Below, piece by piece: positions 1-64,000 of a stretch of 64,000 nucleotides of DNA. The stretch's first letter is position 1. Each line of letters begins with the position of its first letter. Location of the stretch: NCBI GenBank assembly GCA_905178155.1, contig CAJINV010000010.1, positions 423,866 through 487,865 on the forward strand. The letters run 5' to 3'. The notes under the pieces are model-generated. The model worked only from the letters and a program-made list of their open reading frames with translations, ran no database searches and was not told where the DNA came from. This DNA comes from Amoebophrya sp. A120 (lineage: Eukaryota; Protista; Dinoflagellata). The position numbers were made by a program, and so were the translations under genes.

Positions 1-1185
1 TTTGATAAGTATTCCATGTTGAAACGGAAGATTTTTGTGTTGCTTGTCGGCAGTCACTCACCTCTAAGTGTGGGTCGAGAGGAATCATCCGTAAGCTAAA
101 CGCCACACAGGATGGCAGACACTCCAAGCAAAAAAGTGCGAGCGTTTATCGTGTAGTCCATCTTTAATCTTACCCCCGGTACTCTCACTCTCGAACCTTG
201 AGATGGCCCCTTAATATTTTGTCCCCAACAACTAGGTAAAATGAAGAAAAAAGAAGACCCCAACGCAACAAGCAACCGACGTAGAAAGACTGACTAGATG
301 GGAAACCGAAGATCCATAATTTGCAGTCGTCATTTCACTCAGGATTGTGAAAAAAGCCAAAACACGCGACGTCGTGAAGTACAAATCCTGCTACTCGATT
401 GTAAGAACCCCCACCGATTTATTATTATAGACCGATCAAAATTTTTCTACTGGTGGATCAACATATTGATTCATAACCTGGACCAAACATCACACGGAAC
501 TCAACACCGGGCAGGACTTCCAGAAGGGACGCTCTTGTGCCTAACTCTTCTTTTTGCTGTAACTGTAAGTACATTTATTCAACTCCAAATGCAGAGGCAC
601 AAAACGCGAAGCGGCACGTCTAGTACTCTTTCGCTTTAATGTACATTTATAGCGTCGTCTTGATTCATCATACACGCACATCCTGTGGCGGTTCGGGTTC
701 CGCTCTGAGTTTTTTAAGGTTTCTAAATAATTTTTCTCGCTTACGTTGTAGTGATACTGGTATTTTAAGTCGATTTTCTTCATTTGAAACAAAACGCAGG
801 AGGGCCAGCCCAGATACAAACAACAGCTCAACAAGGTAGGTCATTGCGCACCAGCTTCTCTTGGTCCAACACACTGTACCTGCACTGGTCGGAGTGGTGT
901 GCCAAACAAGGTCGCTATGCGTATGCGTATGAGGAACGCGAAGGTACACAGGGAAATTGAAAGTATTATAGGGGTGAAAATTTCTACTTACACTTAGATT
1001 TGGGATCTGGGTCTGGCTCGACGTAGTATACTATTTTTCTGCTTATTTCTGTCTTGATGTTGTTACTGCTAATTTCAATCAAGTTTATTTAGGCTTATCG
1101 TTCATTTCAATTTCGGTTTCCATAAAATCACTCAACTCTGTCGCCGTATCCACTTCGCTACCGCCTACTAGTACGAGCTCCATTA

Positions 1186-4100
1186 TTACTTCTTCCCCCC
1201 GCCACTGCTACCCGCCGCTGCCGCCGGCGCCGCGACCGGTCTTTCCGGCTTTGGTGGTAACGGATCGCCCTGTTCCGCGGCGGTTTTTTCCAGCGCTTTG
1301 TATACCAACGCCGCTCGTGTCAATCCCCGCCACTTGCACTGGTCGTCCATCTTCATCATAGCCTTTTTGATCAGAAACTGCCCCCGGGTCTGCATGGTGC
1401 CCGAAGCGACTTTACAGAGGGCAGAGAGGGCCAGAAGGATGCATTGGAGATCCTGTTTTAAGAAAGACGTCGTCAATGATGAAAATGAAATAATAAAACT
1501 TTAACTTACACTACTTACTCTGCGGCGTGGGTCATGATACGCCCCCAGCTCGGCAAAAATCGATTTCTTACTTATCGCAAAAGCATCACGCATGATAAAC
1601 TCCTATCTTTAATTAAAGTTCCATACCTCTTCCGCCTTCGAAGAGTCTGGCACGACGAAGTCGAACGATCGATTTTTCTATGAAATGCAAAAGCATCGCA
1701 CTACCTAGTAGTATATATCGCATGACAAATTTCCTCAGCATGAGAAAGAAAACTTGTAAATGCGGATTTATCCTCAGAAAGAAATTTGTATTGCATGAAT
1801 GCGATTAGTACGAGTACGATACTTTTGCACAGGATATTTTCGTGTACATGCTGAAACACAGCCACGGCTTCAAACCCGGTTTTTCGCCCTTCGCCGGCAG
1901 CTTGAACAGCTTCTTCGACGCGACCACGTAAGCCCGGGAGGAAAACCCCCACTCGAAATGAATCACTTCCGCCAAATTCACCGTCATGGTTCCCCCCGTG
2001 ATTCCTGACCGTTTGTACATCAGGGTGTTATTATTCGCGTCGACGAAGACCGTCAAGGTCCGTTTGGATTCCTTCTCCGCGATTTTTTCCAGCAAAATCC
2101 CCTTCATCGCCTGCTTCACGTACTTGGCGAAATTCGTGTCCTTCGCGTTTTTCGGTTTGTTTTGGTGTCGGTCCTGGAGGTGGTTGATAGAGTTTTTCAT
2201 GGACTGCAGCTGATTTCGCTTCTCGCTGATCACCTTCTCGGTTTCCTCCCGCTCTTTCTCCCACTCCTGGCGGACCAAGTCGAGCTCTTTCTGCTGGTTG
2301 GAGCGACCTTTTATTTCGGTGGGGATAAGCGCAAGTGGTGTTTGTCATGCTCTTAGAAAATGAAAATCCCAACAGGACGAAAATTTTCATATATATGGAT
2401 CTGTGATGCATGATGAACAACAGCACAAGCAATATGGAAATCAAAAATACCGTCCTTCTCCGCCTCCAGTTGTGCGGTTAAATCGCTGTGCGTCTTCGCG
2501 TAGTCCTCCTTCATTTTCAACAACTCCGTGCGCAAATGCTCTGTTACTGTTTCCAAGATCGTGATTTCGTCTTTTGCAATGTCCAGCGAGACCGCGGCTT
2601 CTTTTATCCTAAGTAAAAACGTCCCCACCCCATAGTCAAGTTGGGATTCTAGCAACACAAATCTCCAAGTTTTGGGAGCTGTGCATGACAAGTTTCCCTC
2701 TGCAGTGTCGTGCTGGTTGGCAAGGGAAGCCGCATGAGAAAGCCACTTTCTCATCCTGTTTACAGCATTACAAATTAGAAAACGCGATTAGTAATGCCTC
2801 GTCTCATGCAGCTGCGCATTACAAATGTGCATGACAACTCTGGGGTGGGGACGTTTTTACTCAGGATATCTTTTTGCCGGTTGCTCACCTCCTCGACGAA
2901 AGCACCGCTATCAAAAGGAAAAATCCCCCCTCCCCATATCGAAGTGGAAATCTGTGATGCGGGATTTCTGTACACAAATCGGCTTTGTCTTGCAGTAGAG
3001 GAGTGCAGGCAAGTACAAAGCGGGAGCAGGTGTGTTTTGGTGCAGGCGCCTAGCAAGGCAGGCATGTCTTCCGTAGGCCATACAGCATGACAAATTACCT
3101 GCAGAACGCGGCCAGGTTTTTGGATTTGCCTGCTTGCAATACAGAGACGATTTGTGGTCTCAAATCAGCATCACAAATTTTCAGAAGTATCCCGCTTTGG
3201 TATGGGGAGGGGGGATTTTTCTTCACAATAACCGTACTCTTTCGTTTGCTGCGCGTACGCCTGCTGCATCTTGATGAAACAGGTGCGGAGGGGCTCCACC
3301 ATCTCGGTCAAGTGGGTGAACAGTTCTTGCTTGTGCTGTTTTGGTTAATTCAGTTTGTCATGCGTGGATAACAACAGACCTTATTGTTTCTGTAGCGCGC
3401 GGAGCTGCATGCAAAACAACAAAACTATAGATACCTTCGTACTCCGGTCCATTCCTTCCATGTGCATGACGTGGGTTTCCGCTTCTCTTCTGGTGAGTTT
3501 CAAACTGGCGCACATCACGTCTAATTCCAACTGCGCCTCGTGCAATCGGTCTTCCAAGTGCTTCCGGTTTTCCTGTGCGGTGGAAAGCTCGGCCTCCATC
3601 ACCGTGTACTTGTCTTGTAGTTTTTGAAAGTTGTTCTCCAACTCTTCCACTGTCAGGAAATAGCTGTCCCTCTCCATCACTCGTTGGTTAGAGTTTTGCT
3701 GCGCGTCCCGGAGATCCTGATAGGCTTGGGCGTTTTGCCGCCGCAGACTGTCGATCTCCTTCGCGTATTCACCTGATAGATTTCGTCGTTACTTGTATAA
3801 AGAATTTTGACGAGGAGGTATTTTTATCAACGACACGGTGTTGTACTGCTGTTGAGAATGCGAAATGACAAAAACGTACTGTAATATCAATACTCAGTTT
3901 ATTCCTCAACTCCCCGCTCTCCATGTTGCTTATCGTCTCCAATTTCAACGAGCTCGTCCCGAGATTCGTGTTTCCCTTCAAAACCGCCTCGAGTTGGACG
4001 CACTTCTGCGTCAACTTCTCGTTTGACAGTTTCAACTCCGAGGTTTCCTTCTATGCATTGCAAATATGTCTGCTGGGTCTGGAAGATTAAAACTTGTCAT

Positions 4101-4961
4101 GCTAAATCTGAATGATGCAAAAATCTGTGTTGCGTGAGTACAAAAAGCTGTCCGCTTTTGACCAAGTTGAGAGGGAGTTTCCCATGCAGGAGAAGCATGA
4201 TAGTGACCTCAAATAAAGATCTGTCATGCTAGGTTTCGCATTCCAGACCTCATGGGTTATGGAAAACCTGCATGACAAGTCTTGCAACGTTCCAGACCCA
4301 GACATATTTGCAATGCATACCTTCTGTTCCGTGTCGATCTGGTCTTCCAGTCTCTGCTTCTCCAATTCTAATTTCTGAACCTCCTTGTACAAATTCTCGC
4401 CCCACTCGAGCAGCTGCGTGTATCAAATGCAAAAATGTCTGGGTCTGGGACGAGGATGGACGGACTTGTCATGCTGTCTTTGGATTCCAAAAAAAAACTG
4501 TATTGCGTACGGAACAAGAGGAGCCCAGTTTATGCTACGCGGAGGGGGTATTCCTCATGCGGTATAGGCATCAGGAAGCCCTCGCACAATCTCTGATGCT
4601 AGGTCATGCATTACAGGCATCATCGTTCATGCAAAATGTGCATGACAAGTGTTCCACTCTTCCAGACCCAGACATTTTTGCATTTGATAGCGTGCGCTCC
4701 GTTTCCATTTTGGTCACTTGCTCAATCATGTCGGCGGACAGGAGCTTGTTCGGGTTGTTTTCATCTGATAATTTTTTTTCTCATGCGGGAACAGCACGAA
4801 GAAGTGACTTTGTCTTTGTCATGCATTTCGTCGAACAAAAACATCATGATCATGAAATTAATACTCAATTCCCGATGGTATTTGGTCAGCTGTTCCGCCT
4901 CTCGCCGCAGGTCGTTCAAGACCCCGGCCTTCGGGTCCTCGGCACTCGTTGTGGCCTGCAT
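1186..4961 (-). CDS. Multi-exon coiled-coil protein with C-terminal PH-like domain; 5 introners plus several GT-starting introns
   Basis: Removing elements gives continuous peptides: PNKLLSADMIEQVTKMETERTQLLEWGENLYKEVQKLELEKQRLEDQIDTEQKETSELKLSNEK, YGAFVEEVSNRQKEAAVSLDIAK, and KPWLCFSMYTKNRSFDFVVPDSSKAEE/DLQCILLAL. CFS..T..RSFDF resembles the end of a PLC-type PH domain (inference). ATG at 4961 in AAAAATG context. Confidence 0.75.
1679..1836. mobile_element. Introner family B (TIR TATnnnnnGCAAAAGTATCG)
   Basis: TAT...ATA ends, TSD ttttc/ttttc; removal gives MYTK-NRSFDF. Confidence 0.92.
2605..2868. mobile_element. Introner family C (TIR TATCCTnnGTAAAAACGTCCCCACCCC)
   Basis: TSD tcttt/tcttt; removal gives RQK-EAAVSL. 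Confidence 0.92.
2909..3230. mobile_element. Introner family D (TIR TATnnnAAGGAAAAATCCCCCCTCCCCATA)
   Basis: TSD accgc/accgt; removal gives TKEYG-AFVEE. Confidence 0.88.
4052..4319. mobile_element. Introner family A (TIR TATnnnnTGCAAA(A/T)ATGTCTGGGTCTGGAAG)
   Basis: TSD ccttc/ccttc; removal gives TEQK-ETSELK; can be read as GT-AG. Confidence 0.92.
4421..4689. mobile_element. Introner family A
   Basis: TSD gcgtg/gcgtg; removal gives METERT-QLLEW; no GT-AG reading in any register. Confidence 0.93.
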
Positions 4962-6020
4962 TTTTGTGCTGGTGCTGCTGCTGGCGTTCTGTTCGTGTTC
5001 CTTCGGAGGTTAATGCAAACCAAAACCTCCACCTCTCCCTACTCCCGGAAAGAAGTGCCGCCAATTTTCACCAAGTCATCGTAGCGATACTGACGCACGA
5101 TGTTGCCGGCGCGCAGAATAACAGAGCGCCGGCGCGGTTCTTTATTTTCTTCAAAAAAACACTACTTGTACTTTTAGCGAGTGCTAGTGCCTGATCAAGG
5201 AGACACAGCAGCCAATACTCCATGATGAGAGGCGGTTTGATGAAGAGTATGACACATCACGATCGTCCCAACATTAGAGCAATAAGGATATAAAAACGCA
5301 CCCCGTAACGAACGATGGAAGACGATTATGATCTTGCCCCAAATGCATCACGAAAACCCGCGAGACTGTGAGAGGCACAGATGCCGACACGCCTATTCGA
5401 ATGAGAGAGTCTCCTAAGGTGACTTCTCAGGCCTGAGGGTACACGATTACTGACATCAATCACAGACGATGACTGACGCGGATCCGGATGACAACTTCAT
5501 AATGCCAATCGCGGCTAGAGTTCTTTTCACGATTTCAGACCCCAACGAGTACGAGTGGCAGTGAACAGGCTTCCATGATACTGTGGAATCGTCTAGCACG
5601 ACGCGTCGCCTGATCGAGCTGCATCTAGTTTGCAATCATCGGCTCTATGGCTCCACTTGCATTTGCCCTGCCTACAGTGCAAATCGAGAATTACAAAAGC
5701 AGCAAGGAGCGAGTACAACAGGCTGAGACTCAGTTAGATCTTTATTCACAAAAAAGGGTCAAAATTTTTCGTAGCAGAACTTGTAGTACCTTAACCTTTG
5801 TCAGACTTGAAAGTGGACCATCATTTTAGACAAATGGAAATGAACAAAGCTCATGAAACTAACTCCATGGTATATGCAGTGACACTTTATTGCTTACGTA
5901 TGAAAGTTCCCCCTTGTAACTGGCTAGTGTAGTTGTTCTTGTTTCATCCTGGCTGCATTTCTACGTTTACTACTGACCCAATACTTTCTGAAGCGCATCG
6001 GCCGTCCGCGCACCCTTCAT

Positions 6021-9000
6021 CTAGAGATGACTGACATCGTGCTGGTGCGAAAAACCATCGAAACCGCTACCGCGCGCTGCGGCCGCGCGAGTGCGTGCAG
6101 GCGTCACCTCTGCCATCATCACAAGTCCTCGCAGCTCCTTCTCGTAACATTCTTCCTGCAACAGTGCTTGCGGGTCGGGGGCGAGCCGAAGTTTGTGTTG
6201 CGCGTCTTCCAAAACATTTCCCGCGAACTGATAAGTGGCGCTGGGGCAGAGGAGAGCTCCTTTGAGCAACACGTGGAGGCGGGACAGGTAGTGGTCGATG
6301 ATCTTATTTGGTGCAGAAGTAAAAGTAGCTGCTTCACTCTTGCCAGCGGAACCAGGATAATGGGCGTGATGTTCCACGTTCGACAAAGCAAATCTCTTTG
6401 CCAGATCAAAGCTCAGCTTTGCCAAACCCCCATACTTCTCCTTCAAATCTTGTCTTGCCACGCAGAGTGGCAGTCCGGGCTCACACAGAGCCTTGGCGTG
6501 GAGGGTCGTCAATGTGACCAGGTAGTTGAGAAACAAATCGAGCTTGTATTGCAGCTCGGGACGAGAAGCAGGTGTTAAACTGTCGATGGCGCTGATCTCC
6601 GAGATTTCCACTACGCTGGAATCCGAATCAGTACCACCAAGAGCAGCGCCATTGTGTTCTTCTTCTTCTTTCGCCAACACTTCCATCATCGCCGAGACCA
6701 GCGCTTCGTCGGTGCTCGACTCGTTGCTCTGCGTCAGATTCAGTTCACCATCTTCAGTCTGGGGCGACAACGACAAGTAGAGTGAATCTCCCGCCCTGTC
6801 TGCAACAAGACTCCTGTTGCTTTTTTTACCGTTCTTGCTACCGGAAGATGGTGCGGACAAATTCGCGTCGGGTTCTACATCAGTCTCCATCCCTCTGCCA
6901 AAACCGTAATTCTGCGAGGAGATGCTGTTCTCCTCAAGCGGAAGTGGAAGATCTCGGCCTGATAGGAGATCCTGCAGGAGGTACTCCGGATGGTAAGTCG
7001 GCGTTGGGATCATTCCGTGTGGGCCAGCAGCAGCACTAGAAAGAGCTGAAGTATAGAGACGAAATAGGTGATCTTCAGCACTGTTCTTATCCCTAAAGAA
7101 ATTCGCAGCATACCGTCGGGATTTGCCTTTTTTTTTTGCGCCAGCGCAGGCGCTGCAGTTTTTATGGTCGCGCCTGCGTAGAAGTGCTGTTGCCTCCCCT
7201 GGTGGGTTTTTGCACGCGGCCCAGGCGTCGTTCTAGAGGAACCAGCAGGCATTTCAGCACCCCGGCGAACCTAGACCCAGACTAATGAGGCCCCCCCACT
7301 GCGCAGATCGACGCGCCCAACGGGCACTCACAACACAGCCATCCGGCGCAGGCGAGCATCTTTTCCGCGGCCCCGGGCCCTACGTACTCGCAACCCAAAA
7401 AAGGCCGCAAGCCGGCTCGTGCGGACTTGGTGCGCAGGCCCCTCGTGACCCCTTGGAACTCTTCAAGCGCAACCCAATCTCCCACCCACCGCCCCACTCA
7501 CTCACCGTTGGCACCGCTTTCGCGGCGATGGTGGACGCACTGGCAGAAGACCTTGAAAGCTTCCCGCCTGGTACTCGTTTGAACGCTTCGGAGAGATAGA
7601 TAAGAACACCTACTGCAACGCCCTGGCATTGATGTTTTGGCATGAAGCAGAGTTGGAGCTTCTGCGCCAAATGTTCCCGTTCTCGAACACTGCTGCTCTT
7701 ATCCTCCACGCCGTGCATAGATAAGAACACGTTTGTAACGACCTGAAGTTGGTGGCTGGCACGAAGCAGAATGACATCTTCTGCGCCAGAGGTTCCCGTT
7801 CTCGCAAAAATGCTGTTCTTATCCTCCAAATGGTGCATAGATAAGAACATGTTTGTAACGACCTAAAAATGGTGTTCTTATCTATGCACGAACAGGAGGG
7901 ATAAGAACAGCACTTTTGAGAGAACGGGAACATCTGGAGGAGAAGCTTCAATTCTGATCGTCCAATCATCTCCGTGCATAGATGAGAACTTCTTTATCTA
8001 TGCACGGAGTTGGAGGATAAGAACAACAGAAAACGAGAACGGGAACATTTGGAGCCGAAGCTACAACTCTGCTTCATCCCAAAACACCACAGCAGGTCGC
8101 TGCAGTAGTGTTCTTATCTATGCACGAGCGGGAACGTGCGCAGCTGAAGCACCATCTTTGCTTCGTGGACGTGGTCCCATAGCCATATACATATCATTTT
8201 ATGGAGCCAGCGCCCCACCGGTCCTAATTTAGGACCGACGGCACGGCGCAGGCACCAAAGACAACACCGGAGGGGCCATCATCTGCTGCCTGACACAAAG
8301 AGAGACGAGTGGGCGCGCACACTGCCGCGGCCCGGTGCGACCGCCGGCGTAGCCCCGGCTTGGGGGGGCTCTTTGGGTGGGGCATCAGCTCGCGCCCGGG
8401 CGCGCGAACTTGGACGCAGTGGCCGGCGGTTATTCTGTCAGTGTGCAGAGCGTTCCCTGGCGCATGAGCTGGGGCTGCGCTAAGCACGAAAGCGCGACCC
8501 TCTGGATGATGCGCGGCGAAGGCTTTGGATAGCCCTGGGCGGTGGCGCTTTTGTTAGCCTCAGACACGCCAGGCCTTGCCTAGAATAAAAAAAGCCCACG
8601 AATCGCGACGGTATGGCGCGATTTTTCTTAGGGATAAGAACACGCGGGAAGATCACCTTTTTCATCTCTATATGAAGGTGAGCGACCAGCTGCAGCAGAA
8701 GCCAACGCTGCACCTCTTCTCCAATCGCTTGGGACTCCGAGGGCATTCGAGATTCGCAGCGTCGAAGATGCAGATCCTGTTCCGGTAGGTCCTGCTGCAG
8801 CTATGTCCTCTGCGTTGTTTTCGCCATTCCTAGGGAGGAGAGAAATCCTGGGAGCCACGGTCTCTCGTCCGTTCCGCGCCAACGGCGTCATGTCAAACGG
8901 CGGCACAACTAGATTCTCCAGGTACGGTGTCACGTCTTCGCAGCTGCAGTTCATATCGTCCTTGGCTGCTGCTGCTGCACCATCTGTACTCACCGCCCCT

Positions 9001-10832
9001 TCACTTAATGATGACCGCACAGACGGGTCAGTGTCCGCATCTTTTCTGTTTTCGTCGTCGTTGCGAGCACCACTGACAATATTTCCCACCATTTCAGGCA
9101 CAACATCAGGGGCCCCACCTTCATGACCTTCTTGTTCTTCATCGAAAAACATTCCGCCCTGCATGAACTGCATGGTTTCCGCTCGTTTCATCCAGTCGGA
9201 GATTGAAATTTCCGGCGGTAGTGCTTCACCGTTCTCGTCGTGCAAAAGTTGTACACCCGCTGAGCTTGTTTTATGCGCCACTACGTTAGCGATGCTGTAC
9301 TGAGTATCCTCGTCTTCTCCGCCATCGAAATTTTCAGCGTCGTCCAAATCATCGATTTCCGCTGCCCAGGTGTTCTGCAGGTGAGTGTTAGCGGGAGGCT
9401 TGCTCAACATCATTGAAAGGGCAGGTGGATTTTTATTTTTTTCGTTGCTGAACGATTGCACCCGGTAGGAGTCGGTGTCGGACAGGGACGGGCTATAAAC
9501 AGGATCGTGAGCAGCAGTTTCTACTCGTCTAGCCCCCGGTCTCACGTCCTGCTGATGTTGTTGCCCGTGGGCTGCGGGGTCTTCAGACTTCACCGGGACA
9601 CCTCGTTCGAGAATTGCTTGCACATTCGGGTGAAGTTGAGACGGTACCCGCATGCCTTGCGCCGGTACCGCAGCAGGTGTAGGCGTAGCTGCTGGAGAAG
9701 ACCACGAATTACATGGTGGCAAGTTCTTGGAGAAGTCAACCTTATTCAAGTTCTTCAAATCCGCGACAAAACTTCGCAAAAACGAATCTACCGTTTTCAG
9801 ATTTGGGTTTTCCAAGGTCGCGAAGTCCCAGATTTTCTTGTCTAGTGAGACGGTGGTAGATCGAGCTCGTCGGTCCATCTGCTGTCGATTCCTTTCCTCG
9901 ATGTTGCTGCGTTCTTCGATCGGCGTCTTTTCCATTCTGGAATCCAAGAAATCCCAGAAGGCGAAAATCCTTGTATTTCTTGCCCCAGATCCACCAGGAA
10001 CTGCTGCCTCTCGTCTGTTCCTCTTGAACTCTTCCCAAAGAGCGAGCTCTTCTTGGAGGACAGAACTTTTCGGCGCTCCCGTTTGCGATCTTTCCTTGCG
10101 CAAAGACGTTGCAGCACTGCTGGGCACGCAGATCTCATCCTGATGTCCAGCTTCGGCAGAAAGCGCGGAAGTGGTGCTTTGCGCTTTACTTCTTGTTTCA
10201 CCTCCTTCGACGCCGGACAGGTCGTCGGTTTTGTCCGTCAGCTGCCTTACCAGTTGATCCAACAGGCCGCTCCCGCTGGAAGCACCCAACCAGCTTTCTG
10301 GTGAATTTTCATCTCCATCCATTCTACCGCATTGCGACACGTACGTTGGCACGACTGGGGAGGCAGGAATCGTCCCGACATCGCGTGTTTGGCCTCCCGA
10401 CAGCTGCGCCTGCAGCAACAGAGCTGCTAGAGCCCGTGAGATAAACGAGAGACGAGTCCTTCGCTTTTGCGAAGATGCATTCTCTCGCCTAGCAGGATGG
10501 CGTGCAGCTTTTGTCGTGTCACAGGCAGAGCTACTGGTGGTGCCGGCATCCTGCAACACTTTCTTCACCAGCCGGGGAGGTCGTGAAAATTGGGCGCGAA
10601 CCCTGGCTGCGGCACTCATAGGACCATCATATGTGTCATTTTCTTCACCCGGCCGCCCGATTTCTTGTTCTGTACTCGCCGTATGATAACCGCCACTCTT
10701 CAGGGACACTGCGACAGCGTTCGCCAATGGAGGTGCAGTGCCGAAGGTAAGTGTCCCTGTGAAGGTTAGCAGAACTACCCAGCAGGCCACAACCTGGCGG
10801 CAGCCAGCGCTAGTAGCGACAGGTTTTGTCAT
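6021..10832 (-). CDS. ~1060-aa hypothetical low-complexity protein with hydrophobic N-terminus, two exons split by a giant introner
   Basis: ORF 8628..10844 and ORF 6021..7013 join in frame (GRSPS-ALSSAAAGPHGMIPTPTY) after deleting 7052-8672 plus one TGAAG. N-terminal VVACWVVLLTFTGTLTFG suggests a signal or TM segment. Confidence 0.75.
7052..8672. mobile_element. Giant introner-like TIR element, 1621 bp
   Basis: Begins TATAGAGACGAAATAGGTGATCTTC and ends GAAGATCACCTTTTTCATCTCTATA. TIRs ~70 bp at roughly 80% identity; perfect TSD tgaag at 7047-7051 and 8673-8677. Confidence 0.9.
7596..8166. repeat. Head-to-head array of ~118-bp units inside the giant element
   Basis: Units carry GCATAGATAAGAACAC and GTTCCCGTTCTCG. 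They run one way in 7596-7865 and inverted in 7872-8166; the symmetry centre (~7860) matches the element centre. Confidence 0.85.
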
Positions 10833-12145
10833 AATTTTGTGCAAAATACAACAGATGAAACAGCTCCTTTATACAGACCCCCTAGACTAGATATCGCATG
10901 ACGCTCCCGTAATTAATATTCCCGTACGCGACCTGAAGATGGAAATGATGGACTGATCGTGAAGAAGAAAAACTCGTACGTAGAAATATCGCACTTGGAA
11001 GTTCTGTTGGTGTGAGCGCGACGAGGACGAGCCAGAACAAATTACCATTTTGCTCGCGTCTACAGGAGTCTCACCCGCCTTTTTGTTCGCCATAAAACCT
11101 ACATCGTAATCTGTCCAGCACAAGGTCGAGGGAGAACACCTCTGCTGTTTGGGCGTCGTGGTGCCAGTTCTTCGAAAGCCCACCATTAAGTGGCGCCCTT
11201 TTATCGAAATCTTCCGCCAATTTCCACTTTTTTTGAACAGGGAGCGACAAGAACGGGGATTACCAAAGTTGATTTCGCCTACGCCTTAAGAGCTGCTGAA
11301 GTGACAGTTTAGTTTGCGCGACAGCAACAGAAATTGCTTCTTCAAACCTTGCTGCTGCTCTGATATGATCGACGGATCCATCAAAAGTCCTCGAAGTCTA
11401 GCACAATAGGCGAAACGGTAATGGTAATCACAGCAAAAAGAAACCTGCTAAAACGGAGCGGCGGCTCAAAGTTCAAAAGGTACGCGGTTCAGAGTTCTAG
11501 TGAAAAGTGAACTTCTTGATAAAGGAAATACGCAGATGAGACGGTCTAGTCCTAGTGTAGCTGCGAAATAAGATCCAAAGGTATGTTATAGAAACACAAA
11601 GGCAGGAAGAAGTGGTAAAGTAAACGAAAAGTTCAAAACAACAAGTTCAGGTGAAAAGTTACAGCCGATGTCTAGTAGCGGGGCGAGCGGTACTAGACAG
11701 TTCTCTACTGCTGAATCTAATTCTAAAGGCAAGAACAGAAATTTAGATCTAACTACATAAGGATTTTGAGGATATCAATTGTCAAAAAGTAAAGGAGTAT
11801 CATGGGTAACAGTACGCTCACGAACTCATCAGCAACTCGCCCGCATCACCCTGCACCAGCGACACCGGTTCATCATCTCGAGAAGAAGAGCCCTCTCTCC
11901 CCGACTAGACGAGCACCAGAGATTGTGTCTGTGGTTGAGCGTCTCGTCAGGGCGTCGCAGAGGTGCATGCTGACAAGCGGCGGTAGATGAGGAGAAAGAA
12001 CTTGCTTGAGAGTGTGGAAGCGACGTAGCAGCAGTTCAGAAGTAGTGGAGCAGTACAGAAACTGAAACAGGAGCGGGTAGAAGTTCTTGCAGAAGTAGGA
12101 ACAATGCGAATGCGAAGAAGTAGTTGAAGCTCATCTCCTTCTTCT

Positions 12146-14600
12146 TTACGACGGCTGTCCCGCAAACAGTTGCTCCTTTGCCTTCGGGTATGGAAAGAAA
12201 GCGGCATTTTCGGGAAGAAGTTTGTCATGCGTGGTACTTTGGTACGTATCACCAGTCTTGTACTTGTTCAAGGACCATAGGCATATTTAAAACTGGATGA
12301 CAAACTTCTGACAGAAAAGCGCTTCTTATTCGTAAGTACGAGAACATGTTGACGCCGCACGTTTCGTAGTACTTACGTATGGGACGGAAGATAGTATTTC
12401 TTGCTGTCTCAAGAATCAGCAGGTGGGGTTGATACAGAGAGGCCCATACATATTTACAGCGAGCTCGCTGTGGAGAACTAGCAGGTGTTAAAAGTAGTTC
12501 ACATTTATTTTCTCACCATGACCAATTGCATCGGCCCGAGGCACTTGCAGATGAAGCCAAGAAATGTTTCTTTTCGATAAGTTTCCCGAACAAGACGATG
12601 TCGCACTCGTTTGGTATGCAAAAAAAAAATTTGATCTCAATTTGTAATGCTTGTCCCTCTACAACACCATCAGTTTTGTCGCTCATGCGGCTTGGGCAGA
12701 ATATTGGGTGGAATTCGTGAGGTGCAGGACAAGCAGGACAATTTGCGAGCAAATTTTTCCAGGCCGTAGCCTTTGGAAAGCGCCACGTTTGGCCCGGACC
12801 TTCACTTCTCCGCCACCTGAGATATTGATATTGTCATGCAGATTCACGCATCACAGATCTTTCTCGTAAACCGTCTTTATTACGCATGACAAACTTCAGA
12901 AGTCTTAACCAAAAGCTATACTTTGGATGCAGTGGGTTGACTGCAAGCTGGCCCACTACTCCCGCTGAAAGTATGGAAAGGAAGGAACAAAGGCTATGCT
13001 AAAATTTGACTTCCTTGGGTTTCATCTTTTGCCATGCGAAACAAGCTAAGGGTGGGGAAGCGACTACTCCCTCGTCGTGTGAATCACGCATGACAAATTT
13101 CGGCTGAGCAAGTTTCTTCCACCTTCCATACACGTTGCTGGCAACGCAAACCGGTCGATGTTTGCTTGTTTCATTTGCGCCAACTTGTCGTCGCATTCCC
13201 GCTGCAGGTCCTTCATCACAGGATCTGAAGTTTTTAGTCTTTGGCTTTTGTGTGATGTCGCATGAAAAACGCCTGTATCCAAGCAGTACACTGCATGACA
13301 AACTCATACTAAAAGTGTAAAATACCATTTGGGTCTGTGAAATGCTGTGAGATGGACAACGATCGGTCTCTGTGGTCGATTTCGTTCAGTTATGGAAGAG
13401 AAATGCCACAGCTCCTTTCTCGTCAGACCTAATGAAGCGTGTTTATGCAGGAAATCACTGGATCTCAGTCGAGTCTGCGCTTCAGCAGATGTATGAATAA
13501 TAGATTCTGTTCATGCAAAACCGCTACCAGAGAGAGGGGCTGCGTATCTGTACAAGGTTTTGTTTGCATATCTTGTACACCCGCTGCAATTCCCGCACTT
13601 GCTTTCCTATGAAATGCAAATATGTCTGGGTCTGGAAGAGGAGAAGTTTGTAATGCACATTTTCCATGATCCATGATGTCTGTGATGTATGCAACAGCAT
13701 CACAGATTTTTTGAGCGCTTATCTATGCGCATCCAGCATGACAAATGCCCTCTCCGCGTAGCCAAATTTGAATTCTCTTGCGGGTCATGCAATACAGGTT
13801 TTTTTAGCATCCAAATACAGCATCACAAGTTTGGCTCTTCCAGACCCAGACATTTTTGCATTTGATATTTCCACTGTTGCACCCATACGTCAGCTGCTTC
13901 AACACTGCGTCTTCGTGCTGGTTTGGTAGTTTTTGAGAACTTGTCATGCAGGAATGGTATTTTGTTGAAAGACATCTTTTATGCAGCAATAAACTTAAAC
14001 ATGAGAAGATGCAGTGCAAAACATATTAAATTATCTTACTCTAACATTCGGCGGCTTTTCCACCCAGGTTTTCTTCAACTTTGCGGCGTTGATGGGGTAT
14101 GGAAGGGAAAAACACGCCTGGCCGTGAATGCCAATTTCTGTCATGCCAATTTCAAATCAATCTTATGCTCTTCATGCAAGACAAATGTGAAGAATCGGCC
14201 ATATGCTAAAAACAGCAACACAAACAGTCACGGTCGATGATTTTCCCCTTTCCCGTAAATCCGGAACGCAGCCTATTCTCGGAGCGGGTAAATACTGCTT
14301 TTCGCTGTTAATCTATCACAGGAAAAAAGTGTTACAGTTACACACTTGTTGGAGTTTCTGCATGACAAAGTTGCTCAACAATGCAAAGAAAACCTGTGAT
14401 GCGCAGACTATAGGGGAAACCACGAATGAAATGAGGCTGGCAAGCATTTCCTGCATGACAGAGGTGGTCTGTCTTGCTTGTCTTCCATCAGAGAGTGTAA
14501 CTGTAACAGTTTTTTCTCAGGATATAATCACGTTCGCCGCCACCTCGTTCATGGCGTTGGGCGTAGCGCCCTTCATCCGAAACACGCCGTCCAGGGCCAT
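12146..14600 (-). CDS. Hypothetical multi-exon protein (weak resemblance to ciliary microtubule-inner-protein motifs)
   Basis: Spliced peptides MALDGVFRMKGATPNAMNEVAANVINSEKQYLPAPRIGCVPDINAAKLKKTW, GCNSGKQVRELQRVYK, IDRFALPATSAGVVGQLAVNPLHPK, YYETCGVNMFSYKAKEQLFAGQPS*. Internal exon structure only partly resolved. Confidence 0.6.
12189..12334. mobile_element. Eroded introner (degenerate TIRs, TSD lost)
   Basis: Left end TATGGAAAGAAAGCGG...AAGTTTGTCAT versus reverse complement of right end TACGAATAAGAAGCGC...AAGTTTGTCAT; removal of element+5 nt gives NMFSY-KAKEQLF. Confidence 0.6.
12972..13130. mobile_element. Eroded introner
   Basis: TATGGAAAGGAAGGAAC...GTTTCTTCCACCTTCCATA; removal of element+5 nt gives LPAT-SAGVVG; 5' end reads GTATGG. 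Confidence 0.6.
13608..13867. mobile_element. Introner family A
   Basis: TSD tttcc/tttcc; removal gives CNSG-KQVREL. Confidence 0.92.
14098..14257. mobile_element. Eroded introner
   Basis: TATGGAAGGGAAAA...TTTTCCCCTTTCCCGTA; removal of element+5 nt gives CVPD-INAAKLKK. Confidence 0.6.
14314..14524. mobile_element. Introner family E (TIR TATCnnnGnAAAAAAnTGTTACAGTTACAC)
   Basis: TSD taatc/taatc; removal gives AANVI-NSEKQY. Confidence 0.9.
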
Positions 14601-15339
14601 GATTGAAGATTCTGGGGTTTCTGATAGCTTTCTTCTAGTCAAGTCTTTCTGTTTTTTCACGATCACAGAGGCAAAGTTTTAATTTGTACAAAAAAGGTTA
14701 AGATCCTTACATTTCGATTTCAGAGGGGGCGCAGAAGATGCTGAGACAAAGACCACACTGACAAGTGCGAACTGAATGACAACGTCCGGTAATTACACCG
14801 TTGCCCCGCCACGATGACGAACGATGAATGGCGGCTGGTTCGATCGCGTTGTACTTATAGTAGAACGAATTGTATCATCATTAATATACAACGAATTCCT
14901 CCTCGCGGCATTCTACCTTCTACTCGTCTCGTCTACGAACGTACTTACTTCTACTCATTCCCTCGATGGCCACCCGAAAAATGCGAGCGCAGCTCTCTTG
15001 ATGTTCCGTCTCAGCGAGCAAGCTTGCGGCTACTAACTACCTCCGAAACCGAAGCTGCCATGACCGACATTTTCGATTCGTCTAAAGCTAAACGACATCA
15101 GGCGAGAGAAGAAAATGGCATTCTGAAATGCTAAGTATTCACTCGCGTTCGTAAAGGACTAGGACCCTCCTGAGCGTTAACGTTATTAACCTTCTGCTTG
15201 CCGTCAATATCGGTGAAGCCGCATGACGAGGATGATGCTCTGAAGCAGTGCACTTTTGAAACAGTGAGTCGCCCTTGCCGTTTTATTTTGTCAATAGCAA
15301 CAATCAATGCCATATGAAGCGACAAAGTTCAGTCGGTAT

Positions 15340-15580
15340 TTCATATCATACATTTCTTTGTGCCAGATAATTTCAGGGGCGGGAGTAAAAAACATCAGCG
15401 CGCCAACTCCTCATCCAACCAGGGCTCCAGCCGTATATTTCAGCCCGAAGGAAGATGCCATCGACGAATCGGAAACCGGAGAAAAGAGGTCAAGATCAGG
15501 CAACGTGGTCTGCACTACTTCTACTGGCGCGTAGTACTAGATGTTACTTCGACGAGAACTACTCATCATCGCTTCTTCGA
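15340..15580. repeat. Diverged direct repeat, copy 1 (copy 2 at ~19980-20210)
   Basis: Shared GTGCCAGATAATTTCAG...ACATCAGCGC.CCAACTCCTCATCCAACC...ATCAGGCAACGTGGTC...TGTTACTTCGACGAGAACTACTCATCATCGC; weaker similarity continues at ~15785-15875 versus ~20505-20595. Confidence 0.85.
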
Positions 15581-15912
15581 GGAGTTTACGGCGTATCTGT
15601 AGTCTGAGTCTCTTCGCCTCGCGGCTCCTCGGGGGAGGCGGGAGCAGCGACGACTTGTTCCCTTAATGGTGCTGGCTTCTCCGGGTCCGGGACTGTGCTG
15701 GCTTCAGGAGAGGCCGGAAGAGCTGGGTGTATCATTTACTTTCCTACACGTTCGTGTTCCGCATCGGAAAAGTATCGCGAAAAAGAAAAACATCACGGAT
15801 AAATAAATTCAACTCAATCCATATGCATCCATATCCGATAATATCGAAAGCAAAATACCGGCATCGAGCCCAAAGTTGATCATAGAACTAGAAGCGAAAT
15901 AAATAAACATCA

Positions 15913-18825
15913 TCATGTTGTCGTACGTTCATCAGGTGGATAAATGGGGTCATTCGGATAGGCCAAGTCCACCGGGTTTTTTTCCGACGGCTCTTGGTTG
16001 TTCAAGTGTCGCACCGCATTCTTTCTTCCTTCCCAATCATGGTATTTTTTGTCATGTGCAACGCTGCTCGACGTTCCGACTCCTCCTCCGAACAAAAGAA
16101 TGTTGTCGTGCGTCCTGTAAATTTCTCATTCTCCCCCCACCTTGTCACTAACACTGAATTTCCAAGACGGGTTGCTAGTTACGCAGCCTGAAATTAGAAC
16201 ACCGTCCCGATCCCGGCGGGAGGGGGAGCTGTTTACGCAAATACCGAGTTTTGTCATCGGCTGCCCGTCTACATCAGGTTGTCTGTGTTCTGCGCTGCAG
16301 AGTACGTCCAAGTTGGATTTCTCGTAATTCTGCGCTTCGCGACGATCTTTTCTATTGGTATTTGTACAATTATTCCCTACCGCTCCGTAACCCTCCCATT
16401 TCACTTTCTTCAAATCCACATCCGTGATAATCGGCGGCGGTTTCTTCAATTCATCCACCTCACTTGTTGATACCGGTGGCGGATTTGTTCCTCCATTGTC
16501 TTCTCCATCACCCGCCGAACTTCCTCCCTTCTCCTGCTCCTTGACGTTGACGTTGTGCGTCTCTAGGACTGATCGGAGGATCTTCCGAAAATTATCGCCG
16601 TATCACGTAGTGCCATTATTGTATATCGTTCGTTGGAATTGTATGATGTCGCAAAGCTGTGAGTTGGTAGCTTTGACGATGCAAACGGAAGGTCTGATCG
16701 TTAAGTCGGGATTGATCCTACCAGAACGTGGATATGAACAGCATACACATGGAGTTCTTGGAGCATCGCTTTACTTACAGAGAGCGTACTTTGAAAGAAA
16801 ACTGCGAAATACAACTGCTGATGGCAGTATCTTTCCACTTCCCTCACAACTCATTGCTTTGTTCCTGTGGCATACATTAACAACTGCTCTTCGAAAATCT
16901 CCTTCTTCGACAGCTCCAACTGCTCTGACTCTTTCTCCTTATTTCCCTTGTAACCGTAAACAAACGCGTCGGAGGAGCACCTACAACCTTCATCCCGCAT
17001 ATCACCTCGCGACGAACCCCAGACACACCGCCCCAACTTCAATCCCGCCGTGATGCAAAGGGTTCTCGGTACTTTCCCACTTATTCTATTTTCCTCGGCT
17101 TCTTCATGCTCTGTTTCGTGCTCGGCTATCCATTTCTTAATCAACTCCGACTTCGCCTCCTGTCTTATTTTCTGTTGGTCTTCAAATGATTCCGTCCTTC
17201 TTTGCCAAAACGATGGCTGAATCCGATCGTCGTCGTCGTCAATATGAGGTGGGTGAATAGATTTGCGTGCCGTCTCTTCGAAGCACCCTCTCCATCCTTT
17301 ACCGCTTGGTCCCAACACTTCTTTTGCGTCACATAGCGGACCTATTCCGCCGAAAAGAGTTTTGTCGTCGACGTTTGGTTCCGCGGGCGCGGGTTTTGTT
17401 CTACTTTTTCGGCGACCCGCAGGCGCAGACCCAAGCCGAAAGCAAGTTTATTGAGATGCAACTTGTGTCCTCCAGTCCGTCCCAAGCAATTTCTGTCCTA
17501 TCTATACAGCAAGAATGCGGCCAAGTGGATTTGGCAACACAGATTTTGAAATGCGCTTCCTATTTCAATTTCCTAAAGCACGCTGTAAAACGTCAGGAAC
17601 AACGTAGATCAAAATCACAAAACGCACCCCTCTTAGAGGCACTGCGGTAGATGAAGTGGATCGAATGTAGCAATTTTGCTTCGAGCGTACTGACACAGAC
17701 ATAATTTTCATCTCGATAACGTCGGACTCCGTTTCTTCCCGTGTACGCCACGTGGTGCGGTGGCTGCGCGGTGTTGTGGACTCCTCCAACACGTGGTCTG
17801 CTCTGGCAGATGATCGGAGGTTGCGCGAGTTGCTTTGACGGGAAATGGTACTGGCGTATTGGTGGTACTGTGGTCGGCCGTCGGGATGAAAGAGGTGGAA
17901 GAGGACGATGTTGTAGGCATTTGCAATATCGTAGCAAAACGATGACTCAAGAAATGGCTATGTATGGTTTATCACTGCATGCGTGAAGAATGGCCACACA
18001 TCATTGCTCCATCAACTCGACTTCATTGCTAGTGTCATTTGTAGTCTGTCATGTCTCTACGTCACACCATCCTGGCCTCGGCAGGCAGCTCAAAATTTGC
18101 TTCTTTGAAGATTGTTCATGCTCGTCTACTTCTACTAGCTGCGAGAATGCATAGCTTGACTTGACTCAACTACACATTGCAGCGATATTAATTGCTGTCC
18201 ATACCTGTCGTGGTCCTGGTCGTCCACCTCCGTGGAGAGAATCCGACGCTCCAAACTGTTCACGGAAAGAAGAAGAAGAACTGGAGGAAATGCTGCGTGA
18301 CTCCACTCGACTTTTCTCGGCGTGGACTCGTGGACGGTTTCTCCGAACAAGATGCGGGTTGGAAGTGGTCAAAAAACTCGTCATTGCTCGTGGAGATGAT
18401 GATGTCCTCGTGTGCAGAAGACCACTTGTTCGTCCACCAACCGCAGAAGTTGTGAATGATGAACTACCTCGGTTGGGGTTGCAGCCACCAAAGAAACTGC
18501 TACTACTGCTTCCTCCCCCGGATGTTCTTCCTGCTCCAAGGAACGTCGACGCGGCGGAATCAATAGCCCTGGTCGTTGTCCCTTTCGCGATTTGGTGATG
18601 AACTCCGACTGGTGCAAGCGGGCCACTGGACGTAGTATTTGTCCCGTTTATCGGGTTCTCGAAAAACGAAGTTGCCGCGGCTTTGTTGTTGTACAGAGTC
18701 GTGTGTTGCAAATCCTGGTGCTCCTGCTCCAGACTGTTGCGGCAGCCGCCGAGTGCGGATCCATCCGCCAGCAGAGCTCCTGCCAGGCCCGGCATGATGG
18801 TTTTCGTCGTTGATAAGCAGGACAA
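15913..18825 (-). pseudogene. Decayed hypothetical gene, N-terminal part paralogous to 21158-22510
   Basis: MPGLAGALLAD...HQDLQHTTLYNNK..TSFFE..AASTFLGAGRTSGGGS aligns with MPGAAGAGLLAD...HPDLYTTLHDKN..TSFFH..AAAAFLGGGRISAGGS. Downstream frames carry several in-frame stops (e.g. VGGE*EIYRT at 16126) and frameshifts. Confidence 0.5.
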
Positions 18826-19979
18826 GAAGAAGTTCTACTACTACTAGATCTGCTACGACGTCACAGAAATCCTCGCGTCTTTCCGAGAGAAGTAAATGCT
18901 CGGGCTCGTCGGAGGTGGAGCGGGAGGAAGTAGAAGTTCCGACTGGATTTTGTCTCCCGATCCGCGACTCGGCGACTCGGTGCTGCTGGCCGTGAAAGTT
19001 GTTCTTTGCTCCAGCGAGGCACAAGCTGCGTTGTTCTTGGAATCGACAGCTTCTGCTTTGCAGAGCCAGAAATGGAAGTCTAGCGTTCTTCAACTACTGC
19101 TTGATGTCTTCTCCTCCGACGTTAGCTCGTCGTGTGGCCTCGTTCACCGTTCACCCGGAAGTTGTACAAAGCCACGGTGATGTACTTCTCAAAAATCGGT
19201 GCATTTATTTTTAACGAACAAGAAGAACTACACGACTACCGTCACACGAGCCTGTTCTTCCACCTCTTCATCTTAGACTCCCACTGCTTGCATGCGCAAC
19301 AGAAATCCGGTTGTGCATATTAAAGAAACTTTGACAAATCATATGCTCACTCTCGAGGAACTCGTGGCGAAAGAGACATTGACACAACCAACAGGATTCA
19401 GGCCAGGACAACTCCAAGCAGAGCTACCACCTGCTCGGCTCCAAAATTCTCTGTCTGATGTTCTCAAGAACGATAAGAACCTGGTTGCTCTCTCGAGGAA
19501 GTCTCGCCACAGCGCGCGGGGCTTTGTTCGTCCTCTCAAAGGCGTTGCAATAAACGGAATGCTCTCATCAAAGAAGTACCCGAGTGCACTACAAGCTTGC
19601 TTCCCCATCTCCATCAACGAAAACGACCACGATGATATGGACGAAATCAAGATCCTCGCTTCTTTTTTCGTGAGTTGGTGCCACTTGCAAACCTGAACAA
19701 CACAGAACAACTATGTATTTGTAGAACTCAAAGCCGCAGGCTGCTGTCCGCAGCCGTTGCGTTGTGTGTTCCTTCCTCTTCGGAAACCCAACGGAGTCCG
19801 TTAATTTCGTGCCCTTGTCTTTTCATTTTCTACTTTTTTGCGCATCAACAATCGACATTGATTGTCCAATTTCGGAGAGCGATTGCCTTTCCAAGACCGA
19901 TGGATGGTCCTTGACGACGAGAAGCAGTTGCTCATCTTCATCTAGTGTACGTTGTGGCTATAGAAAGAAAGATCATTAC

Positions 19980-20210
19980 TTCATATCATTATCATACATT
20001 CGTGCCAGATAATTTCAGTGGCGAGACTATACAACATCAGCGCACCAACTCCTCATCCAACCACGGCTTTTGACCGTATTCTCCGGCCCGACGAAAGATG
20101 CCATCGAGAAATTGGAAACTGGAGAAGAGAGGTCGAAATCAGGCAACGTGGTCCGCACCATTGGCACGCAGTACTAGGTGTTACTTCGACGAGAACTACT
20201 CATCATCGCG
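19980..20210. repeat. Diverged direct repeat, copy 2 of 15340-15580
   Basis: Same shared blocks as copy 1. Confidence 0.85.
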
Positions 20211-21157
20211 ATCGCTTCGTCGAGGTTTATTACGGCGATGTTTGAGGTGCAGTCTTTCCTCCAGCATCTGACTCATCGTTTTTTGGTACTGCTGCAACTG
20301 CTGCGTCAATTGCAGGTTTCGCAACGACAACCGGGGTACCGCCAACGGTTTTGGTTTGCGTGTGCTCAAGCGACGCGGGGTTGCCGAGGCGGACGGGCTC
20401 ACCGGTGACAACCGTTACTGGATTCGGGTTCTTGGCAATCGCTGAGTGATGTATTTTTCAAAATTTACTTTGCGCATGCGTTTTCGTCCTTGGAGAGTAT
20501 CACAAAAAACATCGATCAGTCACGTAAGTATGTTCAAATCAAATTATGTGCATCTACGTCCGACATCGAAACCAAAATATCGGCATTGACCCATGAGCAT
20601 GATGCATAAGCTGTTCAGTTCATAGCAGCCTGCTGAAGCGAAAGAAGCATGATAGTACGTTGATCAGCTGCTGCTGCTGCTGGACCTTCTCCTTGTACCG
20701 GCTGACCCATGACGACAGCCCCACTCACATCATTATAGTCTACGCCCTGCACAACCAGAATTTATATAGTGAAGTGATGCGCGACACTTTTGCGTGACAA
20801 AATCCACTTTCTTAACTTCTCTTCAGTAACAAATAAGGCAACGAACTTTTTTTCACTTGTATATCACGATGCATTTTTAGGAAGAACTTTTATCAGTACC
20901 TCAGAACCTGCCGCAGGCTGATCAGTTCCTACTTTCGCCAAGGTTGCCAAATCTTCTAAGCCACAGTTGCTTGATGAAACAAGCTTCCCATTTACGCAGC
21001 ACGGGTTATTGCTGGATTCGTCGCTTGAGCCTAAGTAGTCGTTTTGATCGTGTGTTGGAATGTGCATGGTGTGGTGTCGTTTTTATGTTGTATGGAGCAG
21101 TTGTAGGAGCAACAAGACCTAGGATCTTGTGGCGACGAGAAAGGTGCTTATATACAC

Positions 21158-22510
21158 TCACAGGCGAAACGAAAAATATGCTATATCAACTTCAATAAAA
21201 ACCAATCTTCGAAACATCGGGGTAGTACAGTCAACGTCGTAAAATTTTTTCAGCATGCCCTGGACGCAACTGGTCAAGCTCTGGCCGCCAAACATCCCCC
21301 AGTTCTCCGGTAAGTTTTGCCACGGAGGAATCCACATGTAGAGCCGCTTGCCGTCAATGCTTCCTAGTCGACAACACTTCATCTGTTGCCTCAGATCGTT
21401 CTGGTCGCCCACGTTCATCGTGCCTTGGGTGTTGTTCGTCAGTGTGTTCTCAAGTCGTTCCTCGAGCCGAGCAAGCCGGCTGGTTAATCCTGGGTGCGCG
21501 TTCTCCAGCGCTTGGGAGTTCGGGCTTAGTTGTACGCCCTTCGCCCTCGGTTGAGAGTCTTGCAACCTGTTCCCGTGTGGTGGGTGTAGTCCGGTGACCG
21601 AATATGGGGCGACGGGGTGGTTGAACCACCGCAACAGCATCTCCCTCCCGGTTTTGTTTCTCCCGTAACCGTCCTGCCCGAAGTCGGATTGTCCTTTGTC
21701 ATCATTCTCCACCTTTACACTTTTATTCTTGGACTTTGTTTCAACAACGTTCCAGTACGCGGTGCACACATCACGGAGGAAGCCCTGCATCACCTCTTTA
21801 GACTTCAATTTGGGAGACGATGTGTCCGGACTGGCAAATGTCGTCGATGTCGGCGGTTTCGTCACAGTGGGTTTGCGCGAAGCCATGTCATGATGCTGAT
21901 CTAACGGCTGTTGCAATTTTCCGGTGGAAGACAGGGATGACCCTGACTCTCCTGCAGCGTAACTGGTGACCGTCCGCACTCGTGCAGCATTTCTACTTGG
22001 ATCAGGCAACAACCCATTACTGTCAGCGCTGCCCCAGTGACCGCTGTCCCGCAGGCGAGGTTGCTCCCCTCCCCGTGGTGGGCCACTCGTGATCGCAATT
22101 GAGGGATGGGGGGGGGGGGGGCGTCCTGTAGGAACTGCTGCGAAGCTTGTTCGTGGTAAGGATGTTTCTACTGTTCGCCCGGAGTTATTGCTGCTACAAC
22201 TTCCCCCCGCGCTTATTCTTCCTCCTCCAAGGAATGCCGCAGCCGCCTCAACACTGCTCATTTGGCGGTTCGGCAATCGTGTGTTCACCGCGGCCAGAGG
22301 CGAAGTTTCAGACGCGAAAATCTTGTCAGCGCGACCGATCGAGGTATTTGGATTCTTCACCGCGACGCCCACCGCACCTTCGTGAAAGAACGACGTGCCG
22401 CCATTCTTGTCGTGCAGCGTCGTGTACAGATCTGGATGCTTGTTCCTGTTCCCGTTGAAGTAGCTGTCCAGCGAATCCGCCAACAGACCAGCTCCCGCGG
22501 CGCCCGGCAT
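21158..22510 (-). CDS. 450-aa hypothetical protein (may be a pseudogene fragment)
   Basis: Long ATG-started ORF, paralogous to 18166..18825; no recognisable domain. Confidence 0.5.
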   Translation of the reverse strand: MPGAAGAGLLADSLDSYFNGNRNKHPDLYTTLHDKNGGTSFFHEGAVGVAVKNPNTSIGRADKIFASETSPLAAVNTRLPNRQMSSVEAAAAFLGGGRISAGGSCSSNNSGRTVETSLPRTSFAAVPTGRPPPPHPSIAITSGPPRGGEQPRLRDSGHWGSADSNGLLPDPSRNAARVRTVTSYAAGESGSSLSSTGKLQQPLDQHHDMASRKPTVTKPPTSTTFASPDTSSPKLKSKEVMQGFLRDVCTAYWNVVETKSKNKSVKVENDDKGQSDFGQDGYGRNKTGREMLLRWFNHPVAPYSVTGLHPPHGNRLQDSQPRAKGVQLSPNSQALENAHPGLTSRLARLEERLENTLTNNTQGTMNVGDQNDLRQQMKCCRLGSIDGKRLYMWIPPWQNLPENWGMFGGQSLTSCVQGMLKKFYDVDCTTPMFRRLVFIEVDIAYFSFRL

Positions 22511-23647
22511 CGTGGTACTGGTAGTTGGGGGTACACGTGGGACCAGAAAAAGGTGGAAACTCGGGCTTCAGGTTCAAGAAAAAACTTGTTCTGTGGGGAC
22601 CGAGAGTTGCACGTTCTCGTCAGTCTGTCGTACCAGGAGAGTTGCACGAACAGATGAGCGCTTTCCTCAGCCAGCGGAGCTCTGTTGTTGTGTTGTGGAG
22701 CTACGCGGACACCAGCGTCGTACTTCTTGGTGATCTGCGCAGTAACATCTTGGATTTAATATTGTAAAAATGCGGGCACACGTGTCCTATCAAAATCAAA
22801 TGCAACTACAACCACACCATAAGTAACATCGATCTTCGATCGGATTTATGCATTGATGATGACTGTTGAAGATGGCAGTCACGAGTCGCGCACACGGCAT
22901 CAAAGCGTATGCTGTAGTCACGAGACTCGCTGCTCATGGTTTCTGCACACCGTCACTCGGAGTCTCTTTCCTTCCGAGTTACCATTCAGAGGGCACGATA
23001 CTCAGCACTGACCTCCTGCTCTCATATGTTGATGTACTTCTACATACGAACAAGACGATAGACTGACTACCTGAATCCCGATGGTCCTTACCTACGACGA
23101 CGACTCGAAGTAGCGAACGCTCCAACAACTTGTTGTTTGTCTGTGGTAAAGACAAAAACCAGATAGCAGAAGCATCCTCAAATGAAGAGCTATCTGTGCC
23201 TATGTACGAGTCACTTCTTCGGCTGAGAGTAGTCTTCATTCAAAGTCGATGAGATTAGCAAAAAAAATCTAAAATTTTTCCAGAGGACTATCACGGAGTA
23301 CTCCCAGGTGCTGTTGGCACCGGCAACCTTGTCTTGTCTACAATCAGTTCGCTCTTTTGGTATCGGTCATCATGGTCATGCGTAAAGGTACTTATGTTGA
23401 TGGTCAAGGTCATGATAGATAACGTCGTTTTCATTATGATTGATTCTATGCAAAATGAAATTGAGGGACCTCATACTCTTTTTTTATGCTTCACGCAAAG
23501 CAGCCTGTTTGTGGATTGGTAGTGGCGGGAGTAAACCCAGGAAAGAGATGAGAAAAGTAGAGTGATGATATCGTAGAAACCTTTGTTTTCGTTCTCTTCT
23601 TTTTTTTACACGAAGACTATCATCATGGCTAATCCCCTCAAACATCC

Positions 23648-26600
23648 TCACTTCCCCGCCTGCACCACCGGAGTAAAAACTCCTTGCGTTGTCAAAAAAA
23701 TTCCGATTCCCGAGACCAAACCAAACGCGACCAATATCGCGCCACGGATCTCGTAATCGTTGCCGGAGATATCCAGTCGAAAGAAGTTCTTTTCGCTTTG
23801 AAGTTCGTAGATTCGTGGTCCACCAAGACGTCTCCTATAAATGGGGATAGGCTACTTGTTATGCACGACAACAAAATGCAAATCGACGTCCAGGAAAAGC
23901 GCTACAAAAACTCACTGATTCCACTTGATATCAATTCTCACAAGTCAGCTTCATTCCGATCAGGCCGGGGACGAGAAAGCAGACCAGCGGCACGGCGGTG
24001 AAGCCCAAGATGGAGAGGGGAACGGAGAAATCCCGCATCCGCCACGCAGCGAGGAGTATGGGAAGGGAATTTCGAGTAAAGACAACAGCTTATTTGTTTG
24101 CTCCGTGCAAAGAGGTTCTTTCTCATCATGCGCGCAGCACTGCTTCTTCAAAAATCAAGACTGCATGATCTAGGATGTTTGTGTATCAATCACACCATCG
24201 TGATCGCAGGAAGACTGCTGCTCTTTGACTCGAAAGATATTTTTCAAAAAGATAGGGCCCACGACTGTGTTCACGAAAAGCATTTGAAAAAATCTTGGCG
24301 GCGATCCTGACGCAGGAGCGGCTGCTGTGTTTACCGTTTTTACTCGCCCGGCTAATGCCCCACTGGTAGTTGTCCAGCTAGTACTTTCCGACGCCTTCAT
24401 TGTGTCGGTGTTCGCTAGATTCCCGTCGTTAACACGATTGGATTTGCTGATGTCGCCATCTTCCTTCGACCTCGTTTCATCAGGAGAGAGCAGCAAGGGC
24501 ACTTGCAACGTTCTTGCCCTACTTGTACTTGCTTCTTGTCCTCTGTTCTCGAAGTCGATGATAGCAGTGTCGGGTCCTGGAGATGTGAAACTGAGGTAGC
24601 TTGTTTGCTGTTTTGGTTTAGCTTGCACTGCCCCATCCTGCTGAAGTAATGACGCTGACGGTGACGGACCTGAGGTAGCATCGCCCGTCTCCGGAGTACT
24701 CAGGTCGCTCTTGCGAAAAAACAGCGACTCCAGGACGTCTCGTAATGGAAGCACGAGCAGCGGGTAGCGAAGCAGATTACTGACGGCGACGCAGAAGATA
24801 CTGATCGATATGCCGTACTGGAGATAGCTCTTTTATGGTGAGGAAAAGGTCAAGTGTGGTCTGTATGTGAATTCTTTACCAAGACATCTTCTGATGCCCT
24901 TCTTCCAAAGTATTGCAAGCATAGCATGCAGCGAGCCTGCAATCAACTAAAAAAACCTAACATGATTCTGCTTGGCATCAAGGCAGCACATCACCCCCCT
25001 TTGATCCTTTTCATCTGCATACTGCAATCCCCCACTGCACTGCTAGATCCGGGTGATCCGCATTTTTCTCAACGGACCTGGAATCCAGCGTTGCGGTGTT
25101 CTGCTGAAAGGCGGTTGCGCTGTAAGCGTTAAACCCGACACCGATCGAAGCCGCACCAGAGCCCTTGAAGTCTGTATTGCGGGGAAACAAGAAAACACAG
25201 TAAAAAATCGTATATGGTTTTTCATCCTGTCATGCAACAGGCCATTGCTCGTCTGAAGATGATCATGTGTGTCATGCACTGACATTCACTTGCGCCATCT
25301 TGTGTGGCATGACAAGTTCAGCAGGTGAAAGTAAAGGTGTTTCTTTGTGCGCTCTGATAGTGAAACAGTTGCTGCGACAGCAGAATATCCGTTTCCATGC
25401 CGTTCTGGCCGCAAATCGCGTACCCCAGAACTCCGAACAAGGCGTGCAGCGTCCCGACGGTCAGCATGGAATAGTTGACCACATTTGCCATCGTCCAGGA
25501 TGCAGCTGCACTTGACGCACTCGACGCTCCGCATGACAAACTTCGGTTTCCCCTTGATGTCCCCGTAGTTCCACCTTTCGCCGTTACCAGCTCGCTGCGA
25601 ATCTGCAACACGTTGAAGTGACAGCAAAACGCGGTTAGAACCGGTGGTAAGGCTTGGAAGAAAGCGCCGAGCGTGGGCTGAATGGGGAGGAGACTTACGT
25701 CTTTCGCGACCGAACCAGTCAACAGGCGGATCACGAAGAACAGGAAGACCTGGCGGGAGATTTTTTTCACTTTTGCAACTCCTGTGCTTCGTATATTTAT
25801 TCCCATCGTCTTCGCAATACAGCTTTAGAAATGAGCTTGTTTTACATGATCTAACATAAAAGACTGTAATGAATCTACAGTACACATCCCGTCCCCAAGT
25901 TCGCCACCCCGGAAAAGACCTTCAGTGCGTCCAACCGACTCTGGCAGGTCGCGGGAAACACGCAAACGAGACTGAGCAGAATCAACCACCCCTGAAAATC
26001 CTCACCAAAGCCGAAGAGCTGGCAGATGTTGCTCGCGTAGATGATCAGCAACGCGGACGCGGCGCAGAGGAGGAGCCAAACCAAAGCGGTTTTGACGATG
26101 AGGGAGAGGAGACGGCCTTGGGTAGATGGGAAGAAATGGACACACAACTGCTCGATGGAGGGGGCGGCGGGCAAGGACGACGCAGGTGGAGGTGGTGATG
26201 AAGATGAAGAACCAATGTGATCGGAAGATGGCGGTACCGGTAGTTTCTCATACTGCTTCTTTTCGTTTCCACTTGCATTTGAAAAAGTTCTCGCTGCGTT
26301 TCTTTCCATCACGCTTGCGGCTTCACACAAAATTGAAGTATGGAGGGAAGATGGAGGACAAAATTGTGTTGCTCCTACACCTACTCGCAGGATCATGCTC
26401 TTGCTCGTTTTATATCGTGTCATTTGTACAAAGCAATGCAGCACTTCAACTTCTTCATAGATCTGCCCTACACTGCACATGCCAAGAAAACCCAAGGTCA
26501 ACTTTACGTCCTTCTCCCCAGTGTTTCCACGCCATAGAATAAACTCCAATTTGAAAAAATCGTGACCACCAGGCACAGAAAACACCCGCCGAAAAAGCCC

Positions 26601-26878
26601 GCAACGTACATCGTAAAGGGCACGGCGAGAATCCCGCCCCCAACGGCCGTCGCGACCAAGCTGATCACGCAGTCGATTCCCGTGGTGGTTGGCTTTGGCG
26701 GCGGGGTGGAAGTCGTTTCATCTGATGGTGTGGATGTGCACCACGAGGAAGAGCAGTTTTCCTGTGATGCGCGAGATTTCGACATGATGCCCCCAGTTTT
26801 TGCCTGAAGGTCTTCGCCACAGGCGGAATTCTGCTTGTGCTCACCAGCAGTCTGACGTGTGGTGGGGCTCATTGTCAT
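23648..26878 (-). CDS. Amino acid transporter, SLC38/AVT (Aa_trans) family, multi-exon
   Basis: TM1 motif VISLVATAVGGGILAVPFTMYVAGFFGG; also LVCVFPATCQSRLDALKVFS, LFGVLGYAICG, LRYPLLVLPLRDVL, SILGFTAVPLVCFLVPGL and final AILVAFGLVSGIGIF. Confidence 0.85.
25175..25359. mobile_element. Eroded introner in transporter gene
   Basis: TATTGCGGGGAAACAAGAAAACAC...GTGTTTCTTTGTGCGCTCTGATA, internal GCATGACAA motifs, flanks gtctg/gtgaa; removal of element+5 nt gives SQQLFH-FKGSG. Confidence 0.55.
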
Positions 26879-26976
26879 TTTGTTTTAAAATGTGAAAACG
26901 CAATGAATGACTAGGTTGGCAGTACAAGAAAAGAAACGTGAAGAGAAGTCTTTGTGTGGTTACTTACTTAACAGCA

Positions 26977-27382
26977 CAGAATCAGAATCAGAAAGTTTGG
27001 CTTGGCTTGGCTGCGGGGCGGCGTTCCAGAACTTTAAGAGTGCAGCTGGAGCTATTCATGAGCTATAACTTGACCACGCATACTAAATTCTAGTAGAGGC
27101 GGCTAACAACGAACTTGTCCTCCCCCCACGTGATCATACAAACCCCGGCCTGAAATTCATGCTTACTGGGTGGGGCTGGGAAAATAGGCCATGAACCCGA
27201 CGGACAAGAACGCCGAAAGTCTTATACTTGGCCAACGAATCAGAATCAGAATCAGAAAATTTTGGCTTGGCTTGGCTGCGGGGCGGCGTTCCAGAACTTT
27301 AAGAGTGCAGCTGGAGCTATTCATGAGCTATAACTTGACCACGCATACTAAGTTCTAGTAGAGGCGGCTAACGACGAACTTG
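26977..27382. repeat. Near-identical ~142-bp direct duplication (26977-27118 and 27241-27382)
   Basis: CAGAATCAGAATCAGAAA...GGCTTGGCTTGGCTGCGGGGCGGCG...CTAGTAGAGGCGGCTAAC.ACGAACTTGT occurs twice with a 122-bp spacer. Confidence 0.95.
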
Positions 27383-30300
27383 TTTTCGGTTACAGCGCGT
27401 GTCCACGGTCGAAACCGACTGGTCGCGAAATCAGCATTGGCAATGGTGAAAACCGCAATGGCAATGGAAGAGGAAAAAAAATAGCAGTGACCTACAACTA
27501 CAAGATAGATAGAACTAGAAGAGATTATAGCAAGGAAAAAAAAGTAAAGCAACAAGCACAAAGACTAATAGAGAAAACAAAGCTAATCGAGAAAGAAGTG
27601 CACTATGGAAAAAAGAAGTAGAAAAACGCACCCTTGTGGACCCTTCTGTTCCTATCTAGAATGGGCGGGATTTTCCATTTTTCTGGATCTTTACTGAAAG
27701 GTAAGGGGGCCACTTTCTAAAAGAAAAACAAGCTTTGTTCGTCTTCAGCTAGGACGAGGAGCCTCATTTTTCTGGATCTTTCAAAACACTACCATTTGTA
27801 AAACCTTTTCAATCTAAGAGAAGTACAACAATAAGCATAGCAAAATAAACTAAAACATACTCCAACAAAACTACATAAAGTGCTTTTCCACAGTCCTTCT
27901 TACATCGGGAGATCTTGGCTTTTGGAACTTTTGTCTAGAAAGTATGCTCTTAAGTGGCTTATCAGCATGACAAACCACAATTTTATTTATAGGAAAACCA
28001 TAGAAATAGAATTCAAGATGGGACAGAAAAAAAGAGATAACGTTACATGGTAAGAGCACTTGTGAAATTGATGAACATGTTTGTAATCGAAAAAGCTGTA
28101 AGACAGTTTAGTACTAGGAAAAAACAAAAAACAAAGTTTCTCGAGCGATGGCTTGCTAGTGAGAGCAGGCACACACTCTACACCCCTGGAGAAAAAAGGA
28201 AGAAGGAAAAAAAACTAAAAAAAGGCAAGCGTAATGCTCCGCTTGACTTTTGCTAGAGAACGAGCTACTTTCAAACACATATCTTCTTTTCTTGAGCTAA
28301 TGTACTTAAAATCCTTTCTTTCAACAAAAATACAGATTTCCGTGAAACCCTGACGCGAGCCTCCTCCGAAGCTCCAGCCACGACACATCCCAAACCCGCC
28401 GCTCGTAAACAGCTGCTTCGCAGGAAACACCGAGATGATCACTGCAGAGTCACCCAAAGCCCCCCGAACCGAAGGAACAAAACGCGGACCACTACCCACA
28501 CAGCCCGGAGCCCGTTTTTTAGAGTTTTTAACGTTTTCGACAACCGAGCCAGGTAGAGATCCACACTGTACCATAAACCGAAGGAGGTAGAACTGCAGCA
28601 CCGAGACCTCGACCTGCAGCCCGAGGGCAGAGCACATCGACTCATGGTCGGAGGGCGAAGAAGAACGCGAAATATGGTCACAACTCCTCAAGGCAAGACG
28701 TCAACACATAACACATCGCAGCAGGTGGTGATGCAAACAATAATCACACAACCTTCTTCGCCCAGCCCCACAGTGTCGCTGCTCCGCAAAATGTTCACGA
28801 CAGCCCTCGTATCGCAATAGCCGACTCCCTGACTTCCGGAAACTCCGAGCAGAGACGCCACTACTTGCCGAAGCCTTCGCTGAGGACTTGAAAACTGGAA
28901 GGGCAGCTCCTGGTGCGCGGCCAGCTGGCTGCTTGATCGGAGTTGGCTGCTTCTTGACCTTCCTCTGGATCCGGTTCTCAAGAAAAGGCCGGGGATCCGC
29001 CTTGATGCGATCCCGCAGGGCAACAGCAGCGGCAAAAGCTAGATCAATGTCGTCAGCGTGGTCCTCAAGAAATACAGTCCGAGAAACAGGAACTTTCGCC
29101 CCAGCACTGTTTCGCACAATAACTTGAACCCGAAAACAGCCGCCAAAGCGACTAGCAGCGCCAGAGCCTGTATTCCACCAGGTGACACCCTTAACAGAGA
29201 CAAGGTTCAAGTCGTCTGGGCCCTTCGTTTTTTGCTGCTTCCCTTTGGCATCTGCGTCAAGCTTCGGCTTCGGCTTACAGCTCTTCACAGTTTCGGAACA
29301 ATCTCTAGGCGGAGGACGGTCAAATAGTGCAGCAATGGCGGCATCAGCGGCAGCTTGTTTCTGGTATCGCATGTGCCGGAAAGCTGATACAAGCGAGGAG
29401 AACAGTCGAATCGGTCGTAGAACAGATCCGGGCAGCAGAAGGGAAGGAGGACTGTCCTCGGCTACGACTTCCTCGCAAGCGCCGACCCCACTACCACGAG
29501 AGGGAAAGAGGGCCTCATCATCAGAAGCAGCATCTTCATCAGCTGGAAGAAACCCGAAACCACCACCGCCAATAATCTTGCTCCCTGCTAGCGCAACTGC
29601 ACCTCTACGCTCCTGTGCTTTCATCTCCTTCTGGAGCAAATAGCGCTGGCAGTCGTCACAGTTACACCCGATGCTGGCGATGCCGGAGCTATCCCGGTCG
29701 ACAGTGAAGGGCGGGTAGCGCGCAATCTCGTCAACTATATCGCAGTACTGCTTTCCAAGGATCGCCCGAAACTCGTCAGCCGGGCCGCGTACAGGTTCGC
29801 AAAGCAAAACACCATCGCCACCCAGCAAAGAGCAATCACCATCAGGAAAGGCGCCGAGATCGAAGAGCGAAGCGTACTGTTCTACTGAAAAGGAGGAAAG
29901 CACCTTATTGATCATCTCCTTCTTAAATAACTTCACGCGCCTGACGGGAGCACCACGTCTTTAACCCTGAAACCCTGTCTAAGTATAAGTTATCAGTCAC
30001 TTACAACTATTTGGTCCTAGTATGCAAGTTCCTAACTACGGTATGCAATATCACCTCGGCCTGGATCACTTGTCTTTCTTTTCGTTTTCCGATAGTACCC
30101 TTAACCCCTCTACCAAACTTCCCTAGTGCATCGAAACCGCCCGGCCCACACGGGCGCTTCTTTCCCCGAGTGGAGATATACTCGCGCACAGGTGGGGACG
30201 CCCTCGACTACACTGGACTCGCCGATAGGAATTTACGATCTACTTGCTTTTACATTTTTTTTTTTGAAACGGAAACGTTGGAGCAGCTTGAGCTTTTTTG

Positions 30301-31103
30301 CTTTACGTATACAAATTTGCCACCTTCTTCATCTTTGGCCGAGGTGTCTAGGGCGCTACTAGTGCCAACGATCCGCACGAAGGTCTTTTGCGCTACGAAT
30401 ATTTCTACGTCGAAGGTGGGCGCTATGCGGAATGTACTACACGAGCAGGCAAAGTGACGGCCACGGCACTGCAGTCACACGGACCGCCATACAAAACTAA
30501 CTATCCTCGTCATGAGGTTTCCCGCGAACGCCACGCCTGTCGCCACATCTGCTGGCGCAACAGCAGTGTGAGGGATGGACTATTCTATGCCCGCAGGCCA
30601 AATTCTAAGCATCCCTGTTTATCTACCGCCGGTCGGTGTGTTAGCTCCTACGTTTAATTCCTGCCACAACAGGAGCGCTAGTAAACGTCTATCTATCACT
30701 TCTTGGTCTGAACACCGCCGGGTACGAAAACTACTTCGCACTAAAGCTCCTTTTTAACTTTACTACTACTAACGCCGCCCGCTTTGCCTTCTTTCTTTTC
30801 TCGTCACACACACTTCACAGAGTTTTGTCGCCAAGAGCCTTGCTGCCCACAGCTTCATCATCATCAAAGGCGCGGAACGTGTCCGCGCAAGACCTCGCAG
30901 CACAGCAACGAGTCGTCGAGGAAGGCAGCGCCAAACGCAGCTCGCAGCGCGTCCGTGGCCATTCGTTCCGTCGCGTGTCCCAATTCCATAACAGTCGCGA
31001 TGCGTCGTGTGGTGCTCGAATATACCCGATATACGCCGATTTTCGGTTACAGCGCGTATCCACGGTCGAAACCGACCGACTGGTCGCGAAATCAGCAATG
31101 GCA
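27383..31103. mobile_element. Putative mobile cassette bounded by ~60-bp direct repeats (27383-27442 and 31040-31103)
   Basis: TTTTCGGTTACAGCGCGT(G/A)TCCACGGTCGAAACCGAC..TGGTCGCGAAATCAGCA.TGGCA at both ends; intron-free ORF inside. The repeats are directly visible; mobility is inferred. Confidence 0.45.
28215..29936 (-). CDS. AP2-like domain and Cys/His-cluster protein with one in-frame TGA (28701-28703)
   Basis: VKGVTWW...GGCFRVQV...KVPVSRTVFL...DLAFAAAVALRDRI fits the AP2 pattern GV.W...(W/F).......F....A...A...R. It is followed by CREH..HC...LCDYCLHHH..RCVMC*RLALRSCDH. ORF 28215..28691 is in the same frame as 28701..29936. Confidence 0.5.
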
Positions 31104-31496
31104 GCAACAGGAGACCACGCTCTGCTCTCTCTCTCAAAGTTCTGATGCCCTCAATGAATTCAATCGCCACTCTCTATCATCACATGTTGCATGTAGTGAG
31201 CAATAGAGTACTTCTACAGTCGAAGAATTCATGTGGAAACCTCGTGATTGTCGTGGCCGAACAGAATACTACTTGCTCAGCGTAAGAAAAGTCCAGGAGC
31301 ACGTCAGAAGTAGAAAAACCTTCTACAACTGGTGGTTTGAGACATGATCGGTAGTTCTTTCCGATGGCACTAGATCGCGCACGGGCGATCATGTTCGTTG
31401 GAACGGAAACCGCTGATCTGTGTCTATCGCGAAAATGAAGCTTGGCGACATCAAAAAGCGAAGTCTTCTACGTTAAACAACTTCTAGCCCTTTGTA

Positions 31497-33224
31497 CTAT
31501 CTTCCAACCACCCCAACCCCCCACTCCATCCTATCGAAATCCAACTCCAAGCGATAAAATGTGTCCTGCACTCCATAATCCGTCAAACTACCCCCTCCCC
31601 CACCAACCGGCCCGGTTTCCAACGGCAGCACAAGCACCGGCTCGCTGTAGTGTCCCTGAAAAGTCAAGCGGATCTGTATCTTCGGATCCATGCACTCTGT
31701 TGAAGTCACCAAGTAGTCTCCAGTCGTAGTACTTCGCTTCGCGACTTGCCACTTTTTCGAAATTGCAGTTTCCGCGATACTCGCCCGTTCGTAAACGAGA
31801 AATTCCACCTGTTTGAACAGCGAGTAAGGTCCGTTGGTGTTCAGATCCCACCCTTGGATCTCGAAAGCCACTTGCTTCGGCTCCTTCGTTGCTTTGTTCT
31901 CTTCGTTCTCGTAGATCTCGACGAGACTCGGAGCGGCGGGGTTGGCGATTGGTGTAAAAGGTTCTGATGCTGTCGCAGCATTCTCACCGACAGAGCCGTG
32001 CGGGTTTGATGTAGTTCTCGCACGCCCAGAAGTTGCTGTTGTGTTAGAGTTAGAAGTGGATCCACTACTGTTCCGCCCACTGCTTCTGGAGCTGAGTCTC
32101 GCGATCGCGCTCTGTAATTTCGCAGGTGGAGACTTAGTATTCATCGACGCCCGTCCAAGAACAGCATTGTCCTTGTTCCACCGCACTTTGACAATCCGCA
32201 GGCCCCGCACCAGCTTCCACTTTGGCACAACGACACCCATCTCTTTGCACAACAACCGCATCACCTCGTCGCAGTACCCTTGCAGCCGACTACTTGCAAT
32301 CTTGTCCAGTGGGGTTTTTTGCAAATTCGCGATGAAAAGGTCGCCAAACTGCTTCTCCCCGACAGTTTTCGGTATGTCCGCCGCGGGGGTCACCGTCAAG
32401 CTGCTCCCCAGCGCCAAGCAGAAATCCGCTTTTACCGCCGCGTTTTCCGCAGATTCTAACTCCTCCATCGGTAGGTTCTCCCCAAAATTGATGATCGAGT
32501 CGAGAAGTTGGCCATTACATTCACTATTGTCGCAAAACCGCCCGGTCTCGTGGGAATGCACTTTCTGACTGGTCCGGGTTCGGAAATCGCGTAGATACTT
32601 TCTTTTGCACTTTTTGCAAATCTCCAGGTTCCGGTTGCCGTGCAGTTCGGAAAATTTCGCCTTGTCCACGCCCGACCGCAAGTGCAGCCCGTCGGTGTTC
32701 TGGGACACGAGATGCTTCAAAACGCCCTGGTCCAGCATCGCTTTCAACGCCATATGGGTAAAGGTCGGGAACGCTTTTTGCACGTCTTGGATCCGATCTG
32801 TTTTACCACTCCTCCTTTCCTGCTTGCTCAGCGGCTTCTTCGCGTTTGCATCCTTCTCCCACTTCCCCGGTCCCGTTGGCAACACCGTATTCATGCCAGA
32901 TCTGAAATCCGGAATTCCGGCGGCCGTGGAGATCCCGGCGCCGGTGAAAGCGATGGCGAATTTGGCTTTTCTCATTTTGACGGCGATATGCATTGCAAAA
33001 GAAGTATCGTTGTACTCGTATAAATGCATCACAAATTTCCTCAGCATGAGAAATCAAATTTGTAATGCGGATTTAGCTTAAGAACACGATTTGTAATGCA
33101 TGATTGCAATACGAGTACGATACTTTTGCACAGGATAGGCGACTTCCTTGATTTTCTGCTCCAGAACCGCCGGGTCGTCGAAAAATTCTTTCACCTCCTC
33201 CTTGCTCCGGGCGGTGGCGGCCAT
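31497..33224 (-). CDS. NAD-dependent deacylase, class IV sirtuin (SIRT6/7-like)
   Basis: FTGAGISTAAGIPDFR, PTFTHMAL, VSQNTDGLHLRSG, ELHGN, CxxC, DSIINFGENLP, LGSSLTVTPA, NLQKTPLD. The N-terminal exon MAATARSKEEVKEFFDDPAVLEQKIKEVA joins in frame after removing the introner. Confidence 0.95.
32987..33137. mobile_element. Introner family B
   Basis: TSD ggcga/ggcga; removal gives KIKEVA-VKMRKAKF. Confidence 0.95.
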
Positions 33225-34472
33225 GTTGTTGATTTTTGGGGTGAGGGATGAATAAAACGGAAAACTCGTGGAGGCTGTGGCAGGTGCCTTGCTGGAAGAA
33301 ATTTAGATAAATCGAGATGAGTTTTGAGAAAATAAGTGGAGATCGAGATGTTGGGAGAACAGCATAAAACCGAACCGAACAAAAACTGGATGTGCTGTTG
33401 ATGTTGAAACTAAAGAGTGTACTACTCGCCGAGCTGTATTTGATGCAGAAGATTAGAATCAGAACTTGAGCTGCGAGGCGCATCTATATACTTAATTTGT
33501 ACGGCATAGACGAAGAAGCTGAGGCAGCCGATATCTAACTGATCAGAATGCAGAAGGTGAGTCTACGTAGATAAAAGGAGGTCCTGTTTGCCGACGATTG
33601 TTTCACCGAATCGAGACGAGGTCATCGAAAATGAAAATCGACAAGTGCTGTTTACAGCGCAGCAAACCGCACTGGGTTTTCGGTTTGATTCAATATCAAC
33701 AGCCGACGAATCAATGAAATGGTCCCACACAAAAGTAAAAAAACCGAGAATGATAGTTGTGCGGCGAGACCCAGACCGATGGCCGAAAGGGTCTTGTCGC
33801 TCCTGTGCAGAGCCTGCTTCCTGTTGTCCCAGAATTGAGAGAGAACCGAAAGCGAACTCCCTGTTACCGAAGGCGGAATGGAGCCATCAGGTGAGCTGCC
33901 GCTGCGAACAAAACACGAAAACACCATAGTAGGCATCACGCCTTGATGAGACTCCCCCTGGTTGATCTTTCTTTTGTTATCTTTTGCAGCAGGGCTGCCG
34001 ATACCCATCTCGGTAGAAAAAGAAAACGGGTCCCGCCGATTATGTAGCTCAAAAGCGCGTGATAAGACGAAAACGTGTGTTCCCGGGGTAAGACAGTAGA
34101 GCGAGGACATCAGCCCGTCGGTACAGAGCGCATGTATGAATGGAAAATCATCGAAAAGCATGAGTCATCAGGAAGACTGGACATCCTGTAGCTCTGGCTA
34201 CAAATAAGACTCGTCACACAGCGCAGAACTCCACGTCCTCGTGCTCCGTCGTGCCTTTTTTCATCATGATGAGTAGTAGGTTCAAAGTACAACTACGTAT
34301 GTTCGTGTTGGGCTGGGGCAGGGCGAAGGGTAACTACGTTGAAAAAATGCTGGCTTAGATTGCGCCACAGAATGCGGCATGAGACAATCAGGCGCAACCG
34401 TTGCGCGACATCATCAAAAGTGGGCGCAGTTCGTTGAACGAACTGCGAACTTGTAACCCGACCCCCTCGTGA

Positions 34473-36337
34473 TCACTCCGTGCCCGTCCACGCCACCCTG
34501 GGTGGTTGCTGCTGCACGCCTCCGCCCCGCTGCCCCCGCCCCCGCCGTGGCGCGTACGGGTCTCTCTGGTTCGGTGGCGCATCGGCCCAGGAAGCTGTCG
34601 TCGTGGTGGTCGTCGTCAGGCTTGTCACGAAGTCATTTGTCATCGGCCCTCGTGGCGCGAAACTAGCCTGGGGGAGGGTATCGGAGGTGGGGGCTTGGAA
34701 CATGCTGGCGTTGGGGGTTGGAAGATTACCGTTTATTGGCATACTATCATTACTGTTGTAGCCGGGAGTACTATATCAACTGCAAATATGTCTGGGTCTG
34801 AGACTTGTCATGCACGTTTTGCACGAGCCAAGATGCCTGTGATGCATGCCCTAGCATCACAGACTTTTTGATGAGGGCTTCTTGATGCCTATTCCGGATG
34901 ACAATTGCCCTCTCCGCGTAGCAGACACTACATTTCCATTGCTGCCCATGCAATACAGATTTTCTTGGAATCCAAATACAGCATCACAAGTTGCATTCTT
35001 CCAAACCCAGACATATTTGCATTTGATAAACTAGAAGAAAATTGCTGCGATTGTCCACCTATCCTGTGCAAAAGTATCGCACTCGTATAAATGCAAGTCT
35101 TGCATTACAAATCTTCCTCTTGAGGCAAATCCGCATTGCAAATTTTATATCTCATGCTGAAGAAATTTGTAATGCATTTATACGACTACGATACTTTTGC
35201 AGTTCATACCACCACCTCCGCTCGCAGCGAATCCTCTGCCGACGAACTGGTCCTGTTCCGCCGAGTTTCTGCTTTTGTCGTTGTCAATGATCAAACCGGT
35301 CGGGATGTTTGTCGGCACGTTGTCTATGGCCGTGCCGTGGGAATTCAAGACCGGTTGCCCGACGACCACCGTGTCCACAGGTGGTTATGCATTGCAAAAG
35401 TATCGTACTCGTATAAATGCATTACAAATTTTCTCAGCATGAGAAATAAAATTTGTAATGCTAATTTACCTTAAGAAAAATATTTGTAATGCAAGACTTG
35501 CATTTATACGAATACGATACTTTTGCACAGGATAGTGGTCGCATGCCCCCGATTCCGTCTTGGTACTGCAACGCCGCGTATCCATTGCAAATATGTCTGG
35601 GTCTGGAAGAGTTGCGCACGATTTGTCATGTACATTCTGCATGACTCGTGATGTCTGTGATGCGCGCTCTAGCACCACAAATTATGCGAGCGCTTTCTGA
35701 TCATCCCGCCATGCCTATTCCGCATGAGAAATGATGTCCACTCCGCGTAGCACAAACTGGACTCTTCTTTTGCTGGTCACGCAATACAGATTTTTCTTTG
35801 GAATCCAAAGACAGCATCACAAGTTGTAACCTTCCAGACTCAACAGATGACATATTCGCAATGCATACCGCGTCCCTCCTTCGCGCCTCCTCCCTCGATT
35901 TGGCGGAATAGCGCTCGATCAGTATGCACAGCCCGCAGATTCCCAGCGACGCACCGGCCATCACGGCAAACCCGATCATCCAGCTGAGCATGTCGTTGCT
36001 ATTGTCGTCGGTATATGCATTGCAAAAGTATCCTATTCGTATAAATGCAAGTCTTGCATTGCAAATCTTTGTCTTAAGGCAAATCTGCATATACAAATTC
36101 TATTTCTCATGCTGAGAAAATTTGTAATGCATTTATACGAGTACGATACTTTTGCAATTGATACGGTAGAACTATCGTCAGCGGAGGACGATGACGGCTG
36201 GACCCGCGAACCCGCACTTGGAACTTCCTGCCCGGGGAGGTTATTCACGCCGGACGTGTCTCCGACGACTACATTTAGGCTAAATATGGAGGGACTACTC
36301 TCAAGTGGTGCTACTACCTTGATCGCTCCTGCGCCAT
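34473..36337 (-). CDS. Hypothetical single-pass membrane protein, 4 introners
   Basis: Spliced: DSSTDDNSNDMLSWMIGFAVMAGASLGICGLCILIERY...RRDAALQYQDGIGGMRPPVDTVVVG...GGGGQSQQFSSS(T)PGYNSND...WTGTE*; start codon tentative. Confidence 0.7.
34774..35028. mobile_element. Introner family A
   Basis: TSD tacta/aacta; frame restored. Confidence 0.9.
35060..35208. mobile_element. Introner family B
   Basis: TSD ccacc/ccacc; frame restored. Confidence 0.93.
35386..35534. mobile_element. Introner family B (opposite orientation to 35060-35208)
   Basis: TSD gtggt/gtggt; frame restored. Confidence 0.93.
35579..35867. mobile_element. Introner family A
   Basis: TSD ccgcg/ccgcg; frame restored. Confidence 0.92.
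36014..36163. mobile_element. Introner family B
   Basis: TSD cggta/cggta; frame restored. Confidence 0.93.
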
Positions 36338-36546
36338 GAATTTTTTTCAAACAACATTGACGAAGGTTTATTGAGGATGAGTCTCAACTTGACCAAGCCA
36401 CTTCGGATGACAAGTTCTCCATTACGTGCTCCTCAATTTATTTAGCATTGAAATCCTTGCCAAAAAAAAAAAATCCGTAAAATGCAAGACGCAATAAAGG
36501 CTGTCTTCTTCTACTTTGGCTATTGATGCCTGCATCACAGACAGAT

Positions 36547-39500
36547 TCAAGTATAGAAGTTGTACGGCGATTCAAGAAGTAGAAACCCGTTTGAGAACCT
36601 CCCGAGCATACTGGGACTCGGCGTTGCCTCCGATCCGTTGTTTTGCCAGTCGGCGGAAGATAACGTCCACACCCCTTCCAAAGACGGCGCCGCGATGCTT
36701 GGATTGAAACTGTTCCAAATTTCTCTGCCCTTGTCCTCCATTCTATCCTTGTACGTTTATGACAGTTCATAATTCCCCCTCCCCCTCATTTGTCATGCAA
36801 AATACCAAATCCACCCTTTGCCCTGTGGCACTGCTTGCGTGACAGATTCCCGAAGCCGAAACAGCTCTGCAGTCAGTCGTAAATATGTCATGCAAAAGCT
36901 ACATCTCTGCCAGGACTTGTGTTGCTGCGGATGCCATGTCCAAATGAGGGGGAGGGGGAGTTGTGCGCTTTCATAACGTTTCTGCCACGTCCAAAGCCGC
37001 GTCCGGGAGATTCTGCGGCAAGGCGGCCACTATGCATTGCAAATAGGTCTGCGTCTGGAAGATTGCAAGACTTGTCATGCTTCTCGGGCTTGACTCTTAG
37101 CTCTGTAATGCTGAGCAGGCGCGAAAAGATCCTCTGGTCTGTTATACAAAAATCGAGCCTGCCATGGGGAATACGTCGCAACACGACGGGGAACAAAAAC
37201 TTGTCATGCTCGGCCACCTATCGCAGTGATCTGATTATTCACAGACCTGCATCACAAATTTCCAGACCCAGACATATTTGCAGTGGATAGCCGCAGCGTA
37301 GGGGTAGGCCCGTTTGATCTCCACTGACATTTCTTCGTAGATCGCGTTCAGTTGGCTTCGCTCGGGCCCGGTGTCCGGGATTTGTAGCCTCTCCACGATC
37401 CTTTCCAGCCCGGTTTTGTACAAATGGTCAATCTCCTGGTCCAGAGCCAAATGCCAGTTGTTGTCCAGCCCCGCGGCGTTATTCGGACACGCGTCGCAGT
37501 CGCACTCGTAGCGCTGCGTTGCGACCAGCCAGTAGACCCGGGAATTTCCGCAGAACCGCGGACACCAGAGGTTGTCCATGGTTTGAAAATTTGCGTCCTC
37601 CCGCTTGCAGCACCCCCCGATGTTGGGCTGCGTGACCCCGTCGTCGCAGATGTAGTCGTGGTTTTTGGTCGCCGGGGGCTCGCACTTCTGGTACTTCGCA
37701 CAGGGACTGTCCTTCTTGATGCAATGGTTGTTGCAGTCGTCAGAGATGTCCGCAATGTGGTTGCACTTGGTCGCGCAGGAAATCCCGCAGGATAAGGCCT
37801 CGGAGGAACCGCAATGGGCGGCGAGGGCGTTGCACTGCAGCTGGTTTTCGTCGGTGCAAATGTGCTCGTACTCGGGGGAGGTGCAGCAGGAGGTGGAGTT
37901 GAGTGCGGTGATGATGTCTGTCGTATAGAAGTAGAAGTACAACTAGAATTTATTTTACAAACATCTTGTTCATGACCACAATCGAAAGAGAGCACAAGCA
38001 CACTCGCTGTTAATCTTGTTGCATCACAAGCATTTGCTGAGAAACGCATCATCGTTTTCACGTATCAAAAAATACCGCTCTTGCACGCGCAGTGCGCGCT
38101 GGCTTGTATCTGCTCCCACCGGGTGCTGTGGGGATACCTGTATCAACTGTAAAAGTGTCTGGGTCTGAAAGATTCTGACACTTGTGGTCATGCACGTTTT
38201 GCATGAGCCATGAAAGATGTCTGTGATGCATACCCTGGTAATACAGATTTTCTGAGGGCTTCTTGATGCCTAATTTCGCATGACAAATGGAAATGCCTTC
38301 TCAGCGTAGCAAAAGATGCATTCCCTTTGCTACTCATGCAATACAGCTTTTTTTGGAATCCACATGCAGCATCACAAGTTGCATTCTTCCAGACCCAGAC
38401 ATTTTTGCACCTGATAACCTGGAAACGCAAGCAATCCACTCGGCCGCCATCGTTGTCCTTTCAAAAGCGACGGAGTCACAGACTTTCATGCTGTTGCCGG
38501 AAGCCGTTTCCGCGACTGCATGGTCGAATAGGCACTTTACTTTGTCCCAGAAAGTATGAACAGGGGAAGCGCACTTCTTCGATGGTGTAGTGAAGCTGAA
38601 GAGAGTTCTTGCAGACACAGCACAAAGAGATCCACCATCTGAGGCGTGCCACTGCAACGTCGCAGTTCCAGTTGCACATAGACATACACATACTTGTGAC
38701 ATTCCGCATGAACATGATTGCAGATCATGACCTCTTCCTCTTCTCATCATCTTCATCACCATGACCACCAGAAAAGGCCTTCCTCTCCATACCACTGGGA
38801 ACATTCACACGGCGCCCCGGCCAGGCTCTCGTAGGCGGTTTCGAGGCAAAGTATGACCCGCTCAGGTGTTACAATGTCAAGCGTTGCAATAGAATATGGA
38901 GATCTGTGATGCAAGAGCTGCATGATCTAGCCTACTCTGACAGGATTGCGCATGACAAGTTGAAGTTTCGGAGTCCCAAAGAGCCGCACATGGAAATTTG
39001 TATTGCAGAAAGTGGAACGCACTGGAAGTCTGTCATGCTCATCATGCAAGACAAAATCCAGACTCTACTGTAACAACTGAGATTGTAACACCTGAGCGCG
39101 TTGTACAAAGCGGCGGGCATTTCTGCTTGCACTCCTGCGCCCGCGCGTCCGTGCAATCCGGGTTGCTATGACAGTGCACAGCTTCCCCTCCCCCTCATTT
39201 GTATAGCATAAACGGCAATCCAAGCGTCAGCAAGAATGCCGGTTTTGCATGACAAATTTGCCCAAGAGTGTAGTACTGTGTGGGCTTCCGGAGTTTGTCA
39301 TGCAAGCAGTGCCAACAGGCGCAGCCTGGATTTGGCATTTTGCGTGACAAATGAGGGGGAGGGGGGATTGTGCACTGGCGTAGTTGCAATCCAAGGTGCA
39401 CATGTTTGTCCAGGTGGGGTGGTCGCAGCAATTTATCGCGCTGGTCCAGCTGGGGTCATGGCTGTACATGTCTCGCCATTTCGGCGTCAGGTCGTTCTGG

Positions 39501-39931
39501 CACCAGCAATCCACGTGGACACGCTCGGACGTACCTGGTGGCGGTTTTGCAGCGTTATGTAGGCTAGCTGTCAGTACTAGGCTCTTTGTGCAGCTTCGCA
39601 CGTATTCATCGAAAACGAAAAAGAATGAAGCGAATTGGTTTATCATTGTGGTCGGGCATAATTCAAGCACAAGCACAATGAGGCAGCATTACAACGTCAA
39701 ACTCCTGAACAGCACAATATCAATACCGGGAACGGTAAAATCCGCCGTCTGCCATGCGTTATCACTACAGGTCGCGTAGCTTTGGTATGGTGGTGGCGAG
39801 TAGGCTGTGAGCCAGAACGAGTTGCACCACACGGAGGCCTGAGCGTTAGCAAATAACTGTGCTGGACTAAATTGTTGCAAGACTACCGTCCAAAGGAACA
39901 AGAACCGGGTGGGGATAAGCAAAACCGCCAT
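36547..39931 (-). CDS. Secreted cysteine-rich protein, 5 introners plus GT-AG introns
   Basis: Signal-like MAVLLIPTRFLFLWTVVLQ. Spliced NCCDHPTWTNMCTLDCNPDCTDARAQECKQKCPPLCLETAYESLAGAPCECS, ACVSRYPHSTRWEQ, SCCTSPEYEHICTD...CATKC, YAAAALPQNLPDAALDVAETYKDRMED...FYT*. Confidence 0.75.
36758..36975. mobile_element. Introner family F (TIR TATGAnAGnnCAnAAnTCCCCCTCCCCCTCATTTG)
   Basis: TSD acgtt/acgtt; removal gives VAET-YKDRM. Confidence 0.9.
37031..37289. mobile_element. Introner family A
   Basis: TSD gccac/gccgc; frame restored. Confidence 0.9.
38141..38416. mobile_element. Introner family A
   Basis: TSD acctg/acctg; removal gives CVSR-YPHS; GT-AG possible in a shifted register. Confidence 0.92.
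38852..39105. mobile_element. Introner family G (TIR TAYnACnCGCTCAGGTGTTACAAT)
   Basis: TSD caaag/caaag; removal gives KCPPL-CLETAY. Confidence 0.9.
39167..39382. mobile_element. Introner family F
   Basis: TSD gttgc/gttgc; removal gives LDCN-PDCTD. Confidence 0.9.
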
Positions 39932-42901
39932 GCTGGAAAAAAACTGTCGTGATCGACGTGCTCCTGCGTGTGAATGAATGTCTCCTGGGGGACAGAACGG
40001 ACTGCTGCAGGCCGACGAGGAGGAGTGTTGTTTTCGCATCAACATCTTGATCATGCGGATCGTGATCATGCGGAGATTTGGATCGAATCCAGCACCGCCA
40101 AAGCCCAATCACCAGCACGGCGAAACAGAATTCCACGTGGGTATTTGTTCGTTGCACCGTCAATGGAATGTCAATTAGGACGACGTAGTGGTCTTCTACC
40201 GGTAATTTCCAGCCGGATATGTTGATCCAAACCGTGCCGCATGGACCTGCATGTGCATGTTCCGTGTTCTATCTACACGCGATGGAGCTCAACAAAAAAA
40301 AGAAAAAGATAGTGTGTCATCTTTTGTTTTTCGCACTACACTATCTAGTTGATGCAGTTATTCCTTTACGCGTCAGGTTTAGGAGCGAGGGCCTGACGGC
40401 GATAACGGCGGTGTTAAAGTTCGTGTTTGTTGTTGGAAACAAATAAAACTTCTTATGCAGAAGCAGGGGAACTAACAAAGGTTGATGAAGAAAATATCTT
40501 TTTTAGGTAAAAATACGACTAGAGGGGGCAGGTGGGGGTAGGTACGATGAGGCAAGAGCTGTAGACTTCAACGAAGACGGAGAGATGGAGAAAGCCGGCC
40601 GATCTATTTCCGTTTTCTTCACCGAAAGAGTTACTAGAAAGAGAGCAGGACCATGATGTTTATTCGACGTTTTGGTAAAGAAACACTACCTGCAGAGCCA
40701 CCACCTCCCGCCTAAAGAAACAACTTTAAGGACCGATAGTCTGCAAGACTTGCATGCTTTCTGCTCGATATTTTTCTGCACACCTTCCTTCCGAGATGAA
40801 GTCAACATAACCGACATTGTCATGATGAATCACGTTCAACGTAGTAGAGTTCTTCCCACCACGAAAGCACTGCAGAGCTGTAGTGGATCACACATGCACA
40901 TCGCTTTGTTGATGACGATACTTCTTCCACCGTTGGTTTTCTCCTGAACAGCTACAACTCAGAACACAAGAACTTATTTCGGGACGTGGTAAAAGACTAC
41001 AACACTGCGCACGGGCATGTGTGAGTCATTGACCCTGGTGGTCCGACCCACAGAAGGACCGTGCAAAACTTCGATAGCAATAGATACTGTACTGAAATTG
41101 AAATAAACTCGTTAATACAAAAGAAACATGTTGTTTTCCATGAGAGAGAAATCCTGGATAGATTTTGCTGTTCTACGTTTGTCAGACAAACTTCTTCTTA
41201 TTGTGTAAACGTGCAACTCAGTCAACAGTTTTGTTGAAAGATAGATTTGTTCGAGTTTTAGTTTTAGCAGAGGTGAAGATCATGACTTAGGTAGAAAGCA
41301 TCGCTTTCACCTTCTTGGAGCAAAATTTTTGAACTCTTCTTCTTCTTGTTCTTCATGCGTCGAATATCATAAAATTAGTGTGGAACTTTGCATATTCGTA
41401 GTGTGCAGCTACGCTGGTAATTTTGAGAAACAGAGCGACAACAGACACCGAGGCGACAAGAACCACCTGGCATCTAACTGTCGCCCCGCTGCAGCCTCTA
41501 CTACACTTCTCATATTTTCATTTTCCTTGTTGATTATACGGAAGGTCAGTGCCCATACCCGCTTGGTAGAATCTGCAGACACGATACCGAACGGGTTGCG
41601 CTCATTCATCTTACTGTCTTAGCCATAGAGTTTGACTCGCCACCGCTGTCTAGTACGGGGATCTTTCTCTTATTCACCTCCTTCGTGCCTGATGAAAATG
41701 TAGATTAATGTAGTACAAGTACATGATGAATATGAAAATTCAGTGATTCGACGGAAGAGACGTATTCTGCTTTTCTGCTAGTACTCACTGTGCACACAGT
41801 CATTTTTTCTGCAATCTAAAAAAATCTCGTCATGATGAGGTGCCACAAATTTCATCCAAAACGCGATGCACCAAGCAACTAGGTTGTAAAAAACTAGAAA
41901 CACTTAACAGTGATTGCCTGGGAGGTGGACGAAGAGGCTGTATAATTGTTTTGAATTTTGCAGAGTTTTCGAAGTTAGTGAGTTTTTCTGTTTGCACAAA
42001 ATTTGAATCTTCTATCCAAAAGACTACGTCATGGTGAACATGCTATGAACAGGGATTTTGTCAAGAAAATAAAACTTTTACTGTATCTAAAAATAACCGC
42101 TACGTAGTACTCAATTTCCTGTTCAATTTCGAACCAAAAAGCTGCCAACGTGTTTCTTTCTGTGGTACAAGTTTTAAGCAGACTGCCATTAGTAAAAAAT
42201 TGCTAGGTAGTGTGTCTGTGAAAAGTAACAATTTCTGAACGTCAATGATGTACAAAAAAAGCTGATTTGATCGTGCTCTAGTCCAGACTATAGCAGTAGA
42301 GAGATTGATGTTAATGTTTAAGAAGTTTATGATTCTTGGAATTTTGTAAAAAGAGTTATCTTCAGCTGCCCAAGTGCGTACAGATTTAATGCTAAACGAG
42401 AACTAGAATATATTTTATGTTACAACAGAAGCTTTGAAGCTATCAATTTTGAATTTTTACGTTCAGTCAGTGTGAGTACAATGTGAACGACCAAAGTAGA
42501 CGTCACTTTGAGCTAGTAGCTAGGAAGAACTCATAGGACAACTGAGTCACATAGGAGATACAAATAAATCTTGTACGATAGTACTGAAGAAGAACGAATT
42601 GCCTTGATCTTGCACTACCAATATATAATGTTTTTGAAGTTTTTCGTTTTCCATACAGACAGGCATTATTGCTTAGACGAGGAGGTCATGAAGAACGAAT
42701 AGTCAATCTGCTTGGTCACCCGAAGAAAAGATGAAAGAACTATGGTGCTTTTTAGCACGAAGAAATGATGCGTAAACATTATTTCACCCTCGTCGTGATA
42801 GTGGTAATGTTGCGACCAGCATAATCAATATTTTTTCATTTCATCTACATTTTTTTCACTGTAACCCTAATCAGTAGAAGTAGCACCATTCAAGAATAGT
42901 T

Positions 42902-45900
42902 TCATTTCCCCGGCGACAAAGACGACGCTGCAGCGGAAGAAGACGCAGCACCCCCTTCCTCCCCCAATGAAATGCAAATATGTCTGGGTCTGGAAGAGTG
43001 TGATGCTGTTTGTGCATGACACAGAAGGTCTAGCATGCAAGTCCTAGCAACACAGGTTTTGAGTAGGTTACGTTAGGCGATGCCTAAGTAATCCGCATGA
43101 CAAAGTTCCCTCTTTTGGTAGCAAGAAATGAGCAACTTTTGCGGTCCATGGATGACAGATTTTTTTCTGGTCTCAAATACGCATGAGAAATTTACATGTT
43201 TCCAGACCCAGACATTTTTGCAATCCATACCCCCGCCACCGTTCCAACATCAGGGCACGACGTGTTCTGTCGCACCTTCCCCGGTCCGGTGGAGGCATCG
43301 GAACTTTTCTCGTCGCTGCTGTTAGAAAAAGATTTTTCGCTGCTTGCGCAAGACGTATTGTTGCTGGTGCTGGAAGACGTTCTGCCGTGGTTGCCCGCAC
43401 GCTGATGCTGCTGGTCCTGTTGCTGCTGCCACGAGGAACGCTGCCGCGAGTGCGTGGCGTTCTGAAGGTTGTTTGACGAGGTCAAAAAAAATACACATCT
43501 TCATGATTTGTCATGCATTGATGCAACCCCGAAATAAATCGCTACTGCATGAGCATGCGCATGCTTGTCAACGTGCATTACAAACTCCTTTTACCTCAGC
43601 CCTGACGCCGCAGTAGTGAATCTGTTTTTTCGGGTCGCGTTCTATCCTGTGCAAAAGTATCGTACTCGTAGTAATCGCAGCCATGCATTACAAATTTCTC
43701 TCTGAAGTTAAATCCGCATTACAAATTTTATTTCTCATGCTGTGGAAATTTGTCATGCGATTTATTTTATACTAGTGAGATGCTTTTGCATTTCATACGT
43801 TCGATGGTCTTGCCAATCGAGATGTCGTCCACGTTGTCAATTCCGTCCTCCTCGATCCATTTCCGCACGTCGAGCTCGATCTTCTGGCACTTCTGTTCCA
43901 ATTGGTAAGCATCCTGTCCCGACCGGCTGTAGTTCGTTAAATGCGTTTTGTAGTGCACTTTCGCGAAATCCAGAAGGGCCTGGAAAAGCAGAAACCGGAA
44001 CTGGAAGTTCGTGGAACCTGGAGTCGGTAGTTTTGGGTGTGGATTTATTTTCTGGTTTGCGAATAATTGTTTTTTTCTAGGTATTGTACATGATGCACAG
44101 CCCATGCATATCAAAACCCTGTGAACAAGTTGGAGGAAAGAGCTTTCGGAACGAAAACGAATGCTAATAAAAAATTACTTAAATACGCTATACCGATCTT
44201 GTAAGCAAATCTTCTGTTGGCCAGCAATTCATGCGCATCGCTCACGTATCCGCAAAAGCACATCAGGCGGGCGGTATGTTGGGAAAATCTTGACCTTGAG
44301 GCTAGAACGTGACAGAATTAAGTATACAAGATTTGCATTCACCGCTTCTTGCTTGAAGGGATGGCACCACTTGTAAGCCTGTACGACCAAATGCATATTA
44401 ATCCTCTCTTTAGGCCGCCATGGACGCACCACCCGTTCTTATTCTTGTACTACTTCTAAATAAGCGAATCACAATCCATTTGACTTGTCCAGCATCCCCA
44501 ACATCAACTTTTCCCTCGATACATCAGCGCCGCGTCGCTGTGCGCGTTGTAGTATGCAATGCAAAGTATAAGTATCGCACTACTAGTATAAATTGCATTA
44601 CAAATTTCCCCAGCATTACAAGTTGAATTTGTAATGCTGATTTGCTTTGAAAAAGAGATTTGTATATGCATCACTGCAATTAGTACGAGCGCGATACTTT
44701 TGCAGTGCATATGTAGTACCCCGTCTGCGGACTGGTGAACGTGTAGAACTGCCGCAAAAACACCGGGTAGTAGTGCTCCAGGACCGACTGCTGAAATGGC
44801 AGATTGTTGGGGCGGTACCGCTCGAATGCGGAACACATCATGCACCAGATCCGGCTGTTTGACGGGATGTTGTGCCGCTCCTGGTAGTCCACGATCTGCC
44901 ACAGCATCTCCCAGCACTGTTCCTTCGAGATGTCCGGGTTGATTTTGTGGAAGTATTTGTTAATGAGAAAACTAGTCACGTGCAAAATCCCATTCGTGTC
45001 CAACTTCCGGTGCGATTGCATTTTGTTTTTCTTCTGGTAAACGGAAATTTGTTCCTGGATCACCTCGTGCAATTGCGAGAAGGATCCCGGGCCCGGGTTC
45101 AAAATTTGCTGGTACCGCTGCAACCCCTTCAGGAAGTTGGGCTGTTTGCTGTTCATGTTAATGCTGTTGATGTTGTGATTCGAGGACCCGGCGCCATTTA
45201 TTTTTCCTTGCGGATTGGAACAACTTGTGGACGAAGATCCTGCGATAATATTGCCCCCGCTGGCATGCTGACAACTGTGGCTCAGTTTCTGCAGCGCGAG
45301 GTTTTTGTTACTACCCGATGTTGAACTTCGCTGCTGCAGCGCCGTCGTGTGCTGCTGGTGTTGTTCCAAAATTTTAGAAGCGGAAATGTTCGACCGGTTG
45401 CTGATGCTCAACGCAGTTTGCGGCGACATGTTGTAGTAGAGCTCTTGTTGGTGCAGTCCGCTTGCTATGGAACTGTCAGGATTGAAATTGACAAAGTTGA
45501 AATGATTTGTCATGCATGAAATGGATGCCAGTTCGTTGGAACCCAGTTTCTAAGTGGCGCATGACAAATTTCGGTGGTCCTTAAATCCAGTTTGTCATGC
45601 TGTTTAGGCAAAGAAGAGGGATTTTCTCATGCTACTTTAGCAGCTCGAGCTCTAACCCCAAACAGGCTTACAATCGGCCTCACTTGCCTGCTCTGCAACA
45701 CACGCACCTCGCGTCATGCATTTTCTGCATTGCAATTTGTTTCAACTTTGACGATTTCAAACCTGACGCTTCCATACTTGCCGCGGCCGACACATTCGTA
45801 ATGGGCGACGGACAGGGCGACGGGTGGAAAGATCCAGCTCCTTGGGTCGTCGAACAAGCGTTGTAACTGTAGGTCAGATTCCCCGGGAAGTCGTAGTTGA

Positions 45901-48900
45901 AATCGGTGTAGCCGTGTTGATCCGCGGTGGTATCACCGCCGGGATTGGTCCAATACGCCGCGGCTCCGGGGGAAGACAGCGGAGACGTGCTCGGCGGATG
46001 TTGAGTGACCACTCCGGTTGGAGGATGTGCGCCAGCAGTAGTACTACCCCAGCACTGCGGATGATGGTGATGCGGTTATCCTATGTAAAAACGTCCCCAC
46101 GCCACGGTTGTATTGCAAATCTGAGTGCTGAAATTGTTTCTCATGCGGAGCCCCATGAGAAGCATTTTCCAATCGTGTTTTGCAATTTGTCATGCTCCAA
46201 TCAGCATGATATACTAGGTCTGTGATGCTGCTGAGCTAGCTCAAACAGCACTACGCTACGAGTCCAAATCTGTCATGCAAGACAGCCAAAACTTGTGGAT
46301 TTGTCTAGCCAATCCCCCATCTTGACTATGGGGTGGGGACGTTTTTACATAGGATAGCGGTTGCTGGCTGGCCGCTCCACTGTAGGCTGTCGACGCTGAC
46401 TGTGCCTGGTTGTTAAGTTGAGGCGGTGTTTGTCATCATCTTTAATTTTCATTCTGAAGCAGAACCTGGCGACGAGTGCCTCGGCATGCAGGCACCCGCA
46501 TTGGATGAACAAGATGAACGAACGTCCCCCGAAACTAAAGAATGCCATTAGCACAATAAAGAACCTCCCTACCTGCCCAGTTGATTCCAGCGACTCCAAA
46601 GACGAGCGGCAGCTCGCGCCAGCAGCGACCGTTGCACCACCACCCTCCGCAGCTAACTCCTGCTTGAACAAAGACGTACACAACCCCCCGTTTTTCCCGT
46701 TTTCCTGCTGGTGCCGCAGAATGGCCTGCCGCGTCTTCTTGATCAGCTGACTTGCGTTGTGCGGCGTTTCTTCAGTGTAGTCGTGCTGCGGGTTCATAAT
46801 TTCCTCGTTGGAAGAACTCGTCTTGGAATTGTTGTCAGAGTTGCTGTAAAACAGCTTCGTCGGCTGCATCTCCGATCCCCAGACAGGACTGTAGGTCAAC
46901 TTCGTCGGTTGCAAATCAGAACCCCAGGACCGCTCTGGAATAGTTGGCGGCTGCTTGGAGGTTGGGTTCGTGGTTTGATTCTTCGCTGGGGCGTTGTGGT
47001 TGCAATTGGGATTTTCCACGGTCAACGACCCGCTGTCATCGCGCGACTCGGATGAAATCGTGGTAAAGGAACGGGAAATCAGGTTGGAGGACTGTTTCAT
47101 ATTTGTGATGATAAACAACAACAAGATAGAAGATTAGGGTTTAGGGTGCTATATACTTGTTTCTTCCGCTACTCGTCCAACACACAATGGGACTCATGAC
47201 ACAATCCGGCCGCGTGACAAACCGAAATACGGCAAAACAACTTCTTACCTCGGCCGAACAGGATTGAAAAGCCGCTCCGGGCGTCGGAATTGCGAAGCTG
47301 CCATCAGAACTGGGAAGCGCGATGGACGAAATTTGCTCCGATTCTTGCGCCGGCGAGGATCTACGGCTGTTGTTCCTACTGCTGCGAATATGCAGTACCG
47401 CACTTTGACTCGTCGGAAGGACGTCCTTGGCCGCGACGAAACGTAAACCAGGGGAGCTGCGACTCGCCGAGTTTTGCTGGCGCTGCTGGTTCCTGATGAG
47501 TTTTATTTTAGGTTGGTCATGCACGACATCCACGCTGAATGGGGGTATGTTGAAGCAGTTTCCATAGCCGAACAATGTTTCGGCATGCCAGCGCAAGTTG
47601 TACAGAGTTGTCACAAGATGCTGCTGCAGAGAAACCGAAGCTCCAATAAAATCCTATATTCTATACTGCGCCTGCAAAGTCCGCTGCCGTTGGGATCCTA
47701 TCAGAGTCTTCAACCGATTGTAGTTCAAGGAGGGTCCGGCCGCCCGGTCGGCGCTATCCGGAGACCCGAAGTAATCACTACGAGTGTTATTGCTGTTTGC
47801 GGTCGCCGCACGGGGAAGGGGGCCTGAGTTAAAAGTACAATTTTGTCATGCTCAATACGCTTACGCGGCGTAGTGTGGATGTGAATGTGATAAGAGTATA
47901 GTACTTCTTAATGCGCAACACAAGCATCATCACGCCGTAAAAATGACACTCAGAACCGAGAGTACTACTTACTCAAATGCCACCAAACCTACCTGTCCCC
48001 TGCTTCACAGCACCACCACCACCACCGCTTCCATTGCACGCGGAATCGACTCTCCCCAGAGTGCTGTAGTTCCCGTTCTGGTAAATTTCGTTGGCTACCT
48101 GTTGCAAGTTCTGCTCGTAAATTTCGTTCTCCGCGGAAAACCCGAAGTTGGTGTACTGCCCCTGCTGTCGTTGTTCCTGACGCCAGAAATCCTGCGGACC
48201 ACCGGCGTTTGAAGTCGTTCCCGCTCTCGGTAACATCAAACGGTCCTCACTTACAGTCGTGTTAATCACGTCACCGGTCACGTTCTTGTTCCCTCCTGAC
48301 CGCCTCCCCCCGCTCATGTTCAAGGCATGCCGCTCGTTTTGCTCCTTCAGCAGTTTCAAATCCAGGCACGGTGGCCGGGCTGGCGGCGGCGGTAGCAAAC
48401 TGGGCGAAGACTGCTGCTTCGGCGCGGGCTCTAATTCATCGAAGATGGAGGTGGGCGTGTTTTTCAGGCTGTTGCTGGGGTGGTTTTTGTTGACAGAACT
48501 ACCGCAAGAACTATGATCCCGTTGGTCGTTGATGTTCATGATTTTGTTGTACTCCAGAATGTCCTGTTGCCGCTTTATGTTCGCCTCTTCCTCCTCGTCT
48601 CTCTCGCCGGCATTGTTGCTCGTCGTCGTTTTTACCAGCGGTGAGCATGACAACACCCTAGCGACGTTCAGGTCGTTTAGCACCGTGCTGTGATTCAACA
48701 CTTCCACTGAAGCTCTAGACACGTCGTTCACCGTAGAGCCACCGTCTTGGTCATGCTCTCCCGCTGTGTTGTTGCAACCACCAAAACCGCCGTTCATCAG
48801 GGTCGCACAGTCAGACAACTGCTCGCTCACCCTGTTGGTACTGTCATCGTTGTTCTCACACGTGGTTGATGCCCCGGTGTTCGTGATGCTGGTCACCGAG

Positions 48901-49520
48901 GTTTGCTTCCGCTGCTCGAAAGAAGATAAAAAGTGGCACGGTGCCCCAGTTTCATCTCCTCCAGTATTCGGATCATTTTGGTACGCTCCGAAGTACAGTT
49001 GATGGTGTTGGTCCTCTGGCGAGCTGCAAAACCCCGACATGCTATGGTGGTTATTGTAAAAACCGCCGAACGAAGTGTAGTGGTCATCGGGCGGCGACGC
49101 AGCGCCCTCCGACGGAAGGTAAGTCGAGGGGGAGGAACCGTCGAACAGCTGCTGATGGGAAGCGTGCTGGTGGTCCGCCTCCTTGTTGACGTGGTCTTGA
49201 CACTTATTTTCATCAGAATCTGCAGCAGAACCACAGCTCTCATGCTGCAGCTGCTGCTTGTAGTTTCTCATCGTGGGCTTAGTTGTCATTTTGTTTGCGG
49301 GATAAAGTAAAGCAGGAGAACCACCGACCCCGTGTTCTTCGTTATCGTCCAGGAAGTCCTCCGCTTCCATCTTTTCCGTGTTGTTCGCCTCTTCTATGCT
49401 AATCCTGTCCAAAAAGCGTGTGAGTAGGGAGTTGTCCCCCCTATAATTTCTGGTGTTCTCCTTGTCCTTGGTTGTACTATGGTCCTTCAAGGAAGTGTAG
49501 TCCTCTCGATGTGCTCGCAC
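42902..49520 (-). CDS. Large multi-exon S/N/Q-rich hypothetical protein with globular C-terminal region; 4 introners; 5' end uncertain (might be two genes)
   Basis: ORFs 47973..49520, 47141..47614, 46345..47124, 45680..46012, 44680..45513, 43767..44114 and 43192..43485 are linked by GT-starting introns and introners (SQQP-HHHHPQ, TGYY-NAHS, KTIER-DPKK, TVAG-EEGGA...GK*). Confidence 0.55.
42966..43229. mobile_element. Introner family A (left terminus AAT)
   Basis: TSD ccccc/ccccc; frame restored. Confidence 0.88.
43643..43797. mobile_element. Introner family B
   Basis: TSD cgttc/cgttc; frame restored. Confidence 0.92.
44553..44711. mobile_element. Introner family B
   Basis: TSD tgtag/tgtag; frame restored. 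Confidence 0.9.
46077..46356. mobile_element. Introner family C
   Basis: Perfect 24-bp TIR TATCCTATGTAAAAACGTCCCCAC; TSD gcggt/gcggt. Confidence 0.93.
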
Positions 49521-50758
49521 AAAATAATTTCAGACTGCTGCAAGCATCTTGATCTTGATCGTCGCTGCTTGTACTGCAACTGCTCTTCGTCTTCTCCTTT
49601 GAATAAAACTTGGTTTGTGGTAAATTTATTTCTCGTCTTTACATTTCGCAATCGTGGTCGTCGTTCTGTAGTTTCTCGTCGTTGTACTTACACAAGGATG
49701 AGAATCTGTTGGTAAAGAAGTTTGCTGGTTTGACACATCAATCTTCAGTACATCGTTGATACTGGGTATCCTTAGAAATTATCTGCTGGACAAGGACGAG
49801 ATGCAGATCTACTGCAGAAGGTCCTCGAGAAGTAGTTGTTTCTGCAGCTGAGGATGTGTCGTAGAAAATTCCGGTGGTTTCGCGGGTCCCGCAGTAAGGA
49901 GTCGTTGCTGCTGTAGTTTTCCACACGGCGCACGAGCCACTTGTAGATGAGGTGGCTCTCCCGCCGGCCCGGCACAACAGCACGCAACAGGCACGGGTAG
50001 AAAATCTGTGTGGCAATTTACTTCGCAGCTGTTGAAAAGCAAAAGATAGGACAACGATGGAAGGTTTGTGCGTTTGCCCTGCTTTATAAAAACACTCAAC
50101 AAACTGGATGGAAAAAACAGTCCTCGACTAGTACCCTTGGAGCAAGGACACGACAACCTGGACTTACTACAACAACCTCAGGCTGAAACACTGACTACTC
50201 TGACTGCAGCTAACTTTTTGGTTCGGGATAATTTTGAATCGCATGATTATCAAATATTTTCTGAACAATGAATCAGGATGAAGAAACACACCAAGACACT
50301 GTGTGCCGTGAAAAAGGATCAGTTGGGACCGTCAAGAAAGTTCTTCAACAAGCCTTTACTAGTCACAACTCCTTCTACTTCACGCCTCCTCTCCGCTCTT
50401 CCTCCACTAGTGCAGTTCTCCATTGACGGCATGAACACTCTAAATGCATTTATCGACAACATCAGCTTGCAATATTGCATGCGAGTATCATACGAGCGCT
50501 GCGTACAATCGATGAGAGCGAGGATACATTCTTTCTAGTTGTTCTACGTAGCGACACGACACCCAAGCATCGACAGCGATCAAGTCGAGATAGCGATAGC
50601 ATCGAAGTTCGAATGCAAACGAAGCACTACTTGTTGCCACGATTCGCAAAATTATGAAAGGTGTTCTTGTTGTATTTCGATAAATGAAATCTAGCCGCGC
50701 AATTCCTGTGTACTATTACAGCAACTGCAACATCAGCTTAAGCTTGCAGTGCGTACAA

Positions 50759-52465
50759 TCACTCTCCAAAAATGAGATCGAGACACTCTCTACTGGACAA
50801 AACGGGAAAGTCGGGCGAGTGCGCCGTCCGCATCAATTTCTCCGTGCTTAGCAAAATGCTGCCTCGGCTTCCTTTTTGCTGATTCGCGGCTGTACTTGTT
50901 GTGTTATCCCGTATCTCTGGGTTGTAATTTTCCAGTTTTGTCTTCAACCGCTGAACCAGATCCTTTTCGTAATCGACAGCCCCCGGATTGACGAAGTTCA
51001 AATTCCCACACGTTTTCGTTTTCACCAACTGCGGAATCGTTGGGCATAAGTTGTTATCAAGTGAAAAAGCGTCTGGGCCTGAAAGGTTACCAGGTTTGTC
51101 ATGCATATTTTGCATGACTCAGGATGTCTGTAATGCATGATCTAGCATCACATATTTTTAGAGGCCTTCCTGATGCCTGTCCCGCATGACAAATGCCCTC
51201 CCCGCGTAGCACAAACTGGGCTCCTCTTGTTGCTGGTCACGCAATACAGATTTTTTTAGAGTCCAAAATTAGCATGACAAGTTCCAACCTTCCAGACCCA
51301 GACATATTTGCGATGCATAGTTCTCCAGAAAGGTGATGCTGTTCATTGCTTTGTCCACCCGCGTGAAATTCCGTAGCTTATCACATGCAAAAGTGTCTGG
51401 GTCTGGAAGGTGGTAACTTGTGATGCTGTCTTTGGATTCCAAAAAAACTCTGTATTGCATGACTAGCAAAAGGAGTCCATTTTGTGCTACACGGGGAGGG
51501 CATTTCTCATGCGGAATAAGCATCAGGAAGCGTTCTAAAAATCTGGGATGCTAGGGCATGCATTACAGGCGTCATTGGTCATGCAAAATATGCATGACAA
51601 ACCTGGCAATCTTCCAGACCCAGACATTTTTTCACTTGATACAGCTTCCCCAGCAGCGACTGCTTGTTCTCGAATGTCCTGTATGAATTGCAAAAGCATC
51701 CCATCGTACTCGTATATATGCATTACAAATTTCCTCAGCGTGAGAAATAAAATTTGTAATGCTAATTTACCTTAAGAAAAAGATTTGTGATGCATGATTG
51801 GAATACGAGTACGATACTTTTGCACAGGATATCCTGTCCTTCATCGAGATCGGGAATTGCACGCGCAGATTCAGCACGTTCGGGTAGTAGCTGAGCAGAT
51901 CCTCTAAGACGCAGCGCGCTTTGCGGTAGAAATGGACCGTGGGCATGGTTGACCCGTCTTTACAGTCTATGTTGTCGATGTAGTCGGCTCCTTTTATTGT
52001 GTCCTTCTCCTCGTCATAGTAGTCTTGGTTCACGATCCTTGCATCCTCTGGTTCCATCGGCGGGTAAACCATGCAGCTGCCGACGAAGGTGCAGTGGATA
52101 GGGTTTTGATTGGTCGCGTTTTCTGCTTTGATATTTTCACCCTCTACAACTTCTTCGCCCAAGACGCGACACGCCCGCGCGACGTTCAGCTGGCCGAGAA
52201 TGTTGGCCTCGATCGTTTCACAAGGATGGTCCAAGCACCAGTCGATATTTGGCTGGCCGCGCACCCCGGCCGAATTAATCACGCCGTAGCGGATGGGTTG
52301 GCTCTGCTTGATAAAGTTCAGCACCCCCTCTGCGTTTTCCAGGCGGAGCGACTTGGGGTTGGTGACAACTTTGAGGTTTTGTTTCTCCAACGCTTCCAGA
52401 ATGTGCTGTCCGATAAAACCGGAGGCGCCGAAAAGAACGAAATCGCAACCGGGGGTGGAGGACAT
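50759..52465 (-). CDS. NDP-4-keto-6-deoxyglucose 3,5-epimerase/4-reductase (NRS/ER, RmlD-like; rhamnose synthesis), 3 introners
   Basis: GASGFIG, NSAGVRGQPNIDWCLDHPCETIEANILGQL, FYRKAR, NVLNLRVQFPIS. The spliced continuation KQSLLGKLRNFTRVDKAMNSITFLENLCPTI...GNLNFVNPG matches the plant NRS/ER pattern (FITKI..Y.KVV..PNSMTILDELLP...GIYNFTNPG, recalled). Confidence 0.9.
51055..51319. mobile_element. Introner family A
   Basis: TSD gttgt/gttct; removal gives FLEN-LCPT. Confidence 0.92.
51379..51641. mobile_element. Introner family A (opposite orientation to 51055-51319)
   Basis: TSD tagct/cagct; removal gives LGKL-RNFT. Confidence 0.92.
51682..51831. mobile_element. Introner family B
   Basis: TSD tcctg/tcctg; removal gives MKDR-TFENK. 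Confidence 0.93.
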
Positions 52466-53578
52466 TTTTTTTTTTGACGAAGGTCGAGCTTCCGGGTGGC
52501 GGGCCCGCCGGGGGGTTCGGCTTCTTATGTAAATTTTCTTGAAGTTGTAACAAGCGAAACGTGCAAGCGCTCTTTCAAATTCAAAACGGGCTCATGAGAT
52601 AGAATCGCGATGGGGCGAGCAATCTTCGGGCATCCGTGGCAATAATTCGCTTTGATGGTAGTTGGAATCACACGACTTCTGAGCACGCACCGAAAGTGAC
52701 GACAAGAACGCCGGCAGAAAGATGGAACACTTCTTCAAGCCCTTTGCTTGTTGTATCTTCTCCGGGCTGCTTTGCAGCCTCCAAACGCATGTACTCATGT
52801 ACAGGACAAATTTGGTATTATACAGCTAATGTAGAAATGTGTTGATTGCAGTCGTTGACATGTTCTTGCGTTCCAGCTCCAGACGAATCGGTCGATTTAG
52901 TCGCCCACCTGCTAAGTGGGATTGGGAATAATAGAGACTATAGCTTAAGCACGCTACCTATCACATTGCTAGGAAGTACATGTATAAGCTAAAGCGAAAA
53001 AAGATCATGACGCAAGAAAATAAAAAGGGCTAAATTGACTGTGAAAAGAGTACTGGGGCAAATTTCTAAAAAACCTCGTTGCCGAACTAGCGCCATGCCG
53101 CAAGTGCAAAAATCACATATAATATGCCACGCTGATGCAAACTTTATGCATGCTGAAATCAGCGCAGTTTCGGTTTTAATTGTTCTTTTATGGTGAGCTT
53201 TATGCTGTCGAGTTCAAGTTTTTAATTTGGGATCATACATCATGTCTAGCTCAACACGTCAACATCTCGACTTTCTCAGAAGGTCAAAAGCGAAGAAATG
53301 TAGTTGAGCTGTTGCTTTCTAAAATCATGTAACGACAGTGAACCTAAATGTGTGCCTGCCTGTGCCTGCATGTATGCAAAAATAAATAAAAACCGTTGCA
53401 AATAAAGACTTAGACTGCCCGCCCACAGCGACATCGTTGCGGATGTACAAGTACATGGCACCCACCTGCCTATTTGCATTTTCCTTGAGTAGACCAGGAA
53501 CACGAAATATGTGCTCAGTATGCATAGTGCGGCTCCAAAGATCGACAAGACTCTACTCTCCTCGTCCAATGTCAAAAT

Positions 53579-56500
53579 TTACGGCTGCACGGTGATCACC
53601 TGATTGTGGTTGACGAATTCTTCTCCCGAAATGTGGGGAAAAAGCTTGTGCAGCTGTTGCCGGAAGACTGCGTCCTGCGCCGCCATTGGGCCGAGCAGCA
53701 CTTGCATGTGTTGCTGTTTATCCGCTGGGATGGGATCGTAGTGGTCGTGCACGGTGATGGCGTGGGGACTGTCGTGATATTGTAAAAAGGCCTGATTCCG
53801 AACCTCATGATCCCGGTGTAGCCACAGCAAATCCCGCAGCGCGACGGCGAAAAACGTGCGCTGGAAGGCCTTCAGAAGTGGCAACTGGCTCTGCTGGTCG
53901 TGCGGTCCAATCTCCACTCCGGTGGGCCACTGATGAGAAAAGTCTCCCGTCTTCAGCTGCATCAGCAGAATTTTCTTCTCCATGGGGCAGATCTGCCCGA
54001 GGGGGGTCTCGTTGAAATTTTGAACCACTGTTGGAATACTCAAATCGTCGAGCAAATGAACAAACTGCAGGCCCAATGAATCGTACAGCACTGGCCCCGC
54101 ACTGTTTGATAAGAGGCTGGGAAGGTCGAGCAGGATGATTTCCCGGAACATTGGGTTTTTGTGAAAAGCATTTTCGGTGAACCGGGCGCCAAGTCGGCCG
54201 GATCGGTAGTAATTTCGTTCTCCCATTTGCCACAGTCGCTCCACTTTCCTGGACATGCCGCTCGCCTCCAGCATGTAAGAGCTGTAGAAGGCCGCGACCT
54301 TCATATCGTAAGGAAAAATCCCCCCTCCCCATATCGATAAGGCACACCTCAGAAAATTTGCCATGCTGATTTGTGACCACAAATCGCATCTGTAATGCAA
54401 GAAAGCAGAGCCACAGGCGCCGCCCCATTCTGCAGGCGGTTTGTAATGCTGTTGGGCCTACGGCATAGACGTTCCTCATGCTAAGTGCCTAGGCCAAAAC
54501 CTCTCGACTCCGGCACGATATGGGCCTGCAGTCCTCTCCTGCAAGACAAATCTGATTTGTGTACGCAAATCCAGCATCAGAAATTTTGTTTCGATGTGGG
54601 GAGGGTGGATTTTTCCTTCTGATACTTCAAGGGGGACAGCACCACCCCACCGAGATTGTCGCCAATCTGCGGTCCCGGGCGGAAGCCTCGGTAGTGCATG
54701 GAAAGCTGGGAGGCCCGTTGCATATGCATTGCAAAAGTATCGCACTCGTAGTAATCGCAGTCATGCATTACAAATCTCCATCCGAAGACAAAACAGCATG
54801 CCAAAAAATTCCATTTGTTATGCTGAGCCAATTTGTAATGCGATTACTACTAGTACGATTACGTTTGCAATGCATACTGCAAATGATGCAGCATATTCGC
54901 GATGGTGACGTGAAAGCTTGTGTCGTGGTTCACCATCGGGCCAACACGGCCAACGCCGCGGCCCACGCCGGTGATATCGAATGCAAAAATGTCTGGGTCT
55001 GGAAGAATGCAAGATTTGTCATGCATATTTCTCATGACCCATGATGCCTGTAATGCATGACGTAGCATCGCAGACTTTTAGAGGGCTACTTTGTGATACC
55101 TCTACCGCATGAGAAATGCCCTATCCGTGTAGCACAAATTGTACCCCTCTTGCTGGTCCTGCAATACAAATTTTTTATAGAATCCACAGACAGCATCACA
55201 AGTTGTGACCTTCCAGACCCAGACATTTTTGCAGTTGATAGGTGAAGTGCGCCCGCATGGCACCCTCGGTTACATTATAGCAGGACTCGAACCGGTTTTC
55301 ATCTAACAGCAGAAACCCTATCAAATGCAAAAATGTCTGGGTCTGGTGAAGGTTACCAGGTTTGTCATGCATATTTTCCATGACCCAGGATTGTTTGTGA
55401 TGTATGCTCTACCATCACAGATTTTCAGAACCCTTCCTGATGCCTATCCCACATGACAAATGCCCTCCGCGCGTAGCACAAAGTGGGCTCCTCTTTTTGG
55501 TCATGCAATACAGATTTTTTTAGAGTCCAAAGTTAGCAGCACAAGTTCCAACCTTCCAGACCCAGACATATTTGCAATGCATAAACCCGATGAACTGGCC
55601 GAGCAAGACCGTCTTCTCCACATCCCAAGCGTCCTCGTTGAAATCCGCGTTCCGCCGCAACAGTTCCTGCTCGGTTTCGATTGGAAGCCGGGGGTGCCGC
55701 TGGTTTTGCTGCGCGATCTGGCGTTCCACCATTTGTTCTCCTCCGATCAGTGCGATGTTCGCTATCCCATGTAAAAACGTCCCCACCCCAGATTTGTCAT
55801 GCAAATCTGCATGCCTACCATGTTTCTCATGCGCAACCCCAAGAGCAGCACTTTCTCATGCTCACCGGGACTTTGTCATGCTCTAGCCAGGATGAGGAGC
55901 TAGGTTTGCGATGCGGATAATTCATCACTACTAGCCAACCACGAGTTGTACACTAGAGACCCAGACTTGTCATGCGCAGCAGCAAAACCATGCTGATTTG
56001 TGTTGCTAAGTTCCCATCTTGACTCGTCTGGGGTGGTGACGTTTCTCCTCTGGATATTCGCGGCAAACTCATGATCGGCTTGGACGAATTCCATGGACTG
56101 CATCGTTTCGAACAATTTGTCCAGAACCCAGACCATGCTTTATCCTGTGCAAAAGCATCGCACTCGTAGTAATTGCAAACATGCATTACAAATCTTTTTC
56201 TCAAGCTAAATCCGCATTACAAACTTTATTTCTCATGCTGAGGAAATTTGTATATGCAATTATACGAATACGATACTTTTGCAATGCATATGTTTTGCAC
56301 CTTTCCGAAACTTCTCTTGACCAATTCGTTCCACGCGGTCACATGCGCCGCGCGGTCGGGATTCATCACATTCGGATTCACAGGATCCAGGTGGTGAACC
56401 GCGTGGATCATGTGATCTGCGGGCAAGTAGCCCGCCAGCGACCGCCACTGGATCTGCTGGTGCATCGGCATGAGGTCCCCACTTACCGTGTTTTCGTGCC

Positions 56501-58367
56501 ACCAAAGATCATTCGTCTCCGCGTTCAGCTTCAAATGCTCCATGGTAGCGTCGCAAACCCGCCCAAGAAACTTCGCGGCTTGCTGCAACACCCAGCGGAC
56601 GATCAACAACTCGATTTCTGCGGTCAAAGCGGGCACCAGGTTCTGCTTTGCCAATGCCGCTTCCAAATTTTTACCATCTTGATTCATCAGATCCTTGGAT
56701 AAGTTTGCGTTGACCAAACTCCGGATGTAGTGCTTCAACTCCACCCGGACCGGACTTCCGGCGCGCAGGGCGAAGAGCAGGAGTTCGAGGAAATTTTTCA
56801 GCATCGGATACGCGTATTTCTCCCGCTTTTCGAAAATCCAAGCCTGAAAGGCGGAGACTTGCAGTTCGTGGTTCGCAAGCTCCATTTCTTCTTGCTCCTC
56901 GCGCCGGAGCTGCTGATCCGCGCCCACACCCGCGAGAAAGTCCTCGAACGCCGGGACCTGGTCCGGACCCGCGTGTGTTTCCAACTCCTCGGCTTCGTAA
57001 AGGGAGAGGGCGACGGACAGGGAATCTTGGATGTCGGGGGTTTCTTCGACGATTTTGTCCAATTGCTGAAGGTCGTCGTCTAAGTACTCGGTTACCTCCA
57101 CATCCTGCTCTAAAGGCACCGCATTTACGCTCTGCGTTAACCGGCTGCTCAACTTTACCGCGTCCTCCAAAACCGCAACTTTGGAAGGGTGGAGGTGCGG
57201 GATCAGTTGCGCTTGCCCGTTCAATTTCAGGAAATCCGTGTGGAAAAAGTCAAAAGAGTCCCCGGAAAACGCGCTGGACGATTCTAACGTGTCTTTCTTG
57301 TTGTGCACTCGGTCGACTAAGTTTTCCAGGATATTTTTAGTCGTTGTTTCTTTGTTCTCCAACACGTTTTTGACCACCGTTTCCAGAAATTTCTCCACCG
57401 CCGTCTGCTTCTTGACCAGTGTGAGCTCAATTTTTCCCGTTTTCCCGTAGAATGAGTCTGGGGTGAACAACTGTGGGTAAAGTTGTTTCCATTCCGTGAT
57501 CAACGCACTGACATGTTGTCCTGGCCCGAGTCCGGACGCCGCAGAAAGTCTCACCAAGGTCCCACTCAACAAGAACTCGGATTCCTGGGCAAAGCGCAGG
57601 GGGTTTTCCTTCCCGGAAAGACGCTGGGAATTCAGGTTGTTGAAGTAGAAAAACATCTCTTGCACCGTGTGGATCTTGACGAAATTTTTATCAGTGTCGG
57701 TGATTTTTTTGTTCGTGATCTTGCTGCCCTTTGTTCCGCGTCGCGGCCCACCCCGACGACCGTCACGTCTGTCATACCAGAATGAAGCTCCAGGTCTTGA
57801 TGTTTCGCGGTTATTTTCTTGGTCCAGCGGATCCGGGCTGACAACGAAAGTGGCCAGTTCCCCGCCAAGAGTACGGATGACCAGCTTGTCTTTTTGATGC
57901 TGATCCTGCTTTTGTAGTACAGGATGATCACCCGGTTCTTGCGCAATAGACATTGTTTTGCTGCTCGTGTAAATAGCGTCCGCGTTCTCATCACCCGGAA
58001 CAACTGCAACCTCGGCGGCCCGCCGTCTACTGCTGCTGGTGGAGCGTGGCCGCGACGTCGAGGCCTTCCCCTTCCGCCGGTTTCTTTTCCTGGCCGCCGG
58101 CGAGGAAAGGGGGGAAGCAGCGGCAGAAGATGCCCCTCCGACCTGAACAAGTTCTTGGTGTTCTTGTCCCGCCTTCGCCTGCGGCGGACTCTTCGGCGCT
58201 AACGGGGAGCGCTTTGCCGGAGTGGGCGTAACGGATCTGCTGGCCGCGCCAGGACGAACACCACGGCCCGCTTGCAACGCAGCGACATTCTGGTAAATAT
58301 CAAACTCGTTGCGAACACAGAGCACGGATAGCACGACGGCCTTCACGTAGGAACAACGGGAAATCAT
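53579..58367 (-). CDS. Large hypothetical protein with signal-like N-terminus (paralogue 1), 6 introners
   Basis: A ~690-codon first exon, then spliced KVQNMVWVLD, LLGQFIGFLLLD, NMLHHLQ, RGFR..GGVVLSPLKVAAF, GRLG, LLSN...LY..GL; all collinear with the paralogue at 60513-64000. Confidence 0.85.
54304..54624. mobile_element. Introner family D
   Basis: TSD cttca/cttca; removal gives SPLK-VAAF (paralogue SPLKLAAF). Confidence 0.93.
54723..54876. mobile_element. Introner family B
   Basis: TSD ttgca/ctgca; frame restored. Confidence 0.9.
54975..55240. mobile_element. Introner family A
   Basis: TSD ggtga/ggtga; frame restored. Confidence 0.93.
55319..55583. mobile_element. Introner family A
   Basis: TSD aaccc/aaccc; removal gives GQFIG-FLLLD (paralogue GQFVGFLLLD). 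Confidence 0.94.
55763..56056. mobile_element. Introner family C
   Basis: TSD ttcgc/ttcgc; frame restored. Confidence 0.92.
56141..56290. mobile_element. Introner family B
   Basis: TSD tgctt/tgttt; removal gives VQN-MVWVLD (paralogue IQNFVWVLD). Confidence 0.93.
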
Positions 58368-59349
58368 TTTCGATTGTTTTTTGATTTTTGCACAACACTG
58401 TAGAAGTTATTGCGCTTTTATTTTACGCAGTTTGTGATGATGCAAAGACGAGAACTGTGATGCAATTGTAAGGCAGCACCGCTTTATTCGCTTTCTGTGG
58501 TACTTAAAAATCAATGATTTAGTTGTAGTTTTGAACAGAAGTAGTTCTAGACGCTGATTAGTCGAGTATCGCTAGAGCAGTAATTGCAAATCTTGTGCAA
58601 GTAGAGATAGCAGTTTTCTTTGAATTAGAAGTGGTAAGTTTTTAATTGGTCTTCGTACGTACCAAGAAATGGATAATTGTGCAAACGGTACAGCTACAAT
58701 GCGTCTACGTCTTTAACAGGCTCTAATACGACGTCTTTTGCGGGCAATTCTTCAACTTTTACTTGTTGCAAGGCACTGGAGGCATCTGTTGGCTGTGGGA
58801 GGATTGAAGTCGCAGGATGGAAAGCTGGATCGATTTTTGTTTTCGGGACAAAAGAAGGAATAGTTCGGAATCGAAATCCAAATCTTGTCCAAATGGATAC
58901 CGACACAATAAAATATGTCAGGCAAGAGATCGGTGCATTCTAGACTTTTCTATGCCATTACAATATCGAGATCAAGATCATTGAGGAGCTGCATCAATTC
59001 ACTTCTGGATCGAGAAAATATTGAGGATCCTTCTGAGCGTACATTTATTTCCTGGAGGGACCGATGACCTGCAGCATGATGTGACTTCTGATCCTCGCTT
59101 TAGTTTTGACTCTTCGTAATTTCAGCTCCGTCTTCCTGTAAACCGATTTTCAACATTTTTTGGGCAAGAACCTTCCCCTCTTCATCTTCTTCGCATAGAA
59201 CTGAATTGTGATCTGCTACTCCGACTGAGTCCACAGATGCATATCGCAGGATTCAGAGTTTATTGCGATCCTGCTGTGAGTGACGACAGACACTGCGGCC
59301 ATAATTAAAATTATCGTGGTATGATGATCCTTAATTTTCCTTTCTTTTC

Positions 59350-59394
59350 GTAACGACAGATCTCATTCTCTGAGAGAATGAGATCTGTCGTTAC
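59350..59394. repeat. Perfect 45-bp palindrome (22-bp arms, 1-nt centre)
   Basis: GTAACGACAGATCTCATTCTCT G AGAGAATGAGATCTGTCGTTAC. Confidence 0.95.
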
Positions 59395-60512
59395 CTCTCG
59401 CCTTTCCAATACGACTCGAACACGGAACAGCTGTCAATGATCACCCGAGCTGTGGTCAATGATCACCCGATGGTAGAAAGAAAAAGTAGCGCGTTACTTC
59501 TTCACTATCTTGGTTCTTGTCAAGCAGTGCTAAAGGCCTGTAACTTTCTCTTGTGTGGAAGTTCTAATTCAACAGCGATCGAACGAAGAGCGATATATTT
59601 TTTTTCTATAGCTTATAGATAGGTGCGAGCAGAGCTTCCATGGAATTTATTTCGATAGCATCGGTCCGAAAGCAGTCGCCGTGATCCAACTGTATTGAAA
59701 CAAGGTCTAGTACTAGCTGCATGTTGCCTGGTATGAACATCGTCTGTTTTTAGATTCTATTGAGGTGGTGGTCTACTTCTACCAAATAAGTATCGCAAGG
59801 CAGTCGTGCTGTAATGGTTTTTCTCGTAGCTGGCTAATCCTAATTGAATTGTACAAATGGTATTTATTGACGTAGGCTAAGAGGTCAAATTTATGAAAAA
59901 ATTACGTGAAAAAATGCACAAAAATAAGAATCCTGTATCAAGAATCAATCATGCCTCTTTGTGCATAATTTCAATCTCCGTATACAACTCGAGCATATGA
60001 TGCATGTGCATCCCTAAAGAAAGCGAATACAAATAACAGTATAGAACATCAGGTGGCTTATTCTCTGTAGTAAAAACAAAAAGTCAAAGGAAGCTGTTGA
60101 GGGCTTTCTTCCTAAAAAAAAAAAGGAGATATGCAACTAGTACTTGAATATTAGACTGCGAGCGTCTAGTAGTATCCCTATCCGTTTTAATTCTGCACAA
60201 TATTCTTTCACTGCTCAAATCAAATGACTTGTTTATCAGCGGAACTGCAAGGCGGGCAAGAAAAAGTGATTATCATTCAAAACTCGGCGTGGTTCTTCTC
60301 GAGGAGATATTCACATACACATTACGTCAAGCTATATAGTTCGAAGTTCTTTACCAGCAATAGGCCGCCTCCTCAAAAGTTTATGTTCTCTCTTAAATGG
60401 TCTTCTAACACTGTATGCTAATCCTGCTACTCCGATCTAGCAATATTGTGCCAGCTTCTTCGCGATACGTGCGCAGCGTCGCTGCCTCACCAGTGTAAAA
60501 TACATTTATCAA

Positions 60513-63500
60513 TCACAAGGGGCGAAAGACCAGTCCGCCGTCCGCGTCCGCAACGCCGAGCCTGGCCACCTGTCTGTAAAATGCAGCGTCGCTTTCATAC
60601 ACCCTTCCGAGTATATTCACGAACTCCCGGCGGTTTTTGCTCGAAATACGATAAGGTAAGTCGGGAATGTTGCGCTCCCAGTTCCCGTTCGGCCCGTCAT
60701 CCGTCCAATTGAACAAAGGTTGCCGCCCCTCTTCCTCTTTCCGGTCTTCCAAATCTTGAATGACCAACCAGAAATCCTGCAGCAAAGTCGTCCACACCGT
60801 TTCCTTGAACCTTTTCACCAAACCGAGCGAATAATTGAATTGCAACTGTTCGAAACGGTGCCTAATATTCGGAGGTAATCGCTGCCACGTTGGGTTGACC
60901 CGCGTCGGGTCGCTTGCGAGCTGCTCGAATAGCGAAAGGTGCAGACCGCTTGGTTGGTACAGGCCGAATATACCCTCGTTGGATAAAAGCGGATTTCTTC
61001 CCAACATCCAGGCTTCTCGGACCGCCGGGCTGATGTGCCGCATCGTCATCTCAGAGGAGGGGTCGGCGGAGTATAACCGGTTCTGCCCCAGTATGAATTG
61101 CAAAAGTATCGCACTCGTATAAATGCATTACAAATTTCCTCAGCATGAGGAATGAAATTTGTAATGCGGATTTACCTTAAAAAGAAGATTTGTAATGCAT
61201 GATTGCAATACGAGTACGATACTTTTGCACAGGATACCCAGTCGTCCGTCCGGATCGTTGATCGCCCGCCAGATCTCGTCCGCGCCCGGCGGCCGCCGGT
61301 CTTCAAAGTAGCTTCTCCGCTCCGCGCCGCGCTGCAGTTGCTCGATTTTCGTCGACAACGCCGGCGTTTCAAGCTGAAACGTGGTCAAAAACGCGGCCAG
61401 CTTCAGGGGGGAAATCACGCGGCCGCCGTGCTGTCGGAACCCGCGGAAAGGGGAATCCCGGTGAATGCTGGTCTGTTTCAAGTGCTTGATCATTTTCACG
61501 ACCGCCACGTAAAGCGAATTCCCATACCCGGCTTTGTGGTTCCGGCCAGCATTCGGGTTGTGCGCGAAGGTTCGCGCCCGCTGGAGATTCTCCTCCAAAT
61601 TGTAACTTAACGACTCGAAGGAGGGATCTAGCAGCAGAAACCCGACAAACTGCCCGAGTAACGAAAGTGATTCCAATTTGCGCTCCTCCACTTTGAAATC
61701 AAGCTCCGCATCGAGAAACCGCCGCTCACTATTCGGATCCCGCAGCTGATCCTCGATATTGCGATGCGGGTCGCCGCCGTTTGGAATAAAGGGTAGTTGT
61801 AGCAAACCACCTTGTTGGTTTGCATTTGTTCTCGTCGCGGCAGAGGATGAAGTACGGAAAAAGCCTGCAAAGTCGTCAAAGCCGTTCTTGCTTCCAATCC
61901 CAACGGCGTTCACGACGTAATCCAGCACCCAGACGAAGTTTTGAATCCGGGCAAAATCTTTCCGCGACAGCGGGTGGTCGAGCATGTACTTCACGTGAAT
62001 TTCACTTGTCCCCGGCAAGTAGTTCAAATCCCCGCGATGGTCCACTTTGGCCGACATCGTGTCGGCTACTACATTAGCGTTTAGTTCAGCGTTCGGACCA
62101 CCGGCCTGGCGCCGGAGTTGCAGCAAAATCGCCCGTTTGTCTTCCAACAGCTTCTCGACGTTCAGCTCGTGGTACTTCAGAGTTGTGTCCACAATTCGCT
62201 TGGTAAATTTCGCGACCTGCTGCAAAACCCAGCGGACCAGCAGCTGCTCCACCTCGGTAGTGATTCTGTCGACAAGGAATTTGTGCTGGAAGTTGTTCCA
62301 TTCCTCGATTCAGTGCTTGGAAGTTGTTTTTTTTCCTCCGCCGAGGGGGGTCTTCTTGGAAGCTCCTCTGACACGAAGGGGGCGCCGGGTAGAGGAAGTC
62401 CTGGTGGGCGGGTAGAAGCCACAACTGCTGGTTGCGAATACGAAGGTTGGAAACCCGCTGGCAAGGGTTGACGTTGGAAACCTGCTGGCAGTGCTTGACG
62501 TTGAAATCCCGCTGGCAAGGCTTGACGTTGGAATCCGGCTGGCAGCTGCGCTTCGTGAGCAGGTTGGAAACCTGCTGGCAAGGCTTGAGGCTGGTGATTG
62601 TGATGCTCGGCTGGGTTGTACGGCGGAACCGGAGGAAGTTGGTTCTCATGCTGTAGATAGTACCCAGCAACCTGTCCTGGCAGGTGTTGCGGCGGATCTT
62701 CATTCAGTGGTGCTCCTGGTCGCCGAGCTGCATCGGGAATCAACAGTGCAGCGCGCGGCGGTGCCGGTGGTGCAGGAGGTTGATGACCGTTGTTCATTTG
62801 TTGCTGCTGATTCTGATTCTGCTCCGCGGCCCACGCTTCCCGCCATCGCCGGATGGTTTCCTCCCGGGTTCCGGGGTATCCGGGGAAAAAGTCGATCTGG
62901 GCTTCCATGTCGACGGGCTGAAACCTGCGGAAAGAGGCCATCGGGTTGTCCAGACCCAGGGCAGATACGGACGTCCGAGAAGGTAGTTCTTGATCCACTC
63001 CTTCATGGCGGGGTCCACCACTGATCGGGAGAGGCAATAAAGCTGTACTAGCCGAACCAGAAGAACCACGAGGTCCACGACCACCTGCGGGTCTGTTTAT
63101 TCCACGTGCAGATGAACTACTTGCGGATGAAAAAGAAGAGGAGGGTCCTAAAGTCGCAGCTCGAAGTTTTTGTCGCTCTTCCTGCTCTTTCTGTTTTTTC
63201 TCCTCCTGCTCCTGTTCCGCTTTAAAAATTTTTTCCTCTTCAATTTTCTCCAGTTCGTCTTCGACCAACTTCCGCAAATACGTCTTGAACCCCTTCCGCA
63301 CCCCGTTTGAAGAACACAACAGCTGCAAAACCTGGTCCAAATACACCCGCAACTCCTCATACGCGTGCTCGTCCCGCACCTTCTGTACGCGGTAGTTGTA
63401 GGCCTGCGCCGGGTCGTCCCAATCGGTCTATCAAATGCAAAAGTGTCTGGGTCTGGAAGAGTCGTGCTGTTTTTGCATGACACAGAAGGTCTGGCATGGA

Positions 63501-64000
63501 AGCTCTAGCATCACAGGTTTCGCAAAGCTTCCTTGATGCCGAATCCGCATGACAGGTGCCCCACTTTGGTGACAGAAAGTGGGCAGCTTTTGCTCCCTAT
63601 GCATGAGAGATTTTTCTGCGTTCTGAAATGCGCATCACAGGTTTGTATTCTTCCAGACCCAGACATATTTGCATTTGATAAAGTCGCCGGGCCGTCCATC
63701 GGGTCGCCGTCGTTGTAGTTATGGATTGCAAATATGTCTGGGTCGGGAAGGGTGCAAGGTTTGTCATGCAGATTCGGTATGATCCATGACGCCTGTAATC
63801 CATGATCTAGCATCACAGATTTTTAGAGAGCTTCCTAATGCCTATCCCGCATGAGAAATGCCCTCTGCGCGTAACACAAACTGGACTCCTGTTGCTGGTC
63901 ATGCAATGCAGATTTTTTGGGAATCCAAAGACAGCATTACAAGTTCCAACCTTCCAGAATCAGACATATTTGCATTTCATACTAGTCCTCTTGGAGCAAA
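60513..64000 (-). CDS. Paralogue 2 of 53579-58367, 5'-truncated by the window edge; 3 introners, a Pro/Gln-rich insertion and an unexplained frame change near 62310
   Basis: EHAYEELRVYLD..VRKGFKTYLRKLV versus KYAYPMLKNFLE..VRVELKHYIRSLV; EVEQLLVRWVLQQVAKF versus EIELLIVRWVLQQAAKF. Confidence 0.75.
61092..61236. mobile_element. Introner family B
   Basis: TSD cccag/cccag; removal gives DGRLG-QNRLY. Confidence 0.93.
62444..62590 (-). repeat. Coding tandem repeat, five LPAGFQ-containing units (mostly 27 nt)
   Basis: QALPAGFQP...QLPAGFQRQALPAGFQRQALPAGFQRQPLPAGFQP. Confidence 0.9.
63429..63680. mobile_element. Introner family A
   Basis: TSD cggtc/aagtc (3 of 5); removal gives GPAT-DWDDP. Confidence 0.88.
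63720..63981. mobile_element. Introner family A
   Basis: TSD gtagt/ctagt; removal gives LQED-YNDGD. Confidence 0.9.

Follow-up and report, generated by a model that had tools for sequence, protein, structure and literature searches.

The window analysed here is a 64,000-nucleotide stretch of the Amoebophrya sp. A120 genome in which two minus-strand open reading frames lie on either side of a long element with inverted ends. The locus raises the question of whether this element is a transposon that leaves the RNA, so that two apparently separate ORFs form one gene, and, if so, what could guide the removal of so long a sequence. All positions are those of the window.

Structure of the element

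The element occupies positions 7052-8672 (1,621 bp), starts with TATAGAGA, ends with TCTCTATA, and has a perfect 5-bp TGAAG on either side (Table 1). Its terminal inverted repeats (TIRs) measure 86 nt each and are 78% complementary, close to the approximately 70 bp at about 80% identity of the original prediction. The window contains two occurrences of a 25-nt terminal pattern, compared to 0.00 expected from shuffles, and an alignment of the arms of 10 copies shows that both begin with TAT, 7 nucleotides and AAA. The arms had also been described as GC-rich, and the two internal arms are indeed 63.5% and 63.4% GC versus 48.9% for the window. An origin as an old palindrome was rejected, since the likeness between left and right internal arms is no greater than that of shuffled sequences. 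Between them, a reverse self-match of the element spans query positions 545-1070, the central array. Each TIR contains a single GATAAGAAC motif, and this array contains eight; 10 of the 11 matches to the motif in the window fall inside the element, where 0.53 matches were expected. Pfam searches with five ORFs of the element gave nothing above threshold and no recognisable coding remnant, and a search of positions 6900-8800 against Rfam gave only sub-threshold, miRNA-precursor-like matches on the central hairpin.

Thirteen other TAT...ATA elements with perfect 5-bp duplications were identified in the window. They range from 149 to 321 bp, so that the 1,621-bp element is 5-10 times longer than its neighbours while sharing their TAT/ATA ends and duplication length, as had been proposed. 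In 20 shuffles of the sequence only 0-1 such structures appeared, and six other head trinucleotides gave none.

Table 1. Features of the element and its host gene in the window
Feature	Position	Strand	Basis
Coding exon 2 of host gene, P0001 residues 721-1061 and stop codon	6021..7046	-	341/341 residues identical
Non-canonical intron of 1,626 nt per transcript contig, comprising the element and one TGAAG copy, 5-nt register ambiguity	7047..8672	-	X1 contig joint
Left target-site duplication copy, TGAAG	7047..7051		identical to 8673-8677
Left terminal inverted repeat, TAT-N7-AAA start, GTTCTTATC motif at 7083-7091	7052..7137	+	repeat pairing and arm alignment
Left internal arm, 458 bp, 63.5% GC, unique sequence, without recognisable coding capacity	7138..7595		composition, shuffles, Pfam
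Central head-to-head array, ~120-bp units, ~77% self-complementary, 8 copies of GATAAGAAC	7596..8130		repeat families, reverse self-match
Right internal arm, 456 bp, 63.4% GC, unique sequence	8131..8586		composition, shuffles, Pfam
Right terminal inverted repeat	8587..8672	-	repeat pairing and arm alignment
Right target-site duplication copy, TGAAG	8673..8677		identical to 7047-7051
Coding exon 1 of host gene, P0001 residues 1-720	8673..10832	-	ORF and public protein

The host gene and removal of the element from RNA

The upstream minus-strand ORF (8628..10844, 738 amino acids) runs 14 codons into the element before it stops, which places the stop of the unspliced frame at 8628 as predicted; ORF 6021..7013 is the downstream continuation of the same gene. 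Excision of 1,626 nt fuses ...AGRSPS with ALSSAAAGPHGMIPTPTY in frame. The predicted gene of approximately 1060 residues exists as a public A120 protein, P0001, of 1,061 amino acids, which carries the exact predicted junction AGRSPS|ALSSAAAG and has no Pfam match above threshold. This fused gene model was already public before the present analysis. Public A120 gene models were built from transcriptomes (PMC7789003).

A second source of evidence is sequencing run X1, which is RNA by guess only. A single 3,095-nt contig of this run, at a depth of 15.2, passes straight from position 7046 to position 8673 and leaves out exactly 1,626 nt; the joint can be placed anywhere within the 5-nt TGAAG repeat. 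Two runs that are certain to be RNA, X9 and X10, yielded no reads here and thus do not bear on the joint. Pieces of the element in X1 have depths of only 0-6, below the flanks at 15.2, the opposite of what DNA would give for a 25-copy repeat. Each of the runs X1-X4 contains 0.69-0.74 of the sampled words, and 0.68 is expected if the element is missing. X1 is possibly the same data that lie behind the public gene models, in which case contig and protein would be one line of evidence rather than two. Transcription of the gene runs through the element, and the element with one copy of the duplication (1,626 nt) leaves the RNA, which restores the reading frame that preceded the insertion. We estimate at about 85% the probability that the element is a transposon of the A120 introner class and is removed at the RNA level.

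The joined contig might instead represent DNA of an allele or strain with an empty site, and thus an insertion polymorphism rather than spliced RNA. The guessed nature of X1 leaves room for this reading, and the youth of the family (98-99% identity, see below) makes such a polymorphism plausible. However, a DNA repeat of about 25 copies should stand far above its single-copy flanks in X1, and the element stands below them. The pattern expected of DNA is displayed by another, DNA-like run, X5, in which the element has a depth of 200-800 and the single-copy flanks 28-30. Moreover, the transcriptome-built public gene models remove two different copies of the family. We consider an empty-site allele very improbable.

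Slightly less probable still is excision of the element from DNA in some cells, in the manner of the internal eliminated sequences (IESs) of ciliates, with the joined transcript arising from excised copies. The end consensus of Paramecium IESs is TAYAGYNR, and the terminus TATAGAGA fits it at 7 of 8 positions; removal is also precise and leaves one repeat copy, as this reading would have it. Against it, X5 contains only filled-site contigs, at single-copy depth, which span 5900-7080 and 8646-10900 and bridge both borders of the element, and neither a 1,626-nt skip nor an empty-site joint was seen in that run. An IES of the ciliate type was rejected on these grounds. In addition, Amoebophrya is not known to have nuclear dimorphism.

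It could also be argued that the transposon merely sits inside an ordinary spliceosomal intron with GT-AG, GC-AG or AT-AC borders. The ends of the skipped sequence read TG..TA on the plus strand, and on the mRNA strand the possible registers are CT..TA, TT..AC, TC..CT, CA..TT, AT..TC and TA..CA. The 5-nt repeat permits these six registers, and none of the three canonical pairs occurs in them on either strand. The joint furthermore matches the ends of the element and not signals internal to it. What can be said for an ordinary intron is that the same repeat layout is present in 15% of canonical A120 introns (Farhat 2021, PMC7789003), and that a second removed copy, L031, allows GT...AG in one of its six registers. 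That register exists only because the duplication of L031 happens to be CCAGG in mRNA sense. We regard an ordinary intron as scarcely tenable for the window copy.

A family of related copies in the genome

The original prediction would have been undermined if the TIRs had no other copies in the genome. Approximately 25 loci of the element family, with 40 termini, were found in Amoebophrya sp. A120. Of the seven full-length copies, six match the window copy at 98-99% identity and the seventh, an older one, at ~90%. The six young copies are 97.6-99.7% identical to each other in pairwise comparison and have a uniform length of 1,620-1,624 bp. The family also includes truncated copies and deletion derivatives, and the 86-nt TIRs are nearly invariant between copies. 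Perfect 5-bp duplications flank 10 of 11 complete copies; nine of the ten are distinct, because two copies sit in a segmental duplication. Since the flanking duplications vary by site, the family is a recently mobile, non-autonomous DNA transposon. It has the features by which such elements are recognised, namely TIRs, duplications of fixed length and variable sequence, near-identical copies and no transposase ORF.

In the public protein P0002, the product of a gene with a cytochrome-b5 domain, another copy has been removed: L031, which is 1,620 bp long and has the duplication CCTGG. Here the removed sequence is 1,625 nt, a length not divisible by three. Kilobase-scale removal is real, since two 1.62-kb copies are taken out in the same way, and the earlier suggestion that the removal mechanism tolerates cargo of this size is borne out at two loci (1,626 and 1,625 nt). 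Both copies verified within genes (n = 2) have the same orientation relative to their own gene. For L034, a copy in the opposite orientation, no identical protein was found among the protein representatives (best match 36% identity); the flank of another copy, L042, is repetitive and had no protein match.

Search for longer relatives and a transposase

The whole genome was searched with the element in full and with its 86-nt arm, its 22-nt terminus (allowing at most 3 mismatches), a 13-nt terminus and an inner 16-mer. The 22-nt terminus had 40 genomic matches, and these, like every match to the inner 16-mer, fall within the same family of elements no longer than 1.63 kb; the matches to the 13-mer do so as well, except for three lone sites. 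An apparent 3.7-kb copy (L045 on C7) was rejected as a longer element because its interior is a run of N, an assembly gap. The segment between two outward-facing termini at L048 on C3 proved to be host sequence between two truncated copies rather than an element.

Membership in the hAT superfamily was rejected: the duplication is 5 bp and not 8, and the hAT dimerisation domain PF05699 had no match in the genome, in a search that is weak on genes split by introns. Comparison with Ginger and other integrase-type (rve) elements shows that the 5-bp duplication fits, although no family member carries an ORF. The genome does contain ORFs with rve integrase domains, a few of which, at C13:1158987, C180:1549, C4:9585307, C27:336401 and C11:818632, have no reverse transcriptase within 5 kb. 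Overall, TAT termini with a 5-bp duplication did not fit any of the named superfamilies that could be tested.

These searches bear on the proposal that the element arose by deletion from an autonomous transposon still present in the genome, whose shared TIRs would lead to the transposase. In its favour, non-autonomous elements are usually derived from autonomous ones, integrase-type DDE enzymes typically leave a 5-bp duplication, and the genome has rve ORFs, a few of them lacking a nearby reverse transcriptase. The termini, however, led back only to this family of short elements: the 22-nt terminus and inner 16-mer match nothing but ends of known copies of at most 1.63 kb, the 13-mer adds only its lone sites, and the one apparent long copy is a gap. 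Nor do the six youngest full-length copies, uniform at 1,620-1,624 bp, or the element ORFs, which match nothing in Pfam, point to a larger parent. Thus the TIR did not serve as bait for a transposase as had been hoped, and descent by deletion from a parent still resident in this genome now seems improbable.

A possible mechanism of removal

On our reading, the element is probably a non-autonomous, cut-and-paste DNA transposon of the A120 introner class, with TAT-N7-AAA TIRs and a 5-bp duplication, whose insertion into a coding exon of an orphan, 1,061-residue minus-strand gene would be recent. In the pre-mRNA the two TIRs may pair to form a long stem. Because the base of such a stem would lie exactly at the element ends, the two 5-nt repeats would be brought side by side, and the excision machinery could cut at fixed distances from the stem base with no need for GT-AG. 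The intervening 1.4 kb would then be irrelevant cargo. The machinery could be either a spliceosome lacking U1 or another enzyme. The GATAAGAAC motif, in turn, is a putative binding site for a transposase supplied in trans.

Folding predictions are consistent with this scheme. In the minimum-free-energy fold of a 1,681-nt pre-mRNA segment the first nucleotide of the element pairs with the last, and the duplex of the arms is predicted at -99 kcal/mol compared to -30 +/- 4 for shuffles. A subfamily carries one paired A-to-G change in both arms, which would be equally expected from a transposase that binds both ends. We give removal guided by the stem about an even chance. In a stronger version, the base of the TIR stem and the 5-nt repeats alone would define what is removed, independently of length (at least 1.6 kb of highly structured RNA), sequence and GT-AG, and the machinery would be something other than a conventional spliceosome, such as an endonuclease-ligase pathway. 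This version we think unlikely. If it were true, it would mean genome-scale, structure-guided processing of eukaryotic mRNA introns, and this long, young, multi-copy family would lend itself well, as a natural substrate, to proving it.

Comparison with known systems

Introner elements of A120 have been described as transcript-supported, non-canonical introns with inverted repeats at both ends that can form a hairpin (Farhat 2021, PMC7789003). Their inverted-repeat motif is TAT, 7 variable nucleotides and at least 3 A; a direct repeat of 3-5 nt lies over the borders, and the elements are repeated in the genome and lack a transposase (PMC7789003). The window element shares all of these properties with them, in the same organism: transcript support, borders other than GT-AG, hairpin-capable repeats, the border repeat, TAT-N7-AAA ends, multiple copies and no transposase. 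Because its ends fit the published motif, we consider it a long member of this known class. The published introners average 240 nt with inverted repeats of 8-20 nt (PMC7789003), whereas the window intron is 1,626 nt with TIRs of 86 nt and has a structured interior, with two GC-rich arms and a palindromic array that reuses the TIR motif. It thus exceeds the published range of 40-1,000 nt, which is an analysis window and not a biological definition.

Introners flanked by TIRs and bearing ORFs, such as "family 38", have also been reported from A120, and the ORFs of that family have Copia/Gypsy-like homology (Gozashti 2025, PMC12130899). Family 38 and the window element have in common the strain, the nature of intron-generating elements that resemble TIR DNA transposons, and a tolerance of introns far above typical introner length; they differ in that no ORF of this kind is found in the window element. 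In Micromonas pusilla and Aureococcus anophagefferens, on the summary given in PMC7789003, introners have canonical GT-AG borders that are either carried by the element or made with the duplication, and like the window element they are non-autonomous DNA transposons that have TIRs and duplications and yield an intron upon insertion. The window intron, in contrast, has no canonical pair in any register.

Similarities extend to unrelated lineages. The MITE-derived introns of the tunicate Fritillaria and the nonconventional introns of euglenids have borders other than GT-AG, a stem formed by pairing of their ends, and short repeats at the borders; they are typically short, and in Fritillaria the major spliceosome is thought to be responsible for their removal. 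The window element resembles them in its borders, its border repeats and a stem that would join the exons, but lineages and sequences are unrelated, and no U1 snRNA has been found in Amoebophrya. Foldback- and MITE-type transposons likewise have TIRs, duplications that vary between copies, no ORF, subrepeats in the interior and deletion derivatives, as this family does. The window element exceeds a classic MITE in size (1.6 kb), and it is not a true foldback element, since the arms beyond the 86-nt TIRs are not inverted copies of each other.

The novelty implied by the original prediction was therefore overrated, as introners of the same design, including ORF-bearing ones, have been published for A120. 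The literature already covers the class, its transposon-like nature and the occurrence of large TIR introners in A120, and our finding leaves that knowledge unchanged. Against this background, the locus indicates that non-canonical removal in Amoebophrya handles an intron about 7 times the typical length, with a strongly structured and GC-rich interior. This young family of ~25 copies, with near-invariant 86-nt TIRs, a candidate binding motif and two gene-verified members, provides a well-defined test substrate.

Removal of the element from the host transcript

The 1,621-bp element (window 7052-8672) transposed as DNA and is excised with precision from RNA. The host gene is read on the minus strand, where an ORF at 8628..10844 enters the element and meets a stop after 14 codons; a second minus-strand host ORF resumes at 6021..7046. 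The share of sampled words of the stretch present in public sequencing runs was 0.69-0.74 for X1-X4, close to the 0.68 expected with the element missing, and 0.94 for X5 and X6. A single contig of X1 (3,095 nt, depth 15.2) runs from 5900 to 7046 and resumes at 8673-10470, leaving out exactly 1,626 nt; because of the repeat, the joint is ambiguous by 5 nt. Element pieces occur in X1 at depths of 0-6, below the single-copy flanks. In the DNA-like run X5, contigs of depth 28-30 cross both element borders (5900-7080 and 8646-10900). The interior reaches a depth of 200-800, as expected of DNA of a multi-copy repeat, and a skip of 1,626 nt was not seen. The RNA label of X1 is a guess, but its depth pattern is the opposite of that of DNA and we therefore read it as RNA. 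Runs X9 and X10, which are certainly RNA, have 0 reads on the stretch and hence speak neither for nor against removal. The X1 contig stops at 10470 and a separate contig covers 10504-10900 (depth 5.8 versus 15.2); the gap at 10471-10503 may reflect a broken assembly or a transcript boundary within the annotated 5' coding part.

Exons 1 and 2 were compared separately with public proteins. Exon 1 as sole query gave one protein match, a 1,061-aa "unnamed protein product" of Amoebophrya sp. A120, at 100% identity. Residues 721-1061 of this protein are exon 2 (341/341 positions), and across the joint it reads ...AAAGRSPS/ALSSAAAGPHGMIPTPTY..., exactly the AGRSPS junction of the original prediction. 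In the public transcript-based annotation the element is thus already an intron. Splicing of the element and fusion of the two ORFs, as predicted, is supported by both the X1 joint and the protein, though it was already public; X1 may be among the source data of the annotation, in which case joint and protein would not be independent evidence. No Pfam domain was found in the host protein.

A second removed copy, L031 (C15:806855-808474, 1,620 bp, duplication CCTGG), is flanked on the minus strand by one open frame of 95 codons and another of 490. It is missing from a public A120 protein of 683 aa with a cytochrome-b5-like domain, in which residues 1-76 derive from the upstream side, 78-555 from the downstream side, and residue 77 spans the joint. 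Because the 1,625 nt removed are not divisible by three, the frame is regained only by exact removal of L031 plus one repeat. The protein search gave no usable evidence for copies L034 and L042. The window copy and L031 have the same orientation relative to the host gene, so that the two verified copies are one-sided in this respect.

In the window copy the repeat allows six registers, which in mRNA sense are CT..TA, TT..AC, TC..CT, CA..TT, AT..TC and TA..CA; none of them is GT-AG, GC-AG or AT-AC. For L031, whose duplication is CCAGG in mRNA sense, one register (1 nt before the element, 4 nt after) reads GT...AG; the same register reads AT...TC in the window copy.

Structure of the element

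The element starts with TATAGAGA and ends with TCTCTATA. The terminal inverted repeats (TIRs) and 5-bp TGAAG duplication noted originally were confirmed (see table), and a 25-nt terminal pattern has two sites in the window, both of them element ends (0.00 expected from shuffles). The interior is symmetric in layout and asymmetric in sequence, the GC-rich arms resembling each other no more than shuffles do. The 9-mer GATAAGAAC has 11 sites in the 64-kb window (0.53 expected), 10 of them inside the element: one inward-facing in each TIR and eight in the central array. The block GTTCTTATCCCTAA is invariant in both TIRs of every copy and its core recurs in the element centre; from this pattern it is a candidate transposase-binding site. 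ORFs of the element have 0 Pfam matches, and Rfam gave nothing real. Matches of the central hairpin (7793-7935) to several miRNA-precursor models from plants and animals stay below threshold, the best scoring 45.8 bits where the gathering score is 140; the feature is read as a long hairpin of generic kind and not as a miRNA gene.

Elsewhere in the window are 13 small elements of 149-321 bp, each with TAT...ATA ends and a perfect 5-bp duplication; shuffled windows yield 0-1 such elements, and six other head trinucleotides yield 0. Nearly all start with TAT-N7-AAA, and they are presumably ordinary A120 introners.

Coordinates of features in the window and of rve matches without a nearby reverse transcriptase
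Feature	Position	Details
Target-site duplication TGAAG	7047-7051 and 8673-8677	both sides of element
TIR arms	7052-7137 and 8587-8672	86 nt, 78% complementary (repeat finder)
Left internal arm		458 bp, 63.5% GC
Central head-to-head array		535 bp, ~120-bp units, ~77% self-complementary
Right internal arm		456 bp, 63.4% GC
Small TAT...ATA element	2605-2868	
Small TAT...ATA element	4052-4319	
Small TAT...ATA element	4421-4689	
Small TAT...ATA element	13608-13867	
Small TAT...ATA element	32987-33137	
Small TAT...ATA element	35386-35534	
Small TAT...ATA element	35579-35867	
Small TAT...ATA element	36014-36163	
Small TAT...ATA element	44553-44711	
Small TAT...ATA element	45466-45776	
Small TAT...ATA element	46077-46356	
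Small TAT...ATA element	54304-54624	
Small TAT...ATA element	54975-55240	
rve match	C13:1158987-1159295	
rve match	C180:1549-1857	
rve match	C4:9585307-9585552	
rve match	C27:336401-336652	
rve match	C11:818632-818814	

Genomic family and mobility

The A120 assembly (115.5 Mb, 401 contigs) contains about 25 loci of the family. There are seven full-length copies (1,620-1,627 bp): six share 97.6-99.7% identity and one is older (~90%). Others are internal-deletion derivatives (761-1,203 bp) or truncated copies. Perfect 5-bp duplications flank 10 of 11 complete copies, with nine distinct sequences (TGAAG, CCTGG, TTTAT, CTTCG, CTCTA, GGTGG, CGTCG, TGACA and CCTTT) and no evident target preference. 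Near-identical copies with differing perfect duplications are typical of a non-autonomous cut-and-paste transposon that has been active recently and duplicates 5 bp of its target site. Copies L033 (C6:1187168-1188787) and L035 (C6:1222246-1223865), 35 kb apart and 99.7% identical, share the CTTCG duplication and flanks, which indicates one segmental duplication including the element rather than two insertions. Two left ends 6.7 kb apart (C14:1413710-1413731 and C14:1420449-1420470) begin with CAT rather than TAT, lack a right end, and are probably duplicated dead fragments. Copy L045 contains a ~2.8-kb run of N at 4242-7061 (C7, about 1838331-1841150), an assembly gap or withheld stretch where the repeat probably broke the assembly.

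The original prediction that the element is a deletion derivative of an autonomous transposon was not supported. Across the whole genome, the 22-nt terminus with up to three mismatches gave 40 matches, all ends of known copies; every match to the inner 16-mer belongs to known copies, as do those to the 13-nt terminus save three lone matches. The TIR was thus unproductive as transposase bait in this assembly. Copy L045, apparently 3.7 kb long, was rejected as a longer member because of its gap of N. With the ORFs also unmatched, there is no sign of a cut-down autonomous element. The genome has 30 matches to the integrase domain rve, most adjoining Copia- or Gypsy-type reverse transcriptase; five sit in long open frames, with neither RVT_1 nor RVT_2 matched within 5 kb, and may represent DNA transposons of integrase type. 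An enzyme of that type would fit a 5-bp duplication. No transposase was reported for A120 (Farhat 2021, PMC7789003); TIR-flanked A120 introners with integrase-like ORFs have been described (Gozashti et al. 2025, PMC12130899).

A proposed stem-based model of removal

In the minimum-free-energy fold of a 1,681-nt pre-mRNA segment, the first element nucleotide pairs with the last, so that the TIR stem begins exactly at the element ends, with the two 5-nt repeats next to each other and unpaired at its base. The arm duplex has an energy of -99 kcal/mol, versus -30 +/- 4 in shuffles. Farhat et al. (PMC7789003) proposed this geometry for A120 introners, and we accordingly favour a model of stem-guided cutting, in which the TIR stem would direct cuts at fixed offsets whose sum equals the repeat length and the interior would be passive cargo. 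In the subfamily of L040, L042 and L043 an identical A-to-G change occurs at corresponding positions of both arms and keeps the pairing; the change is equally expected if one protein binds both DNA ends, and so it does not separate an RNA stem from protein binding.

Comparison with published introners

Farhat et al. 2021 (PMC7789003) described ~30,000 repeated non-canonical introns in A120, averaging 240 nt, with inverted repeats of 8-20 nt carrying the motif TAT + 7 nt + AAA and direct repeats of 3-5 nt; only introns of 40-1,000 nt were analysed, and U1 snRNA was not found. The element shares every structural feature of these introners and differs in its greater size, longer TIR and organised interior. 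Removal does tolerate kilobase-scale cargo, as predicted (1,626 nt and 1,625 nt), but this is not new, since diverse TIR introners, including ORF-bearing ones, are published for A120 (Gozashti et al. 2025, PMC12130899). The element is thus an unusually long introner of an already known class.

What the first reader, a model, noticed from the sequence alone, without database searches (positions are those of the whole stretch)
35060..51641. Same-family introners sit in both orientations within one gene
Seen: family B interiors read CTCATGCTGAAGAAATTTG at 35060-35208 but CAAATTTTCTCAGCATGAG at 35386-35534. Family A copies 51055-51319 and 51379-51641 are likewise reverse complements of each other. 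All host genes are on the minus strand. Established: spliceosomal introns normally need a strand-specific branch point and acceptor. Inference: all required signals are in the symmetric TIRs or in motifs present on both strands, so any insertion is spliceable at once. This also favours DNA-level transposition over reverse splicing, which would fix the orientation.
Basis: partly seen in the sequence, partly recalled or inferred. Interest (0 to 1): 0.72.

Follow-up and report, generated by a model that had tools for sequence, protein, structure and literature searches.

The report
Flippable transposon introns, fixed lopsided cut
In what is likely the marine parasite Amoebophrya, small mobile DNA elements sit inside genes facing either way about equally often and are missing to the base from transcript contigs in both directions without normal GT-AG ends; the elements are already published, and the added detail is a likely fixed cutting position and a one-sided DNA landing motif.

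Summary
Observation confirmed. The B pair (35060/35386) and A pair (51055/51379) are reverse complements inside minus-strand genes. They are TAT...ATA inverted-repeat elements with 5-bp target duplications and match the published introners of Amoebophrya A120. Transcript contigs skip element plus 5 nt at 10 of 10 listed joints, in both orientations of both families. In a second assembly the orientation ratios are 45:43 (A) and 19:17 (B). All 8 informative mismatches in damaged duplications fit one cut, 1 nt before TAT and 4 nt after ATA, so each mirror end supplies a donor-like N-UA start or an acceptor end. A relaxed spliceosome is likely but untested. Insertion sites carry an RCRA motif 12-15 bp to one side, on either strand, which supports DNA-level transposition. 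Two-way introners are already known in Aureococcus and Polarella, with near-normal splice sites. This scan noted the two-way property, the 1+4 cut and an offset motif earlier, on other pieces of this genome.

The parts
35060..35208 (.). Family B element (149 nt), orientation 1, duplication CCACC
   Evidence: removal inferred from exact contig-length match 3401 nt and an 815-codon open frame, no direct joint seen
35386..35534 (.). Family B element (149 nt), orientation 2, duplication GTGGT; cannot be read as GT-AG
   Evidence: removal inferred as above
36014..36163 (.). Family B element, orientation 1
34774..35028 (.). Family A element, damaged duplication (informative for the cut)
35579..35867 (.). 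Family A element
36285..36610 (.). Old TAT..ATA element with decayed duplication, found from the 331 nt missing in the RNA contig
36758..36975 (.). Family E element, orientation 1
37031..37289 (.). A-like element, damaged duplication (informative)
38141..38416 (.). Family A element
38555..38791 (.). Old TAT..ATA element with decayed duplication, placed by reading frame and contig length
38852..39105 (.). Element with TAC start, perfect duplication, found by closing a 21-nt gap in the contig length
39167..39382 (.). Family E element, orientation 2 (same gene as 36758)
33972..40560 (-). Host transcript 1: cysteine-rich, probably membrane-anchored protein, 815-codon frame after removal of 12 elements and 2 GT-AG introns
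   Evidence: no Pfam hit for its largest exon
42966..43229 (.). Family A element
43643..43797 (.). Family B element, orientation 1
44553..44711 (.). Family B element, orientation 2 (same transcript contig as 43643)
45466..45776 (.). TAT..ATA element of another family
46077..46356 (.). Family C element
41092..50251 (-). Host transcript 2; 428 nt of intron near 44000-44500 not firmly placed
51055..51319 (.). Family A element, orientation Y; RNA joint 51048>51319 skips 270 = 265+5
51379..51641 (.). Family A element, orientation X; RNA joint 51374>51643 skips 268 = 263+5
51682..51831 (.). Family B element, orientation 2; RNA joint skips 155 = 150+5
50512..52510 (-). Host transcript 3: NAD-dependent epimerase/RmlD-like gene, polyadenylated at 50512
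   Evidence: PF01370 E=2.9e-10
54304..56290 (.). Six elements (D 54304, B 54723, A 54975, A 55319, C 55763, B 56141), each skipped as length+5 in one contig; 54723 and 56141 are B orientation 1
63429..63680 (.). Family A element whose damaged duplication leaves no ambiguity: joint 63424>63682 fixes the cut between duplication positions 4 and 5

Best explanation
These are short non-autonomous DNA transposons (TAT...ATA inverted ends, 5-bp target duplication) that lie in coding exons in either direction and are absent from transcript contigs in both directions, likely because a relaxed spliceosome reads the mirror-image ends and cuts 1 nt before TAT and 4 nt after ATA. Shown: structure, both orientations at about 1:1, removal of element plus one duplication copy, lack of fixed end dinucleotides, a one-sided RCRA motif at insertion sites. 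Inferred from 8 mismatches in 7 elements: the 1+4 cut. Inferred: insertion by an unidentified DDE-type transposase or integrase acting in trans, which picks a site from a motif 12-15 bp to one side and sets the element down in random direction. Inferred: whichever end is transcribed first gives N-UAU, which shares +2 U and +3 A with the GUA donors of the ordinary introns here, and the other end gives AUA-NNNN, from which the acceptor is measured (branch A possibly at -7 or -5). The protein sequence is restored, so flipping costs nothing.
For: 10 of 10 listed joints equal element+5; 10 of the 12 elements in the stretch have one. Model mRNA lengths equal contig lengths for three transcripts: 3401, 1306, 4469. 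A DNA-like run crosses exon-element borders. Cut after duplication position 4 fits 8 of 8 mismatches, other registers 4-7 of 8. 247 of 338 elements in a second assembly have a perfect 5-bp duplication, and no other length fits. Orientation A 45:43, B 19:17. Target motif on one side only: 97 right, 94 left, 13 both, 105 neither, odds ratio 0.15, p=8e-11; unlinked to element direction; replicated in the window. All 7 modelled ordinary donors begin GTA. Three RNA-confirmed precise cuts have a predicted terminal-stem probability of 0.03 or less, and G.U is not favoured over A.C in the TIRs, which fits reading of sequence better than reading of a perfect stem. Nearly all spliceosomal proteins plus U2, U4, U5, U6 are reported in A120, U1 not found.
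Against: No lariat, branch point or spliceosome dependence was tested. Only one junction (63429) fixes the register alone; no B orientation-2 copy is informative and the A orientation-X copy only bounds the cut. The RNA runs are contigs of one study, labelled RNA by guess, and cannot measure retention. No direct joint was seen for 35060 or 35386. No transposase was found; Farhat et al. report none in A120. No drift toward GT or AG is seen in damaged duplications, which a GT-AG-preferring spliceosome might have produced. TIR position 4 is strand-biased (83 vs 49, p=0.004, about 0.06 after 16 tests). The +2/+3 conservation is partly built into my scans.
Confidence: 0.62

Rival explanations
1. 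Same elements, same 1+4 cut, but removal is by a separate structure-guided pathway (protein endonuclease plus ligase, or whatever removes Euglena nonconventional introns) that measures from the paired ends.
For: End dinucleotides are free: 61 end types among 242. The inner TIR stem (positions 10-14) is predicted paired in 34 of 37 on the transcript strand and 31 of 37 on the other. Euglena introns use the same logic, N3-CAG...CTG-N5 with strict spacers, by unknown machinery. U1 was not found in Amoebophrya.
Against: The element start matches +2/+3 of ordinary donors. The terminal stem is predicted open in several precisely cut copies, and wobble pairs are not favoured. The interior motif also occurs in ordinary introns, which suggests a shared system or shared origin.
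Confidence: 0.28
2. Removal is not fully indifferent: insertions land at random but only a subset is spliceable or tolerated, and the 1:1 ratio hides weak strand- or site-specific filtering.
For: Discordant-ended copies put TATC first more often than TATG (73 vs 45, p=0.013). Phase 0 is 134 of 239, more than the target motif predicts (3' side 54:15:15 against 41:15:28, p=0.006). Window family A is 3:10 (p=0.09) and one small cluster is 3:10. Introners are reported rarer in core genes.
Against: Pooled A 48:53 and B 25:22. Duplication base composition hardly differs from codon-matched background. No contig covers the 56141 element at 99% identity.
Confidence: 0.3
3. The elements spread through an RNA intermediate (reverse splicing, or reverse transcription of excised introns).
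For: No transposase is known in A120. Some A120 introner families were classed as retroelement-derived.
Against: Random orientation, a constant 5-bp duplication, homology ending at TAT/ATA rather than at the splice cuts, and a target motif that works on either strand. Orientation alone would not exclude retrotransposition; the fixed duplication and blunt TIR ends argue against it.
Confidence: 0.06
4. The elements are removed from DNA, or the joined contigs come from a strain that lacks them.
For: Runs X1-X4 are RNA only by guess.
Against: The same contigs lack ordinary GT-AG introns, one ends in poly(A), exon pieces match the window without differences, a stretch between genes has no cover, and run X6 keeps the elements.
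Confidence: 0.03

Closest known systems
Introner elements (IEs) of Amoebophrya sp. A120 (Farhat et al. 2021, PMC7789003; seen: abstract, sections 10, 11, 12, 16, passages, supplement legends; figures not held)
   Same: Non-canonical introns with terminal inverted repeats beginning TAT, about seven looser bases, then at least three A; direct repeats of 3-5 nt; many families; co-oriented gene blocks; similar size.
   Different: In the text seen, orientation relative to the gene is not reported, splice sites are called variable relative to the hairpin, and transposase-driven mobilisation is doubted. Here: constant 5-bp duplication, 1:1 orientation, one 1+4 register, one-sided target motif.
Two-way introner classes of Polarella glacialis and Aureococcus anophagefferens (Roy et al. 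preprint 10.1101/2020.10.14.339549; seen: parts 1-2 of 4. Huff et al. 2016 not held, known only through that citation)
   Same: TIR/TSD DNA transposons that create introns in either orientation; one Polarella class has a 5-nt TSD.
   Different: They carry or recruit G[T/C/A] donors and AG acceptors, need particular target bases, and classes 6, 8 and 10 are biased to one orientation. Here neither end dinucleotide is fixed and the main families are unbiased.
A120 families in the Gozashti et al. 2025 catalogue (PMC12130899; seen: passages, 20 of 58 A120 rows of supplementary file 8; files 13-14 not searched)
   Same: TIR DNA families of about 149, 260 and 305 bp with mostly non-canonical ends, superfamily unknown.
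   Different: TSD lengths there vary (2-5) and mechanisms are labelled co-opt or carry; 'orientation' does not occur in the 12 files searched. I did not match my families to theirs by sequence.
Euglena nonconventional introns (PMC12501133; seen: passages)
   Same: Short complementary terminal triplets at fixed, unequal distances from the cuts, with free end dinucleotides.
   Different: CAG/CTG with 3 and 5 nt spacers rather than TAT/ATA with 1 and 4; unrelated lineage; no homology tested.

Membership tests
Amoebophrya A120 introner elements | IR begins TAT, about 7 looser nt, then at least 3 A | tested here: met
   position matrices
Amoebophrya A120 introner elements | Direct repeat of 3-5 nt at the borders | tested here: met
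   5 nt, perfect in 26 of 37 and 247 of 338
Amoebophrya A120 introner elements | Removed from mRNA with mostly non-GT-AG ends | tested here: met
Amoebophrya A120 introner elements | Repeated, in families | tested here: met
Amoebophrya A120 introner elements | Host genome is Amoebophrya A120 | not tested
   inferred from the published IR signature and co-oriented genes; no whole genome held, no taxonomic search run
MITE / non-autonomous TIR DNA transposon | TIRs, short, non-coding, multi-copy | tested here: met
MITE / non-autonomous TIR DNA transposon | Constant-length TSD | tested here: met
   only length 5 fits
MITE / non-autonomous TIR DNA transposon | Cognate transposase in an autonomous partner | tested here: inconclusive
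   5 distinct longer TAT..ATA pairs of 457-834 bp, longest frame 150 codons, in window plus 560 kb of loci; genome not searchable
Canonical U2 spliceosomal intron | GT/GC donor and AG acceptor | tested here: not met
   3 of 37 and 16 of 188 by any equivalent slide
Canonical U2 spliceosomal intron | Lariat with branch adenosine, spliceosome dependence | not testable with these tools
   no raw reads of this strain (run X9 did not cover the genes)
Aureococcus/Polarella-type two-way introner | Creates introns in both orientations | tested here: met
Aureococcus/Polarella-type two-way introner | Splice dinucleotides carried by the element or recruited from the TSD | tested here: not met
   no required bases in the duplication
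Euglena nonconventional intron | N3-CAG ... CTG-N5 | tested here: not met
   N1-TAT ... ATA-N4

The most novel reading that the evidence does not exclude
Amoebophrya has a splicing code, N|N-UAU...AUA-NNNN|N, whose only fixed letters are the transposon's own mirror-image ends, so transposase recognition and splice recognition have merged into one palindromic signal; paired with a transposase that lands a set distance to one side of an RCRA motif resembling its own end, every insertion in an exon becomes a clean intron in either direction, removed by a U1-free spliceosome or a second pathway convergent with that of Euglena.
Probability: 0.4. Interest if true: 0.75.

Novelty: new variant of a known kind. 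Interest (0 to 1): 0.5.

Why it matters
How Amoebophrya removes tens of thousands of introns without GT-AG ends was left open in 2021. Orientation independence restricts the signals to strand-symmetric features, and the 1+4 register names the exact intron ends, so lariat sequencing, snRNA pairing models and reporter mutagenesis become direct tests. The fixed duplication and one-sided target motif argue for a DNA transposase where none had been found and give a signature to look for it. The target motif also explains much of the phase-0 excess without a proto-splice site. The elements themselves and two-way introners in general are published, which caps the interest.

Tried and rejected
Whole-genome analysis was not possible, as no genome is held. 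The family A end pattern has no match in viral contigs. Raw-read run X9 covered only a 41-nt element piece, so it says nothing on efficiency. Canonical GT-AG reading was rejected. Drift of duplications toward GT/AG looked plausible in the window (3 of 5 position-5 mismatches give G) but failed in the larger set (upstream G in 3 of 13). Selection for RNA wobble pairs in the TIRs was not found (19 vs 23, 136 vs 145). Exon-exon pairing as the cause of the flanking motif was rejected, because complementarity at offsets 13 and 15 is below expectation. A stop-codon test of the register on the second assembly gave no informative case. Stronger conservation of the A at -7 than of its mirror position was not significant (6 vs 2, p=0.29). 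The search for a long autonomous copy found none. The 428 nt missing in transcript 2 has one three-intron solution, unverified.
Full report
Observation. The B copies 35060-35208 and 35386-35534 and the A copies 51055-51319 and 51379-51641 are reverse complements (89% and 85% over the aligned arms; 86% and 83% over trimmed interiors, against 58-63% for a copy with its own reverse complement). A scan for TAT...ATA ends with inverted repeats and a 5-bp flanking repeat gave 31 hits against 0-3 in 20 shuffles. The final catalogue has 37 elements: 34 from scans and homology, 3 found later from RNA lengths. 26 of 37 have a perfect duplication. Five families occur in both orientations: B 6:5, A 3:10, C 1:2, D 1:1, E 1:1. 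36 of 37 lie in minus-strand frames and one at the edge is uncallable.

Are both orientations removed? Four runs of contigs, RNA by guess, from one study, were laid on 50400-64000 at 99% identity. All 10 listed joints skip an element plus 5 nt; 10 of the 12 elements there have a joint, 61092 and 63720 do not. One contig joins both A orientations and a B copy in the epimerase gene (PF01370) and ends in poly(A). B copies of the opposite orientation (54723, 56141) are skipped in the next gene. However, a model removing 12 elements and 2 GT-AG introns gives 3401 nt, the aligned length of the contig, and an 815-codon frame. Two elements were found because the lengths demanded them (331 nt; a further 21 nt). 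The other two fully modelled transcripts also match (1306, 4469); transcript 2 has 428 nt unplaced. A DNA-like run crosses exon-element borders. Contigs cannot measure efficiency; in one bin the depth equals the value expected from exons alone (93.0 vs 93), in four others it is higher, probably from other copies.

These are not GT-AG introns. Allowing every slide that gives the same mRNA, 3 of 37 can be GT/GC-AG; 35060 is one, 35386 is not. Damaged duplications locate the cut. At 63429 the joint has no ambiguity and falls between duplication positions 4 and 5. Seven further mismatches (34774, 37031; 51055, 51379, 54723, 56141 and the second at 63429) agree: this register fits 8 of 8, the others 4-7. 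The intron is therefore likely N-TAT...ATA-NNNN. Informative copies include both A orientations and one B orientation, but only one junction fixes the register alone. The 7 ordinary introns I modelled all begin GTA, so the element start shares +2 and +3 with them.

A second assembly. A pattern search returned 160 loci (560 kb with overlaps) from one public contig set, none overlapping the window beyond repeats. It gave 338 distinct elements, 247 with a perfect 5-bp duplication; no other length from 1 to 9 fits. I dropped 18 with fewer than 3 of 5 matches and 78 without a confident gene strand, leaving 242. The strand caller was right for 26 of 26 window elements with the host gene left out, and 150 of 150 neighbouring calls agree. 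Orientation to the transcript: A 45:43, B 19:17, C 9:5, D 9:5, H 2:2, 86 unassigned; 16 of 116 locus-family groups hold both. Clusters among the unassigned give 10:14 and 3:10. There are 61 end-dinucleotide types, and 16 of 188 perfect-duplication copies can be GT/GC-AG.

Signals on both strands. TGTNATGC occurs 51 times forward and 50 reverse in 7.5 kb of element interiors, once each in 16.2 kb of exon, and 5 times in 1.15 kb of ordinary introns. In the second set TGTNWTGC is 449:433, present in 238 of 242 copies, and 198 of 458 same-direction intervals are 31-33 nt, about three helical turns, which suggests a DNA-binding site rather than a splice signal (inference). The inner TIR stem is predicted on both strands (34 and 31 of 37) and the terminal stem in 26 of 37 each; three precisely cut copies have terminal-stem probability 0.03 or less. 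G.U is not preferred to A.C. Against full indifference: TIR position 4 is C more often at the 5' end (83 vs 49, p=0.004 before correction for 16 tests).

Insertion. Relative to the duplication centre, C at +13 and A at +15 (or the complement at -13 and -15) are strongly enriched over codon-matched background (p down to 1e-23). The motif is one-sided: 97 right, 94 left, 13 both, 105 neither of 309 (odds ratio 0.15); 202 of 309 sites have it at the exact offset against 14-52 at shifts of 1-4. Its consensus is R-C-R-A then T-rich. It is unlinked to element direction (A 31:38, B 11:10) and falls on either exon side (84:62). In the window 21 of 36 sites have it, none on both sides; full RCRA is at 8 of 35 against 3.8% background, and at 0 of 7 ordinary introns. 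It is common in families A (39 of 71) and B (18 of 31) and rare in C (1 of 13). RCRA also starts at position 9 inside 304 of 484 element ends, one base off the target register; insertion next to end-like sequences by some bacterial IS elements is recalled, not checked. The motif predicts phases of about 49:17:34, against 134:47:58 observed, so it explains much but not all of the phase-0 excess. No autonomous copy was found.

Mechanism. Most likely an unidentified DDE-type enzyme inserts the element in random direction, and because both ends are mirror images the transcript always presents N-UAU first and AUA-NNNN last. A relaxed spliceosome (about 0.6) or a separate end-measuring pathway (about 0.3) then removes element plus one duplication copy. 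The enzyme, the branch point and the machinery are all untested.

Prior knowledge. Farhat et al. (PMC7789003) describe A120 introners with this IR signature, no U1, variable splice positions and no transposase. The organism here is inferred from that match, not from a database hit. Roy et al. report two-way introners in Polarella and cite the same for Aureococcus, with G[T/C/A]-AG sites. Gozashti et al. 2022 allowed for opposite-orientation copies in their method. The review PMC11282704 (part 2 of 5 and passages) does not mention orientation. Euglena uses an analogous 3+5 spacer code. Searches showed no paper giving orientation ratios, the 1+4 register or the target motif for Amoebophrya. Figures of Farhat et al., 38 of 58 A120 rows and files 13-14 of PMC12130899, bioRxiv supplements and subscription journals were not seen and may bear on this. 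Earlier agents of this scan noted the register, the two-way property and an offset motif on other pieces of this genome. I derived the register before and the motif, and do not count those notes as support.

Verdict. A real feature of a published system. The orientation claim holds, the canonical-intron premise does not, and the useful additions are the fixed lopsided cut and the one-sided target motif. Interest 0.5.

Noticed in passing
window 31497-33053 and upstream exon, element 32987-33137: Sir2-family deacetylase gene (PF02146, E=1e-26) interrupted by a family B element.
   Followed up: partly
window 37918-38075, 39535-39726, 43462-43594, 47824-47992: Ordinary GT-AG introns carry the same TGTNATGC motif as the elements; 37918-38075 begins G-TAT and has ATA six bases before its AG end. 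Some ordinary introns may be aged elements.
   Followed up: partly
window 12560-14200 and 25180-25600: Clusters of the interior motif outside any catalogued element; probably further decayed elements or unannotated introns.
   Followed up: no
window 59350-59394: A 45-bp near-perfect palindrome in a stretch between genes, without TAT ends.
   Followed up: no
window 7052-7137 and 8584-8672: An inverted pair of about 87 bp flanking a tandemly repeated region at 7596-8126; possibly a larger foldback element of another kind.
   Followed up: no
window 15337-15593 and 19977-20237; 26977-27118, 27241-27442, 31040-31103: Direct repeats unrelated to the TAT families, probably duplicated gene ends (genes at 18166-18834 and 21158-22567 look paralogous).
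   Followed up: no
window 53581-58406 and 60513-63427: Neighbouring genes look paralogous (shared stretches such as LLVRWVLQQ and LLGQFVGFLLLD) but carry elements at different places; usable as empty-site controls.
   Followed up: no
window 51269-51309: Raw-read run X9 has about 130 reads on only this element-end piece and none on exons, so a related element end is present in an abundant RNA of a different strain or species.
   Followed up: no
L030 632-1465, L034 5307-5763, L061 571-1051, L062 3862-4492, L089 294-789: Longer TAT..ATA pairs with perfect duplications (457-834 bp), probably nested elements.
   Followed up: partly

Follow-up and report, generated by a model that had tools for sequence, protein, structure and literature searches.

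In the marine parasite Amoebophrya sp. A120, a single fixed offset fits every readable junction between an introner and its host transcript: the excised intron begins one base before the inserted element and ends four bases after it. The window analysed here is a 64-kb stretch of A120 DNA, with 100 % identity to two proteins on record for Amoebophrya sp. A120 (P0001 and P0121), and its elements are the introners already published for this organism (Farhat et al. 2021, PMC7789003), with the same inverted repeats (TAT, seven nucleotides, AAA), the same lack of GT-AG ends and the same removal from mRNA. The published account describes direct repeats of 3–5 nt over the borders, where we find target site duplications (TSDs) of 5 bp. 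The legend of its Fig. 3 terms the sites variable and the border unknown, and it reports no clear dinucleotide signature, whereas the junctions read here share one register and keep T at +2, A at +3 and ATA at −7 to −5; its Table S4 already leans toward NT donors. No fixed register for Amoebophrya introners was found in the literature searched by title and start of abstract, nor in the parts of PMC7789003, PMC11282704, PMC12130899 and PMC12005148 that were covered; the figures of PMC7789003 (Figs 3 and S19–S23 may show more) and subscription papers (Roy et al. 2023, Henriet et al. 2019) lay outside that scope. Non-canonical introns make up about two thirds of A120 introns, and their route of removal was left open by the authors (PMC7789003). 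A fixed register turns the absence of a signature into an exact signal, namely a free +1, T+2, A+3, ATA at −7 to −5 and four free last bases. Such a signal would allow tens of thousands of intron borders to be re-annotated, names the bases to be addressed by lariat mapping or mutagenesis, and explains how these elements can spread through genes at low cost.

Thirty-two young introners were counted in the window, 23 with perfect and nine with imperfect 5-bp TSDs. A profile of 68 terminal inverted repeat (TIR) ends begins with TAT, followed by seven variable nucleotides and AAA. In a second assembly, where elements were called blind to the TSD, the duplication was perfect in 230 of 306, and introner families are common to 158 loci with identities of up to 93 %. 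The imperfect young copies are those at 2909, 34774, 37031, 51055, 51379, 54723, 56141, 63429 and 63720. Five are mismatched at TSD position 5, three of them (51379, 54723, 63720) with G in the upstream copy, as the earlier note had observed; at 63429 the G of the position-5 mismatch sits in the downstream copy. We define the register as the number of TSD bases kept from the upstream copy before the cut, 4/1 denoting an intron that reaches 1 nt beyond the TIR on its 5' side and 4 nt beyond it on its 3' side. Read in this way, the donors of the 32 young elements are GT 11, AT 8, CT 7 and TT 6. A previous tally of 34 elements is nearly recovered, since adding 42966–43229 brings GT to 12, but its 34th element, an eighth CT, was not found. 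The copy at 17449 was left out of the 32 and classed as old, and a candidate at 23485–24239 was rejected as a chance pair because the RNA has other introns at the same place. A scan for the TIR motif in viral contigs found none.

The register itself was read from transcripts. Thirty-three joints were read among those listed; 31 joints of lower support (19 + 12) lie outside that reading, so minor alternative cuts may exist. TAT/TAC...ATA elements account for 25 of the 33, and at all 25 the element plus 5 nt is excised. The cut position is constrained at 16 of these and uninformative at nine, and at eight the sole position allowed is register 4. The intersection of the allowed registers over the 25 joints is {4}, that is, a cut after TSD base 4, giving N-TA[T/C]...ATA-NNNN (hyphens mark the element ends). 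The one register that the earlier note had proposed from imperfect TSDs is thus borne out by RNA. All but one of the 25 joints lack GT-AG ends, and every one of the 24 non-GT-AG joints among the 33 carries the motif at a place compatible with register 4; by hand arithmetic from intron base frequencies, the chance of finding it there is about 1 in 1200 per joint. A further joint, 51773->61187, was discarded as a jump between repeat copies. A stop-codon test in the second assembly did not discriminate, the count being 0 stops in 43 whichever register was assumed.

It is the old introns, their TSDs decayed, that narrow the register so closely; the earlier note had not used them, and the two readable young copies allow registers 0–4 and 3–6. 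Like all features given below as coordinate ranges, the old introns lie on the minus strand. Eight of them admit register 4 alone: 12185..12335 (joint 12184->12336; TT...CG, reading T-TAC...ATA-CCCG), 12374..12580 (12373->12581; TT...TA, its end pairing lost), 12611..12769 (12610->12770; CT...AA), 14094..14258 (14093->14259; TT...CC), 23766..23931 (AT...TC, from the contig-piece table), 24830..25022 (24829->25023), 26335..26537 (26334->26538; CT...TC) and 44271..44522 (44270->44523; GT...GC, spanned by the published protein P0121). Cut in the 4/1 register, the TIR intron at 24830..25022 also has GT-AG ends. Six more are compatible with it: RNA joints at 12968..13131 (registers 3 or 4), 13387..13571 (3–5, weak end pairing) and 24053..24255 (2–4, end pairing lost), 16638..16875 from the contig-piece table (1–4, weak end pairing), and 17445..17719 and 17923..18188 (4 or 5 each), both inferred from piece ends together with a 203-nt gap in record 5 of contig X4. 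Loose hairpin scans, a motif-end test and an ab initio gene finder were tried for old introns in the second assembly and were too noisy: the motif-end test missed old introns even within the window, and the gene finder recovered 12 of the 33 known joints. Counts for old introns therefore rest on these 14, all from the window and five of them from one gene, and many of the joints that admit a single register were read in assembled contigs carrying the flag 'between: not known'.

Young copies are best seen in a host gene at 53579..58406 that carries six introners and yields an open frame of 1115 codons when spliced according to the RNA joints. In four of the six the TSD is perfect and the register unreadable, and the RNA skips the element plus 5 nt: 54304–54624 (intron 54300..54625), 54975–55240 (54971..55241), 55319–55583 (55315..55584) and 55763–56056 (55759..56057). 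The other two have imperfect TSDs. At 54723–54876 (intron 54719..54877, GT...CA, TSD TGCAG/TGCAA) the joint 54718->54878 occurs in contigs X1 and X4 and in 331 raw X9 reads; the base at position 5 is that of the downstream copy, which allows registers 0–4. At 56141–56290 (intron 56137..56291, AT...GC) the copies read AAACA/AAGCA on the sense strand, as described before, and the joint 56134->56290, seen in X1, X4 and 384 X9 reads, takes position 3 from the upstream copy and allows registers 3–6. The asparagine that had been expected at this junction is present, the RNA-spliced gene reading QNMVWVLD, the same as the intronless paralogue near 61900. Two of the nine imperfect-TSD junctions thus had RNA cover, and both allow register 4.

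Further young introners of this part of the window were defined from the DNA, the joints listed including none at these five or at 51055: 51379..51641 (imperfect TSD AGCTG/AGCTA), 51682..51831 and 61092..61236 (both perfect, removal of the latter giving a 548-codon frame), 63429..63680 (GACTT/GACCG) and 63720..63981 (ACTAG/ACTAC on the sense strand). At the last, keeping the whole upstream copy creates an in-frame TAG, as had been pointed out, and the window holds just six codons of the upstream exon. This stop speaks against the idea that in young long-stem copies the cut varies in register within the TSD, invisibly where the TSD is perfect, and becomes fixed in old copies only. Such variable cutting would agree with the Fig. 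3 legend of PMC7789003, and nine of the 25 joints are uninformative, with two young imperfect copies read. However, both of these include register 4 and jointly allow 3 or 4, register 5 is ruled out at 63720, and all 16 informative joints fit one offset, which is unexpected for a variable cutter; we regard this alternative as improbable.

Hairpins combined with direct repeats are the classic setting for template switching by reverse transcriptase. Introners combine the two, and the RNA origin of X1 and X4 is presumed. The joints might accordingly be artefacts of this kind, or reflect DNA alleles without the elements. Against this, the junction is free of any repeat at eight joints, ordinary GT-AG introns are skipped in the same contigs as well, and removal restores long frames. 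Moreover, X9, which covers one gene, is recorded RNA and supports its joints with 214–384 reads and 66–95 starts each; runs X10 and X11 yielded hardly any alignments. An artefactual origin is therefore very hard to credit.

As to the machinery, we lean, with guarded confidence, towards a relaxed U2/U6 spliceosome that no longer checks for G at the first position or AG at the last two. The U6 core would recognise U+2 and A+3 in the way it does in ordinary GTA donors, and the hairpin, strong in young copies, would bring both ends together in these. ATA would mark the 3' end, perhaps with an A of this triplet as branch point, and the 3' cut would be set at a fixed distance behind the triplet, not at AG. 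The ordinary GT-AG introns of the window (n = 10, eight from RNA joints and two from a published protein model) begin with GTA in every case, so T+2 and A+3 are common to both intron classes; GTAT, put forward earlier as a frequent ordinary start, is found in four of the ten. Since 24 of the 25 element joints lack GT-AG ends, introners are better said to work like U2-type spliceosomal introns than to be such introns. In yeast, U+2 pairs with A51 of U6, while G+1 and the branch A read the 3' AG (10.1101/212811), so a joint loss of G+1 and AG with U+2 kept is coherent. A120 is reported to have U2, U4, U5 and U6 with almost the full set of spliceosomal proteins, and to lack the minor snRNAs; U1 snRNA is given as undetected, yet U1-70K, U1A and U1C are listed (PMC7789003, Table S6). 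Canonical introns and the presence of U1 are described for AT5 and the Karlodinium-infecting strain (PMC12005148). An Rfam search of the 64-kb window gave no matches and hence no snRNA gene there. Counted against the spliceosome are the undetected U1 snRNA and changes to the terminal TAT or ATA in 15 of 216 young copies, at rates similar to those of inner TIR positions (A−5 in five, A−7 in three, T−6 in two; on the donor side T+2 in two, A+3 in one, T+4 in three), so either A of the ATA may be dispensable.

A less likely account keeps the register and replaces the spliceosome by an endonuclease and a ligase. With the base of the TIR hairpin as reference point, these would cut at distances of 1 and 4 nt; the same kind of mechanism has been proposed for euglenid nonconventional introns, which retain pairing between +4..+6 and −8..−6 (PMC4770533). 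The terminal bases are free, U1 is undetected, and the complementarity of TAT and ATA also suits an explanation by pairing alone. In old introns the duplex between an intron's own ends averages −8.0 kcal/mol, versus −5.8 kcal/mol for crossed pairs. A long-stem young copy at 42966..43229, whose 3' ATA has become ATT (A−5 lost), is moreover absent together with 5 nt from the published protein P0121, a gene model. What old introns keep is nevertheless sequence beyond pairing: T+2, A+3 and ATA are present in 14 of 14, some with little hairpin left, and +4 is C in three of them without compensation in ATA, whereas euglenids keep complementarity instead. In several old introns the stem is gone, the end duplex of four reaching −1.8 to −3.9 kcal/mol, values that ordinary introns show as well, and T+2/A+3 matches the ordinary GTA donor. 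The proposal that the TIR supplies donor positions +2 to +4 accordingly holds for +2 and +3 (14/14 old, 10/10 ordinary) and is weaker at +4. Measurement of the 3' site from the hairpin base agrees with long-stem young copies with an altered ATA, one of them (42966) removed in the gene model, but not with the four old introns that stay in register with end pairing no better than that of ordinary introns.

The earlier note had gone further and proposed a donor read by U1, at which first bases other than G are suboptimal and evolve toward GT. Its evidence was the upstream G in three of five position-5 mismatches. GT-AG TIR introns do exist (24830), direct and inverted repeats occur in 15 % of canonical A120 introns (PMC7789003), and fully canonical copies could escape the set of old introns. 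The drift claim failed testing, however: in the second assembly +1 is G in 60 of 194 perfect versus 15 of 54 imperfect copies, and in the old introns in four of 14 (p 1.0; T4 G4 C3 A3). The excess of G at position 5 is not above chance in that assembly (upstream only 3 versus downstream only 4), and mismatches are even across the five TSD positions (p 0.42), though with just 11 at position 5 the power is limited. We consider this model improbable.

The U12-type donor motif is RTATCCTT. A U12-like reading of the TIR was rejected: TATCCT showed no significant bias toward the 5' end (29 versus 19, p 0.19), +5 is G in eight of the 14 old introns and +1 is often a pyrimidine, and the minor snRNAs are absent according to PMC7789003.

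Among known systems, euglenid nonconventional introns resemble the A120 introners in their MITE-like origin, a TIR hairpin near the ends, TSD-like repeats, free terminal dinucleotides and a 3' overhang longer than the 5' one (PMC4770533, PMC11282704). Their paired core, however, lies at +4..+6/−8..−6 (CAG/CTG) and not at +2..+4/−7..−5 (TAT/ATA), and they keep pairing over sequence and show R/Y edge preferences, unlike the mixed +1 of A120 old introns (PMC4770533). Spliceosomal introns of Giardia lamblia share a relaxed first base followed by TAT (VTATGTT) and a strict branch-to-3' spacing but retain AG and a long branch motif (PMC6679479). TIR introners of Micromonas/Aureococcus, Polarella and Fritillaria are likewise DNA transposons turned introns with one TSD copy removed; these make recognisable splice dinucleotides from TIR or TSD, whereas the end dinucleotides in A120 are unconstrained (PMC11282704, PMC12130899).

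In Table S4 of PMC7789003, T stands at +2 in all nine leading donor classes of A120, and all nine leading classes of A25, whose inverted repeats start with TTA, begin with TT. T+2 therefore holds in both, and A+3 by inference. We tentatively suggest, as a possibility short of a likelihood, that A120 and A25 share a splice code N-TA...TA-NNNN, served by a spliceosome without the G+1:G−1 and branch-A:A−2 checks, with a branch A in the transposon end from which the spacing to the 3' cut is measured. Any TAT...ATA transposon with a 5-bp duplication would then function as an intron from the moment of insertion, whichever its orientation, and old copies would be tuned by a C-rich 4-nt tail, not by gain of GT-AG. 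In the old copies at hand, this 4-nt tail does seem to drift to C.

Two exons in the window are 100 % identical to proteins that bear the name Amoebophrya sp. A120, and all host genes lie on the minus strand. A scan recovered 34 TAT...ATA pairs with a 5-bp target duplication (TSD): 32 young copies, one older copy (17449) and one chance pair (23485), which was dropped. The repeats correspond to the introner elements already published for A120 (PMC7789003). The imperfect TSDs on which an earlier note had built its argument are present in the sequence: nine copies, five position-5 mismatches with upstream G in three, and the in-frame TAG at 63720. Its donor tally held for GT (12), AT (8) and TT (6), but only 7 CT donors were found, one of its CT elements not being recovered (33 elements including 42966).

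From these TSDs it had been proposed that the introns probably start 1 nt before the terminal inverted repeat (TIR) and end 4 nt after it. Transcript joints were taken from 44001-64000 (15 of 34 joints listed) and 11900-27000 (15 of 27 listed). A joint between repeat copies was discarded as a repeat-to-repeat jump, two joints were added from the contig-piece table and two inferred from piece lengths, giving 33: 8 ordinary GT-AG introns without the motif and 25 elements. At all 25 element joints the element plus 5 nt is excised. Nine have perfect TSDs and are uninformative on register; 16 constrain it, and eight of these, all on the minus strand, place the cut after TSD base 4 and nowhere else, register 4 (12189, 12378, 12615, 14098, 23770, 24834, 26339 and 44275). 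These unambiguous cases are old introns with decayed TSDs, their end dinucleotides being TT-CG, TT-TA, CT-AA, TT-CC, AT-TC, CT-TC, GT-GC and GT-AG. This register is also the intersection over all 25 joints, which confirms the fixed 1/4 cut. RNA covers two of the nine imperfect-TSD junctions, both as predicted: 54723 permits registers 0-4, its downstream base being present in a 69-read loose-end consensus of the recorded RNA reads (X9), and 56141 permits registers 3-6. The X9 ambiguity column is larger at these sites (5 and 7), and contig values were used instead. That the contig sets X1 and X4 derive from RNA is a guess, yet ordinary introns are absent from both too. Splicing 11 consecutive joints yields an open frame of 230 codons, and the published protein P0121 agrees with the joints across its gene. 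The legend of Fig. 3 in PMC7789003 describes A120 introner splice sites as variable relative to the hairpin, with the border unknown; a fixed register was not found in the passages of open-access text consulted on Amoebophrya introners.

All 14 old introns share T+2, A+3, A-7, T-6 and A-5; position +4 holds T in 11 and C in 3, -8 is C in 11, and +1 is free (T4, G4, C3, A3). Ordinary donors read GTA in 10/10 and GTAT in 4/10. A strict end motif is spoken against by 15 of 216 young copies with altered TAT or ATA, the calling of these copies having relied on the inner TIR and a perfect TSD and ignored the end triplets. The element at 42966-43229 has ATT in place of ATA, yet is excised in the published gene model. 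The hairpin stem and the end motif therefore look partly redundant. The end duplex reaches only -1.8 to -3.9 kcal/mol in four of the 14 old introns, which lies inside the span of ordinary introns (-0.9 to -7.8).

It had further been suggested that donors drift toward GT. A metagenome-collection scan gave 158 loci (L001-L158) from a single related assembly in which these element families recur; they total 774 kb, or about 520 kb once redundancy is removed. There, calling that ignored the TSD gave 306 elements, 230 of them with a perfect 5-bp TSD, and a codon model oriented 256. The model placed 29/30 window elements correctly, but genes of the window had served as its training set. G stands at +1 in 60/194 elements with perfect, 15/54 with imperfect and 3/8 with diverged TSDs, and in 4/14 old window introns. 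TSD mismatches are spread evenly over positions (p 0.42), and position-5 G is upstream-only in 3 and downstream-only in 4, so the G excess on which the earlier note had let its drift claim depend is not seen. Drift toward GT is not supported in this comparison, which counts 11 position-5 events and from which fully canonicalised copies may have gone from view. The 4-nt tail after ATA (-4 to -1; for example 12185-12188 and 14094-14097, minus strand) does seem to shift toward C, a post hoc lead: C makes up 25/56 tail bases in the old introns vs 21 % in intron interiors, and is intron-only vs exon-only 22 vs 5 times (p 0.0015). The related assembly leans the same way, more weakly, with 23 vs 9 (p 0.02), or 16 vs 8 (p 0.15) for the elements on whose orientation two models concur. 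Nine of the 14 old introns carry C at -4, which creates CATAC, the complement of GTATG.

The elements are removed precisely, in one register, with free terminal bases and with TA and ATA kept. Removal is probably the work of a relaxed major spliceosome. In yeast, the P complex has U6 A51 paired with U+2, and the 3' AG is read by G+1 and the branch A (10.1101/212811); retention of U+2/A+3 while G+1 and AG are both lost fits a machine that has given up those two pairs and places its 3' cut at a set distance. Such a distance-set cut would resemble that of Giardia, placed by spacing from the branch point (PMC6679479). PMC7789003 reports that U1 snRNA went undetected in A120. Among the leading intron classes of its Table S4, T+2 occurs in 9/9 of A120 and TT in 9/9 of A25, a pattern consistent with a shared donor rule in A25, a strain whose IR starts with TTA. 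The main, less likely rival is an endonuclease that measures from the hairpin and acts with a ligase, a mechanism put forward for euglenid introns (PMC4770533).

In the 4/1 register, elements of L001-L158 fall in phase 0 in 119 of 222 cases (phase 1, 44; phase 2, 59), a surplus that could come from target preference, selection or frame-calling bias and is absent among the 21 RNA-confirmed window elements checked (8/8/5). In those elements of L001-L158 with one TATC and one TATG end, TATC is 5' in 73 vs 51 (p 0.06); CATA ends occur in 11/14 old introns. A predicted GT-AG intron at 2308-2450, with GTAT start and ATA-AAAG end as in 24830-25022, is possibly an element turned canonical. The sirtuin (PF02146) gene at 31497-33230 holds a single introner (32987), which P0001, a published A120 protein, spans. 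Genes 60513-62309 and 53579-58406 are paralogous with differing introner insertions; region 62265-62375 seems to disrupt the frame of the upstream copy, whose transcript depth was low. At 7590-8150 an array of short repeats, both direct and inverted (core GATAAGAAC, by eye), seems to belong to a larger mobile element; on either side of it lies a copy of one long ORF region, the two in opposite orientation (6021-7232 and 8628-10868). Inspection by eye also showed a sequence of about 150 nt repeated in direct orientation (26979-27120 / 27238-27385) and, at 59352-59391, a perfect palindrome of 40 nt.
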